Positions 1 to 64,000 are shown, counted from the first letter of the stretch. The stretch is DNA of 64,000 bases from an uncultured Candidatus Rokubacteria bacterium (GCA_963699775.1 CAVOVE010000003.1:1975-65974), one strand, 5' to 3'. A program made the numbers and translations. Notes: generated by a model from the sequence alone, not told the origin.

Positions 1-354
1 TAGACGACGATGTCGCCCTTCTTCAGGGCGCGGCCGACGGACTCGGAGGCCTTCACGAGCGGCGTCAGGTCGGGCTGGTGGGCGTCGTCGACCGGCGTCG
101 GCACGGCGACGATGTGGAAGTCGGCGGTCGCGCAGCTCCTCGGTGCGGTCGGTGTAGAGGATGTCGGCGGCGGCCAGGTCGGCGGCGGCGACCTCGCCGG
201 TGCGGTCGTGGCCGGCGCGCAGCTCCTCGATGCGCTGCGGGTTCACGTCGAAGCCGACGACGCGCGCCGTGCGCCCGAAGGCGACGGCCACCGGCAGGCC
301 GACGTAGCCGAGACCGACGACGGAGATGCGGCGGGTGTGGCGGGACAAGGTCAT
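1..354 (-). CDS. Nucleotide-sugar dehydrogenase (UDP-GlcNAc/GalNAc dehydrogenase, WbpO/TviB-like), N-terminal part, runs off the window
   Basis: Manual translation: [27 protein letters not shown]...[22 protein letters not shown]...IVAVPTPVD...PDLTPL. Rossmann GxGxxG and VPTP motifs; one indel near 125. Confidence 0.9.
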
Positions 355-1382
355 GGTGAATTCACCTCCAGGGGAACGACGGGATGTTGTCTGAGGAAGT
401 CCTCGTACGCGGCGATCAGCCCCTCGTGCAGCGAGTGCTGGTGCCGCCAGCCCAGCGCGTGCAGGCGCGAGACGTCGAGGAGCTTGCGCGGCATGCCGTC
501 GGGCTTCGTCGGGTCCCAGCGGATCTCGCCGCGGTAGCCGACGGTCAGCGCGACCATCTCGGTCAGCTCGCGGATCGTGATGTCCTCGCCGGTGCCGATG
601 TTGACGAAGTCGTTGCCGGAGTAGGTCTGCATCAGGAAGACGCAGGCGTCGGCCAGTCGTCGGCGTACAGGAACTCGCGGCGCGGGGAGCCGGTGCCCCA
701 GGCCTGGACCCAGGAGCCGTCGGGGGCGATGGAGGGGTCGGTGCAGATCCCCCCCTGCCCCCCCTTCCCAGAGGGGGACGGGTGCCGGATTCCATGCGCA
801 TGCTTCGCCTCGTGGAATCTTCTGATCAGCGCCGGCAGGACGTGGCTGTTCACCGGGTGGTAGTTGTCGTTGAGGCCGTAGAGGTTGGTCGGCATCACCG
901 CGATGAAGTCGGTGCCGTACTGGCGGTTGTAGCTCTGGCAGAGCTTGATGCCGGCGATCTTGGCCACCGCGTAGGGCTCGTTGGTCGGCTCCAGCTCGCC
1001 GGTGAGCAGGTGCTCCTCCTTCATCGGCTGCGGGGCGTGCCGCGGGTAGATGCAGGAGGAGCCGAGGAAGAGCAGCTTCTTCGCGCCGCAGAGGTGGGCG
1101 GCGTGGATGACGTTGCACCTCGATCAGCAGGTTGTTGTAGATGAAGTCCGCCGGGTAGGTGCTGTTGGCGTGGATGCCGCCGACCTTGGCCGCGGCGAGG
1201 AAGACGTACTCGGGGCGCTCGGCCTCGAAGAAGGCGCGCACGGCGGCCTGGTTCTCGAGGTCGAGCTCGGCGTGGGTGCGCAGCACGAAGTTGGCGTAGC
1301 CCCTCGCCTGCAGGTTGCGCAGGATCGCGGTGCCGACGAGGCCGCGGTGGCCGGCGACGTAGATGCGGGAGGTCGGGTTCAT
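351..1382 (-). CDS. fcl: GDP-L-fucose synthase (frameshifted in this sequence)
   Basis: [68 protein letters not shown], found across frames. Confidence 0.95.
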
Positions 1383-2329
1383 CGGGGGGCGATATCGAGC
1401 CGGCGCCGGAAATAGGCCACCGTCTTCTCCAGCCCCTGCGCGAGCGGCGTCCGCGGCTCCCAGCCGAGTTGCTCCCGCGCGAGCGCGATGTCGGGGTCCC
1501 GCTTGCGCGGGTCGTCCTGCGGGAGCGGCCCGTGGACGATCCGCGAGGCGGAGCCGGTCAGCGCGATCACCCGGTCGCGCCAGCTCCAGGATGGTGAACT
1601 CGCCGGGGTTGCCGAGGTTCACCGGGCCGATCAGGGCGTCCGGGCTGTCCATCAGGCGGATCAGGCCGTCGACCATGTCGTCCACGTAGCAGAAGCTGCG
1701 CGTCTGGGTGCCGTCGCCGTAGACGGTGATGTCGTCGCCGCGCAGGGCCTGCACGATGAAGTTGGAGACCACGCGGCCGTCGTCGGGGTGCATGCGCGGG
1801 CCGTAGGTGTTGAAGATCCGCGCGACCTTGATCCGCAGCTTCATCTGGCGGTGGAAATCGAAGAAGAGCGTCTCGGCGCAGCGCTTGCCCTCGTCGTGGC
1901 TGGAGAGGAGGCCGATCGGGTTGACGTGACCCCAGTACGACTCGGTCTGCGGGTGCACCTCGGGGTCGCCGTAGACCGCGCCGGTCGAGGCCTGCAGGAT
2001 CCGCGCGCCGAGCCGGCTGGCGAGATCGAGCATGTTGATCGCGCCGTGGACCGAGGTCTTCGTCGTCTTCACCGGGTTGTGCTGGTAGTGCACCGGGGAG
2101 GCCGGGCAGGCGAGGTTGTAGATCTCGTCGACCTCGACGTGCAGCGGGGACGGTGACGTCGTGGCGCAGCACCTCGAAGCGCGGGTTCCGCACGCAGGTG
2201 GGCGATGTTCGCCTTGCTCCCGGTGTAGTAGTTGTCGAGGCAGAGCACGTCGTGACCGGCCTCGAGGAGCCGCTCGCAGAGGTGCGAGCCGAGGAAGCCG
2301 GCGCCGCCGGTGACGAGCACACGGTTCAA
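1379..2329 (-). CDS. UDP-glucuronate decarboxylase (UDP-xylose synthase) family SDR
   Basis: [73 protein letters not shown]; frameshifted. Confidence 0.93.
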
Positions 2330-2420
2330 TGGATTGCTGTCCTTTCAGTCGGTTGTCCTTCAGCACGGCGCGGAGCATCGTACCCGAATGTGTCAGCGGG
2401 AACACGGCGTACGACTGCTG

Positions 2421-4337
<1,917 letters not shown>

Positions 4338-4341
<4 letters not shown>

Positions 4342-5237
4342 GTCGTTCCCGTTACCAACTCTTCCATGACCAGATCGAGCGACTCGCGCCACTCGGGCAA
4401 GGCGAAGCCGAAGGTCTCGGTGAACTTCGCGCAGTCGAGCAGGGCATTCGCCGGGCGCCGGGCCCTGCGCCTGGCTCTCCCGGGTCGTCAGCGGCGCGAC
4501 CTGGGCCGCGCGGGCGCGCAGCGGCGCGGGCGCCCGCTGCAGGATCGCCCGGGCGAACTCGAACCAGGTGGTCTCCCCCGCGGCGCTCAGGTGGTAGGTG
4601 CCGCCGTAGTCCTCGAGCGCGTCGGGACGCTGGGCCGCGCCGGTCTGGGCCAGGACGAGCGCGGTGGCTTCGGCGACCATGCGGCACCAGGTCGGGGCGC
4701 CGCGCTGGTCGTTGATCGCGCGCAGCGGCTCGCCGGCGGCGGCCGCGTCGAGCGTCGCGCGCAGAAAAGTCCTCCCGCGCGCGCCGTAGACCCAGCTCGT
4801 GCGGAAGATCAGGTGCGGGACGCCGACGCCGCGCACGCCCGCCTCCCCCGCCAGCCGGCTCTCGCCGTGGACGCTCGCCGGCCGCGGCGGGTCGCCCTTC
4901 GTCGTAGGCGCCCTTTTTCACGCCGTCGAAGACGCAGCCGCGTGGAGTAGTGCACCAGGCCGCCGCCGAGGCGCTTGACCTCGTCGGCGATGATCGCGGG
5001 GGCGACGCCGTTGATCGCCATCGCCAGCTCCCCCTGCTCCGCGGCGCGGTCGAGGTCGGTGTGGGCCGCGGCGTTGACGACGATCGTCGGCCGCAGCTTG
5101 CGGATCACGCGGCGGATCGCGGCGGAGTCCTCCAGCGGCAGCTCGGTCGCGTCGACGGCCGTGACCGGGCCCAGCGGCGCGAGCGCGCGGCGCAACTCCC
5201 AGCCGAGCTGCCCGTTTTTCCCGGTGATCAGGATCAT
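4338..5237 (-). CDS. rfbD: dTDP-4-dehydrorhamnose reductase
   Basis: MILITGKNGQLG, VNAAAHTDLDRA, LVHYST, FRTSWVYG, DQRGAPT; frameshifted. Confidence 0.93.
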
Positions 5238-5244
5238 GTCACCC

Positions 5245-5820
5245 TCACGCAGCGCTCTCCCCTCGCGGGGGCGGCTCGTAGCGAGGCAGCTCCGTCGCGT
5301 CCGCCAGCAGCGGGAGCGCGCGGTCCTTGGCCGAGAGGAGCCACTCGCCGGGGGGCCAGGCGATGCCGATCGCCGGGTCGTCCCAGCGCACGCCGCGGTC
5401 GCCCGCGGGCCAGTAGCCGTCGGAGCAGAGATAGGAGACATCCGCGCTCTCGCTGAGCACGCAGTAGCCGTGGGCGAAGCCCGCGGGGACGAACAGCTGG
5501 CGGTGGTTCTCCCCGGAGAGGGTCGCCCCGACCCAGCGGCCGAAGTGCGGCGAACCGCGGCGGATGTCCACCGCCACGTCGAGGATCTCGCCGCGAATCG
5601 CCCAGACGAGCTTGGCCTGGGGCCGTCCCAGCTGGAAGTGCAGGCCGCGCAGCACGCCGCGCCGGGAGCGTGCGTGATTGGCCTGGACGAAATCGGTCGC
5701 GACACCCGCGTCGCGATAGCGGGTTTCACTCCAGGTCTCCAGGAAGAAGCCGCGGTCGTCCCCGAAGACGGACGGCTCGATCAGCAGCACCCCGGGCAGG
5801 GCGGTCTCGGTGAGCTTCAC
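5245..5820 (-). CDS. rfbC: dTDP-4-dehydrorhamnose 3,5-epimerase
   Basis: [51 protein letters not shown]. Confidence 0.96.
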
Positions 5821-6689
5821 CGCCCCTCCTCCAGCAGTCCGTGCAGGTAGCGACCGTAGTCGTTTTTCTCCAGCTCCCGGGCGAGGGCGAGCAATTGCGC
5901 GTCGTCGATGAAGCCCATGCGCCAGGCGACCTCTTCGATCGCCGCCACCTTCAGCCCCTGGCGCTCCTCGACGGTGCGCACGAAGTTGGAGGCGTCCAGC
6001 AGCGAGGCGTGCGTGCCGGTGTCCAGCCAGGCGATGCCGCGGCCGAGCACCTCGACCTGCAGGGTGCCGGCCTCCTGGTAGGCGCGGTGGACGTCCACGA
6101 TCTCCAGTTCGCCGCGCTTTGACGGGCGCAGCGCGGCCGCGATCTCCGCCACCCGCCCGTCGTAGAAGTACAACCCGGTGATCGCCAGGTTGGAGCGCGG
6201 GTGCGCGGGCTTCTCCTCGATCGAGAGCACCGCGCCGGCGCGATCGATCTCGATGACGCCGTAGCGCTCCGGGTCGCGCACGCGGTAGGCGAAGACCGTC
6301 GCCCCGGCGGCGCGCGCGGCGCACTGCTGCAGCAGGCCGCCGAAGCCGTGCCCGAAGAAGAGGTTGTCGCCGAGGATCAGCGCCGAGGGCCCGCCGGCGA
6401 TGAACTCGCGGCCGATCAGGAACGCCTGGGGCAGCCCCCCCGGGTCCGGCTGCAGCGCGTACTCCAGGCGCAGGCCGTAGCGCGAGCCGTCGCCGAGGAG
6501 CCGGCGGTACAGCGGCAGGTCGTCGGCGGTGGAGATCAGCATGATCTCGCGGATGCCGGCGAGCATCAGCGTCGAGAGCGGGTGGTAGATCATCGGCTTG
6601 TCGTAGACCGGCAGCAGCTGCTTGGAGACGACGCGGGTCACCGGGTGCAGCCGGGTGCCCAGGCCGCCGGCGAGGATCAGCCCTTTCAT
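5817..6689 (-). CDS. rfbA: Glucose-1-phosphate thymidylyltransferase
   Basis: Intact 290-aa ORF with [38 protein letters not shown]. Confidence 0.97.
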
Positions 6690-6832
6690 GGCGCGGGCGC
6701 CTCGCCCGCAAGACTACAGAGGCTTTTGCCCAAGAACGCCGGAGTTGATCCCAGGAAACGGGTAGAGGACCCGTTCAGCCGACAAGTACGAAAATTATCG
6801 CGGGCCGCGCAAGTGTTGTAAAGATATTTCAT
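6686..6832 (-). CDS. Putative 48-aa small ORF between rfbB and rfbA
   Basis: GGAGGTGA SD; ATG overlaps the rfbB stop and TGA overlaps the rfbA ATG; lower GC than flanks; no recognisable motif. Confidence 0.35.
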
Positions 6833-7912
6833 AAAGTCACCTCCGTGCGGTTCGCGTAGTTGACGTCCAGCCACTCCCGGTAGGCGCCCGAGCGCACCCG
6901 CTCGACCCAGCCGGGGTTGGCGAGGTACCAGGCGACGGTGTCGCGGATCCCGGCCTCGAAGCCGATGCGCGGCGACCAGCCGAGCTCGGCCCGGATCTTG
7001 GCGGCGTCGATGGCGTAGCGCCGGTCGTGGCCGGGGCGGTCGGTGACGAAGACGATCAGCCGCTCGCGCGGCGCCGCGGCCGGTTCCAGCTCGTCGAGGA
7101 TGCGGCAGATCGCTCCGCACCACGTGGATGTTCGCGCGCTCGTTGCCGCCGCCGACGTTGTAGGTCTCGCCGGGCCGGCCGGCGGCGATCACCCGTGCGA
7201 GCGCCTCGCAGTGGTCGTCGACGTGCAGCCAGTCGCGCACCTGCATCCCGTCGCCGTACACGGGCAGCGGCTTGCCCTCGCGGGCGTTGCAGATGACCAG
7301 GGGAATGAGCTTCTCCGGGAACTGGCAGGGGCCGTAGTTGTTCGAGCAGTTGGTCACCAGCGTCGGCAGGCCGTGCGTGTGGTGGGCGGCGCGCACCAGG
7401 TGGTCGGCGGCGGCCTTCGACGCGGCGTAGGGGCTGTTCGGCGCGTAGGGCGTCGTCTCGCGAAACGGCGGGTCGTCGGGCCCGAGCGTACCGTAGACCT
7501 CGTCCGTCGAGACGTGCAGGAAGCGGAAGGCGGCGCGGCCCGCCGCGTCCAGGCCCTCGAGGTGCGCGCGGGCCGCGTCGAGCAGGGCCTGGGTGCCGAG
7601 GACGTTGGTGCGCAGAAACGGCGCCGCGTCGTGGATCGAGCGGTCGACGTGGGTCTCGGCGGCGAAGTTGACGACCGCTGAGGGGCGGTGCTCGGCGAGC
7701 AGGCGCGCCACCAGGGACGAGTCGCAGATGTCGCCGCGGACGAATTCATAGCCGGGGTCACCGGTGAGGCCGGCCAGGTTCTCCGGGTTCCCGGCATAGG
7801 TCAGGGCGTCGAGATTGACGATGCGCGCCCAGCCCCGGGCGCGCGCCAGGAGAACGAACGCCGACCCGATGAAGCCGGAGCCGCCGGTGACGATCCAGGT
7901 TCCAGCGCTCAT
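6829..7912 (-). CDS. rfbB: dTDP-glucose 4,6-dehydratase
   Basis: [57 protein letters not shown]; frameshift near 7110. Confidence 0.96.
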
Positions 7913-8277
7913 CGGCCGCCCCCCGCCTCCCCTTCGCCCCCGCCTCGCGGCGCAGCTCTTCGATTTCCCGCTGGAGCCGCTCGAACTCGTGCAGTTTCGC
8001 CTGCAGGAAGCGGCGGGTCACCCTGATTTTTTCACTGATGCCCTCGGGCGTCAGCACGTAGCGATAGGCCAGCTTGTTGCGCGAGTTCTTGAAGCGCCGG
8101 GCCTTCACCAACCCCTTGCCGATCAGCGAGTTCACCACGAAGTTGACGCGACCGAGCGAAAGGCCGAGCCGTCCGGCCAGGTCGCGCTGCGAGAGGGTGT
8201 CGTCGCGCGAGAGCTCGCGCAGAGTGTACAGATGCGCGCCGTCGAGGGAACCGCTCGCTGATTTTCGTGGTCGTCAT
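7909..8277 (-). CDS. MarR-family EPS-associated transcriptional regulator
   Basis: wHTH with SQRDLA...LSLGRVNFVVNSLIGKGLVKARRFKNSRNKLAYRYVLTPEGISEK; heads the sugar operon. Confidence 0.88.
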
Positions 8278-8281
8278 CGGA

Positions 8282-8330
8282 CAGGCTACCGCCGGCCCCA
8301 GGTCATGGGGATAGCCGCGAAAACACACTG
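8282..8330 (-). promoter_or_regulatory. JUMPstart/ops-like element
   Basis: GGCGGTAGCCTG (8282-8293, -) matches ops GGCGGTAGnnTG and is preceded by CAGTGT; lies just 5' of the polysaccharide operon. Confidence 0.7.
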
Positions 8331-8356
8331 GAAAAGCAGCGTTCACTTCGAGAACG

Positions 8357-8386
8357 AATATACGGGTTTGGCGAAGATCGCGTCAA
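8357..8386 (-). promoter_or_regulatory. Putative sigma70 promoter of the sugar operon
   Basis: TTGACG-N18-TATATT on the minus strand. Confidence 0.55.
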
Positions 8387-8401
8387 GGAAAAACGGGGGA
8401 A

Positions 8402-9169
8402 CTATTTGAAATCGCGACGTTCGAAAATCAGCGCGGCCAGACCGATCAGAAAAGCGATGTAGAGCAGCCCGTACAGCACCGCGCCGCCGATGTAGGCCGG
8501 CTCGATCGCCATGTTGTAGACCACCAGGTGCTTGACGTCGAACTTCTCGAGATTCGGCAGCAGGTAGTGGATGCCGGTGACGAGGGCCCGCGTCACGGGG
8601 TCCTCCGTCTTGCGCGCAAACTCGACGAGGTCGGAGGAGAAGCGCCCGATGACCCAGACGCCGAGCGTGAGCATGGCCGAGAGCGTCGGCGTGGAGAACG
8701 TCGAGAAGAGCACCGCCACCGCCGTCACGACCATGAGCTCGACGAGGATCAGCAGGACCGCGACGAAAACGCCCCAGTTCATCGCGCCCGGGGAATAGAA
8801 CGCCATCAGCGCGAGCAGGGCCGCGGTCATGACCGCCACGTTGAGGGCGATCACGAGCATCAGGCCGAGGTACTTGCCGATCACGAAGTTGCGGCGCGAG
8901 ATCGGCCGGGCGAGCAGCATGTAGAGCGTGCGCCGCTGGATCTCCTTGTGCACCAGGCCGATGCCGACGAAGATCGCGATCAGCAGCCCGAAGACCGACA
9001 TCGCGGCGAGGCTCAGGTCCAGGATGATCTTGATCGTCTCCCCGAGGGTCATGTTCCCGATGACCGCCGAGGCCCCCATGACCAGCAGCGCGAAGAAGAC
9101 CAGGTTGTAGAGCACCTTGTCGCGGATCGCCTCGCGGAAGGTGTTGGCGATGACGGCCCAGGTCTTCAC
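8402..9169 (-). CDS. ABC-2 type transporter permease (PilI/Xap-like)
   Basis: Intact 255-aa hydrophobic ORF: [39 protein letters not shown]. Confidence 0.88.
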
Positions 9170-10097
9170 GGCGTCTTCACCTCGCGCAGGAAGACGTCTT
9201 CGAGCGTCTCGTGCAGCGGCGCGACGCGCGACGATCCGCCCGCCCCCCTGCCTGGATCGCCGCCAGGACCCCCGGCACCTGTCCCTCGTCCCCGGGGATC
9301 GTGAACTGCACGCGGTCGCCCTCCTCCAGAAAGACGGTGGCGCGCGGGCGCAGGTCGGCGCGCGCCGCGGCGGCGAGACCGACGGCCTGGAACTCGACGG
9401 CCTGGACGCGGTTGCGCAGCAGCTGGTCGAGACGCCCCGAGGCCACGAGCCGCCCGCGATTCATGATGCCCACGCGGTCGCAGATCATCTCGGCGTCGGC
9501 GAGGATGTGCGAGGAGAACAGGACCGTCCGCCCCTCGGCGCGCAGCTGCAGGATGACGTCGCGCACCTGCTTGCGGCCCAGCGGGTCGAGCCCGGACTGC
9601 GGCTCGTCCAGGATCAGCAGCTGCGGGTCGCCCACCAGCGCCTGGGCCAGGCCCGCGCGCTGGAGCATGCCCTTGGAGTACTTGCGCATGCGCACGTCGG
9701 CGGCCCGCTCCAGATCGACGAGCGCCAGCAGTCGCGCGATGCGCTCGCGCCGGACGGGGCCCGGGAGGCCGCAGAGCCGGCCGCAGAAGTCGAGGAACTC
9801 GCGTCCGGTGAGGTAGTCGTAGAAACTGGGGTTTTCCGGGAGATACCCGAGCCGGCCGCGGTGGGCCAGCCCGTCGGCCGGCTCGCCGAGGATCTCGGCC
9901 CGCCCCGCGCTGGGCCGCAGCAGGCCGAGCAGCAGCTTGAGCGTCGTGGTCTTGCCGGCGCCGTTCGGGCCGAGAAAGCCGTAGATCTCGCCCTCGGCGA
10001 TTTCGAGGTCGAGCCGGTCCACGGCCACCGTGCGCACCCGGCGCCAGTTCGACACGAAGACCTTGGTCAGGCCCTCGGTGCGGATGACGGCGGTCAC
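9166..10097 (-). CDS. ABC transporter ATP-binding protein (PilH/XapD-like)
   Basis: [26 protein letters not shown]. Confidence 0.93.
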
Positions 10098-10842
10098 GGT
10101 GTCCCCGGCAGCGCCGGCGCTCTCGCCGGCGAGAAAGGCCTTGAGCGACTCGGGGATCCTGTTGGCGCGCAGATCCTCGATCTTGTGAAGAATGTTCGCC
10201 CGCGCCGACTCGTCGCGCGCGCCCTCGGCCAGCGTCTCGAGAAAAAGCACGGCGGCGTCCACGCGTCCGGTCTCGCGCCAGCAGGCTGGCGGCGAGGCGC
10301 GGCAGATAGTCGGGGGCGTCCCCGGCAGGCTCGCGGCATAGCGCATCAGGCTCGCGGCGCGCTCGGGGTCGTGCTGGTTGTAAAAGGCGTTGAAGCCGAT
10401 GTAGAACGGGTAGCGCCAGTCGCCCGGGTAGTTGGTCATCCCCCGGGTGAGCATCGCGATGCTCTCATCCGAGGTTTCGGGCTTGAGGGCCAGGGCCATC
10501 CCCCCGAAGAGGTACGGGTACTGAAAGGGCGGGTCGAGCGTCGTGACCTGGATGAGGATGCGGAAGAGCCAGGGGTAATCGTTGTCGGTGAGCATGTGCC
10601 CGCCGAAATAGCTGACCGCCCTGACCCAGAGCACGTCGGCGGCGAGGTTCGAGAACCCGAGGGTCAAGGCCTTGGTGTTGCGCCCCGAGGGCAGGTAGAG
10701 GAACTGCTCGACGCTCCGCGCGCGGCCAGGCGGTCTCGAACAAACGCTGCACGCCGGCCTGAGCGGCCAGCGCAACGACGATCAGCAGCCCCACGACGAC
10801 CGTTCGCGGCCGCCGGCCTGCGCTTCCGGCTGCGGATTTCAT
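10094..10842 (-). CDS. Membrane-anchored helical protein (PilG/XapA-like)
   Basis: N-terminal TM, then LYLPSG..LTLGFSNLAADVLWVRAVSYFG, TTLDP, GDWRYPFYIGFN; sits between pilA and the ABC genes. Confidence 0.7.
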
Positions 10843-10844
10843 GA

Positions 10845-12859
10845 CTACGTCCCGCCCGTGCGTTCCTGCGATCTGAATTTTCTCGAGTTCATTGTAGAAA
10901 ACAGCCGGTTTGATTGCAAGCAACTCGGCCTCGGCCTGGGTGGTCGGCACGAGCGATGGAGCTTTCTCGGCGAGCGCGGCGCCGCGACCGAACGCCTCCC
11001 GCGCCTCGGGGAGCCTCCCGTGCCGCGCGTAGAACGTCCCGAGGTTGAACCAGCCGCGCAGGTAGTACTCCTCGATGGCGACGGCGCGGCGAAAGGCCGC
11101 CTCGGCCGCGGCGGCGTCCCCCAACTCGTCGGACGAGCAACCCGATCTCGGACAGGACCTGGAACTGGAACGGCGCCAGCTCGGCGGCGTGACGGTAGTG
11201 CGCGAGCGCCGCCTCGAGCCGCTCGCGGCCCGGCGGCTCCCGCCGGGCGAGCGAGGTCATCGCCTGGCCGAGGTTCACCGCGTACTGAAACTGGTTCGGG
11301 TTGAGCTCGGCGGCGTAGTTCAGGTGGTAGAGCGCCTGCTTCAGCGCGCCCGGCGCCGCCCGTCGCCGCGCAGAAACTCCTGAAAATACTGACTCCCGAG
11401 GGCGCGATGGTAGGGGGCGTTGATGAAGTCGATGCGCGCCGCGAGACCGATCAGCCGCGTCGACTCCGCGAGGGGCAGCTCCCGGCGCGGCGCCTCCTCG
11501 AGCGCCCACTTCTCGCGCAGCAGGTTGCGTGGGGCGCCGATGCCGCCGAGATAGTACCAGAAGCCGACGACCGGGCGCGCCGCGGTGAGGGCGAGCACGA
11601 GAGCGATCAGGCCCGCGGTCACGGCGTAGACGGGGCGGACGCGGAAGGAGACGGCGTGCTCCGGCCCGGTGACGCCGTGGAGTCGCAGCCCGGCGGCCAG
11701 CAGCACGAGCAGCAGCGCCGAGGACGGCGTGTGCAGCGGAAAATCGACCGCGGCGTGAACCGCGATCGACGCGGCGGCGGCCAGCAGCGTCGCGACCGGC
11801 CCCCACGCGGCGCGCGGCAGGGCGCGCAGGCGCGCGACGGCGGCCCACGCCAGCAGCGCGACCAGGCCGAGCGCGACCAGGAGGCCGGGAACACCCAGTT
11901 CGGCGCCGGCCTGCAGGTACTCCGAGTGGGCGTTCTCGGCGACGCGGGTGTATTTCGCCCAGTGGGTCTCGATGGGAAAGGCGTAGCGGGTCGAGACGTA
12001 TTCGTACTGACCGAGCCCGATGCCGACCCAGGGGTGGTCGATCATCATCGACCAGGCGCTCTTCCAGATCGCGAGCCGGGTGAAGGCGAAATTGTCCGTC
12101 TGCGGGAGCGACTGCAGCCGTTGGAGCAGCGGGTTGGGAATCGCCAGCAGCGCGACACACGCCGCCGAGAACGCCGCGGCGGCGACTTTCCAGGAACGCA
12201 GCGTGAGCAGCAGCAGCAGCCCGGCGGCCAAAGCCAGGGCGCCGCCGCGCGAGCCGGTGGTCAACAAGGCCGCGAGGAGCAGCGCCCCCTCAGCGGCGGC
12301 GAGCGCTGTGCGCAGCGGGCGGCGGCGGGAGCCGGACGGGGGGAAGATCTGGCCGCCGACGACAAGCAGCAGCGCGGCGGCGAGGAAGCCGGCCAGGAAG
12401 TTCGGGTTGAAAAACAGTACCCGCGGGGCGGTCCCGGCCGAAGCCGATCGCCGCCCCGAGCACGAGCAGCGACTGGAAGCCCGCCTGCGCCCTGACCGCA
12501 CCGAGCGCGAGCGCAAGCCCGGCGAAGCTCGGGTTGAACGACAGATACGCGTACAGCGCGACGTAGCAGGCGATGGCGAGGGATGCCGCCTCGGCCGGGT
12601 GGTAATAGGGCGCGAAGAGCGTGGAAAAGAGCGACCAGAAGACGAGAAACCCGAGCAGCACGTCCAGCGCGTTCAGGCGAAGCTCGCGCCGGGGCGCCCG
12701 CGCCCAGGTTCTCGACCAGAACACCACCAGCGCGAGGATGCCCAGTTTGACGACGAAGGACGGGAACCGGGGAGTTCCCCCCTGGACGAGGGGGACGAGC
12801 AGCAGCAGCGCGGCGGTCAGCCACCAACCAGCCAGCGCGGGGTTCCGATCTGATTCCAC
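10845..12859 (-). CDS. O-antigen ligase family (Wzy_C) membrane protein with C-terminal TPRs; candidate pilin O-oligosaccharyltransferase
   Basis: FFNPNFLAGFL, LLTTGSRGG, RLAIWKSAWSMMIDHPWVGIGLGQY, NAHSEYLQAGAELG, then TPR helices; directly downstream of pilA; frameshifted. Confidence 0.85.
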
Positions 12860-12997
12860 TCAGAGATCGGCGCCTTCGTGGAACATCTCTTTGTCGCCTC
12901 CGGTGAGCTGCCGGATGTCAGCAATTGCGACCATCACGGAATTCCGACGATCGCCACGCGTATCATCAACTCGACGAGGGGAAGCCCCACTGGCGGC

Positions 12998-13041
12998 GAA
13001 ATAAAGAGCAGGGGGCCCCTGATCTCTCAGGAACCCCCTGC
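12998..13041 (-). terminator. Putative rho-independent terminator after pilA
   Basis: Minus strand GCAGGGGG...CCCCCTGC stem followed by TCTTTATTT. Confidence 0.6.
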
Positions 13042-13083
13042 ATCTGCTGATCTCCGGAATCCGGCCGACAGCCGGATGCTATC

Positions 13084-13568
13084 CTAGAATGCGGCGCCTT
13101 CCTTGATGATTTCGTTGGTGGAACTGGTGACGTAGAAAGAGCTGACCGAGGTGTCGCCGTCGAGGTCGCCGATGGCATACATGGACATGCCTTCGCTGGC
13201 GTTCGGATAGTCGCTGCTGGCGGTGGAGCAGGAGGGCGTAATCGTAGTAGAACACGTTCCCTTCGGGGGCGAAGCCGAGGATCGAGAAGCGGGTGCGAGC
13301 TAATCCAGGGCTCCTTATTGGTGATGCCGGCGCGGCCGCCCATCGGCGTCATGGCCTGGTTGCCGACGTAGAAGTCCCACTCGGCGAAGTAGGCCACTTC
13401 GGTGCTCCGGATGGCGCCGAGGTTCGACTTGGCCTCGGAGGTCTTGGCCTTGAGACGGAACTGCAGGAAGTTCGGGATGGCGATGGCCGCCAGAATGCCG
13501 ATGATGGCAACGACGATCATCAGTTCGACCAGGGTGAAGCCTTTCCGGTTCCGGATGCTCTGTAACAT
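13084..13568 (-). CDS. pilA: Type IVa major pilin (about 160 aa, two indels)
   Basis: Class III signal RNRKG|FTLVELMIVVAIIGILAAIAIPNF; rebuilt C-terminus ...RFSILGFAPEG...AIGDLDGD...EIIKEGAAF*. Confidence 0.93.
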
Positions 13569-13621
13569 GTTCTGTCCTCCCCTTTGGTTGTAGTGGGTTC
13601 ATACCCGTTGCCCACAGTTAA

Positions 13622-13637
13622 AGCATTTTCCGTGCCA
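13622..13637 (-). promoter_or_regulatory. sigma54 (-24/-12) promoter of pilA
   Basis: TGGCACGGAAAATGCT (GG-N10-GC), about 55 bp upstream of the ATG; GGAGG SD. Confidence 0.85.
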
Positions 13638-13866
13638 TCTCTGAAAAAATTGATTGCTGGCGGCAGAATGTTCTATAGATCGACTGATATTGTTCATTAT
13701 TTTGCAACCGGCGATCATTCGGATGACCATGGGGCCTGGGTGCAATCCCTTCTCGTCGACGTTTCTCGTCACCGGACACGACAATTTTCGTCGCTTTCTA
13801 GGATATCTGCAGCAGGATCGGCTTTATCTTGAGCGCCGCTGCGTCTCACGACCAGAATACCGAATT

Positions 13867-14964
13867 TCAGCGGCGAGCCAGCGTGGCGACGAGGGCGCTG
13901 ACTTCGGGATAGACGAGCTGCGCCTGCAGCTCTTCCCCCCGGATGGTTGGATGGATGGCATCCACGAACAACTCCTGCGCGCGCATCCCGGGATACAGAT
14001 CGATCACCGCGGCACCCGACTCCCTGCCGATCTCCCGGATGATCTCGTTGTTGCGCTTGTGCGCGCCAATGACCCCCCGGTAAAACGGCGATTCCACCGT
14101 ATCCCAGGCCGGACTCAGCGGTTGCGTGAACAACACCGCGGCGGCGCCGCTGCCTTTCGCCATCGACACGACGGTCCTGAGGTTTCTTCGGAAATATTTT
14201 CCCGAGGCCTTCGCCGCGTTCTGCAGGGATTCCCTGTCGTCCGGGTGGGGATATTGCATGGCATTCATCAAGTCGCCCGGAAGATACGCGTTGAGTGACA
14301 TCGCCAGATACCCCAGGACTCTCAGGGTATAGCTTTTTCTCATGCCGACCTTCGCGAACCCGGGGAGTTGCCGCACATTCCACGAGAACCTGAAGAAGGT
14401 GTTGTCCCGACCGCCCTCGTCCGGATAGGGCGCTGAAAAAGCATCGTTGACTCCAGCGTTGATCAGAACGATATCCGGCTCCAGATCCGGCACCGTCATC
14501 GCCATGACGCCCATGATCTCGAAGAGGGTGTACCCGGTGACCCCGAGGTTGATGATCTCGACAGCGGGGCCGCCTGCGGAATTCAAGCGTGTCTCAAGAA
14601 ACGCCGGCCAGATGTTCTTCCCGTCCCGGGAGAAGACTCCATAGGTCGTGCTGCCGCCCACGGCGACGATCCGGATGGTCCCCCGCTCCTTCGGCCGTCC
14701 ATTCGGGGGCGCGGAACCCGTGAGGAGTTGTACGGCTTGAAACCATCCGCATACCGGTAGTCCCGGTTGAAGACGTAATTGAAATACGGGTGGGGTCTTG
14801 TAGCGCAGCAACTCCTGCCGCGCGGGGCTGGTCACCCCCAGCAGCGGCTCGAGCATTTCACGGCCTTGCTGCGGGACAACGAAGAAATAATAGAGGCTGG
14901 AAACCACCTCGAGAAAGGCGAGCAGAACGACGATCAGGCTTGCCGAGAACAGCACCCTTTTCAT
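13867..14964 (-). CDS. SGNH/GDSL hydrolase family protein
   Basis: N-terminal TM; VGGSTTYG (block I), NLGVTGY, INAGVND, FVDAIHP. Confidence 0.85.
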   Translation of the reverse strand: MKRVLFSASLIVVLLAFLEVVSSLYYFFVVPQQGREMLEPLLGVTSPARQELLRYKTPPVFQLRLQPGLPVCGWFQAVQLLTGSAPPNGRPKERGTIRIVAVGGSTTYGVFSRDGKNIWPAFLETRLNSAGGPAVEIINLGVTGYTLFEIMGVMAMTVPDLEPDIVLINAGVNDAFSAPYPDEGGRDNTFFRFSWNVRQLPGFAKVGMRKSYTLRVLGYLAMSLNAYLPGDLMNAMQYPHPDDRESLQNAAKASGKYFRRNLRTVVSMAKGSGAAAVLFTQPLSPAWDTVESPFYRGVIGAHKRNNEIIREIGRESGAAVIDLYPGMRAQELFVDAIHPTIRGEELQAQLVYPEVSALVATLARR

Positions 14965-14976
14965 GGAGAAAACCGC

Positions 14977-17206
14977 TCAGATCTTCACGATCGTGCCGAT
15001 GCCCTTGAGCGAAAAGAGCAGTGAGTACTCGTAGGTGTCCGTCCAGTGCACGTAGCCGAGCGTCACGTCCCAGCACTGCGAGGCGTACTTGAGGCCGATC
15101 CGGTTTTCGACAAACAGCTTCTCGGCGAGATTGTAGCGGCTGCGCAACTGGACATCGAAGCGGTCGAGCGAAAAGGTGCCGCCGAGATCGAGGAAGTCCT
15201 GAGTGGAGTCGCGCGTCGTGCGCCAGTCGCCCTGGAGGGCGGCACCGCCCGTCAGGTTCCAGATCAGCGAGAGATTCTGGTACCCGATGCCGTTGCCGTA
15301 GACGTCATAATTTCCCCGCCACGTGACCTCCATCCCGGTGAGCGGCTTGGTGCGCGCCTCCCACTCCACGGGCGAGAACGCCTCTTCCGCATCGACCCCC
15401 GCGCCGCCGCCGATCGTGTAGTACTGCGAGAGCTTGACCCAGAGCAACTCCTGCGTCGTGGTCAGCTGCCCCTGGTCCCCGGGTTTCTCGAGCGCCGAAA
15501 GCTCCGGCAGCATGGGTGTCACGAAACTCGCGGTGTCGGCGACCGGCCCTGGCCGAAGCGGCCTTCACTTTGGCGTACAGGGTGTTGCTGAGGCTGTACT
15601 CCATGCGGTTGGCCGGCAAAATCAGGTCGAGGGCGTCGAATTGGGGGATGGTTTGCTGGTCGACGTCCGGTGTGTAGACGTACGAGACGCGCGGTTCGAC
15701 CAGGTGCTTGAGCTTCGTGAACCGCCCGGCCCCGGAAAGGTCCCAGATGCGATAGGAGCGCAGCCCGTCCAGCCCGAGCTTGAAGAAGGGCAGCGCCCGG
15801 GTCTCCTCGACACCCTCGGTGTTCGCGCTGTAGTTGGTCCACGCGTAGCCGGCCGAGGGGATGATGCGGGCGACACCGCCGAGCGAGAGCGGCCAGGTCA
15901 GTTCGGGGGAGACGTGCAGGCGGGTCGTTTCGACCGTGGAGGTGCCGTCGTCGCGTTTGAGGTTCACGCCGTTGGCCGGCAGTTTGAGAAACAAATCGGT
16001 GCCGAAAAGCCGGGTGCTCGTGCGCGCGATCGTCAACTCCGGGAAGCGGGTGAGCGTCGTGCGCTGCTCGGTGATCAGGCTCACGTCGCTGCGGCCGGAG
16101 AGGGCGAAGTTCCAGGCCGACCAGTCGCGGTTGATCATGAACGAGGAGGTGGTGCGCTCGCTCGAGCGCTCCTCGATCGTGTTGCCCCGCGTCGAGATGA
16201 ACTCCTGGTCGCTCTGGTAAGAAGCCCTCGATCTCGGCGTGAAAGCCGAGGGGCAGCTCTTGGGAATTGCGGGTCGCGAGGGCCCAGCTCCGCCCGCCGT
16301 CGGCCCCGAGCTCGCGGAGGTAATAGATTTTGCTGACCCCCTGCGTGCGGGGGGCGAGCAGGTAGCGCATTTCGCCGCCGGCCCCCAAGCCGGTCTTCTG
16401 CAGGTAGTCGACCCCGATGGTGACGTCGAAATTGTCGCCCGGCGCCCAGTAGAACGCGTTGCGGATCGTGAGGCCGTCGACGCCCCCGATGCCGATCCTC
16501 GGGATCAGCAGACCGGTCGATCGCTCGCGCTTGATCGGGAAGACCGCGTAGGGGAAGTACAGCACCGGCACATCCTTGATCCGCAGGGTCGGGTTCCAGG
16601 CGTACAGGTAATCATCGATGGTGACCTCGGTGGACGTGGCGTGAAAGCTCCAGTCGGGCAACACCCCTTCGCAGGTGGTGAACGTGCCGCCGCGGAAATA
16701 ATAGTGGTCGGGGCCGAGCTTCTCGATGCGTTCGCCCTTGAAGTAGTAGGTCTGGACGAAGCCCTGCGCCTGCTCCAGAAAGCCGACGCGGGTCTCGAGA
16801 TTCAGCTCGAGGTGCTCGCCCTGGAGCCGGTCCGGGCCGCTGTCGAGCACGACGTTGCCGTCCGCGATGACACCCTTGGTCAGCTCGTTGTAGACCACGC
16901 GATCGGCGACCAGGCGCATGTCGCGGTGGCGTATCGTGACGGCGCCCTCGCCGATCACGACTCGCTCCTGGTTGCTGCGCTCGAGGTGCTCGGCCGAGAC
17001 GAGGACCTGGTCGCCCTCGAGGGCGGGCGGGTGCGTGCCGGCGGGTGGCGCGCCGGCGCGGGCGTTCGGCGGCGCGAGGCGGTCCGGCGCGCGGGCCGGC
17101 CGCCGCCGGCGGCGTCGGCACCGTCGCCCGCAGCCGCCCGGGCCACCGACGCCGGCCACAGCGCCAGCGCCAGGAGCAGGGTGATTATCGCGGCGCGGGC
17201 AATCAT
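14977..17206 (-). CDS. lptD: LPS-assembly protein LptD
   Basis: Signal peptide, OstA-like region (ADRVVYNE, FTTCEG..PDW, PVLYFPY, RSTGLLIP), beta-barrel ending YASQCW...FSLKGIG; frameshifted. Confidence 0.88.
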
Positions 17207-17237
17207 CGCAAACCCTTACCACAAAGGGCACGGCCGT

Positions 17238-18531
17238 TCAACATACTTCTGGCGTCGTCCTTCGCAGCTCGAGCACCTCGCCCACGAGGAACAACGAGCC
17301 GGCAACGACCACGAGACCGCGAGGCCCGGCCGAGCGGCTCGCGGCGACCACCGAGGAGATCAGGTCCGCCTGAACGCCGCAGCGCGCGCGCAGGCCCGCG
17401 GGGATGCGCCGCAACAACTCGGCGGGTTCCAGCCCCCGCTCCTCGGGGGGGCGCACCAGGTGCACGGTGGCGGCGCGCGGAAACAGCGCGGCGGCCATCG
17501 CGCCGACACGCTTGTCGCGCAGCGCTCCGAAGACCAGCGCCGTGCGCCTCCTCGGGAAGAGCTCCGCCAGCAGTTCGGCCAGGGCGCGCGCCGAACCGTC
17601 GGTGTGCGACCCGTCGAGCAGGAACGCCGGCCGTCCCGGGCGGTACTCGCAGCGACCCGGCCAGCGGGCGCCGGCGAGCCCGGCGCGAACAGCGGCGCTG
17701 GAGACCACACACGCCCAGGTCGCCCAGACGCTCCGCGGCGAGGACGGCCAATGCCGCGTTGTGCGCCTGGTGACGCCCGAGCAGGCCCAGGCGCAGCCCC
17801 GGGTAGCGGGCCCGGGACGTGACCAGGTCAAGACGCAGCCCCCGCTGGTCGTGCCCGGTGACCGTCCACGAGGCCTCGCGCTCGAGCCAGACCGCGGCGG
17901 CGCCGATCAGGCGCGCCCGCGCCTGCAGCGCGCGCCCGGCCGCGGGACGCACGGCGCCGATCAGGCACGGGACGCCGGGGCGCATGATCCCGGCCTTCTC
18001 GGCGGCGATGGCGCCGAGCCGCGTGCCGAGCAGTTCGACGTGTTCGCGCTCGATCCCGGTGATGACGGAGAGCACCCCGTCGACGGCGTTGACCGCGTCG
18101 AGTCGTCCGCCAAGCCCGATCTCGAGCACCGCGGGGCGCGCGCGCCGGCGCGAAAAATATTCGAGCGCCGCCAAGGTCAGCCACTCGAAGTGCGTCAGCC
18201 GGGCCCGCGGCCCCAGGCGACGGCGCAGATCCCCGATGAGCCGCCCGAAAGCCTGAGCCGTGATCTCGGCGCCCGCCAGCCGGATGCGCTCGCGGATGCT
18301 CACCAGGTGCGGCGAGGTGTACAGACCGGCCGGGTGTCCCGCCGCCAGCAGCATCGCCTCGAGAAACGCGGCGGTGGAACCCTTGCCCTTGGATCCGGCG
18401 ACAATCACCGCGGGGAACGAGCGCTGGGGGTTCCCGAGCCGCGCGAGCGAGCGCTGCATCGGCCCGAGGCCGAACTTCCACCCGAAGCGCTGCTGGTGCT
18501 GCAGGAAGGTTTCCGCGTCGACAAAGCGCAT
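17238..18531 (-). CDS. folC: Bifunctional folylpolyglutamate/dihydrofolate synthase
   Basis: VAGSKGKGST, YTSPHL, EIGLGGRLDAVN, WPGRCE, LDGSHT, AGSLFLVG. Confidence 0.93.
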
Positions 18532-18670
18532 GGCGGCATTCTACGTCGGAGACAACCCTTGCGCCATGAAAACGGCCGCGGCGTGCAAAAAAACGTCGAC
18601 GAACGCGCGTTGACACTCGCGGCGGCACTCTGGTACCGTTTTTCAACTTCAAGCGGGAGTTCAACAGCCT

Positions 18671-19691
18671 ATGGAGCAGACGCCGGGAACACGAATCATC
18701 TTCGATCTGTTCGAGTCCTCCGGCATCGGCCTCGTCGGCCTGGACGCCGACAACACGATCGTGGCCGCCAACCAGAATGTCGGCATCTATCTCGGTATCG
18801 AGCCGGGTGAACTCCTCGGGCACGACGCCTCGATCATGCGCCCCGGGATCCGTTCGACCGAGTTCTGGGCCGCCTTCCCGGCCACGTTCTACTGTCTCGC
18901 CCCGGGTCCGCACAGCCTGCTGCTGATCGTCTCGCGCCGGCTCGGCCCCGAGCACGACCCGGTGCTGCGCCGCGCGATCATCATGCGACCCTACAGCCTG
19001 GAGCGCGAGTTCGGGCGGATGCGGGTCCGTCTCAACAACTATCTCGCGCACGAGGTGGCCTCGCGCCTGAACTCCGTCGGGATCGCCAGTGAATTCATCA
19101 CCGACCCCGAGTTGCGCGAGAGCCTGCGGACGCGCGACGCTTTCATCTCGACCTTCCGCCACGACGTCTCCGACCTGAACACGCTCTTCGTGCAGTTGCT
19201 CGAAACCGCCGAACAGAACGCGATGCCCAACCGCGTGACGCGGTCGCCGGTGGACCTGCGGTCCCTCATCGAGGATCTCGCCGCCAAGATCCGGGGACTG
19301 GCCAGCGAGCGCAGCGTCGGATTGAGCTGTATCCTCCCGCCGCACCTGCCCGCCACCTCGGGCGATTACCACGTGGCTGTACCTGGGCCTGTTCGGGGTG
19401 CTGACCCACGCGCTGCAGGCGGCCCCGGCGCTCACCGAGGTCACCCTCACGGCGAGAGCCGACACCGGTCGGATCGAGACCGCCGTCAGCGTGCGCGGCG
19501 TCGAAGGGGCGGGCGGGTTCCCCTGGCCCCCGCAGGCGCTCTTCCCCCTCGAAGAAGCCCACCCGCGCATCGGTCGCCTGGTCCTTGATGACCTCGCCGT
19601 GGTTCGCGCCATCTTTCTGCTGCACGCCGGGGAGCTGCGCGTCAACCGCCTGTCCGACCGCACCGAGTACCTCGTCACCCTGCCGGCATGA
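18671..19691 (+). CDS. PAS-like plus HisKA plus degenerate HATPase protein
   Basis: GLVGLDADNTIVAAN (PAS-like), LAHEVASRLNS (H-box); ATP-binding boxes eroded; frameshift near 19372. Confidence 0.65.
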
Positions 19692-21195
19692 CCGAAGCCC
19701 CCGAGACCGCCGGGGCGATCGGGTTTCTGACGATGCCCGAACTGTACCGCATCGCGTTCGCGCGCAAGGCGACCGGGCAGCTCGTCGCCTGTCAGGACGA
19801 AACCATCAAGAAGGATCTTTTTCAAGAGCGGCTTCATCCTGTCGGCCACCTCGAACCTGGCGGCCGACCGGCTCGGCGACGTCCTCCTGGCCCGGGGGAA
19901 CATCACCCGCGACCAGTTCGACGAATCCGCGCGCCAGGTTCTCGCCACGGGCCGCAAGCAGGGGACGATCCTGGTGCAGCATCGGCGCCCTGACGCCGAA
20001 GGATCTCTTTCGCGGGCTGATCGCCCAGGTGCGCGGGATTGTCGTCTCGCTCTGCGGCTGGGATCGGGGCGGCTGGCGCTTCATCGAGGGGCTGCCGCCT
20101 CAGGAGGAAATCGTGAGCCTGCGTCTGCACCCGGCGGGCCTGATCTTCGAAGGGCTGGCGCTGATCGCCGCCGACGCCGCGCTGGAAAGGCGTGTGGGAC
20201 CCGCTGCAGCTCGAACTGCATCCCGCCGCCGACTCCCCCTTCGACCTCGAGCGGATCGATGCCCCCGAAACCGCCCGGCGACTGTACTCCCTGGTCGAAC
20301 AGGGGCGTTCGCCCGGGGAGATGGCGCGGCTGATCGGCCGCGATGACGGGGAGACGGCCGCCTTGCTCTACGGGCTCGCCCTGCTCGGGTTGATCGAGGC
20401 GCGACCGCGGCTCGCAGCGCAACCGCCGGCTCCAGCAGGAAAGACGGCGACGGTGCCGACGCCGCGGGAGGACGCAGAGACCCGCTCACTGCGCGAGAAG
20501 ATTTCTACGCAGCTGGCGCGGATCGCGTCGCTTTCGTTCTACCAGATCCTCGGGGTGACTCCGGATTCGGACCCGGACACGATCAAGCGCTCGTACCTTG
20601 CGATCGCGAAGGAGTACCATCCCGACCGCTTCTTCGGCCCCGAGTTTGCCGACCTCCAGGAGGCGGCACACGCGATCTTCATGCACGTCAACGAGGCCTA
20701 CGCCACACTTCACGACCCCACGGCGCGCGCCGCGTACGACCGCGAAGCGTTGCGGCTGACGACTCCGGCGGCGCGGAGAGTCGGCCCCGCCCGAGGATTC
20801 CCACCTGGCCAGGGAGCAGTTCACCAAGGGGCTCGCCCGCTCAACGCGGGAGACCTGTGGTCGGCGATCCAGGCGCTGCGCTGGGCGACGAACCTCGCCC
20901 CCCTCAATCCGCGCTACCACACCTGGCTCGGCGTGGCCCTGATGCGCACGAAGAAGCGACTGCACGAGGCGGCGGAGCACTGCACAGACCGCGATCGCGC
21001 TGGACAACAACAACGCCCAGTACCACGTGCACCTCGGCCAGGTCTACCGGACGGGACACCTTTTCGACAAGGCCCGACAGCAGTTCGAGACGGCGCTGCG
21101 GCTCGACCCGAAGAATCCGGGAGCGCTCAAGGAAATCCGCGAAATGGAGCGCCCTCCCGAGCCAGGTCTGCTCGGCCGCTTTCTCGGGAAGTAAC
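19688..21195 (+). CDS. DUF4388-like / DnaJ J-domain / TPR protein
   Basis: RKATGQL...SNLAADRLGDVLLARG; FYQILGV...IAKEYHPDRF (HPD); C-terminal TPRs; several indels. Confidence 0.8.
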
Positions 21196-21200
21196 TGCCC

Positions 21201-23141
21201 ATGGCCGCGGGGACTGAGTCGCAGCCGGGGAGAGCCCCAGGATGGCGGGTGCACTCCGGCAGAGGAGCCGTGCTCGCGGCCCTGCTGCTGGCCTGCGGCA
21301 CGATCGCACTTTTCGCGCCCGCAGTCGGCTTCGATTTCGTCGCCTTCGACGACCCGTCGTACGTCAGCGAGAACCCCCACGTTGCCGGGGGTCTGACGCC
21401 GCAGAGCCTGCGCTGGGCCTTTGTCGCCAACGTCGCCGCCAACTGGCACCCCCTGACCTGGGTCTCGCACCTGACCGACGTCACGCTCTTCGGTCTCGAT
21501 CCCGCCGGGCACCACCTGACCAGCATCCTGCTCCACGCCGCCTCGACCGCACTGCTCTTCCTCGTGCTGCGGGAGTTGACCGGCGCGCTGCTGCCGAGCC
21601 TGTTCGCGGCGGCCCTCTTCGCGGCCCACCCCCTGCGGGTCGAGTCCGTGGTCTGGATCTCCGAGCGCAAGGACGTGCTCAGCGTCTTCTTCGGCGTGCT
21701 GACCCTCGGACTGTACACGATCAATGCGCGTCGTCCGAGCTGGAAGCTCCGCGGACTGACACTCCTGTGCTACGCCGCAGGCCTGATGTCCAAGCCGCTG
21801 CTCGTGACCCTGCCGGCGGCGCTGGTGCTCCTGGATTACTGGCCGCTCGCCCGATTCAACGGCAACTATCCGCGCCGGGCCTTCGCCGCCGCCGTCAAGG
21901 AGAAGCTCCCGCTGCTGGCGCTGGCGGTGATCGCCAGTATCGTCACCTGGATCGCCCAGAGCGCCGGGGGTGCGATGCTCACCACCGCAGAGGCACCGCT
22001 GCCCGCGCGACTCGCCGATGTCCCCGCCGCCGCAATCTCGTACATCGGCAAGACGCTGGCACCGATCAACCTCAGCTGCTTCTACCCCGCCCACGAGACG
22101 CCCTGGCCCTGGTGGGCGCTCGCCGGCGCGTGCGTCACGCTCGGCACCATGACGCTGCTCGTGATCCGCGGCCGGGCCCGACGGCCCCATCTTCTCGTCG
22201 GCTGGCTCTGGTTTCTCGGGACCCTCGTGCCGGTGATCGGATTGATCCGGGTCGGCGACCACTTCATCGCCGATCGCTACACCTACCTGCCACATCTCGG
22301 GCTGTTCGCGGCAATCGCCTGGGAAGCGCGCGACATCGTCGTGCGCACCCGGGCGCCGCGGCTGGCCGCCGTGGCCGGGGTGACGCTCCTGACCGTCCTC
22401 GCGCTGCTGACCCGGAAACAGACGGAGGTCTGGAAGGACGGCCTCACGCTGTTCGAGCACGCGGATGCCGTCACGATCGACAACTGGCTCGTGAAAAGTT
22501 ATCTCGGCACGGTCTACCTCAACTCCGGTCGCAACCGCGACGCCGAGTGGGTTTTCGGGAGACGATCCGGATCAGGCCGGAACTCGCCGCGGCGCACGGC
22601 AACCTCGGGCTGGCCCTGCTGCGCCAGGGTCGCTTCGCCGAAGCCGCTGGCGCGGAGGAGCAGGCCCTGCGTCTGCAGCCGGATTTTGCGGAGGCGACCA
22701 ACACCCTCGGCAACGCCCTGGCCGGCCTCGGCCGCTGGGAGCAAGCTGCCGCCGCTTACACCAGCGCCCTCGCGCTGCGCCCCGACTACCCTGAAGCCCA
22801 CATCAACCTCGCCCGCGCGCTCGGACGCGCGAACCGTCACCGCGAAGCCGTCGGAGCACCTTCTGGCCGCGATCGGCCTGAACCCGGGCCTCAGCGTGGC
22901 GCACCTGAGTCTGGGCACGGAATATCTCGCACTCGGCAGGCACGCCGAAGCGCTCGCGGCGGCCCGCGAGGCCTTGTCGCTGGATCCCGGCCGGGCCATC
23001 ATCCATTTCCAGCTCGGTCTGATCTACGCCGCCGCCGGCGACGTGACCGGCGCCCGGCGCGAGCACGAGCTGCTCCTGGGAATGAACACCGGGCTGGCCG
23101 CGCGCCTGCGCCGGGAGATCGATAAGCCCCCCGGCCGGTGA
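21201..23141 (+). CDS. TMTC-like GT-C membrane protein with C-terminal TPRs (paralog 1)
   Basis: FDDPSYVSEN, NWHPLTWVSH, HPLRVESVVWISERKDVL, ADRYTYLP, then TPRs. Confidence 0.85.
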   Translation: MAAGTESQPGRAPGWRVHSGRGAVLAALLLACGTIALFAPAVGFDFVAFDDPSYVSENPHVAGGLTPQSLRWAFVANVAANWHPLTWVSHLTDVTLFGLDPAGHHLTSILLHAASTALLFLVLRELTGALLPSLFAAALFAAHPLRVESVVWISERKDVLSVFFGVLTLGLYTINARRPSWKLRGLTLLCYAAGLMSKPLLVTLPAALVLLDYWPLARFNGNYPRRAFAAAVKEKLPLLALAVIASIVTWIAQSAGGAMLTTAEAPLPARLADVPAAAISYIGKTLAPINLSCFYPAHETPWPWWALAGACVTLGTMTLLVIRGRARRPHLLVGWLWFLGTLVPVIGLIRVGDHFIADRYTYLPHLGLFAAIAWEARDIVVRTRAPRLAAVAGVTLLTVLALLTRKQTEVWKDGLTLFEHADAVTIDNWLVKSYLGTVYLNSGRNRDAEWVFGRRSGSGRNSPRRTATSGWPCCARVASPKPLARRSRPCVCSRILRRRPTPSATPWPASAAGSKLPPLTPAPSRCAPTTLKPTSTSPARSDARTVTAKPSEHLLAAIGLNPGLSVAHLSLGTEYLALGRHAEALAAAREALSLDPGRAIIHFQLGLIYAAAGDVTGARREHELLLGMNTGLAARLRREIDKPPGR

Positions 23142-23164
23142 GGGTGGTGCGGATCTTCCATGCG

Positions 23165-24909
23165 ATGATACCCGGGATGAAGAACAAGAGCGCCCTGGTC
23201 TTGGCGGAACCAAAGCGGGATCCGCGGCGAATCCTGACCGTGCTGATCGTCGCGCTGCTCCTCGCGGCGAATAGTTTCGTGTACCGCGAAGTCGGGGGCT
23301 TCGATTTCGTCAACCTCGACGACCCGGATTACGTCTCCGGGAACCGCATGGTGCAGGGCGGGCTGAGCTGGAGCGGCGGCTGGTGGGCGTTCACCGGATT
23401 CCACGCCGCCAACTGGCATCCCCTGACCTGGCTCTCGCACATGGCCGACGCGAGTCTCTTCGGCAGCGCTGCGGGCGCCCACCACCTGGTGAACCTCGGG
23501 CTGCACGCCGCGAGCACGCTGCTGCTCTTTCAGCTGCTGCGCGCGTTCAGCGGCTCGTTCTGGCGCTGCGCCGCCGTCGCGGCACTCTTCGCCGTACACC
23601 CCGTGCAGGTGGAGTCCGTGGCCTGGGTCGCGGAGCGCAAGACGGTCCTGGCCACGCTGCTGGGGTTGCTGACCCTGCGCGCCTACCTCTGGCACCTCGC
23701 CCGGCCCGCAACGCCGGCCCTTCGCGATCGTGGCGGTTCTGTTTGCCCTCGGGCTGCTCGCGAAGCCGATGCTGGTCGTCCTGCCCCTGATTCTCCTGCT
23801 GCTCGACTGGTGGCCTCTCGGCCGCAGCGGCCGCGGCCGGATCAGCGCCGGGACAGCCCGTTCCCTGATCCTGGAGAAGGCCCCCCTGTTCGCCCTGGCC
23901 TTCCTCTCGGGTCTCGTCACGATCGCGGCGCAATCCCGGCTCGGTGCGGTCGCATCGCTGCAGGTCATTCCCCTTGCCGGTGCGTCTGGGGAACGCCCTG
24001 CTCAGCTGTGTCGCGTACCTGGGCGACCTGTTCCTGCCCCGTGACCTCAGCGCCTTCTACCCGCACCCGGCCGAAAGTCTGCCCTGGGGTCGGGCGGGGC
24101 TGGCCGCCCTCGCGCTGGCCGGCGTCACCTTCATGGCCTGGCGTTCGCGGCGCCGGGCACCCTGGGCCGCGGTCGGGTGGCTGTGGTTTTTGCTCACCCT
24201 GCTCCCGGTGAGCGGAATCATCCAGGTGGGCAGCCAGGCGCGCGCCGACCGCTACCTCTACCTCGCGCTGGTCGGCATCTTCCTGGCTGTCGTCTGGGGC
24301 GCCGCCGACCTCGCCCGGCGACGGCCGCGATCCAGGGCCCCGGTGGCGCTCTCGATCGCGGCGGCCGTCATGCTCCTTGCGCTGGCCGCGCAGCGGCAGG
24401 CCGGGTATTGGCGGAACAGCGGGACATTGTGGGAGCACGCGCTGGCGGTTGACCCGAATTCGGAAACCGCCCTCTACCAGCTGAGCGATCACTACAAGGA
24501 ACTCGGCCGTTTTCAGGACCAGGCCGCTTTGCTCCAGCGGCTGGCGTGGCTCAACCCCCGTCACGAGCGCGCGCTCAACAACCTCGGCATCGCCCGGTAT
24601 CAGCTCGGCGAGAGGCCGGAAGTCCTTTTCGCCGATTACCAGGCGCTCCTGGCTTTGAACCCGAAGAACGCCAAAGCCCTGCAGAACTATGGATATCTGT
24701 TGATCGAAAGCGGCCGCTACGCCGAGGCCATCTCGAAGTTGGAACGGGCCATCGAGATTGCCCCCCGCTCCTGCACGGCGATCAACAACCTCGGCCGCGC
24801 GCACCTGGGTGCAGGCGACAAACCGCAGGCGCGGCAGTTCTTTGAGCGGGCGATCGCCTGCGATCCGGAGCAACAAAAATACCGCACCAATCTCGAATTC
24901 GCCCGGTAA
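23165..24909 (+). CDS. TMTC-like GT-C membrane protein with C-terminal TPRs (paralog 2)
   Basis: LDDPDYVSGN, NWHPLTWLSH, HPVQVESVAWVAERK, ADRYLY, then TPRs; frameshifted. Confidence 0.85.
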
Positions 24910-25015
24910 CCGTCCAGGCTGCGGACCGCAGTTGTCACCCTTCATTGGCGAGGCGAATCGGGCGTCCCTGAGGGAAGATGCGCGAAGACGCGGACAAGCA
25001 TTTTTCAGCGGCCGG

Positions 25016-26407
25016 CTAGGCCAGGGCGATCAACCCCGACATCAGCCCTTCGGCGAGACCGACCGCCGCGTAGTCCTCGTTGCGCAAAAACGTGAAGGGC
25101 GGCAGGTGGAAGATCGAGGTGCGCCACCCCGTGGCGAGCCGTTCCGCGCGCTGCCCGCGGCCGAGGTGCTCCCGCGTGTACCGCGGCGCCGCGCCCGTGC
25201 GGCAGACCGGCTCGCCGATCAGGCTCTCGTCGAGAAAAGGAATGACCGTCCGGACGCGCGCGAGCAGATGCTCGCGCGCTCCCGCCGCCGCGTCGGGGGG
25301 GAAGAAACCGAGCGCCTCCAGGGCACAACTGCCGTCGTCGGCCTCATCGGACGCGGCGAGCAGCACGGCCGGGCCGTCGTCGCCGCCTTCCGCGGCGAGC
25401 ACGAGATAGGTGCCCATGCCGACGGGCCGGCGCCCGGGCGCCAGCGTCATCTCGAGCAACCCGTACGCCTGCTCCTGGCACTCCGCGAGCCCCTTGCGGG
25501 TGAGCGCCCGCAGCGCATCGGCGGGAATCAGGCCCTGTCCCTCGCCAAGCGGCAGATCGACGATCACCCGGTCGGCCTTCACCGCGCCCCCGGCGGCCAG
25601 GTGCAGCCGCGCGCCGCCGGAGCGGGGAAGATCGACTCCCTCGAGCGCGACAAGCGGGCGGAGATCCCCGCCGGTCGAGATCAACGTCGCGCGCAACCCG
25701 ACCAGGATGCCGCCCTGCCCCGCCGCGTTACGGTAGAGCCCGCCGTTGGCCACGCGCAGCGCCCGCGCGCCCTCGGCCCAGGTCAACCCGGCACCGGGGC
25801 GGCGCACGACGGCCTGGGCCTGGGCGAAGAGCGTCGAGCGCAGTTCGGGAGTCAGCGACTGCTCGTCGAGAAACGCGGGGAACCCCTGCCGCGCCGTTTC
25901 GCGCTCGAGCGCCTGGAGCCGCACGAACCCCGAGACGCTCGCCAGAGCCCGCCCCAACAGCGCCGCGTTCGCTTCCCCCGTCGGCGGCCCGACGCGATCG
26001 AGCTTCTCGCGCAGCTCCTCCTCCCGCTGCCAGATCGGCGACAGCGCGCGCTGGGCGTCGCCGAACTCGCGCTGCATCTCCCAGGCCCGGGCGGTGCGGT
26101 CGGCGTGGAGACTGATCCGGTGGCGCTGCAGACAGATCTGAAGCGGGGTGGCGAGAGCGTGGAAGTGAATCCGGTCGTCGCCTTGCGGGCCGAACGGGGC
26201 GAGCCCCAGCTCCTGAAAGAAACGCCCGAGCCCCGAGTCGGCCTCGGGCCCGCCGGTGACGGCGTTGAGCTGTTCGAAGGGACGCACGGTGTCGGAGGCC
26301 GCGGTCTCGAGGAGCAGCACCCGCTGTCCCCGGCGCGCCGCGAGCGCGGCGGCGGCCAGGCCGCCGAGGTGATCGCCCAGCACCGCGAGGTGATAACTGG
26401 CGTTCAC
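25016..26407 (-). CDS. FAD-dependent oxidoreductase-like (phytoene desaturase-like) protein
   Basis: N-terminal Rossmann-like HLAVLGDHLGGLAAAALAARRGQRVLLLE. Confidence 0.6.
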   Translation of the reverse strand: MNASYHLAVLGDHLGGLAAAALAARRGQRVLLLETAASDTVRPFEQLNAVTGGPEADSGLGRFFQELGLAPFGPQGDDRIHFHALATPLQICLQRHRISLHADRTARAWEMQREFGDAQRALSPIWQREEELREKLDRVGPPTGEANAALLGRALASVSGFVRLQALERETARQGFPAFLDEQSLTPELRSTLFAQAQAVVRRPGAGLTWAEGARALRVANGGLYRNAAGQGGILVGLRATLISTGGDLRPLVALEGVDLPRSGGARLHLAAGGAVKADRVIVDLPLGEGQGLIPADALRALTRKGLAECQEQAYGLLEMTLAPGRRPVGMGTYLVLAAEGGDDGPAVLLAASDEADDGSCALEALGFFPPDAAAGAREHLLARVRTVIPFLDESLIGEPVCRTGAAPRYTREHLGRGQRAERLATGWRTSIFHLPPFTFLRNEDYAAVGLAEGLMSGLIALA

Positions 26408-27106
26408 ACCGCTCCCTGCCCGGTCATCCGGCTCCACAGCCGGGTCCGGCGCCGCTTGAACGGGACCAGCAGCAGCAGGCCGGCGATGAAACCGCCGACG
26501 TGTGCGCCGAAGGCCACGCCGCCGCCCTCGCCCCCTCCGACCGCCCAGGAGAGCGACTGCACCAGGAACCAGAAGCCGAGGAAAACGAAAGCCGGGACCT
26601 GCACCGTCTGCGCGAAGAAACCCAGCCAGATCAGGGTCACGATCCGCGCACGCGGGTAGAGCAGGAAGTAGGCGCCGAGAACCCCGGAGATCGCGCCGCT
26701 CGCGCCGACCATCGGCACGTTCGAGGCCGGGTGGGTGAGGATGTGCGTCAGGGCGGCCACGGCGCCGCAGGCCAGATAGAAGACGATAAATCGCAGGTGG
26801 CCGGTCGCGTCCTCGACGTTGTTGCCGAAGATCCAGAGAAAGACCATGTTGCCGAGCAGGTGCAGCACCCCGCCGTGCAGGAACATCGAGGTCGCAATGG
26901 TCAGCCCGGGCGGGAGCACGGGCGCGGCGTGCGCGGCCGCGCCGGTGAACTGGGCCGGCACCGCGCCGAAGACCGCGACGAACGCCGCGCCGTGCTCGAA
27001 ACCGAGACCGAGCTGGTGGAGAAAGACCAGGACGTTCGCGCCGATGAGCGCGATCGTCACCCACGGGAAAGGTCCGGGTCGGGATGGTGTCGCGAAGCGG
27101 TATCAC
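26404..27106 (-). CDS. Rhomboid family intramembrane serine protease
   Basis: SMFLHGG..HLLGNM, VGASGAISG, AHVGGF. Confidence 0.95.
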
Positions 27107-27772
27107 GAAGGCAGCGGCGGGTGAACGAGCGCGACGTCGTCGGCGCCGGGGGCCGGCGCGTCCACCACCACCCTGCGGCCCTCGAGACGCAGACGCCCCT
27201 CGGCGAACAGACGGATGGCGTGCGGGTAGACCAGGTGCTCCTGGCGCAGGATGCGCGCGGCGAGCGTGTCCTCGGTGTCGGCGTCGAGCACCGGGACCAC
27301 CGCCTGCGCGACGATCGGGCCGGTGTCCACGCCGGCGTCGACGAAGTGCACCGTGCACCCGGAAAAGCGCGCCCCGTGCTCGAGAGCCTGGCGCTGAACG
27401 TGGAGGCCCGGAAACGCCGGCAGCAGCGAGGGGTGGATGTTGAGGATGCGCCCGGGGAAGGCCGCGAGGAGCTCCGGCCCGCAGATCCGCATGTAGCCGG
27501 CGAGCACGACCAGATCGACGCCGTGCTCGCGCAGGACGTCGACGATCCGCTCTTCGTACGCCGCTTCCCGCCGGGGCCCGCGCGGATCGACAAAGACCGC
27601 GGGGACGCCGGCCCGGCGGGCGCGCTCCAGCGCGAAGGCGTCGGCGACGTCGCTGACGACCACCTTCGACGGCGGCGGCGAGACGCCCGGACGCGATCTC
27701 GTCGAGGATCGCCTGGAGATTCGACCCCCGGCCGGAGGCGAGCACCCCGAGCGGGAGCGGTCTTGCGGTCAC
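27103..27772 (-). CDS. purN: Phosphoribosylglycinamide formyltransferase
   Basis: LASGRGSNLQAI, LAGYMRI, NIHPSLLP, GCTVHFVDAGVDTGPI. Confidence 0.96.
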
Positions 27773-28848
27773 CGCACGGTCCGGGCGCGGGGCGGCGCCG
27801 GCGGGCGCTCGCGGTAGAGCACCCGGCGGCCGCCCTTGACGATCGCGCCGACGACGTGGCACGCCTCGCCGCGACGGCGCAGGGCGCGGCGCAGGCCCTC
27901 GGCCACCTCCGGGCGGGCGACGAGAATCAGTCCGATACCGAGGTTGAAGGTGCGCAGCATCTCCTCGCGGCCGATCCGGCCTTCGCTCTCGAGCAGCGTG
28001 AACAGCGGCGGCACGGGCCAGGAGCCCAGGTCGACCGCGGCCGCGCAGCCGGGCGGGAGCACGCGCGGGATGTTCTCGGTCCAGCCGCCGCCGGTCAGGT
28101 GCACGATGCCGCCGACCGGCGAAGCGCTTGAGCAGACCGAGCACCGGCTTGACGTAGATCCGCGTCGGCGCCAGGAAGGCCTCGCCGATGCTCCGGCCGT
28201 CGCCGGGAACCGCGCGCCGCCAGGCGCGCCTTGCCCCAGCGGGCCTCGACGACCGCGCGCGCCAGGCTGTAGCCGTTGCTGTGCAGCCCGCTCGAGGGCA
28301 GGCCGAGCAGCACGATCGCCGGGGCGGATGCCGCTGCCGTCGATGAGCTTGCCGCGCTCGGCCGCGCCCACGGCGAAACCGGCCAGGTCGTACTCCCCGG
28401 GCTTGTAGAACCCCGGCATCTCGGCGGTCTCGCCGCCGAGCAGGGCGCACCCGGCCTGGAGGCAGCCCTCGGCCATCCCCTTGACCAGATCGGCGATGCG
28501 GCCCGGGAGCAGCTTGCCGCAGGCGATGTAGTCGAGGAAGAAGAGCGGCTCGGCGCCCTGGACGAGAATGTCGTTGACCGACATCGCCACCAGGTCGATG
28601 CCGACGGTGTCGTGACGGTCGAGGGCGAAGGCGATCTTGAGCTTGGTGCCGACGCCGTCGGTGGCGGCCACGAGGACGGGGCGCTTCAGGCGCGTCGGCA
28701 GGGCGAAGAGGCCGCCGAACCCGCCGATGCCGCCGAGCACCCCGGCGCGGCGCGTGGCGGCCGCCAGGGGTGCGAGGCGACGCACGGCCTCGTTGCCGGC
28801 GGCGATGTCGACGCCGGCCTTGCGATAGGTCCAGCGTCCGGCGGTCAC
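27769..28848 (-). CDS. purM: Phosphoribosylformylglycinamidine cyclo-ligase
   Basis: YRKAGVDI, TDGVGTK, GAEPLFFLDY, GGETAEMPG, SSGLHSNGYSL, RTFNLGIG. Confidence 0.96.
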   Translation of the reverse strand: MTAGRWTYRKAGVDIAAGNEAVRRLAPLAAATRRAGVLGGIGGFGGLFALPTRLKRPVLVAATDGVGTKLKIAFALDRHDTVGIDLVAMSVNDILVQGAEPLFFLDYIACGKLLPGRIADLVKGMAEGCLQAGCALLGGETAEMPGFYKPGEYDLAGFAVGAAERGKLIDGSGIRPGDRAARPALERAAQQRLQPGARGRRGPLGQGAPGGARFPATAGASARPSWRRRGSTSSRCSVCSSASPVGGIVHLTGGGWTENIPRVLPPGCAAAVDLGSWPVPPLFTLLESEGRIGREEMLRTFNLGIGLILVARPEVAEGLRRALRRRGEACHVVGAIVKGGRRVLYRERPPAPPRARTVR

Positions 28849-30041
28849 GGCGAACTCTCCCCGGGGTCCTCCCCGACGTGGCGCTCGAGCTCTTCGCGGC
28901 CGTCCTGAAGCACGCCGATCTGCCGGTCCAGCAGCGCTCTGATGCCCCGCAGGGCATCCCGCAGGCCGTTGTTCTCGACGCGCAACCGCTGCAGTTCCTC
29001 CATCATCTCCACGGCCCAGGGCGGGAGCTCCTGCGCGAAGAGGCTCCGGGGAGGGGGCGACCGCATCGAACGGCAAGGTTTCGACGGGCCATTCATCCTC
29101 GATGGCCGCCACGGACTCGGCCCGCGGCCCGCTCTCCTCCCGGCAAGGAGCCGGCGGTCGTCCGGATCCTCCGGAAATTCTTCTCCGGAGTCGACTTCCG
29201 GGCCGTCTGCCGCGACCGGTTCCGCCGGTTCGTCCGAGAAATCCTCAAGGTCGAACTCGTCGAGCCCGTCGATCGGCTCCGCGGGAATTTCGGTCTCCGC
29301 CTCGAGCGGCCGCGGGGCGGGCGCCTCCGGCACCGGCGGCTCTTCTGCCGGTGGTGGCGGGGATGCCGCAAAGACCGCTGATGGCAGCGGAGGCGGGGGC
29401 GGGGGCGGGGGCGGCGCCTCGCGGGCCCCGGCGCCGCCGACGTCGCCGCCGACGTCGAACTGGGTGCGCAGCCGGGAGAGCGTCAGCTTGACGATCGTCT
29501 TGAGTGTCTCGAAGACCCCGTCGCCACGGCTGGCAACCGCCTCGCACACCGGATAACCCTCGACCCCCATGACGCCCACGAGGTCCCCGACGCTCGCGAC
29601 CTCCGGGAGGTCGCGCTTGTTGAGCTGGATCACGATGGGGATCTTCGCGGGGTCGTACCCGTTTTCGATCAGGTTTTCGATCAGGTTCTGGAAGCTCTCG
29701 CGGTTGCGCTCGAGCATCGAAAGCTGCGAGTCCGCGACGAAAGCGACCGCGTCCACCCCCTTGAGGACCAGCTTGCGGGTGGCGTTGTAGTGCACCTGGC
29801 CGGGGACGGTGTAGAGCTGAAAGCGCACCTTGTAGCCGCCGATGGAGCCCATCTCGATCGGCAGGAAGTCGAAGAACAGCGTGCGGTCCCCGTCGGTCGC
29901 GAGCGAGAGCAGTTTGCCGCGCGCGGACGGGTCGAGCTTCTCGTGGATGAACTGGAGATTCGTGGTCTTGCCGCAGAGGCCGGGCCCGTAGTAGACGAGC
30001 TTGGCCGTCACCTCGCGGATCGCGTAATTGAAAAGGACCAC
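28845..30041 (-). CDS. MglA/SofG-like small GTPase with a long C-terminal extension
   Basis: KLVYYGPGLCGKTTNL, DRTLFFDFLP, LYTVPGQV, NKRD; then a Pro/acidic linker and a coiled-coil-like tail. Confidence 0.9.
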   Translation of the reverse strand: MVLFNYAIREVTAKLVYYGPGLCGKTTNLQFIHEKLDPSARGKLLSLATDGDRTLFFDFLPIEMGSIGGYKVRFQLYTVPGQVHYNATRKLVLKGVDAVAFVADSQLSMLERNRESFQNLIENLIENGYDPAKIPIVIQLNKRDLPEVASVGDLVGVMGVEGYPVCEAVASRGDGVFETLKTIVKLTLSRLRTQFDVGGDVGGAGAREAPPPPPPPPPLPSAVFAASPPPPAEEPPVPEAPAPRPLEAETEIPAEPIDGLDEFDLEDFSDEPAEPVAADGPEVDSGEEFPEDPDDRRLLAGRRAGRGPSPWRPSRMNGPSKPCRSMRSPPPRSLFAQELPPWAVEMMEELQRLRVENNGLRDALRGIRALLDRQIGVLQDGREELERHVGEDPGESSP

Positions 30042-30060
30042 CGGTGCCGCCCGCCTTTCC

Positions 30061-30933
30061 CTAGTTGGCGGCCGCGGTCACGCCGCGCCCCTGGAGATCC
30101 CAGTAGTGCTCGTGGGCGACCCGTTTGACCCGCTCGTCATCCGCCAGCTCCAGCACCTTTGTCCACTGTTCCAGGGCCTCCTGTTCCTTGCCGATCCACT
30201 CGAGCACGGTGGCGAAGTGCACGCGGACTTCGAGATTCTTCGGATCATAGAGGAAGGCCTTGCCGATTTCAATGGTCGCCTCGGCGAACATCCCCTTCTT
30301 GAAGTAGTACCAGCCGAGCGTGTCGCGAAACAGACCATTGTCCGGGTTCTTCTCGATCGCCCGCAGCAGGTACGGCAGGGGGTCGACATCCGCCGCGGGA
30401 GTCTCCAGCAGCAACGCTCCGGTGTTGTTGAGCGCGGCGGCGGAGTCGGGGTTGAGCCGGATCGCCTCCTGGAAGGACTTGAGGGCGGCGGGATGGTCGC
30501 CCTCGAGGTAGCGCAGGTAACCGTCCGTCGAGTAGAAGAACGAGACCCGCGGCCAGCTCATCTGGGCCTTGGAGAGGAACTGGCGGGCCAGGTCGCGCTC
30601 GCCGCCGCGATAGAGGGCGAGCACCATGTTGTTCATCGCGAACAGGTACTCCGGGTCCAGCTCGAGCGCCTTGCGGTAGGCCGCCTGGGCCGCGCCCGTC
30701 TTGCCCTGGCGGAGCAGGGTGTTGCCGAGGTTGTTCTGGAGCCGGGGGCGCTGCGCACCGATTTCCAGGGCCTTGCGATAGGTGGCCTCCGCCTGCTCGT
30801 ACTCGCCGGCGGCGTAGAACTCGTTCCCCGACGAGCTCCAGTTTTTCGACCGGGCTGACCGGCGCCTCCCGGCTGCAGCCCGGCAGCCCAGGACGAGGGT
30901 CACCAGCGCCGTCAGCAGCAGCCGGGCGCTCAC
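30061..30933 (-). CDS. TPR-repeat lipoprotein
   Basis: Lipobox LVLGC; several TPRs (NNLGNTLL, DTLGWYYF). Confidence 0.85.
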   Translation of the reverse strand: MSARLLLTALVTLVLGCRAAAGRRRSARSKNWSSSGNEFYAAGEYEQAEATYRKALEIGAQRPRLQNNLGNTLLRQGKTGAAQAAYRKALELDPEYLFAMNNMVLALYRGGERDLARQFLSKAQMSWPRVSFFYSTDGYLRYLEGDHPAALKSFQEAIRLNPDSAAALNNTGALLLETPAADVDPLPYLLRAIEKNPDNGLFRDTLGWYYFKKGMFAEATIEIGKAFLYDPKNLEVRVHFATVLEWIGKEQEALEQWTKVLELADDERVKRVAHEHYWDLQGRGVTAAAN

Positions 30934-32268
30934 GACTGCACCTTCTGGAGCAGGCTCTTGATGTTCCCCGCGCGGTCGCGCGCGAGAATCTCCATCTCGG
31001 CCTGCACCGACCGCGAGCCCCTTGAGGACCGCCGAGAAGTAGCCGGTCGTCGTCGACCACCACCGGGCGCCCCCCGACGCTCACCGAGGCCCCGGGCTCG
31101 GTGCGCCCGTTGACGAGCACCTCGCGCCCGCGGCCCGGTCTGCAGCACGACGAACTTCTGGATCTCGATGAACGGCGGCTGCCGGTCGACGACGATCCGC
31201 ACCGGCACCGGGTCGGCGAAATCGCCCGTGCGGCCCAGGGCGTCGCGCGCGGCGACCCGCACGTGGTAGACCCCCTGGCCGAGCGACGGAGTCGACGAAG
31301 GCGGTCACGCGCAGATCGTCGCGGGACACGACCGGCTTGTCGAAGAACCGGTCCCCGGCGATCTCGAGCCGGTAGGCGCGCGCGCCGGGGACGGGGTTCC
31401 AGGCGCAGGAGAGCTCGACCCCGCCGGTGGCGCTCGGGAAGGTCTCGAGCGGCCGGGGCGCGCGTCAGCCGCGGGGCGGGCAGCAGGTTCTCGGGCTTCG
31501 TGATCTCCTTGAGCGCCGAGATCATGACCGTCTTGCGGTCCGTCACCTGGACCTTCTGGCTGCCGGTGTCGAGGTCGACCTGTCCGGAGTAGACGCTGAC
31601 CTGGCTCTGCTTGTCGGCGCGGATCTCGACGCTCATGCGGGCCTTGTCGATGTCCGCGGTTGCCGTGGGCATCTCGAGACGGAACTGCGAACCGCGGACC
31701 ACGGACTTCTTGATGTCGGCCTCGATGCTGCTCACCAGCAGACGCACGGAGGATTTGCGGACCTTGGTGCGGACGTTCTCGGTGAGGTCGCCGATGACGA
31801 TCAGCGAGTCCGGCTTGATGCGCAGCACGTTGCCGTCGTCGAAGCCGACCTCGGCCCGCGCGCTCGAGAAGGTGCGCACGCGGTCCCCGCTGGCGAGCTT
31901 CATCCCGTCCTGCCCGCTTTTCCAGGCGAGGTCGGTGGCGCGCTGGATCTCGACCCGTCCGGAGATGAAGGTCAGGGTCGCGAAGCGCTGCTCGAGCAAG
32001 TCCCCTTCGTCCGGCGACGAGGTGATCAGGGCGATGCGCTGGTCGACCGAGCGGCGCACGAGCGAGATGACCCGCCCGGCGACGCTCCCGGTACCCTTGC
32101 GACCGGGAATAGTAGACGTTGCCGACGACGGCGAGCGCCAGGAGCGCGAAGATCGCCAGCCAGACCTTGACGGCGAAGTACGAGATGCGGATCAGGCGCC
32201 AGCCGATGCGCTTTTGTTCCTCGCTCCCGGGCGGCGGGCTTGCGGGGTTCAGGCCGCGGGTAACGCAT
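30930..32268 (-). CDS. FecR-domain membrane protein with C-terminal Ig/FN3-like beta domains
   Basis: TM, then GDRVRTFSSARAEVGFDDGNVLRIKPDS, VSVYSGQV; C-terminal RVAARDALG and ILARDRAGN. Confidence 0.8.
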
Positions 32269-34027
32269 GGTCTCCTTCCGATGCCGACTGGGCGACAGGC
32301 GCGCCCGCCGCAACCGGGGGCGGGCGCCTGAGTTTGAGGTGGGCCTTGATGAACGCCTGGACAACCTTCGGGTCGTAACGGCTGCCCGAGAGTCGCAGCA
32401 GGGTCTGGATCACGAAGTCGTCGTCCTTGGCCTTCTGGTACAGCCGATCCGAGGTCATGGCGTCGAAGGTGTCGGCCACGGCGATGATCCGCGCCATCAG
32501 GGGGATTTCGCCGCCGGCGAGGCCGTCCGGGTAGCCGGTGCCGTCGAGCGCCTCGTGGTGGTGGCGCATGCCGGGGATGATGTCCTTGAGCTGGCGGATC
32601 GGGCCCATGATGCTCGCCCCCAGCGCCGGGTGGCCCTTGATGATGGCGAACTCGGCGTCGGTCAGGCGATCGGGCTTGCGCAGCACGGCGTCCGCGATGC
32701 CGATCTTGCCCACGTCGTGCAGCAGTCCGGCGATCTGCACCCGCTCCAGGGATTTTTCGTCGAGGCCCATCTCGCGGGCGATCGCGACGCTGAACAGCGC
32801 CACGCGCTCGGAGTGGCCGCGGGTGTAGGGGTCCTTGGCGTCGATCGCGGCGGCCAGGGACTTGATGGTCGAGAGGAACAGCTCGCGCATGTTGCGGTCG
32901 TAGCTGTCGAGCTGGCGGGTCATGTGGTTGAAGGTGTCGGCGAGCTGGCCGATCTCGTTGTGCGAGCGCGCGGTGATCGTCCCCTTGAAGTCGCCGCGGG
33001 AGATCGCGAGCGCGCGGTCGGCGAACGTCCGGATCGGGCGGCTGATCCCCTGCGCGACGCTGATGCCGATGCCGATGGCGAGCACCAGGCCCAGCGCGAT
33101 CCAGAAGACGGTCTGGCGCCGCAACGCGGTGAGCGACCCGTAGGCCTCGTCGCGCAGCTCCTCGATGACGACGCCCCAGTTGACCCCGGGCACCAGGTCG
33201 TAGGCCCCGAGCATCTGCCGCCCGGCGCGGTCGCGGAACGGGACGCTGCCGAGGGTCTGCCCGGCCTGCAGATAACCGACGATCTCCAGGTCGGCGAGGT
33301 TTTCCCGGCGGCGCACCAGTTCCAGGTCGCGATGCGCGACGAGCACGCCGCGCCGGTCGACGAGGTAGGCCTGCCCGGTCGTGCCGATCCGGATTTTCGC
33401 GAGCAGCTTCTGCACGTCCGCGAGGCTGACGATCGCCAGCAGCGCCGCCGTCACCCGGTTGTTCTCGTCGCGCACCGGCACGGCGAAGCCGACGGCCGTG
33501 GCCGCGCCGCCGGCGGGGAAAAACGGCGTGCCGATGTACTCCTCGCCGCGCAGGGCCGCCGCTCGAGCCGCCGCGATTTCGCCGGCGCCGAGCTGCTCCC
33601 AGACGGCGGCCACGCCGCGGCCGACCTCCGCGGTCTGCCGACCGTCCGCGGCGACCACGCGCACCGCCAGCAGGCTGTTGTACGAGTCGAGAAAGGGAAT
33701 GAGCAGGTCCGAGCGCTGCCCCTCGTCCGGGCTGGTCATCAACCCCTGGAAGCGGGCCATGCCCCGCAGGGTCGCGCTCGTCCCGCCCAGGAAGGACTCG
33801 ACGCGCTCGGCGCTGCTGGTCACGATCTGGGTCTGCGCGGCGAGGATGCCGCTCTCGAGCGTGCTCTGGTTGATCTGCATCATCTTGCGGCTCGAGATCG
33901 CGAGCGGCCCGACCCCGACGAGCAGCAGCACCGCGAGCAGCTGGTAGAGCAGCTTGATGCGCCAGGGCCGGGCGCCCGAGACGACGGCCGGAGCGGCGGC
34001 AGCGGGCCTCGCCGGCGCGCGGCTCAC
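32249..34027 (-). CDS. Cache/HAMP/HD-GYP phosphodiesterase
   Basis: Two TMs, Cache-like YLVDRRGVLVAH, HAMP, YTRGHSERV, LHDVGKIG, HHEALDGTGYP. Confidence 0.92.
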   Translation of the reverse strand: MSRAPARPAAAAPAVVSGARPWRIKLLYQLLAVLLLVGVGPLAISSRKMMQINQSTLESGILAAQTQIVTSSAERVESFLGGTSATLRGMARFQGLMTSPDEGQRSDLLIPFLDSYNSLLAVRVVAADGRQTAEVGRGVAAVWEQLGAGEIAAARAAALRGEEYIGTPFFPAGGAATAVGFAVPVRDENNRVTAALLAIVSLADVQKLLAKIRIGTTGQAYLVDRRGVLVAHRDLELVRRRENLADLEIVGYLQAGQTLGSVPFRDRAGRQMLGAYDLVPGVNWGVVIEELRDEAYGSLTALRRQTVFWIALGLVLAIGIGISVAQGISRPIRTFADRALAISRGDFKGTITARSHNEIGQLADTFNHMTRQLDSYDRNMRELFLSTIKSLAAAIDAKDPYTRGHSERVALFSVAIAREMGLDEKSLERVQIAGLLHDVGKIGIADAVLRKPDRLTDAEFAIIKGHPALGASIMGPIRQLKDIIPGMRHHHEALDGTGYPDGLAGGEIPLMARIIAVADTFDAMTSDRLYQKAKDDDFVIQTLLRLSGSRYDPKVVQAFIKAHLKLRRPPPVAAGAPVAQSASEGDHALPAA

Positions 34028-35469
34028 GCGCCCTCCTCCCCGGGTCTCGCGGCGTCGGGAGCCACGGCGAGGTAGACGGCGTTGCGGGTGAGGTTCTTCA
34101 CCCGGTACATCGCCTGGTCGGCGAGGCGGATCAGCTCGTCCTCGCCGGAACAGGTCTCGGGAAAGGAGGCCACCCCGAAGCTTGCGGTGAGGTGCGCCGC
34201 GAGGCCCTCGCCGGCGAGGAAGACGTGCTCGTCCATCGACTGCCGCAGCCGCTCGGCGACGAAGGCCGCGGCGTCGAGCTTGGTTTCGGGCAGGATCACG
34301 ATGAACTCGTCCCCGCCGTAGCGCGCCACGATGTCGACGTCGCGCACGCCGCGGCGCAAGCACTTCGGCGACCTCGCGCAGCAACTGGCTCCCGGCGAGG
34401 TGACCGTGGTGGTCGTTGACCTGCTTGAAGTGGTCGAGGTCGAGAAAGATCAGCGAGACGTTGCTCTTGTAGCGGCGGCAGCGCTTGACCTCGGTGTCGA
34501 GGTACTGCGTGAAATAGCGCGCGTTGTAGAGCCTGGTCAGCTCGTCGGTGAGCGACATCTGCTTGGTCTGCTGATAGAGGCGGGCATTTTCGATCGCGAT
34601 CGCGGCGAACCCCGCCAGCCGGGTGACCAGGTTCAGATCGCGCGCGGTGAAACCGTCGGCGCCGCCCTTCTTGTTGACGACCTCGATGACCCCGAGCATC
34701 CGGCCGCGGGTCTCGAGCGGAACGCACAGAATCGAGCGCGCGCGGACCCCGTAGGTCTGCTCGAGGTCGCACCAGCGCGGGTCGGCGGCGGCGTCGTGGA
34801 CGACGACCGGCTTGCCTTCGCGCGCGACCCAGCCGGGGATGCCCTCGCCCGGCTTGATGACGACGCCGGGTCCGGTTCGATCGGCGCCTTCGCCGACCGC
34901 GACCGAGAGGTGCAGCCCGCCCTCCCCTTCCTCGCCGAGCAGCAGCGACCAGGATTCGGCGTGCACCAGCTCGCGCGTCTTCTCCATGATGATGTTGAGC
35001 ACGGTCTGCAGCTCGAGCGAGGAGATGATGGTGCGCCCGACCTCGTCGAGCGTGAGCAGTTCCAGATCCTTCTCGCGGAGTTGCTGCGAGAGCTCCCGCC
35101 AGCGCAGGGCGTTGCGCGCCGCGCGGCCCAGCCGCGCCGGCTCGAGCGGCTCCTGGAGAAGCTCGTCGAACGCGGTGCTGAATCGCGGCTCGAGTTCGAC
35201 GACATCGGCGGAGAGAACCCCGATCACCGGGACCTGGGGCAGCGACTGCTGGGCCAGCGCGAGCAGCCTGCGGTGCTCGCCGCGGGCGTCGACCCGCAGC
35301 ACCACCAGGTCGACCTGGCTCCCGGAGAGCAGCCGGATCCCGTCCTCGGGGGTGTCGAAAATGATCACGTCGACGCCGTGCGGGGACGCCCCCGCGAGAT
35401 GCTCGCGCACCGTCTGCCGCGTCGACGCCGACCTCGCGCGCGGCCAGCACCGCGGGCTTCGCCGCTCAC
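34024..35469 (-). CDS. Pseudo-REC/GAF/GGDEF diguanylate cyclase
   Basis: GAF domain; TDELTRLYN, DLDHFKQVND, RDVDIVARYGGDEF (RxxD I-site), ADQAMY; frameshift near 34360. Confidence 0.92.
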
Positions 35470-36663
35470 CGTCTCGCCTCGCGCTCGAGCCGGTACTCGC
35501 GCTCGCCGCCGCGGTAGGCAAAGCTCGCGCCGTCGACGCCGCGCAGCTCGCGCCGGCGCAGCAGGCGGCTTTCGGCAAGGCTCTCGAGCGAGGACGGATA
35601 GGCCTGCTTCTCCAGGAAGTAGACCTCGAGCGCCAGGCGCACCCGGCGCAGGCGCACCGCGTCGACGAGAACGGCGGATTCGCGCCGGCCCTGGCCTCTG
35701 CGGAAACCCTGAGCGACGATGCCCCAGGGATTGAACAAGAACGCCACGAGCACCAGAACGACCGCGAGGGCGATGACGGCGTACTCCCGCGCCCTGTGCG
35801 CGCCGCGCCGGGGGGCCGCAGCGGGAACTGCCCGGGCCGGGGGGCCGGCCTCCCGGACGCGGATCAGGTTGAGCGACATCAGACCATAGAGGACCTTGCA
35901 GGTCTCGAACTCGCCCAAATGGCCGAGATCGATGAGATCCTGGACCGAGCGCACACCGTCGATCAGCGCCAGGACGCCGTTCTCCCGCGGACCGAGCGCT
36001 TCGCCGCCGCGCTCGAAGGAGGTCGCGGCCGGCGCGCCGGATTCCCCGTCGGCCTCGAAGTCCATCAGGTCTTCGATGCCGACCTTCGCCGGCTTCGCTG
36101 CGGCCGGCGCGCGGAGGGACGGCGGTGGCGACGCGCTCGAAAATCACCTGGAAATTCGGGATTTTCTTCTCGAGGATCGGCCACTCGTCGATCATCCGGG
36201 TCCCTTCCATCAGCACGAACTCCGCGGGGATGGGGGCGTAGATCTCCCGGTCGAACGTCACCGGCTCGGGGCTGAAGTGGTAGCTTCCCTCCTGCCAGCG
36301 GAAGAGGCGGTAGACGGACTCCTTCACCTGAAGCAGGAGGGCCTGGGTGAGCGCCTGCTGCGTTATGAGCTGCTGCCCGATCAGGACGTGCCCGAGCCGC
36401 TGCGACGTGCTCTTCTGCACCGCCATCGCCTGCTCCAGCTGCTCCTTGCTCAGGAGGCGCGTGCGCAGGAGCACGTTACCGAGACGCTCGGCCTCGGTGC
36501 GCTGGAATTCGTCGGCGAACACGACCGCGCCCTTCTCGAACGAGACCGTGACCAGCCGGCTGCCCTCGCCGCGCACGGTGAGCACGCCGGTCTTTTTCTG
36601 CAGGCCGATGAGTTGAAAAATGTCGGCCAGGCCGAAGTCCTTGAACGTCCCTTCAAGTGCCAT
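35466..36663 (-). CDS. DUF4388-domain membrane protein
   Basis: MALEGTFKDFGLADIFQLIGLQKKTGVLTV, LGNVLL, LMEGTRMIDEW; C-terminal TM and pilin-like YFLEKQAYPSSL. Confidence 0.85.
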
Positions 36664-36844
36664 CGTCGTTTAACCGTTCCCGTACGGGCTGTGGGGTCCT
36701 GTCGCTGCGGACCTCCATCGTGCTCCCTGCGGTCCGCCGATGGAGACCTCCCCTCCGCGCCACCCCGCCGCCCAGCACGTTCTGCACGGCAGATGGTTCC
36801 CGATCCGGCAACCTCCTCCAACCGTCATTACTTTATATCCCGTT

Positions 36845-38811
36845 CTAATCATCGAAGCGGATCGTTAACCAGAGGCTCAGCAGCCAGAGCACGGCGAAAC
36901 CGGCGACGCCGGCGCCGACGAACCAGGACGAGGCGGCGCTCCCCAGGCTCCACGGCGAGGGGAACTCGCCGTGACCCAGCAGCACCCGGGCCTCGAAGAA
37001 CGATGCCGGCAGCAGCAGGAGCACGCCGGGCCAGAATCTGCCGTCCGAGAGGTGGCCGCCGCCGGGTGCAAGCACCGCGCAGGCGATGTGTCGCACCCGG
37101 AGCCGCCGCCCCCAGGATTTGATGTCACTCATTTTCTGCACACGCGCCCGGGCGTCGACGCCCTCCTTCTTGACGAAGATGTGGTGACATTGCGAGCACA
37201 GATCCCCGCGCCGGCCGGGCTGGCAGCGCGGACAAAACACCCGGCCGCAGCGGTTGCACGCGGTGGCGAGCCCGCTCTTGAGCCGCCAGAATCCCAGCCC
37301 GGCCCCGAGCAGCAGAATGACCCCGACGACGGCCGGCCAGGCCCCGATCGGCGCGCCGAGCATCAGCGCCTCCCAGAGGTGTTCCGCCGCCGCCGACTGC
37401 TCCTCGCCGCTCGTCCGGGCCAGCGCCCAGAGTTCCTGCGTCCTGGAGAGCCCGTCCACGGTGTGCCCCTTGAGGCGCGTTGCGTCGAAACCGGCGTAGT
37501 AGGCCGCGGACTCGGGGTCGAGTTCGCCGGCACGCCGCATTTCGGCCTCGCTCTCGGCGAACTTGAACTCCTCGCGGTAGCGCGACGCCCAGGTTGTAGT
37601 GCGGCGCGAACTGGCGGGGGGCGAGCTCCGCCGCCTTGGTGTAGTTCGCGATCGCGCCGGTTATGTCCTTGCGGGCAAACGCGATGTTGCCCAGGTTGAG
37701 CCAGAGCACGGCGTTGCCCGGCGCCGCCTGCAGCCCGGCGCGAACCGCCGCTTCCGCCTCGTCGAAACGTCCGAGGCGCCGGGCGGCGAGGCCGAGTGCG
37801 TTCACCCCGGAGACGCCGGCAGTCGCCGCGGTCGGCCTCCCCCTTGAGAATCTCGTAGTCGGCGGCGGTCCAGTTCCCCTCGCGCACCTGCACCACCGCC
37901 TCCAGCAGCGGCCGCTCGGAGAGCGTCAGCAGCGCGGCGCGCTCTCGCACCGCCAGCGGCAGCACGAGCAGAAACGCGGCCCCCGCGGCCGCGAGACAGC
38001 GGGTCGACACCCCGAAGTACGGCCAGAGCAGCAGCCCGGCCACGATGACCCACCACCAGGGCGAAAGACCGACGAGTGCCGGCACGGCCAGCGCGCCCCA
38101 GGCGAGCACCGTGCGGACGCGCGGCGAGCCGAAGCCCATCGACTCGCGGATGTCGTGAACCAGCCGCGGGGCGGCGGCCATCCCGGCTATCGCGACGGCA
38201 ACCGCGAAAAAGAAGGCGAGCCCGCTGACCAGCGTCCCGAGCAGGTTGGCGCGCAGCCAGACCTGCAGGCGAAAGCTGCGCCCGACGGCGCGCGCGCCAT
38301 CCGAGAGCTCCTCCCAGACCGGCACGGGATTGAACGGGTTGCGGCGAAATGCCAACACGCGCCGCCGTCACGTACACCGGCAGTTCGTCCGGCGCCAGAC
38401 GACGGGCCCACCCGAGGGCCTTGGCCGCCTGGTCGAAGTCCCGGCTCTCCATCCGCCGCTCGGCTTCGCGCACGAGAACGGTGCCGTATTCGGGAAGGTT
38501 GCGCACGCCGCGGACCAGGGCCCGCTCCGAGAGAAACTGCAACTGCTGCTGCGCTTTCTCGAGTTCGCCGATCTGGAGGTACTTCTCCCGCGCAAACCAG
38601 ATCGACTCGAAATCGCCGCGGCCGACGGCGGCGGGTGCGGCCGACCCCTCCCGTGAAGGGATGACCGCGGAACTGGTCTCGTCATTGAGCATTTCGCGGG
38701 TGCGCGGCGTATCGTGCAGGAGTTCGTCGGCAACCACCGCCCCGGCCGGCGCGGCGCCGGCAAGCAGAACGGGAGAAGACCGCCGCACACGCCCATCGCC
38801 TACCAATCACC
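36845..38811 (-). CDS. TPR-containing multi-pass membrane protein with a Cys4 zinc-ribbon-like motif
   Basis: TPRs, TM helices, CNRCGRVFCPRC...CSQC; frameshifted, start approximate. Confidence 0.75.
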
Positions 38812-38851
38812 CACCGCCCCCCTTGAATGCGGGAAATACTTGAATTTTGGG

Positions 38852-38880
38852 ATTTTAGGGCCATCGCGCCGGTCTGTCAA
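38852..38880 (-). promoter_or_regulatory. sigma70 promoter of the TPR-DUF4388-GGDEF operon
   Basis: TTGACA-N17-TAAAAT on the minus strand. Confidence 0.7.
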
Positions 38881-38976
38881 ACAGCACATCCCTTCCGTCC
38901 CCATTTCTGCCGTACAATGCAGCGTTCCACAAACGGGGCGAGGCAAGACAGGACGCGGCACGGAGGGGGAATCGAC

Positions 38977-39438
38977 ATGGATGCAAAGGTGACTTTCTGC
39001 GGCGGCATGCGGTTCGTTGGGCAGGCCGACTCCGGGCACGCGGTGGTGATGGACACCACGGTCGCCGGCGGGGGCCTCGACAGCGCGGTCCGTCCCAGCG
39101 AGTTGCTGCTGATCGGGCTGGCCGGGTGCACCGGCATGGACGTGATCTCCATCCTGAGGAAGAAGCGGCAGCCGGTGACCGGCCTGGAGGTGGTGGTGCA
39201 CGCCGAGCAGGCGCCGGACCACCCGAAGCGGTTCACCGCGATGACGGTGGAGTACCGGGTCAGCGGGGCGGGCGTCGACCCGGCCGCGGTGCGCCGGGCG
39301 ATCGAACTGTCGGAGGCCACCTACTGCTCGGTGGGGACGACGCTCAAGATCCCGGTGTCGGTCACGAGCACGTTCACGATGGTCGACGACAAACGGGTCG
39401 TAGGGGCGGGATTCATTCCCGCCCGCGGATCGCCGTGA
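38977..39438 (+). CDS. OsmC/YhfA family protein
   Basis: RPSELLLIGLAGCTGMDVISIL...YCSV; GGAGG SD. Confidence 0.9.
   Translation: MDAKVTFCGGMRFVGQADSGHAVVMDTTVAGGGLDSAVRPSELLLIGLAGCTGMDVISILRKKRQPVTGLEVVVHAEQAPDHPKRFTAMTVEYRVSGAGVDPAAVRRAIELSEATYCSVGTTLKIPVSVTSTFTMVDDKRVVGAGFIPARGSP
39400..39428 (+). repeat. GTAG-type REP inside the 3' end of the OsmC gene
   Basis: GTAGGGGCGGGATTCATTCCCGCCCGCGG, the exact reverse complement of 4284-4312. Confidence 0.85.
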
Positions 39439-39441
39439 GCC

Positions 39442-41094
39442 CTAATATCGCCGGAGGGTGACCCGCTGCACCGGGCCGAATTCGTCGAAGCCCGCCAGCG
39501 CCGCCTCCTCGCCGACCACGACCATCGACATCGCGTCCGGGTGAAGAAAGCGGCCGGCGACGGCGCGAACATCCTCGAGGCTGACCGCCTCGACCCGGTC
39601 GCGATAGCGCTCGAGGAAGTCCTCCGGGAACCCGTCGTAGGCGAAGCCCATCCGCTGGGCGACAACCTCGCGGGTGCCGTCGACCGAGAAGATCAGGTTG
39701 TTCACGATGGCGTCCTTGGCCTGGCGCAGCTCCGCCGCGCTCACGCCCTCGGCGCCGACGCGCTCGATGATGCCGCGCATCAGCCGCGCCGCCTCGAGCG
39801 CGCTCGCGCTCTTCGTCATGCAGTAGGCGCCGAAGACCCCGTAGCCGACGTCGCCGCGGTAGAAGCTGCCGACGCTGTAGGCGAGCCCGCGGTCGGAGCG
39901 GATCTCGCTCGTGAGCCGGGAGGTGAACCCGGACCCGCCGAGGATGTAGTTCGAGCACGGAAAAGGCGAAGTAATTCGGGTGAATCCTTCGGCGGCGCCA
40001 GGTGCCCCATGACGATCGTCGCCTGGGACAGCATCCTTGTCGGCGAGGAAGACGCCGGCCCGCGGCGGCCGCGTCGGGACCGGGAAGCCGGGCGCCGGCG
40101 CGCCCGCGGGCCGCCAGTCGCCGAAGTGCCGGCGCACGAGGGCGAGGAGTTGCTCCTCGTCGAAGAGCCCGCTGACGCCGAGCATGGTGCGGTCCGGGAA
40201 GAACGAGCGCGCGTGAAAGTCGACGAGATCCTCACGGGTGATCGCGGCGGCCATCTCCGGGGTGGACTGGCGCCCGCGCGGGTCGTCCCCGTAGACCGCG
40301 GTGCGGAACTCGCGAAAGGCGATCGCGTCCGGTTCGTCGTTGCTCCGGCGGATCTCCTCGATCTTGCGCCGCTTGACCCGCTCGACCTCGGCGGGGTCGA
40401 AGACCGGGGTGCGCAGCACGTCCGCGAGCAGCTCGATCCCGACCGCCAGGTCGGGGGCGAGCACCGAGAGCGACGCGGTGCCGGACTGGCGGCCGATGCC
40501 GGTCTCGAGGACGGCCCCCAGGGATTCGAGCCGCTCGTTGAGCTGCGGGCCGGTGTGGCGCGCCGTGCCGCCGGTGCGCATGACGCGCCCGGTGATCTCG
40601 GCGAGATCGACCTTGTCCGCCGGCTCGAGGACCGCGCCGGTGCGCACGAGCGCCTGCACGGTGACCAGCGGCACCTCGGGGTCGCGCAGCAGGAACAGGA
40701 CGAGCCCGTTCTCGAGCACGACGCGCTTCGGCTGCGGCGGCGCGAGCGGCAGGGTCGGAAAGTGCATCGTCCGCGGGTCCGGGGCCGGGGGTCCGGTAGC
40801 GCACGCCCCGAGCGCAAACAGAGCAACGAGCGCCATCACAGCTGCTGCAGCAGTTCGTGACCACAATCCACCGGCGAAGCGGCTGGGGCGTACCTGAGGG
40901 AAGATGCGCGGAGCAGCCGTGAAGCCCGGCGCGGTGACCGGTGCGGTCCCACAGGGACGCAGGCTCGTTGTTTGAGCCGAAGGCGAGTTACGAGACTGCG
41001 AGCACCGGGCACCGTGACGGGTAGGCTGCGCAGACGCACGACCGAAGGGACGCCCCCGCCGCCTCGCACGCGCGGACAGCATTTTACCGCGCAT
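39442..41094 (-). CDS. M16 (pitrilysin) family peptidase, non-catalytic subunit; probable lipoprotein
   Basis: LFALGAC lipobox, LENGL, ILGGSGFTSRL..EIRSDRGLAYSV; no HXXEH. The true start may lie nearer 40840-40870. Confidence 0.85.
   Translation of the reverse strand: MRGKMLSARARRRGRPFGRASAQPTRHGARCSQSRNSPSAQTTSLRPCGTAPVTAPGFTAAPRIFPQVRPSRFAGGLWSRTAAAAVMALVALFALGACATGPPAPDPRTMHFPTLPLAPPQPKRVVLENGLVLFLLRDPEVPLVTVQALVRTGAVLEPADKVDLAEITGRVMRTGGTARHTGPQLNERLESLGAVLETGIGRQSGTASLSVLAPDLAVGIELLADVLRTPVFDPAEVERVKRRKIEEIRRSNDEPDAIAFREFRTAVYGDDPRGRQSTPEMAAAITREDLVDFHARSFFPDRTMLGVSGLFDEEQLLALVRRHFGDWRPAGAPAPGFPVPTRPPRAGVFLADKDAVPGDDRHGAPGAAEGFTRITSPFPCSNYILGGSGFTSRLTSEIRSDRGLAYSVGSFYRGDVGYGVFGAYCMTKSASALEAARLMRGIIERVGAEGVSAAELRQAKDAIVNNLIFSVDGTREVVAQRMGFAYDGFPEDFLERYRDRVEAVSLEDVRAVAGRFLHPDAMSMVVVGEEAALAGFDEFGPVQRVTLRRY
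40917..41025. repeat. About 110-bp multi-stem palindromic element
   Basis: Nested inverted repeats CGGTGACCGGTGC/GCACCGGGCACCG and CGCAGGCTCGT/ACGAGACTGCG around TGTTTGAGCCGAAGGCGAGTT. Confidence 0.6.
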
Positions 41095-42645
41095 CCGTCG
41101 TCTCCTTCCGCGTCTCGATCACCGCGACGGTGCGGTTCTCCTTGCGCAGGTACTTCGCCGCCACCGCCTGGATGTCCGCCGGGGTGATCGTCTCGAGCTG
41201 CGCCAGGTGCGTCGTCAGATAGCGCCAGTCGCCGGCCAAGCGTCTCGTAGTAGGCGAGCGTCGAGGCCAGCCCCTCGTTCGACTGGAGGCCGCGGATCAG
41301 GCTCGGCGCGCAGCTGGTTCTTCACCCGCGAGATCTCCTCGGGGGCCGCCGGCTCGTCGGCCAGTCGCGCCAGTTCGGCGTCGATCTCGGCCTCGACCTC
41401 GGCCGCGGTGTGCGGCGCGCGCGGGGTGGCCAGGACCGTGAAGAGGTTCGCGTACCGCCCGCCGGGATAGCCGTTGACCGTGGCGACGCTCACGGCGACC
41501 TGCTTCTCCTCGACGAGGCGCCGGTACAGCCGCGACGTGCGGCCGGTGGTCAGCAGCCCGTCGATCAGATCGAAGACGTAGTCCTCGAAGGTCGGCAGCG
41601 TCGGCTTGTGATACCCGATCATCAGCTCCGGCCGGGCGTCGCTCACGAGCGTGACGCGGCGCTCACCGCTCTGCTCGGGCTCGGGGGTCGCCGTCTCGGC
41701 GGGCAGCGGTTGCGCGGGGATCGGGCCGAAGGCCGCTCGCACCAGAGCGAGGAAGGCGGGCGGGTCCACGTCCCCGACGACGGCGAGCACGGTGTTGTTC
41801 GGGGCGTACCAGGTGCGGAAGAAACGCTCGGCGTCGGGCGCGCGCAGGAAGCCGCACGTCCCCGTCCCAGCCGATGACCGGGCGGCGATAGGGGTGCGCG
41901 ATGAACGCGGAGGCGAAGAACAGCTCCATGAGCTTGCGCGACGGGTCGCTCTCGTAGCTCTGGCGGCGCTCCTCGCGGACCACCTCGCGCTCGGAGTAGA
42001 ACTCGCGCATCACCGGCTCGCGCAGCCGCTCGGACTCGATGCGCGCCCACAGCGGCAGCCGGTTGGCGGGCAGGCTGATCTTGTAGGTGGTGACGTCGAC
42101 GCCGGTGCTGGCGTTGAAATCCTGCGAACCGTTGGCGGTGTAGATCGCGTCGATCTCGTCCTTGACGACGAGCGCGCGCGCCTCCCGCTGCGCCCCGACC
42201 AGGCGGGCTTCGAGGGCGGCGAGCCTCGCCGGGTCGCCGCCGGGGCCCTTGCCGGCGCTCGGCGTCCAGGTCGTCGACGATCGCCTCGATCCGCGCGAGC
42301 AGCGGGCGCTCGGCCGCCCAGTCGCGCGTCCCGAGCGTGCGCGTGCCCTTGAACATCATGTGCTCGAGCAGGTGCGCGAGACCGCTGGCCCCTTCGGCCT
42401 CCTGGGCGGCGCCGACGCGAAACTGCATCGAGAGCGAGACCGTCGGGAGACTGGTGCCGCGGCAGCACGATGACGCGCATCCCGTTGGGGAGCGTCTCCT
42501 CGACGACCCGCGACTCCAGATCGGCCATCTCCCCGGCGCAGGCGACGGTCGCGACCGAGGCGACCAGCCCGACGCAGAGCGCGGCAACCAGCAACCCCGC
42601 GGCGACACGCACCCTGCCCCGACGCGCGAACCCTTTTCTCACCCG
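41084..42645 (-). CDS. M16 family zinc peptidase, catalytic subunit
   Basis: LPNGMRV, GLAHLLEHMMFKGT (HXXEH), FYSEREVVREERR, HPYRRPVIGW; frameshifted. Confidence 0.9.
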
Positions 42646-42907
42646 GACACCCTCCCCATGATCGTCGCACTTTGGATGCCACCGCATTGAATAGAGTTCC
42701 CGCCTGCTCGTCAAGGAACGCCGGGTTCGTCGCGGAAATGCGCGGCGGTCGACCGCCGGAACGCCGGGTCGGGCACGGGTCGCGGCGCGCATACCGCCGT
42801 CATTGACAAACCCCCGGACCGACTTGATCATGGCCGCACGTCAGTGCGAAAGCCCGCATGGTGCGTCGCACCAGCCTTCCGCTGACGGGCGGGAGGTGAA
42901 GGATATC

Positions 42908-44518
42908 GTGAACTATCAGACGGTGAACATCGTCAAAATGATCCTGGCCGTTCTGCTCCTGGTCTTGCTCATCGTGGGCCGACAACTCACGAAACGCGCG
43001 ACGCCGGACCCGGCCGGCAACAACCCCCGGCTGCCGCGGGCCTTCCGGGTCGCGCTCGCGGGCCTGGCGGTGCTCGCCATGGCAAACTTCTCCCACTTCG
43101 GTTATTTCCACACCAAGTACCTCGATTTCGGCTGGCTGGACAAGCGGGCGTTTCTCCACCTCTGGGAACTCTACCATTATTACACCGGCGCCAAATATTT
43201 TGACGAACTGGGCTACTACAACCTGTACAACGCCACGATTGCCGCGGACGCCGAAGATGGCGGACGCCTCTCCGGCGTGACTCGGGTCCGGGACCTCAGC
43301 GCCGTCGGCTTTCTCTCACGGGATCAGATCCTGTCCCGCTCCCCGCTTTACAAGGCCCGGTTCTCTCCCCGACGCTGGCAGGCCTTCACCGCTGATGTGC
43401 GCTATTTCACGGAGCGGATCCCCCCGGAGGCGATGGCGAAAGTCCTGCTCGACCACGGTTACAACCCCTCGCCGGCCTGGAACACCACCGGCAGTTTTCT
43501 GGCCAACTTGGTTCCGGTGGAGCGACTGACTTTTCTCGCCCTGATCGACGTCGTGTTCCTCATCGCCATCGTGGTCGTCCTCGGATCATCCTTCGGGGTC
43601 GAGACGGCACTGGTGGCAATGGCTTTCTTCGGGATCAACGCGTTTTCCCCTTTCTCGATGACGGGCGGGGCGTTCTTGCGTTACGACTGGCTTCTCGCGC
43701 TCGTCGTCTCCCTGTGCCTTCTCCAGCGGCGACACTATGCAGGCGCCGGTTTTTTCCTGTCCTACGCGGCACTCGTGAGAATTTTTCCCGTGCTCTTCCT
43801 GGCCGGTCTGGCCTGCAAAGCGGCCTACGAGACCGCACGGGACCGGGCCCTGCCGCCGCGCTACGTCCGATTGTTCGTCTCTTTCCTCCTCGCGTCGATC
43901 CTGTTCGGCGGCTACGGAGGTCTCTCCCGACAGGGCCTCGACACCTGGAAGGAGTTTGCCGGGAGGATTTCCGCACACCACCACAACCTCGCCGCCAACA
44001 GAGTGGGTTTCACCATGGTCTTCTTATACGACGAAACCTGGGAGGACCCGATCAGCTTTGCCATGGCCTACGGTTCGACCGGAGCGGATGCCGAGGCGGT
44101 CGTGAACAAGGTCAAGAGCGCCGAGGCCAGGGACCGGCGGGCGGCCTTTCTGCTCTTCTCCCTGTCGGTCCTGGCGCTCTGGGCGTTCGCCGTGGTCGGA
44201 CGCCCGGACGCTGAAGCTCTGGCGTGGGGGGCCGTCCCGGTGTTCATGTTCCTCAGCCTCAGCAACTATTACTACGCGTTCCTCATCATCAACGCTGTGG
44301 TGTGGTACCGCGACGCAGGACGCCGCGCGGCCCCCCTGGTGCTGCTGGGCGCCATGCAGGTTCTCGTGCTGTGGATCGAGATTTCCGTCGACTATCCCCT
44401 GCGGGCCACGGCCCTCTCCTCGCTGACCTTCTTCCTCTTCGTGCTGACGCTCCTCTTCTTCGAGTTGATCGGAAATCGGCAACGGATCGGGCGCCGGCTC
44501 GCCGCCGCTGAAAACTGA
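42908..44518 (+). CDS. Multi-pass membrane protein, possibly GT-C (GT87/DUF2029-like) glycosyltransferase
   Basis: Intact ORF with about 10-12 TMs; WELYHYYTGAKYFDELGYYNLY, DHGYNPSP, GGAFLRYDW, RIFP. Confidence 0.6.
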   Translation: MNYQTVNIVKMILAVLLLVLLIVGRQLTKRATPDPAGNNPRLPRAFRVALAGLAVLAMANFSHFGYFHTKYLDFGWLDKRAFLHLWELYHYYTGAKYFDELGYYNLYNATIAADAEDGGRLSGVTRVRDLSAVGFLSRDQILSRSPLYKARFSPRRWQAFTADVRYFTERIPPEAMAKVLLDHGYNPSPAWNTTGSFLANLVPVERLTFLALIDVVFLIAIVVVLGSSFGVETALVAMAFFGINAFSPFSMTGGAFLRYDWLLALVVSLCLLQRRHYAGAGFFLSYAALVRIFPVLFLAGLACKAAYETARDRALPPRYVRLFVSFLLASILFGGYGGLSRQGLDTWKEFAGRISAHHHNLAANRVGFTMVFLYDETWEDPISFAMAYGSTGADAEAVVNKVKSAEARDRRAAFLLFSLSVLALWAFAVVGRPDAEALAWGAVPVFMFLSLSNYYYAFLIINAVVWYRDAGRRAAPLVLLGAMQVLVLWIEISVDYPLRATALSSLTFFLFVLTLLFFELIGNRQRIGRRLAAAEN

Positions 44519-44597
44519 CCCGACGCAGTAAACGCGAGGCACGGCGCGACATCGTGCGCAGCGGCCGTGCCGAACAGCCCGCGCCGTTCCGCACGAC

Positions 44598-46704
44598 TCA
44601 GGTACCGCGACTGCTGCCAGTGGAACAGCCGACCGAGAGCATCAGCACCAGCAGGGTCAGCCCGACGCACGAGCGCGATCATGCCGAAGATCCTGGAGGC
44701 CTTGTACTGCCAGGGCAGCACGTGCATCCCCATCTGCTTCTCCAGCTCGCCGGAGGCCACGAGCCGCTCGTACTCCAGCGGCCGCTCGTGCTTGAGTTCG
44801 TCCAGGTGCACCCGGCCGGTGAAGATCACGAAGTCCATCGGGAACTTCTCGGGCCGCAGGTGGCTGTTGAAGAAGTGGATCGCGAAGATGAAGCCGGTGG
44901 CGAGGATCGCCTCGTCGGAGTGGATGATCATCGCGATGTTGAAGGCCCACCCCGGCAGCAGCTTCGCCGCGAACGCCGGGAACCAGAGCACGAGCCCCGA
45001 GACCCCGATCATCCCGACTCCCCAGAAGACCGCCCAGTAGTCGAACTTCTCCCAGTACGTGTAGCGGTCGTACTTCGGGCGCGGCCCGAGCGCCGAGGAA
45101 CCACTTGATCGTGCCGATCAGGTCCTCGAGGTCCTTGAGCTGCGGCACCATCGAGCCGGGCCCCCAGAAGAGCCCCTGCTCGCCCCGGAAGATGCGGCGC
45201 AGCAGGCGAGCCGAGGTGCAGCGCGAAGTAGGCGAAGGTCACGACGCCCATCATGCGGTGCACGAAGCCGGCCGTCTCGAAGCCGCCGAGGAACGAGGCG
45301 AGCGTCTTGGCCCACGGCGTGTAGCTGAACTTCAGCGGGATGCCGGTCATCGCCAGCGTCAGGAAGCTGACGATGATCATGAAGTGCAGCGTGCGCTCGA
45401 AGAGGCGGAAGCGCCAGACCATCTTCTCCTCGGTGATCCGCAGCGGCGGCGCCTTCTGCTTCTCCTTGAGCGAGCGGATCAGCCAGAGCAGCGTGTGCAG
45501 GCCGAAGAAGCCGAAGGTGCCGAAGAGCAGCGCCGGTCATCGTGTAGAAGGTGTAGAAGAGGATCGGGTAGTTCGCGCGGTCCTTGTGGTCGCCGTGGGG
45601 CATGTACTTGGTGAAGTTCTCGTTCGCGCGTCGGGTGGCACTTGCGGCAGGTCTGGACCTTGTTCGCGCCGGCCGCGAGCATCGACTTCGGGTCCTGGCT
45701 CCGGCAGGATGTTGTGCGAGCCGTGGCAGTCGCTGCAGCGGGCGACCTTGGCGTAGCCGAGGCTCGTGACCTGCCCGTGGTAGGTCTCGCGGTAGGTGTC
45801 GAGCGGTCGGCGTGGCAGGTGCCGCACTCCTCGAGGTTGTGCAGCTTCCAGTCGTCGCTCGGTGATGCGGACGATCGCTGTGCGAGTGGTGGCAGACGGT
45901 GCAGGTCGGCGCCCCCTTGCCGTTCGGGAGCTTCGCGCCGGAGTCGAGCGCCTTGCCGTGCACGCTCTCGTTGAACTGGTCGAGCACGCCGGTGTGGCAG
46001 CCGCCGCAGGTCGTGCGGATGTTCTCGTAGTTGATCTTGCGACTTCGGGTCGGTGTGCGGCAGGATGTCGTGGGTGCCGTGGCAGTCGTTGCAGACCGCC
46101 GAGACGACGAGGCCGGACTTGAGCAGCGCGCGGCCGTGGACGCTCTGCTTGTAGCGGCTGTAGGCGTCGGCGACCGGGATGTCGTACTTCGCGGCGATGT
46201 TGGCCTTCTTGATCGGTCCAGTTGCCGTGGCAGGTGCCGCAGGTCTCGACCAGGTTCAGCGGGTAGACCATGCGAGCGCGCGTCCTTCGGCGGGAAGATG
46301 TTGTGCATGCCGTGGCAGTCGGGGCAGGAGGCGACGTCCTTGTTGCCGGCCGCCTGCGCCGTGCCGTGGATGCTCTTGGCGTAGACCGCCTGGACCTCGT
46401 CGTGGCACTGCGAGCAGTCGACCTTCGCCAGCGGCGCGTCGTGCGGGACGTCCTTGACGTCGCCGTGGCAGTCGGTGCAGTCCAGGTCGGCGTGCACGGT
46501 CTGATCGAAGAGCTTCTCGTCGACCGTCGGCCCATCCGACCCGTCGTGGCACTCGAAGCAGTCCGTGCGGTCCACGGCGGCGGCCGGCGCGGGCGACGCG
46601 CACCAGGCGAGCGTGAAGAGTGCGACAAGGAGTGCGGTTGACCAGGCGCGAACTCCCGGGGCACTGCGCGCCCCTCGTGCTTCCGAAGCTTTCTGCATCT
46701 GCAT
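44598..46704 (-). CDS. CbcL-like fused multiheme cytochrome c / cytochrome b
   Basis: Signal peptide and 11 CxxCH motifs across frames, followed by a b-type membrane domain (ERTLHF, FVHRMMG, YTYWEKFDYWAVFWG, IHSDEAILA, IHFFNSHLRPEKFPMD). Confidence 0.9.
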
Positions 46705-46955
46705 CCCCCCTGCGTGCGTATGCCTCAGTTGCGCTGCCAACGAGCGAATCATCGCGAAAAACGCCGAAATCGTTGCACATTCAAACATTACCTGTCAAGA
46801 ATGAAAATGATTTCCTTTTTATTTTCTGGGATTACACGCTCGTGCTAACCTTGACGCCACCGCCCGGGGACGCATTCAAACATTAGCCCCCTCTCTCCGC
46901 TCATCGCCGCAGACCTGCGAGTCGGGCACTCGCCGACTTCCCACAGACGAGCGCC

Positions 46956-46985
46956 TTGACGACCCGTGCCCTCCCCGCCTACCAT
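46956..46985 (+). promoter_or_regulatory. Putative sigma70 promoter of galU
   Basis: TTGACG-N18-TACCAT. Confidence 0.45.
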
Positions 46986-47045
46986 GGGGCATCGCGGCGC
47001 GTCACGGCCGGCGCAGCGCCGCACGGGTCCAAGGAGGAGGGTTTC

Positions 47046-47933
47046 ATGACCATCGTAAAGGCCGTCTTTCCCGTCGGCGGGCTCGGGACGCGGTTTCTCC
47101 CCGCGACCAAGGCCTCCCCGAAGGAGATGCTCCCGCTCGTCGACAAGCCGCTGATCCAGTACGTGGTCGAGGAGGCGCACCTCTCGGGGATCACCGATGC
47201 GATCTTCGTGACCGGCCGCGGCAAGCGCGCCATCGAGGACCACTTCGACACCATCTTCGAACTCGAGCACACCCTCGACAAGAAGGGCAACCGCAAGCTG
47301 CTCGAGGAGGTCCGCAAGATCACGCGGCTGGCGAACTTCTCCTACGTGCGCCAGGGCGAGCCTCTCGGCCTCGGCCACGCCATCCTCTGCGCCCGCAATC
47401 TCGTCGGCAACGACCCGTTCGCCGTCCTGCTCGGCGACGACATCATCCGCTCCCGGGTGCCCGCGCTCAAGCAGCTGCTGCGGGCCTTCGCGAAGCACCG
47501 CGGCGCCGTGCTCGCGGTTCAGCGCGTGGCGGGCCCGGGCATCAGCGACTACGGCGTCATCAAGGGCACGCGCATCGACGAGCGCACCTTCCTGGTCACC
47601 GACCTGGTCGAGAAGCCCTCCCCCGCCGAGGCCCCCTCGGACCTGGCGGTGATCGGGCGCTACATCCTGACGCCGGCCATCTTCCGCTATCTCGACGAGA
47701 CCAAACCGGGGCGCGGGGGCGAGATCCAGCTGACCGACGCGCTGCGCAAGATGTCCCAGGACTACCCGCTGTACGCCTACCTCTTCGAGGGCACGCGCTA
47801 CGACGCGGGCAACAAGCTCGGCTTTCTGCAGGCCACCGTGGAGTTCGCGCTGGCGAACCCCGACCTCGGCCCCCCCTTTCGCAAGTACCTGGCGACGCTG
47901 CTCGGGCAGAAGCTCGCGGAAGAAACGCCTGAT
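47046..47933 (+). CDS. galU: UTP--glucose-1-phosphate uridylyltransferase
   Basis: KAVFPVGGLGTRFLPATKASPKEMLP, PLGLGHA, LVEKP, GEIQLTDA; AGGAGG SD; end approximate. Confidence 0.95.
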
Positions 47934-48369
47934 GGGACTGCCGGAGGACGCTGCTCGAGTCTTCGCTGCGGCTGCTCGCGGCCCGGCGGCCGGCGCACCC
48001 GGCGATCGAGGAGACGGAATTCCCCGCGATCGACGTCTTCGAGACCCCCTGCGACGTGGTCATCGAGGCCGAACTGCCGGGGGTCGACCCCGCGGCCATC
48101 GCCGTGATCGCCAGCGAGGGTCTGATCGTGATCGAGGGCGCCAAGGAGGAGCAGCCCGGCCCGGGGCGGGTGAACTTCCTCTGCATGGAGCGCAGCTTCG
48201 GGGTCTTCCGGCGGGTGGTGCTCCCCGGCGCGGCGGTGGACATCTCGCGCGCGACCGCGGTCTGCCGGGACGGCATCCTGCAGGTGCGGGTGCCGAAAGT
48301 CGATGAAAAACGAGGGCGGGTCCGGGTCGTCCCGGTGATCGCCGCGCCGAGCGGGGAGAGGAGCGAGCC

Positions 48370-48373
<4 letters not shown>
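47932..48373 (+). CDS. Hsp20/alpha-crystallin small heat shock protein
   Basis: [37 protein letters not shown]. Confidence 0.88.
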
Positions 48374-50757
<2,384 letters not shown>

Positions 50758-50814
50758 CGTGCAAGACAGGAGGGGTTGGTGGACCCCTCCCCTCCAAGGA
50801 ACGACCACGCCATC

Positions 50815-50839
50815 GTAGGGGCGGGGTTGATCCCCGCCC
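50815..50839 (+). repeat. GTAG-type REP between convergent lon and the response regulator
   Basis: GTAGGGGCGGGGTTGATCCCCGCCC; a further hairpin GGAGGGGT...ACCCCTCC lies at 50769-50790. Confidence 0.8.
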
Positions 50840-50841
50840 GT

Positions 50842-52202
<1,361 letters not shown>

Positions 52203-52222
52203 GCCGCCAGTGTACCGCGCTT

Positions 52223-53752
52223 TCACGCCCGAGGGGACGCACGACGCGCCCGGACACCCCTTCCCCCGTCCGGCAAGGGGCGAAGTCGGATTTCCCGCGT
52301 TGCCGGTCGGGCGGCCTCGGGGAAGAGCACCGTGAAGGTCGTCCCGGCGCCGGGCGCCGTCTCGACGTCGATCGTCGCGCCCATCTCCTGCGGCGGTCCG
52401 CCTGCAGATCGCGAGACCGAGCCCGGTGCCGCGGCTGCCCTTGCCGGCGGTCGCGAACGGCTCGAAGAGGTGCTCGCGCGACCTCGGGCGCGATGCCGGG
52501 GCCGTCGTCGCTCACGCTGACGCCGGCGGCGCGTCCCGGGGGTCCGGGCGGAAGCTCGCGAGCGTCAGCGTCCCGCGCCCGGCGAGCGCCTGCGCACCGT
52601 TGAGCGCGAGGTTGAGGATCATCTGGCGGATGCGGTGCAGGTCGGCGCGCACGGTCGGGAGCCCGTCGGCGAGATCGAGCCGCAGGGCGACGCCGGTGAG
52701 GTCGGGTTGGTGGTCAGGTAGCGCGCCAGGTCGCGCAGCAGCGCGTTGAGATCGACGTCGCTCCAGTCCAGCCGCGGCGGGCGGGCGTACTCCAGCAGAT
52801 CGAGCAGGATGCGGTTGATCCGCGCCACCTCGCGGTCGGTCCGCACCAGGTACTCCCGGGCTTCCGCCGGCGACAACCCGCCGTCGCGCAGCATCGCCAG
52901 GTAGCCGGTGACCGCACCGAGCGGGTTGCCGACTTCGTGCGCGACGCCGGCCGCAACCGCCCCGACGGCGGCCAGCCGTTCGGAGCGCACCAGTTCGGCC
53001 TCCTTCGCCACGAGCCCGGCGTGCAATGCACGCAGCTCCTCGATGCGAGCCCGGTCCAGCTCGCGCCCCTCGCGCAGCCGCTGCCGCATCGTCTCGTAGG
53101 CCGCGGCGAGATCCCCCAGCTCGTCGGGACGCCCCTGGTCGACAGGCTGCTCGAGGTTCCCCAAGGCGATGCGATCGCTCGCCGCGACCAGCCGCCGGAT
53201 CGGCCCGACGACCATCAGCGAGACCAGCAGATAGAGGAAGAGTACGAGGATCAGCGCGGTGATCACCAGTTGCACGAGCACCTGGAGGTGCGCGTACGCG
53301 GCCCGGCGCCCGCCGTCCCGCGAAGAGAAGAACACCATCAGGCTGGCGGCAGTGGCGCCGCGGGGCTGCACCGTGAAGTTCCAGACGCTGGCGTTTGCGG
53401 GCGGCTGGCAGGTGGCGCCTGTCCCCGAGGTGGCGATCGCGCGCCCGGACTCGTCGCAGAGTGCCATCGCCTGCACGCTCGGGTCCTGCACCAGCGAATC
53501 GAGCAGTTCGGAGACCGCTGCCAGCCGAGGTCCGGGAGACGGCGGGGCGCCGCCGAGCAGCGGCCCGAGGGCCTTCTCGACGGCGGTCGCAATCGCGCGA
53601 CCGCGCCCCTGCTGCTCGGCCGTCAGGAACGCCGCGTTCTGGCGCAGCAGCATCAGCCCGAGGAGCCAGAGCGCCAACGCGACTAGGGCGAGCACGTTCA
53701 GGATCAGCCGTTCGCGGATGCCGAATCGGCGCTGCACCCCGGCAACAATCAT
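52223..53752 (-). CDS. HAMP-containing sensor histidine kinase (PilS-like context)
   Basis: Two TMs, [28 protein letters not shown]. Confidence 0.9.
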
Positions 53753-53808
53753 CTCGGACGGCCTCCCCCGGAGCGGTGATTGCGCTCCGGGGGGGGGATG
53801 ATACGCGA

Positions 53809-55260
53809 TCAGCGCAGCCGGTGCCAGGCCAGCTTCGTGCCGTAGCCGAAGCCGCCCAGCGCGAGGTTGATCGCGTCGCAGCTGTACTTGGCGCTCCAGT
53901 TGCCGGTGACGTCGCCGTCGACGCTGACGCCGCCGGTGCTGATCACGGCACCGACTGTCGTCGCGTTGCCGTTGACCCGCAGGATCTTGTCCGCGATGAT
54001 GACGCCGGTGAAGGAGCAGTTGCCGTTCATCCGGAACTCCGCCGGTGAGTAGGAGACATCATACTGCGGCTTGCTCGAGTCGGCGCGCGCGTCATAAAAC
54101 GCCGAGCCGGTGTTGTAAACCGGGCTCGTCGGGGACGAGGCATCGTAGACGTCGGGGTTGAAGTTCTCGTTGTGCACGACCAGAATTCCGTATCCGCTGC
54201 CGCCGTTGACGTGGAGGTCGCCCTGCTGCCACATGTAACTCGGGTTGACCGCCGTGCCGGGCATGCCGGCGAGCGTCGTCGTCGGTGTGAACATCCCGTT
54301 GAAATCAGCCTGGGAAATCCCAAGGACGTCCCACGGATTCTTGCCGAGCGGCCGCTTGCCCGGCGCGGTCGGGTCGAAGTTGGTGTTGCACGGGGTCGTG
54401 GCGGAGAATGACCCCTTCGGGTTGCCGCCGGGGATCCCGCCCGTGGTGCAGGCCGGGTAGCTGCGGCCAACGTCGACGGTGACCGCCGGCAGGTCCGAGC
54501 AGGTCCCCGAAGCGGCGGTCCCGGCCGCGTTGAAGTTGTGGCCGTCCACGTAGCCGCTGCCGCCGACGCTCACGTCGCCGCGCGCGGTGATCGCCCCCTC
54601 GACCTGGATGTCGATCTTGTTGCGAGCGATGTCCAGCGCGATCTGCCGGAAGCTCGAAGCCGTCGCTGGGGCGGTCCCGTAGTAGCCGGTCGCATCGATC
54701 TCGATCACCGGGTAGCCCTGGCCCGAACTCAGGTAGAGCGAGTCCGGGAAGTTGAAGCAGTTGTCGGCGCCGCTGCACTTGTTGTAGAGCACGATGTCGC
54801 CCGGGCAGGTATTTGCCGGGGACTGCACCGGCGGGCCGGGGTCGTTGTCTGTGTACCCGCTGGACTCGCCGGGGTCGGTGCAGTCGCCGTCGCCGTTGAC
54901 GTCGCGCCACTCGCGCTTGAAGCGCATGGTCACGTTGTAGGTGCCGCCGCTGCCCAAGGTGCGGGTCAGCGTCTGCGTCCAGTTCGGGTTGGCGGTGTAG
55001 GGATTGGGGAGCGACGCCTGGTTCTCGCGCACCCAGGTCATCCCGGCGGCCAGCCCGCCGTCGGCGGCCTGCAGCGCGATGCTGGCGTAGTTCTGGTTCT
55101 TGGCCAGGGAGCGCTCGAGGAAGGAGTTGATCAGCGTCGAGGCCGCGACGGTCGAGAGCACGAGCATGACCACCATGACCATCACGAGGAGGAATCCGCC
55201 CTCGTCGGCGTGGATCCGGCTCCGCCGTAGTGCTCTGCCTGCTTTCATCTGCGCATTCAT
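53809..55260 (-). CDS. PilX-like minor pilin (about 480 aa)
   Basis: EGG|FLLVMVMVVMLVL lacking E5, as is typical of PilX/GspK; ALQAADGGL; C-terminal FTGVIIA repeats. Confidence 0.8.
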   Translation of the reverse strand: MNAQMKAGRALRRSRIHADEGGFLLVMVMVVMLVLSTVAASTLINSFLERSLAKNQNYASIALQAADGGLAAGMTWVRENQASLPNPYTANPNWTQTLTRTLGSGGTYNVTMRFKREWRDVNGDGDCTDPGESSGYTDNDPGPPVQSPANTCPGDIVLYNKCSGADNCFNFPDSLYLSSGQGYPVIEIDATGYYGTAPATASSFRQIALDIARNKIDIQVEGAITARGDVSVGGSGYVDGHNFNAAGTAASGTCSDLPAVTVDVGRSYPACTTGGIPGGNPKGSFSATTPCNTNFDPTAPGKRPLGKNPWDVLGISQADFNGMFTPTTTLAGMPGTAVNPSYMWQQGDLHVNGGSGYGILVVHNENFNPDVYDASSPTSPVYNTGSAFYDARADSSKPQYDVSYSPAEFRMNGNCSFTGVIIADKILRVNGNATTVGAVISTGGVSVDGDVTGNWSAKYSCDAINLALGGFGYGTKLAWHRLR

Positions 55261-55283
55261 CGCCTTTCTCCTCGTCCTGGATG

Positions 55284-58200
55284 CTATGGCACGCAGGTTT
55301 CGGAGACCGCGGTTGGCATCGGGCTCCTGCTGGTGCAACTGGCCGTGGAGTAGGTCTGCACGACCCGGTACGAGTAGGGCTTGTCCGCCAGGAAGGCGCC
55401 CATGTCGATGGTGGCGCTCCATTTGTTGACGTTCGCGCCGTTGCCGTGGCCCAACCCGCTGACCACCACCGCGCCGGGCGTGGTGCAGGTGTAGGGGGAC
55501 GCCCCGAGGCACACCCCGACCGGCGGCGCCGCCGGCGTGCACCCCGACGTGTCGCAGGCGAAGAACTCGAAGCCCATCGCGACCCCGGCCGGCGTGGAGG
55601 GGACGGTAGTGTTCGAGGTCCAATCCAAAATGGCCTTGGTCGTCACCGGACCATTTTTGTCAGTGCACTTCCCATCGGGCGACACGCTGAGGCTCGTCGG
55701 AGCGGCCGGGACTGGGAAGCCCACGCAGGGGTTGTTGGTGTAGGTCTCATTCACCGGACCGTGCCAGGGACTGTAGTTCTTTGAGGCGCAGAAGTCGTAG
55801 GCCCGGACCTGATAGTAGTACTCTTGCGTCCCGGCGGTGCCGATGACGTGCGTGACCGTCGTCGCGGTGCCGGAGGTCGGCGACTCGTCGATCGCCGCCC
55901 ACGACCCGCCCGCGCCGACCTTGTACTGGATCTCGTACCCGGCCAGGTCGTTGGGCAGCGGGCTGGGCGCGGCCCAGGTCAGGGTGACGCCGGCGTCGTC
56001 CGCCGCGGTCACGGTCAGGGCGGTCGGGGCGTTGGGCAGGGTGCTGGTACAGGGGTCGAAGCTCTCACCAACCGCGCTCGACCAGCCGCCGTAGTTCGGT
56101 GTCACGCAGGAGTCGAACGCCCGCACCTGGTAGAAGTACGCGTGCGTCCCGGCGTCGGTCACCAGGTCCTTGACCGTCGTCGCGCCCCCGTAGAGCGGCG
56201 AGCGGCTGATCGGCGCCCAGGCACCGCCGGCGCCGTCCTTGCGCTCGATCTCGTACCCGGCCAGATCGCCCTGGTCGGGCGAGGGCGCCGACCAGGAGAG
56301 GGTGACCCCCGTACCGTCCGACCCGGTGACGCCGAGGCCGGTGACTACCCCGGGGACGGTGCCGCAGGGGCTCAGGAATTGCTCGGTGTAGGTGTTGGAT
56401 TTTGCGCTTTCATTCGGCGTGCTGCACGTGTCGATCACGGTGACCTGGTAGCGGTATTCCGAGGTGCCGATGTCTCCCGCGATCGAGGTGTCGGTGTAGG
56501 TGGACGTCGAGGAGTCGGTCGACGTGATCCAGCCGAACGCGCCGCCGTCGCGGCTGCGGTAGACCCGGTAGCCGCCGCCGTCCTGGAAGATCTCGCCGTT
56601 GGTGTTGTGCGTCGGCGGCGCCCAGGTGGCAGCGTCACGGTCGTCCCGTTCGTGCTGCCCGCGAGCGTCGCCGGGTTCGGAGTCTCGTCACAGGGGTTGT
56701 TGACAATCGGCTCGGTGTAGGTGTTCGACGGCACGCTGATGTTTTTCCCCGGAGACGAGCAACTGTCGAACGCCTTGACGTAGAAGGAGTACTTGACGTT
56801 CTTGATGTCGCTGGCGGTGTCGTCTAAATAGGTGAGCGTCCCGGCCCCGACGGTCGAGAGCAGGGTCCAGGAGGCGGCTCCGGCCTGGCGCCAGATCTCG
56901 TAGCCGGCAAGGTCGGTCAGCGGCGCGGTCGACGGGGCGGCGTTCGTCGTCGGCGCGGTCCAGGAGAGCGACACCCGGTCCGGCATCGCCGCGGCGACAC
57001 CGGTGAGGACCGGCGGGTTCGGCGTGTTGTTGCAGGGGCCTTCCGCGGAGTCGGTGTAGATGTCCGAGGGCAGGCTCTCCCGCGGGACCGGCAGGCAGCG
57101 GTCGATCGCCGTCACGTGGTACTGGTAGCTGATGGTGTCGATGTTCGGGACCCCCGTGTCGGTGAGCGTCAGGGTCGTCGGGTCCTCGATCAGGCCGTTG
57201 GCGAGCAGCGACCACCCGGCACCGCTGTTGCGGTAGATCTTGTAGCCTTTGGCGTCGTTGTAGGTCGTCCCCGACGAATTCGTTGTCGGCGCCGTCCAGG
57301 TTAGCTTCACGCTTCCACCCGAAGTGACGCCGGCGAGGGTCGGCGGCGGGTTCGGCGTCGTCTGGCAGGGGTTCTCGGGGAGCTGATAATACTGAAAGGC
57401 GCCGCTGCCGATCTCCGGCTCGCGGTCGAAATTCCCCTGACTGTCGACGGCGACGATGAAGTACCAGATGTTGCTGCCGGGGTGGTCGGGGATCCGCTGG
57501 TCCGTCGGGGAGACCGGCGTGCGCCACTGGTTGCCGGCGACGTGCTCGAGGTCGATGCGGGTGTAGGGGGGGAGGATCGGGAACACCGCGTTGGCGGCGA
57601 CCGGGGGCGGCGCGGTCAGCGTGCGGGCGTTGTCGACGTAATAATAGAGCCGCACGGCGCTGAGCCCGGCGCCGGAGGAATCGAAGACGTTCGTGTAGAC
57701 CGTGAGCTTCGACCCGCCGCCGATAGTCACGGCGTTGAGAACATTGCCCCCCTGGTCGCCGGGGACCGGCCAGGCGCGGGTCCCCGCGACAGGCTTGTCC
57801 TGCGTCGTGCCGTAGGCGTAGGGACCGAGCGGCGCGTACACCGACCCGACCACGCCGCAGCCGTCGGTCTTGGTCGACTCGTTCCGGTAGGTCAGCGCGA
57901 AATCGAGGGTCTGTTGCCGCGAGTCGGTCTCAAGCGTGACGGTGCCGTCGGCGTTCTTGAAGAGCGTCACGAACGGGATCCGGGTGTCCAAGGCGGTGAA
58001 GCTGGAGTTGGAGAGCATCACCGAGCTACTGGTGTAGCCGCGCGTCAACGGGAGGACTGTGTCCTGCCAGCCGATCGTCACCGCCGTCGTTTCGCCGTCG
58101 CCAAACGCCACCTTCTGCAGGTAGGCCTGCGGATTCTCCCAGGAAGCGGTGAACTGCTGCAGTGTCAGATTGGAGGCGGCGGTGTTCTTGGTCCAGAGGG

Positions 58201-60583
58201 TGACCGTGTTGTGCAGGAAAGTCGGCGAGATCGAGGTCAAACCGTCCACGATGCTCTCGGTGAAGGGGAGCGCCGAGGAGCTCGCCTTGAGGTACCCCGT
58301 CACAATCTGCGGGGTGATTTCGTCGCGGTCGATCTTCCCGACGGAGAGATTGTTGACCGTGGTCGCGGCGACGTTGTCGTCAGGATTGTTGGACGCCCGC
58401 TCGGTCGCGGTGACGTTGGCGCGGCGCTCGTAGTAGCAGTCCGCGGCCTCGATGCGGTAAGAGTAGGTGGCGCCATTTTCGACCGGGAAGGATCCGGTCC
58501 CGGTGTTCGTGATGTCGTTGAACCAGGTCGGCGTCCCCTGGGTCAGCTCGGTGCCGCCGCTGGCGCAAGTCAGGTCCTCGCAGCGCCAGACGTGGAAACC
58601 CGCGAGGTCGCGGTAGGTGGTGACGTCGTAGTCGTCCCAAGAGAGCCGGATGCCGTCGGTTGCGGAGCAACCCCCGGTCTGGATGGGCGACGAGGGCGCG
58701 GGCGGCGCATCGTAGCAGGTCTCGCCGACGTTGCAGTCCCCGCACTGCGTCCCCTCGGAAATCGAATACTGGGTGACTTCGCTGTGGTTGAGGCACTGGT
58801 CGAAGGACACGGCCAGGAAGTAGTAGGTCACCGGGTCGCAGGCGGCAGTCCCGGCGTCGACGGCCGCCTGGTTCGTGCAAGCTTGCAGTTCGGGGACTGT
58901 GTAGCTTGGGTCGCCCCTGGTCGGGTCGGAACTGTTGAAGTTGATCGGCGGCCAGATCGTGCCGGTCCCGGTGAACGTCCCGAGCGGACCCGGGAACGGA
59001 GCGCTGTCCGGGATCGGCAGGCCCCCGGACACTACGCCCGTCACGGGGTCCATCGCGGGGTAGCCGACCGAGCTGTACCAGATCTTCGAATGCGTGAAAT
59101 CCTCGTCGGTGCCAATCTTCACCGGGTTCTTCAGATTGAGGATGATTCTCTTGTAGCCGGGTTTCGCGACCAGGACGGGACTGGTCGGCTTGACGGCGTC
59201 GGTGGGCACCCCACTGACGGTGGCGAACTGCAGCGCGGCCACCGGGATCTGGGTGTCGCAGGCGATCGCGGCCAGCTTGTAGTAGTAGGTTGTGCAGCCG
59301 AGGAGGCCGGTGTCGGTGAAGGTCACCTTGCTCGCGTCGAGGGTGGTGTAGTCCGCGATGCGGTTGCCGGTCACCGGCGTGTCGTCCGGCGTGAATGTGT
59401 CGGAGACGGCGCTCCGGTAGAGCCGGTAGCCCCGCAGTTCAACGGCCGGAGATGCGGTCCAGGTCAGCGTGACGCTGTTGTCTCCCGGGGTGGCGGTCAA
59501 CCCGGTCGGGGCGGCCGGTGGCAGCGTTGTCACCGTGGTGTCCGTGCCGTAAATCGCCCACTCGGTGGCGTCGCGCGGGCTGGTCGCGGGGTTGCCGCTG
59601 GCCTCGGCGGAGAGACCGGGGCTGATGTTGCCGGACTTGTCGTAGGCGGAAATCGCGAAGTAGTACTTCGGTTGGGGAGTGATACCGGTGATCGAGGAGT
59701 CCAGCCCGGTCACGGTTTGGTACTCGGACTGTCCCGCGGTCTTCGGCGGCCGCGCGATGACCAGACGCTCGGAGTAGGCGCCGGGTGCAAGACCGTAGAA
59801 GATGGTGTACCCTTCGAGATCGGGCTCGGTGTTGGCGTTCCAGCGCAGTTGCAGCGTGCCGCACTGCCCGGGGTCCCAGGACACCAGGCCGTCCGGAGTC
59901 GCGGGAGGCGTCACGTCCGTGGGCGTCGCCGCGACTCCGACGTTGCGCGCGCGCACATCCGCGGTGAGCGTGAGCTGCGGCGTCTTTTTGGTGTTCGGGT
60001 CCGGACGGCTGGCGTTGCAGGTCAGCGTCGCGCGCACGGCCCGGATGTCCTTGACGTCGGCGCCATCCCAGGCAGCGTTGTCGGTGGAGAAGTACGAGAA
60101 GGACAGGTTGGCCACGTTTGAAGCCAGAGTCTGGGCGGTGACGTTGATGGGATCGTAGCCGCCGCCGGGGACGTGCCGTTGGAACTCCCGCACGAGATTG
60201 CCTCCAACCAGCTTGAAGGTGACCTGCGTGTTGTTGTCGTAGCCCGCGACGTAGGGGCCCTCGTTACGGGCATTGTCGTCGTAGTATTCAAAGGTGACGG
60301 TGTTGCCCGCCGCGACGCTGATCGGGCGTTGCTGGTCCCGGGCCCGGTAGCCGGCCAGGGTCAACTCGCTCTTGACCTGATCCATCGCAAAATTGCAGCT
60401 GGTCTGCATATCGTTGTAGATTTTCTGCGACAGCCCGCTTTTCTGCGTGTAGTTGAAAACGGCGTAGATGCCGAGGCCGACGATGACCGCCACACCGATC
60501 GCGGTCATCAGTTCCACGAGGGAGTAGCCCAGTTGGTTGTGCAGGCGAGTGCAGCGGTTTATTGTCCGCCGATCGGAATTCAT
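55284..60583 (-). CDS. Giant PilW-like minor pilin (about 1,770 aa) with about 10 fibronectin type III-like repeats
   Basis: QLG|YSLVELMTAIGV, ELTLAGY and a PilW-like globular domain, then repeated LTW...GY.IYR...Y.Y.V.A.D. The 1382-aa and 384-aa ORFs join through an indel near 56630. Confidence 0.85.
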
Positions 60584-60625
60584 CGCTCTCCCTCCCCCTC
60601 CGCAGTTTCCCGCTCGTTCAGTAGT

Positions 60626-61069
60626 TCAGAATCTCGAGACAACGCTCGAGACGAGGATCGTCTTTGGGGTGCCCCGCGCGTCGGTGAACGACAGGACGAC
60701 GTTGACGTCGGCTTGGTTGCTCGAAGTGAGCGCAGTGCCGGCCGGCAGCGGCGACACGGTGCGCACACGGGTGAATCTGCCGTCGATGGTGGAGGTGCAG
60801 GTGGCGACAGTGCCCGCCACCGTGCAGGCCTCCGCGAGCGCGGCGTTCGCCAGTTGTAGGTTGTTGTAGGCGGTATTCCGGCTTTTCTCGACGGCCTCCT
60901 CCGCGAGTTGATTGGCCCGCGTGATGCGCCGGGAAAGATTCGTGTTGCGCGAGGCGAAGACGAAGACCGCCCCCAGCTGCCCGACGATGTAGGCCAGGAA
61001 CAACATTGCGATCATGCTCTCGACGAGCGTGAATCCGGCGGCGCCGCTGATTTTCCCCTTGAGTGTCAT
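60626..61069 (-). CDS. PilV-like minor pilin
   Basis: AAG|FTLVESMIAM; 147 aa. Confidence 0.85.
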   Translation of the reverse strand: MTLKGKISGAAGFTLVESMIAMLFLAYIVGQLGAVFVFASRNTNLSRRITRANQLAEEAVEKSRNTAYNNLQLANAALAEACTVAGTVATCTSTIDGRFTRVRTVSPLPAGTALTSSNQADVNVVLSFTDARGTPKTILVSSVVSRF

Positions 61070-61073
61070 GGCG

Positions 61074-61571
61074 TCACTCCTGCACCCAGGAACCGCCGCT
61101 CCAGCGCCGAACGAACATCCGACCCGTCGGTTCGACGACGATCTGCTTGCGGTGGCTGCTATCCGGCGTGCGGACTTCGATCACGGCCTGGCCGTTGAGC
61201 GGGACGTTCACCTGGCCATTCCCCATGACAATGAGCGTCTGCGCGAGATTGAAGCCGGCGGCGTTGACCAGATCGGAGCCGGAAAGGCTCGTGGCGCCCA
61301 AGGTCTGCCAGGCGCCGGCCTGGAACTTCGACGGGGTGTAGCTGTCGTTCGCAAGGTCGAACTGGATCCGGTAGTCCGTGCTCTTCGAGATCGCACGCAC
61401 GCGCGCCAGCGCGATCTCGTTCGAGAGAACCATGACGTTGTTGTAGAGCCGGATCCGCGGCCTGAGCCCGATGAAGGAGGGGATCCCGATCGCCGCCATG
61501 ATGCCAATGATGGCCACGACGATCAGCAGTTCGACCAATGTGTACCCCGCTTGTGCTCTCGACCCGGTCAT
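61074..61571 (-). CDS. FimT/FimU (GspH)-like minor pilin
   Basis: QAG|YTLVELLIVVAIIGIMAAIGIP, ARVRAI, VEPTGR; GGAGG SD. Confidence 0.88.
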   Translation of the reverse strand: MTGSRAQAGYTLVELLIVVAIIGIMAAIGIPSFIGLRPRIRLYNNVMVLSNEIALARVRAISKSTDYRIQFDLANDSYTPSKFQAGAWQTLGATSLSGSDLVNAAGFNLAQTLIVMGNGQVNVPLNGQAVIEVRTPDSSHRKQIVVEPTGRMFVRRWSGGSWVQE

Positions 61572-61595
61572 CTGTCCACCTCCGGTCCCTTGGTA

Positions 61596-61611
61596 AGCAC
61601 CAATCATGCCA
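61596..61611 (-). promoter_or_regulatory. sigma54 (-24/-12) promoter of the minor pilin operon
   Basis: TGGCATGATTGGTGCT (GG-N10-GC), 25 bp upstream of the fimT ATG. Confidence 0.75.
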
Positions 61612-61855
61612 CGGATGAGCGTCAACCCCGGTCGGGACTGCCGTCGCACACGAGGCTATCCCCTCACTATCCGGTTAAACTGCATAGCTTCCTGTTCTTT
61701 ATACACTATTTCTTGGCGAATCGTTCCTCCCGCATCAGCCGCAGCCGGCTGTAGGCGGCATGGTCGCTATAGCGGCGAAATCAACCTTGAGGTTCGCTGA
61801 ACGTGAAAAGATTGCAGTCATTGTGCAAACCTTGCGAAGTCCACCGGCCGGTTAA

Positions 61856-61960
61856 GTCAGGACCAGGCATCTCCCGGCAGCGCTCCGGAAGGAATGGCCC
61901 GCTCTCGGACCTGTTGATCGCGGCAATCGCCATCGAGTACCGACTCGTGATCATCGACGG
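61856..61960 (+). pseudogene. Decayed partial copy of the vapC 3' region
   Basis: CCCGCTCTCGGACCTGTTGATCGCGGCAATCGCCAT is near-identical to 62939-62974 (PLSDLLIAAIAIE). Confidence 0.7.
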
Positions 61961-62320
61961 CAGGGATACCATGGCCCCTCCCTCCCGTGAAAGCATGCGC
62001 GAAGCAGCGAGAGTTCTTGTGTGAAAGTTCAGCGCAGACGCCGAGGAGGCGAGCCGTGTGGCGCTGTTTGTACCGTTTCCGGCGAGAGGGAAGAACCGTG
62101 GCGTGCGGATTGTGGTTCCCCTGTCTCTACCAACACTACAGCGCATCCACCTGCAGGAAACTCAACACCCACTTCACCCCCTTTTCAGAAAGGGGAACGC
62201 TGAGGTTTGATGCACGGGAAATGCTTTGCAGGTTCAAAAATGCATAAAAGGCTCGCTGTAGTGATGCGTTGACTTTTGATCTTCATCATATATATTTACC
62301 ATACAAAGGAGGCATATACT

Positions 62321-62560
62321 ATGCGCACAACACTCATCATACCAGATGCTTTGATGCAGAGAGTCAGCCGGCTCTCCGGTGAGGCCTCGAAGACGAGGGC
62401 CGTTGTTGCCGCCATGGAGACCTACGTGAAGCTCAAGAGTCGCGAAGAACTGCTCGCTCTCCGCGGTAAGATACGCCTCAACTACGATTGGGAGCGCCGC
62501 GAGGAAGAGGAATTGAGCTTGCAGCGGGAGCGGGAGGCCCTCCTTGAAGGGCGCGGGTAG
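62321..62560 (+). CDS. vapB: VapB-family antitoxin
   Basis: MRTTLIIPDALM...SKTRAVVAAM; AGGAGG SD; TTGACT...TATATT promoter upstream. Confidence 0.85.
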   Translation: MRTTLIIPDALMQRVSRLSGEASKTRAVVAAMETYVKLKSREELLALRGKIRLNYDWERREEEELSLQREREALLEGRG

Positions 62561-63047
62561 GAAGAGCGGGGCGTCGACCGCCGGCGAGTTCAGCCGGGGA
62601 GCGGAAAAATTGGCGGCCTATCTTCCGGGGACGCGTTCTGTCGCCGACGCGTCCGGGGAATCAGTGGCGGGTGTCCTGCCGGACACGTGTGCCTGGATCG
62701 ACTTTTTCGCCGGGAAAACGACCGCAGTGGCAAACCTCGTGGCGGTTGCCCTGCGAAATGCAACCGTCTTCACCTGCGGCCCGGTCCTCTCGGAATTGCT
62801 TCAGGGTACGCGCGGCGACCGAGACCGGCAGTCTGTACTGGACGCCCACCGCGCGCTCGAGTACGCGGAGGCCACGCCGGCGGTCTGGGTCAGGACCGGG
62901 GTTCTCGCGGCCGATCTCCGGCGCTCCGGCACGACCGTCCCGCTCTCGGACCTGCTGATCGCGGCAATCGCCATAGAGCAGCGCCTCGAGATCATCACCG
63001 CGGACAGCCATTTCGGGCTCATTCCCGGGGTGCGGGTTCAGGGGTAG
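62544..63047 (+). CDS. vapC: VapC PIN-domain toxin
   Basis: VLPDTCAWIDF, VLSELLQG, PLSDLLIAA, TADSHF. Confidence 0.9.
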   Translation: MKGAGRKSGASTAGEFSRGAEKLAAYLPGTRSVADASGESVAGVLPDTCAWIDFFAGKTTAVANLVAVALRNATVFTCGPVLSELLQGTRGDRDRQSVLDAHRALEYAEATPAVWVRTGVLAADLRRSGTTVPLSDLLIAAIAIEQRLEIITADSHFGLIPGVRVQG

Positions 63048-63112
63048 GCACCATTGCTGCTCCGGGAAATGGGTAAGGACATCCCCGTGTATCCGAGGTA
63101 TCATCAATCGTC

Positions 63113-63343
63113 ATGACTGAAATGGACATTGAGATGCGGGAAGGGTTCGAGCGGCTCGTCGCGAGCTGCCGCGACCAGTGTCTCTGGTTCCTGCGCGAGG
63201 ATTATTGCCCGACCGATCCGCAAGAGATGCGGCGGGTGCTCGAGTACATCCGCCGCCACGGTGACCGCGAGTCCTTCCGCGCCGCTTCACAATTGATGCA
63301 ATGGCTCTCACTGACTTCCAGCGGACAGTCTGCCGCCTCATAG
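63113..63343 (+). CDS. Small protein, probable antitoxin partner of the downstream nucleotidyltransferase
   Basis: 76 aa (CRDQCLWFLREDY...LEYIRRHGD) overlapping the downstream gene. Confidence 0.65.
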   Translation: MTEMDIEMREGFERLVASCRDQCLWFLREDYCPTDPQEMRRVLEYIRRHGDRESFRAASQLMQWLSLTSSGQSAAS

Positions 63344-64000
63344 CCGCCAACCGCGTTGAACGTGGCGAAAGTTACGTCGCGGGGGGCACCGCGCTCAATC
63401 TGCTTGCCGGTGGGACTCGGATCTCGCGCGACATCGATATCTTTCACGACACGAACGCGGCTCTCGATGCTGCGTGGGCCAACGATCGCGCTTTGCTCGC
63501 GGCCAACGGGTACGACATTCGCCCCTTGCGCGAGCGGCCCGCCTATGTCGAGGCCATTGTCGCGAAAGGGGGCGACAGCGTGCTCCTGGAGTGGACACGC
63601 GACAGCGCCTACCGGTTTTTCCCGCTCGTTCCGCACGAGGACCTCGGGCTCGCCCTGCACCCCTTCGACCTGGCCACCAACAAGGTGCTGGCCCTTGTGG
63701 GCAGGCTCGAGATCAGGGACTGGCTCGACGTGCTCACGTGTCACGCGCGGATCCAGCCTCTCGGCTATCTCGCCTGGGCCGCGTGCGGCAAAGATCCAGG
63801 GTTCAGCCCCGCCGCGATCCTCGAACAGGCCGGGCGATCCGGACGCTACACACAGTGCGAATTGGACGGACTCGCTTTCGCCGGGCCGCCACCGGAGCTT
63901 GCGGCAGCCGCCCGCGACTGGCACGCCATGCTCGATCAGGCGCGAGAGATCGTCGGGCTTCTGCCGGCGGACGAGGCCGGGAAATGCGTCCTCGACCGGA
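63301..64000 (+). CDS. AbiEii-like nucleotidyltransferase (type IV TA toxin), runs off the window
   Basis: Manual translation: MALTDFQRTVCRLIA...YVAGGTALN...RISRDIDIF...DLATNKVLALVGRLEIRDWLD. Confidence 0.8.
   Translation, partial: MALTDFQRTVCRLIAANRVERGESYVAGGTALNLLAGGTRISRDIDIFHDTNAALDAAWANDRALLAANGYDIRPLRERPAYVEAIVAKGGDSVLLEWTRDSAYRFFPLVPHEDLGLALHPFDLATNKVLALVGRLEIRDWLDVLTCHARIQPLGYLAWAACGKDPGFSPAAILEQAGRSGRYTQCELDGLAFAGPPPELAAAARDWHAMLDQAREIVGLLPADEAGKCVLDR

Follow-up and report, generated by a model that had tools for sequence, protein, structure and literature searches.

A giant PilW/GspJ-class modular pilin, probably a long sticky tether at the type IV pilus tip, in bacteria without the PilY1 adhesin

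The window, i.e., the whole 64,000-nucleotide stretch of DNA analysed here, derives from an uncultured Candidatus Rokubacteria bacterium (GCA_963699775.1, CAVOVE010000003.1:1975-65974). Its minus strand carries four minor-pilin genes behind a sigma-54 promoter element and, beyond them, the genes of a two-component system; a major pilin is encoded elsewhere in the window.

61611..61596, minus strand: sigma-54 -24/-12 promoter element TGGCATGATTGGTGCT, read directly in the sequence
61571..61074, minus strand: FimT/GspH-like minor pilin, 165 aa from the ATG at 61571; G|YTLVE, Glu5 present
61069..60626, minus strand: PilV/GspI-like minor pilin, 147 aa; G|FTLVE, weak PilV (TIGR02523) and ComGE matches
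60583..55284, minus strand: giant PilW/GspJ-class modular pilin, about 1765 aa read through a break; from ORFs, orthologues and domain map
55254..53809, minus strand: PilX/GspK-like capping minor pilin, 481 aa with a large C-terminal part; GGFLLVM, no Glu5
53752..52230, minus strand: sensor histidine kinase (HAMP, HisKA), the HATPase part broken by several frame changes
52226..50950, minus strand: NtrC-type sigma-54-dependent response regulator (REC, AAA+, lid, HTH), split by frame changes
12966..13568: PilA-like major pilin

Downstream of the sigma-54 element lie a GGAGG and then the ATG at 61571. The pattern TGGCAY-N7-[TG]GC was found upstream of fimT in all nine loci examined, with variable flanking sequence and at a distance of 64-69 nt from the Gly of the pilin motif (100 nt in L001). 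The product of fimT matches Pfam N_methyl (E value 9.1e-8), and its best family match is GspH (TIGR01708) at 36.5 bits, under the cut-off of 80 for that NCBIfam model. Orthologues of both fimT (31-87% identity) and pilV are present in 11 of 11 related loci. Four loci, namely the window, L002, L023 and L024, share the order fimT-pilV-giant-pilX. In six others (L001, L003, L004, L006, L007 and L008), fimT-pilV-giant can be read before the contig ends. The kinase gene starts at 53752, 56 nt past the pilX stop. A sigma-54 regulator and a kinase are encoded next to the cluster both in the window and in L002, where an intact counterpart of the regulator adjoins it. In the window's assembly both the kinase and the regulator are badly broken, and contigs show indels relative to the window at 52273, 52308 and 52391 in the kinase region. 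No fifth pilin (pilE) and no PilY1 domain (PF05567) were found in the window's cluster. The cluster reads as an H-I-J-K set of core minor pilins (FimT/GspH, PilV/GspI, PilW/GspJ, PilX/GspK) in one operon under a sigma-54 promoter, and the layout given in the original prediction (a sigma-54 promoter, then fimT-pilV-pilW-pilX, a histidine kinase directly after pilX, and neither pilY1 nor pilE) was recovered element by element.

Translated through the break, with X at the break position, the third gene encodes 1765 residues, which is about eight times the size of a normal pilin. The product begins with a 222-aa pilin module, which is followed by four FN3-like domains, a pair of divergent beta-sandwiches and six further FN3-like domains; past the pilin module, the extension amounts to about 1540 residues in about 12 cysteine-rich FN3/Ig-like beta-sandwich domains.

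60583..59918, minus strand: pilin module, residues 1-222; leader, G|YSLVEL, long alpha1 helix, two beta-sheets
59896..58349, minus strand: FN3-like domains 1-4, residues about 230-745; Pfam fn3 at residues 358-440, motif map, conserved in alignment A1
58348..57374, minus strand: non-repetitive middle, residues about 745-1070 (about 325 residues); two divergent beta-sandwich domains
57352..55284, minus strand: FN3-like domains 5-10, residues about 1078-1765; Pfam fn3 in two stretches of frame B, motif map
56629..56625, minus strand: frameshift site, CCACC between CTG and TGG, 5 nt where 3 are expected; from the frame reading

The N-terminus, MNSDRRTINRCTRLHNQLG|YSLVELMTAIGVAVIVGLGIYAVF, is a class III signal peptide (G|YSLVEL) with a short polar leader ending in Gly, a hydrophobic stretch and Glu at +5. 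Both Gly19 and Glu24 are near-invariant across A1, the alignment of the giant-pilin orthologues, in which Cys, Trp and Tyr are also conserved at each repeat. FimT, PilV and PilW carry Glu5; PilX lacks it. Pfam fn3 was found in both frames of the gene; the third of FN3-like domains 5-10 contains the break, the last one is a variant, and the frame B part shares 58% identity with residues 1318-1735 of the orthologue P0002. The middle region, which is present in five of the six genomes of the phylum, was modelled as all-beta (pLDDT 87.8, pTM 0.85). It yields generic Ig/FN3/E-set matches only (Foldseek TM<=0.27; VIA Z 8-11 for the second half), and neither a lectin nor a vWA nor any other recognisable module for binding turned up, so the chain could be a spacer only. 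Both the signal peptide and the domain count of the original prediction (about four FN3-like domains, a middle of about 300 aa and about six more) agree with this reading. With a pilin module joined to domains that are not specific to type IV filaments, the protein fits the definition of a modular pilin.

The model of the pilin module has a pLDDT of 86.6 and a helix at residues 22-75. The Foldseek search with the model of residues 1-225 gave 26 matches at E<=0.001, and the matches listed are all GspJ-family chains (XcpW, EpsJ, GspJ) or TTHA1219 from Thermus (E values 1.9e-8 to 2.3e-4), with target-normalised TM values of 0.51-0.68 for what is a predicted and not a solved structure. The module is thereby predicted to have the GspJ/PilW fold. 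The Pfam run gave a mixed outcome, as fn3 was recovered but N_methyl, which was reported for relatives, was not reported at E<=0.01 for the window's giant; nor did PilW (PF16074) or T2SSJ (PF11612) match it at that threshold in Pfam or NCBIfam. A profile built on the pilin module retrieved 13,273 proteins at E<=0.001, normal-sized pilins among them at E values of about 1e-20 to 1e-26. When 20 normal-sized relatives of the module were scanned, seven lay above the Pfam cut-off for PilW and none reached T2SSJ at E<=0.001; T2SSJ does match one giant relative weakly (20.4 bits). Among the best 150 cluster representatives, 57 are at least 1000 aa long (maximum 3653 aa), and the other distal modules of giant relatives include Big_7, BNR, BACON_2, GH85_C, a MAM-like domain and F5/8 type C. 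Fourteen orthologues (P0002-P0014 and P0016) are uninterrupted, have lengths of 1618-1816 aa and can be aligned with the window's protein over its whole length at 40-60% identity. Judged from these sequences, the giant-pilin family is multi-phylum and modular. Taken together, the orthologues, alignment A1, the Foldseek matches and the module profile identify the third gene as a real and conserved giant pilin of the PilW/GspJ class.

The product of pilX has weak matches to PilX_N, GspK, Bactofilin and DUF2572, the last two of which hint weakly at a beta-solenoid. It has 45 homologues, 11 of which lie on contigs that match the contig of a giant in length, and 25 of its nearest 30 Atlas clusters carry PilX_N. 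In the complex model of the minor pilins, the PilW module contacts both PilV and the C-terminus of PilX, whose residues 473-479 touch PilW residues 79 and 213-218. The ipSAE is 0.78, compared with 0.00 for the best control; 116 of 157 solved complexes attained this value, as did 2 of 215 mismatched pairs. It may reflect memory of the solved GspIJK/XcpVWX trimers, and author-made alignments were used as input. Three runs had at least 92% of contacts in common, with a partner pLDDT of at least 87. In this model, the giant pilin, encoded by the third gene of an H-I-J-K operon, would have the I and K subunits as its partners.

The equivalogs of PilT (TIGR01420) and PilQ (TIGR02515) scored above their cut-offs in all six genomes of the phylum, with six copies of PilT in the window's genome, and so did the prepilin peptidase (PF01478, Peptidase_A24), located at C15:853455-853838 in the window's genome. 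The PilY1 family (PF05567) was found in none of these six genomes at E<=1, in a search that could miss a very divergent PilY1-like protein and covered genomes with completeness of 79% (the window's), 99% (G002), 95% (G003) and 92% (G005). The same search recovered PilY1 from a Ralstonia megaplasmid used as positive control (E value 3.2e-39, 134 bits). Furthermore, PF05567 is absent from the ORFs beside the cluster in four genomes and from every homologous locus with enough flank. The lineage has the type IVa pilus machinery, i.e., PilT, PilQ and a PilA-type pilin, and no canonical PilY1 domain; we infer that the operon serves this machine. On balance, we favour with moderate confidence the reading in which the giant pilin is the J subunit of a sigma-54-driven tip operon of type IVa pili in a lineage without PilY1.

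An alternative that we regard as unlikely is that the four genes form the tip set of a T2SS-like or other non-retractile type IV filament rather than of a type IVa pilus. In that case the giant GspJ would remain periplasmic or at the secretin, acting for instance as a plug, as an arm that recruits substrates or as a ruler that spans the periplasm. The solved matches of its module are all T2SS GspJ proteins except for one family, FimT is closest to GspH, and PilX weakly matches GspK. The genome also encodes T2SSG, T2SSF and a T2SSE with an MshEN domain, together with a secretin that has a GspD N0 domain and adjoins T2SSM_b/PilN, and T2SS tips are described in PMC13533445 as requiring no PilY1. 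However, PilW structures are scarce in the PDB, so that GspJ matches are expected either way, and the T2SS-like loci encode their own pseudopilins. The PilW rather than T2SSJ matches among normal-sized relatives, the presence of the PilT and PilQ equivalogs with a PilA-like pilin, and an extension of 1540 residues, whose extracellular-type cysteine-rich beta-sandwich chain better suits surface display, also argue for a pilus. Because the best solved matches are to GspJ, and that of FimT is to GspH, a secretion-type pseudopilus nevertheless retains a small share of the probability.

The break near 56630, which the original prediction took for an indel to be repaired, bears on whether the pilin and FN3 parts form one protein. 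Past it, frame A continues as 65 residues of arginine/proline-rich nonsense, while frame B carries on the FN3 motif, and the break bisects an FN3 domain. It is improbable that the frameshift is real in the strain, leaving a pseudogene or a truncated pilin of 1382 aa, either alone or together with a separate 384-aa FN3 protein that starts at the GTG at 56438, even though the window as given contains the break, this GTG overlaps the stop by 4 nt (56438/56435), and the depth at the site in public contigs is about 3. All 14 orthologues are continuous, P0002 reading across the site ('...VSVTLAWVPPTHDTNGE') with one residue there. Two short-read contigs, both at that depth and from one sample, are without 2 nt at 56627/56628 and restore the frame; one is otherwise identical to the window at the site, and one comes from a relative and shows 18 differences over 337 bases. 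Moreover, many unrelated genes of the assembly are split in the same manner, including those for the kinase, the regulator, an M16 peptidase, LptD, a secretin and Dus. The break is most likely two extra bases in an indel-prone assembly, not biology.

It is equally doubtful that the prepilin-like N-terminus is an inner-membrane anchor or export handle for a chain held at the surface or in the periplasm and never on a filament, for although the secretin is only presumed to let through a protein this large (about 190 kDa, calculated from sequence length) and many large proteins with an N_methyl signal remain uncharacterised, the predicted module keeps the full GspJ fold and not the helix alone, the giant is always encoded between pilV and pilX, and the module docks on PilV and PilX in the complex model.

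In the proposed type IVa tip complex, prepilin peptidase would cut the giant pilin after Gly19, its PilW module would pair with PilV, and PilX, with no Glu5 and a C-terminal segment of its own, would cap the trimer. FimT would join this complex to the PilA filament, and the complex would prime assembly and, at the tip of the pilus, exit via the PilQ secretin. From the PilW module, beside PilX, the beta-sandwich chain would emerge and hang from the tip as a flexible tether of about 40-50 nm, providing reach and probably a surface that binds a putative ligand. In these bacteria, which lack the PilY1 adhesin, the protein is probably a long sticky tether at the tip of a type IV pilus. The original prediction proposed that an adhesin built into a pilin may replace PilY1. 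The absence of PilY1 agrees with this, but because PilK/PilX/GspK-type tips without PilY1 have already been explained, it is probably PilX that takes over the assembly role of PilY1, and the adhesin role alone could fall to the giant PilW.

Neither modular pilins nor PilY1-less tips are new. Raynaud et al. (2021; PMC8179133) catalogued 1219 modular pilins, their Dataset S1 lists 12 pilin-FN3 proteins (IPR012902-IPR003961) plus multi-FN3 forms, and the paper draws an explicit parallel between modular pilins and PilY1. According to Ellison et al. (2026; PMC13533445), PilK/PilX/GspK gives in cis the beta-strand that PilY1 supplies in trans, and the cyanobacterial PilX has been proposed to cap in place of PilY1 (PMC13759059). 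In view of these catalogued pilin-FN3 forms and self-completing PilX/GspK tips, the tip is less of a 'candidate new tip architecture' than the original prediction held. The novelty lies in the size, in the J-subunit position and in the multi-phylum family.

Like PilB and PilC from Streptococcus sanguinis, the giant pilin joins a pilin module to extra modules that would be shown at the filament tip. The modular pilins studied in PMC8179133 are monoderm, bimodular and about 50 kDa in size, whereas the window's giant belongs to a diderm with a secretin and, unlike them, serves as the J subunit within a complete H-I-J-K set. The most extreme example that the paper names has 860 residues, although Dataset S1 gives no lengths and may hold larger entries. 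The giant also resembles GspJ/XcpW/EpsJ and PilW/TTHA1219 in the predicted fold of residues 1-222, its third place in the operon and its predicted pairing with I and K subunits, but the members known so far are about 150-330 residues long and lack a C-terminal extension. The tips described without PilY1 (GspK, ComZ, cyanobacterial PilX, CpaL; PMC13533445, PMC13759059) share with the window's PilX a large K subunit (481 aa here) without Glu5 and with its extreme C-terminus in the predicted interface; in those systems, as described there, the bulk lies on K, whereas in the window a far larger extension lies on J.

The FimU-PilVWX-PilY1 tip of Pseudomonas and Myxococcus has, like the window, four core minor pilins in one operon, an adjoining two-component system and retractile machinery with PilT and PilQ. 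The window differs in the absence of PilY1 and PilE, the sigma-54-dependent promoter and the giant PilW. CofB/TcpB (type IVb) and KilN from the Kil/Tad system of Myxococcus (PMC12075869) are likewise large tip minor pilins with exposed variable domains but, as described there, they belong to other filament classes, occupy other subunit positions and are at most a third to half the size of the window's giant. Several interchangeable tip sets in one genome are reported for Myxococcus in the same source. The window's genome itself holds at least three minor-pilin sets, so the operon is one tip set among several and its giant is not 'the' PilW.

The genes of the giant pilin cluster all lie on the minus strand, in a region with a G+C content of 65–69%. 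A sigma-54 promoter element is located 24 nt 5' of a GGAGG sequence and ATG (61571), and is followed by four pilin genes and a two-component system:

61611..61596, minus strand: sigma-54 promoter element TGGCATGATTGGTGCT, with GG-N10-GC spacing
61571..61074, minus strand: FimT/GspH-like pilin gene (G↓YTLVE)
61069..60626, minus strand: PilV/GspI-like pilin gene (G↓FTLVE)
60583..55284, minus strand: giant pilin gene (G↓YSLVEL)
55254..53809, minus strand: PilX/GspK-like pilin gene (GGFLLVM, no Glu5)
from 53752, minus strand: HAMP/HisKA kinase gene, 3' of pilX
from 52226, minus strand: NtrC-type sigma-54 response regulator gene, after the kinase

The original prediction of a fimT-pilV-pilW-pilX order after a sigma-54 promoter, with G↓YSLVEL in the giant and a kinase after pilX, was confirmed on this strand. 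Past the regulator the genes are convergent on the plus strand (Lon and a nucleotidyltransferase). Two minus-strand ORFs, 47596..50808 and 46845..47498, are antisense to these and were rejected as large downstream genes, as was a 1254-aa ORF after pilX in the related locus L002, which is antisense to a kinase. Regulation of the operon would depend on the sigma-54 promoter, with the adjacent two-component system contributing in some genomes.

Among sequence models, neither PilW nor T2SSJ matched the window's giant protein. A profile of its pilin module (residues 1–222) aligned with PDB sequences of other pilins over their N-terminal helix alone (best E value 0.01), and a PilX profile had no matches there at E ≤ 10. 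Because these profiles gave no informative match, fold comparison was employed. The module was modelled as a pilin (pLDDT 86.6), with a helix at residues 22–75 and then eight strands. Foldseek returned 26 matches at E ≤ 0.001, and every row listed belongs to the GspJ family (XcpW, EpsJ and GspJ of solved I-J-K trimers, and Thermus TTHA1219), while the next match (E value 8e-3) is unrelated. By predicted fold, assignment of the module to the PilW/GspJ class is clear. Searched against 1.84 billion representatives, the module profile found 13,273 proteins at E ≤ 0.001, 36 of them at E ≤ 1e-30; the best 150 of the 13,273 include 74 ordinary pilins of 180–329 aa and 57 proteins of at least 1000 aa, the longest having 3653 aa. 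When 20 of the ordinary-sized matches were scanned, the Pfam PilW cut-off was passed by seven and T2SSJ was found in none. Two module relatives, P0280 (3653 aa) and P0260 (2347 aa), carry BNR/Asp-box-like stretches, and if real would far exceed in size every pilin in the literature cited here.

A three-chain model of the PilW module, PilV and PilX, with hydrophobic helices removed, docked the module on both partners with an interface score (ipSAE) of 0.78, whereas the highest-scoring of three controls had 0.00; of 157 solved complexes 116 attain this mark, as do 2 of 215 mismatched pairs. The runs agree on at least 92% of contacts, with a partner pLDDT of at least 87. In the model, PilX residues 473–479 contact PilW residues 79 and 213–221, and the linker that joins the module to FN3-like domain 1 would therefore exit beside PilX. 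Since the GspIJK and XcpVWX trimers are solved, the model speaks to likeness rather than binding: the predicted module resembles the J subunit of I-J-K trimers.

PilT, PilQ and prepilin peptidase are each present in all six genomes examined for the phylum, and a PilA-like pilin is encoded 40 kb from the cluster, within the window. We consider it fairly probable that the giant pilin serves a type IVa pilus as a tether or adhesin displayed on its tip. PilV-PilW-PilX would prime the pilus with FimT serving as the adapter, and beta-sandwich domains, 2–3 nm wide, would pass serially through the secretin. A type II secretion-like filament, to which the GspJ-family folds might equally belong, is an unlikely reading of a set found in genomes that each encode PilT and PilQ. 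Six PilT-family genes of the window's genome exceed the TIGR01420 cut-off (C15:659270, C4:99146, C4:100262, C15:1421968, C1:238795 and C15:769022). For a genome of 3.6 Mb, six retraction-type motors are an unusually large set; the numbers in relatives are similar.

The cluster had been described as lacking pilY1, with the giant possibly replacing its product. The PilY1 C-terminal propeller domain (PF05567) was absent from the ORFs flanking the cluster in four genomes and from those around the window genome's other pilin loci, and a six-frame search at E ≤ 1 gave no match in any of the six phylum genomes, the window's own (429 ORFs of at least 500 aa) being 79% complete. The same search detected the domain in a Ralstonia megaplasmid used as positive control (E value 3.2e-39), and a very divergent PilY1 analogue may escape it. 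The absence of the PF05567 domain at the cluster thus stands, and extends to all six genomes, while the giant may take over the adhesin role.

The giant gene is interrupted by a frame switch at CTG-CCACC-TGG (56629..56625), which falls within an FN3-like domain, in its 'VTL.W.AP' motif. Fourteen orthologues of 1618–1816 aa align over their full length, and in the closest, P0002 (60% identity), a single residue corresponds to the five bases of the window. A public short-read contig from run X4, which comes from a relative (18 differences over 337 bases), omits two bases at 56627; one from run X2 omits two bases at 56628 and otherwise has no difference nearby. Both variants restore the frame, at a depth of only ~3 and with X2 and X4 being runs of one sample. 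Relative to the window, these contigs also show single-base indels within the kinase (52273, 52308 and 52391), where the HATPase domain shifts among all three frames, and split genes are frequent in the assembly. Because the orthologues are continuous, the contigs do not have the two bases and show indels in the kinase as well, and split genes are common, the organism's giant gene is taken to be whole. The break is very likely two extra bases in an indel-prone assembly, in agreement with the predicted need to repair an indel near 56630; a break real in the strain, as the assembled sequence would have it, is improbable beside the in-frame contigs. A programmed frameshift was rejected, there being no slippery run and both orthologues and contigs being in frame. 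Joints and deep cover at 51100–51980 in the read layout stem from conserved sigma-54 AAA+ domains of other organisms and are uninformative for the locus.

The split genes lie at 14977–17231, 41215–42608 and 50950–53752 of the window and in the loci L019:3304–5365 and L020:13883–14813; LptD is in three ORFs, the M16 peptidase, the secretin and Dus are in two each, and the kinase and regulator have several breaks each. Frame changes seem densest where domains are widely conserved, a possible sign that the assembly was wrongly polished with other organisms' reads.

With X at the break, the giant pilin has 1765 residues and 35 cysteines, and beyond the pilin module it contains two series of repeats:

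residues ~230–335, 355–460, 465–620 and 630–745: FN3-like domains 1–4
residues 1078–1765: FN3-like domains 5–10, the last one variant

The Pfam fn3 model recognises only three of these repeats. Residues 745–1070, previously described as non-repetitive, were modelled as two all-beta sandwiches (pLDDT 87.8, pTM 0.85), for which Foldseek found generic tandem Ig-like proteins only (TM ≤ 0.27). In a wide VIA-align comparison, the second sandwich matched Ig/FN3/E-set domains of unrelated enzymes at Z 8–11; the first half (~785–920) had no clear match by either method, which is no sign of a new fold. An enzyme or known-lectin reading of the middle is supported by neither fold comparison. The domain map otherwise agrees with the predicted ~4 FN3-like domains, ~300 aa and ~6 further FN3-like domains. 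An FN3 domain is ~3.5–4 nm long, and ~12 domains give an estimated tether length of roughly 40–50 nm. A mere membrane-anchor role is improbable for a protein whose module docks on PilV and PilX in the model.

The middle region is present in five of the six phylum genomes and was not found in G004 (88% complete). Whole-protein relatives are assigned to Rokuibacteriota (two) and Methylomirabilia (one orthologue), and giants found through the pilin-module profile or at 25–28% identity are labelled as Nitrospirota and Deltaproteobacteria MAGs, with modules such as Big_7, BNR, BACON_2, GH85_C, MAM-like or F5/8 type C after the first FN3. A single-protein query against genome contigs gave no relatives among 28 pattern matches; with the orthologue alignment A1 as query, two loci in genome contigs and seven metagenome loci were found. 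The fimT-pilV-giant-pilX order is shared by the window, L002, L023 and L024 (itself frameshifted), and fimT-pilV-giant occurs in L001, L003, L004, L006, L007 and L008, loci which end before the pilX position. The sigma-54 element is present in 9/9 loci. Among 45 PilX homologues, 11 are on contigs equal in size to a giant pilin's contig.

The cluster's neighbourhood is syntenic between the window (48370–50757 and 62544–63999) and L002 (877–6060; giant identity 40%): Lon protease flanks one end, and toxin-antitoxin-type genes (PIN and AbiEii) flank the opposite end. The cluster is therefore old and has been inherited vertically in the lineage. The region downstream of pilX varies, from the same-strand kinase and regulator of the window to a convergent sigma-54 regulator and CHASE4/PAS kinase in L002 and multihaem cytochromes in L023 and L024. 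The latter are c-type (Paired_CXXCH, MtrC/MtrF-like) and directly follow pilX (L023:13471–15639; L024:1270–4802), in L024 on the same strand. The window also encodes a multihaem cytochrome (45118–46788), ~4 kb beyond the regulator. These pili may be linked to extracellular electron transfer or to attachment to minerals.

Modular pilins were defined by Raynaud et al. 2021 (PMC8179133), who listed 1219 of them in 264 architectures; FN3 belongs to the 15 commonest extra domains, and a parallel to PilY1 is drawn. The idea of a pilin-borne adhesin is thus already established. The giant is far larger than the extreme named in that paper, an 860-residue protein, and than any other pilin treated in the papers cited here. 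According to Shahin et al. 2023, the tip holds the modular pilins PilB and PilC together with an I-like PilA. According to Ellison et al. 2026 (PMC13533445), the K-subunit sheet is completed in trans by the C-terminal ~10 residues of PilY1, and without PilY1 the strand is provided in cis, e.g., in GspK and CpaL; the absence of PilY1 here is ordinary for such a cis-type PilX system. Large beta-solenoid PilX proteins were proposed to cap in place of PilY1 in a 2026 cyanobacteria study (PMC13759059), and the tip of Myxococcus Kil pili (PMC12075869) can be built from four exchangeable sets, which include a large variable pilin. A literature search, with subscription journals outside its scope, found no paper on a giant PilW/GspJ pilin or on Rokubacteria pili. 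Relative to the literature found, the extension on the J-class pilin of a diderm H-I-J-K set, a pilin of such size and the family are new. The novelty of the predicted tip architecture would therefore lie in size, J position and family, and not in modular adhesin pilins or PilY1-less tips, which are known.

More tentatively, and with rather less confidence than in the tether itself, we speculate that giant J-type pilins make up a class of pilus-tip organelle of their own, spread over several phyla. A 40–50 nm chain (perhaps >100 nm in relatives) would be covalent in the priming complex, with one tether per pilus and lineage-specific distal modules; without PilY1, PilX would license assembly and the giant PilW would bind the target, and several sets in one genome would provide exchangeable tips. 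Most work on type IV pili concerns a few proteobacteria, whose tip adhesin is a separate protein, PilY1; the conserved alternative described here, from uncultured lineages of soil and sediment, would have a pilin itself as its largest tip component. Were the tether displayed on the tip, it would represent a covalent means of keeping a large adhesin on the pilus under retraction force, bear on the cargo limit of the priming complex and secretin, and offer a natural scaffold for domain display on pili. Current annotation of these genes is limited to 'prepilin-type cleavage/methylation domain protein', 'PulJ', 'PilA', 'PilE' or 'hypothetical'.

A second, paralogous set in the window's genome (C15:1169700–1176230; L021:3698–10228, minus strand) includes PilV-like and PilX-like proteins and a shorter PilW-FN3 giant; as assembled, this set contains numerous frame changes. 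This giant is colinear, in three frames and at 25–34% identity, with window residues 19–87, 221–446, 585–651 and 659–909, and the genome therefore has at least two giant-PilW sets. A third set (C15:1428200–1431100; L022:7196–10133, minus strand) encodes normal-sized FimT-like and PilW-like proteins as well as a protein of 347 aa that is similar to the window PilX at its C-terminus (31% over 130 aa); thus, the giant set is one of several alternative tip sets. The PilA-like major pilin gene (12966..13568, minus strand) is directly followed by that of a Wzy_C/O-antigen-ligase-family protein (11341..12516, minus strand), a layout reminiscent of TfpO-type pilin glycosylation, and dTDP-sugar and GDP-mannose genes (351–7912) are located nearby.
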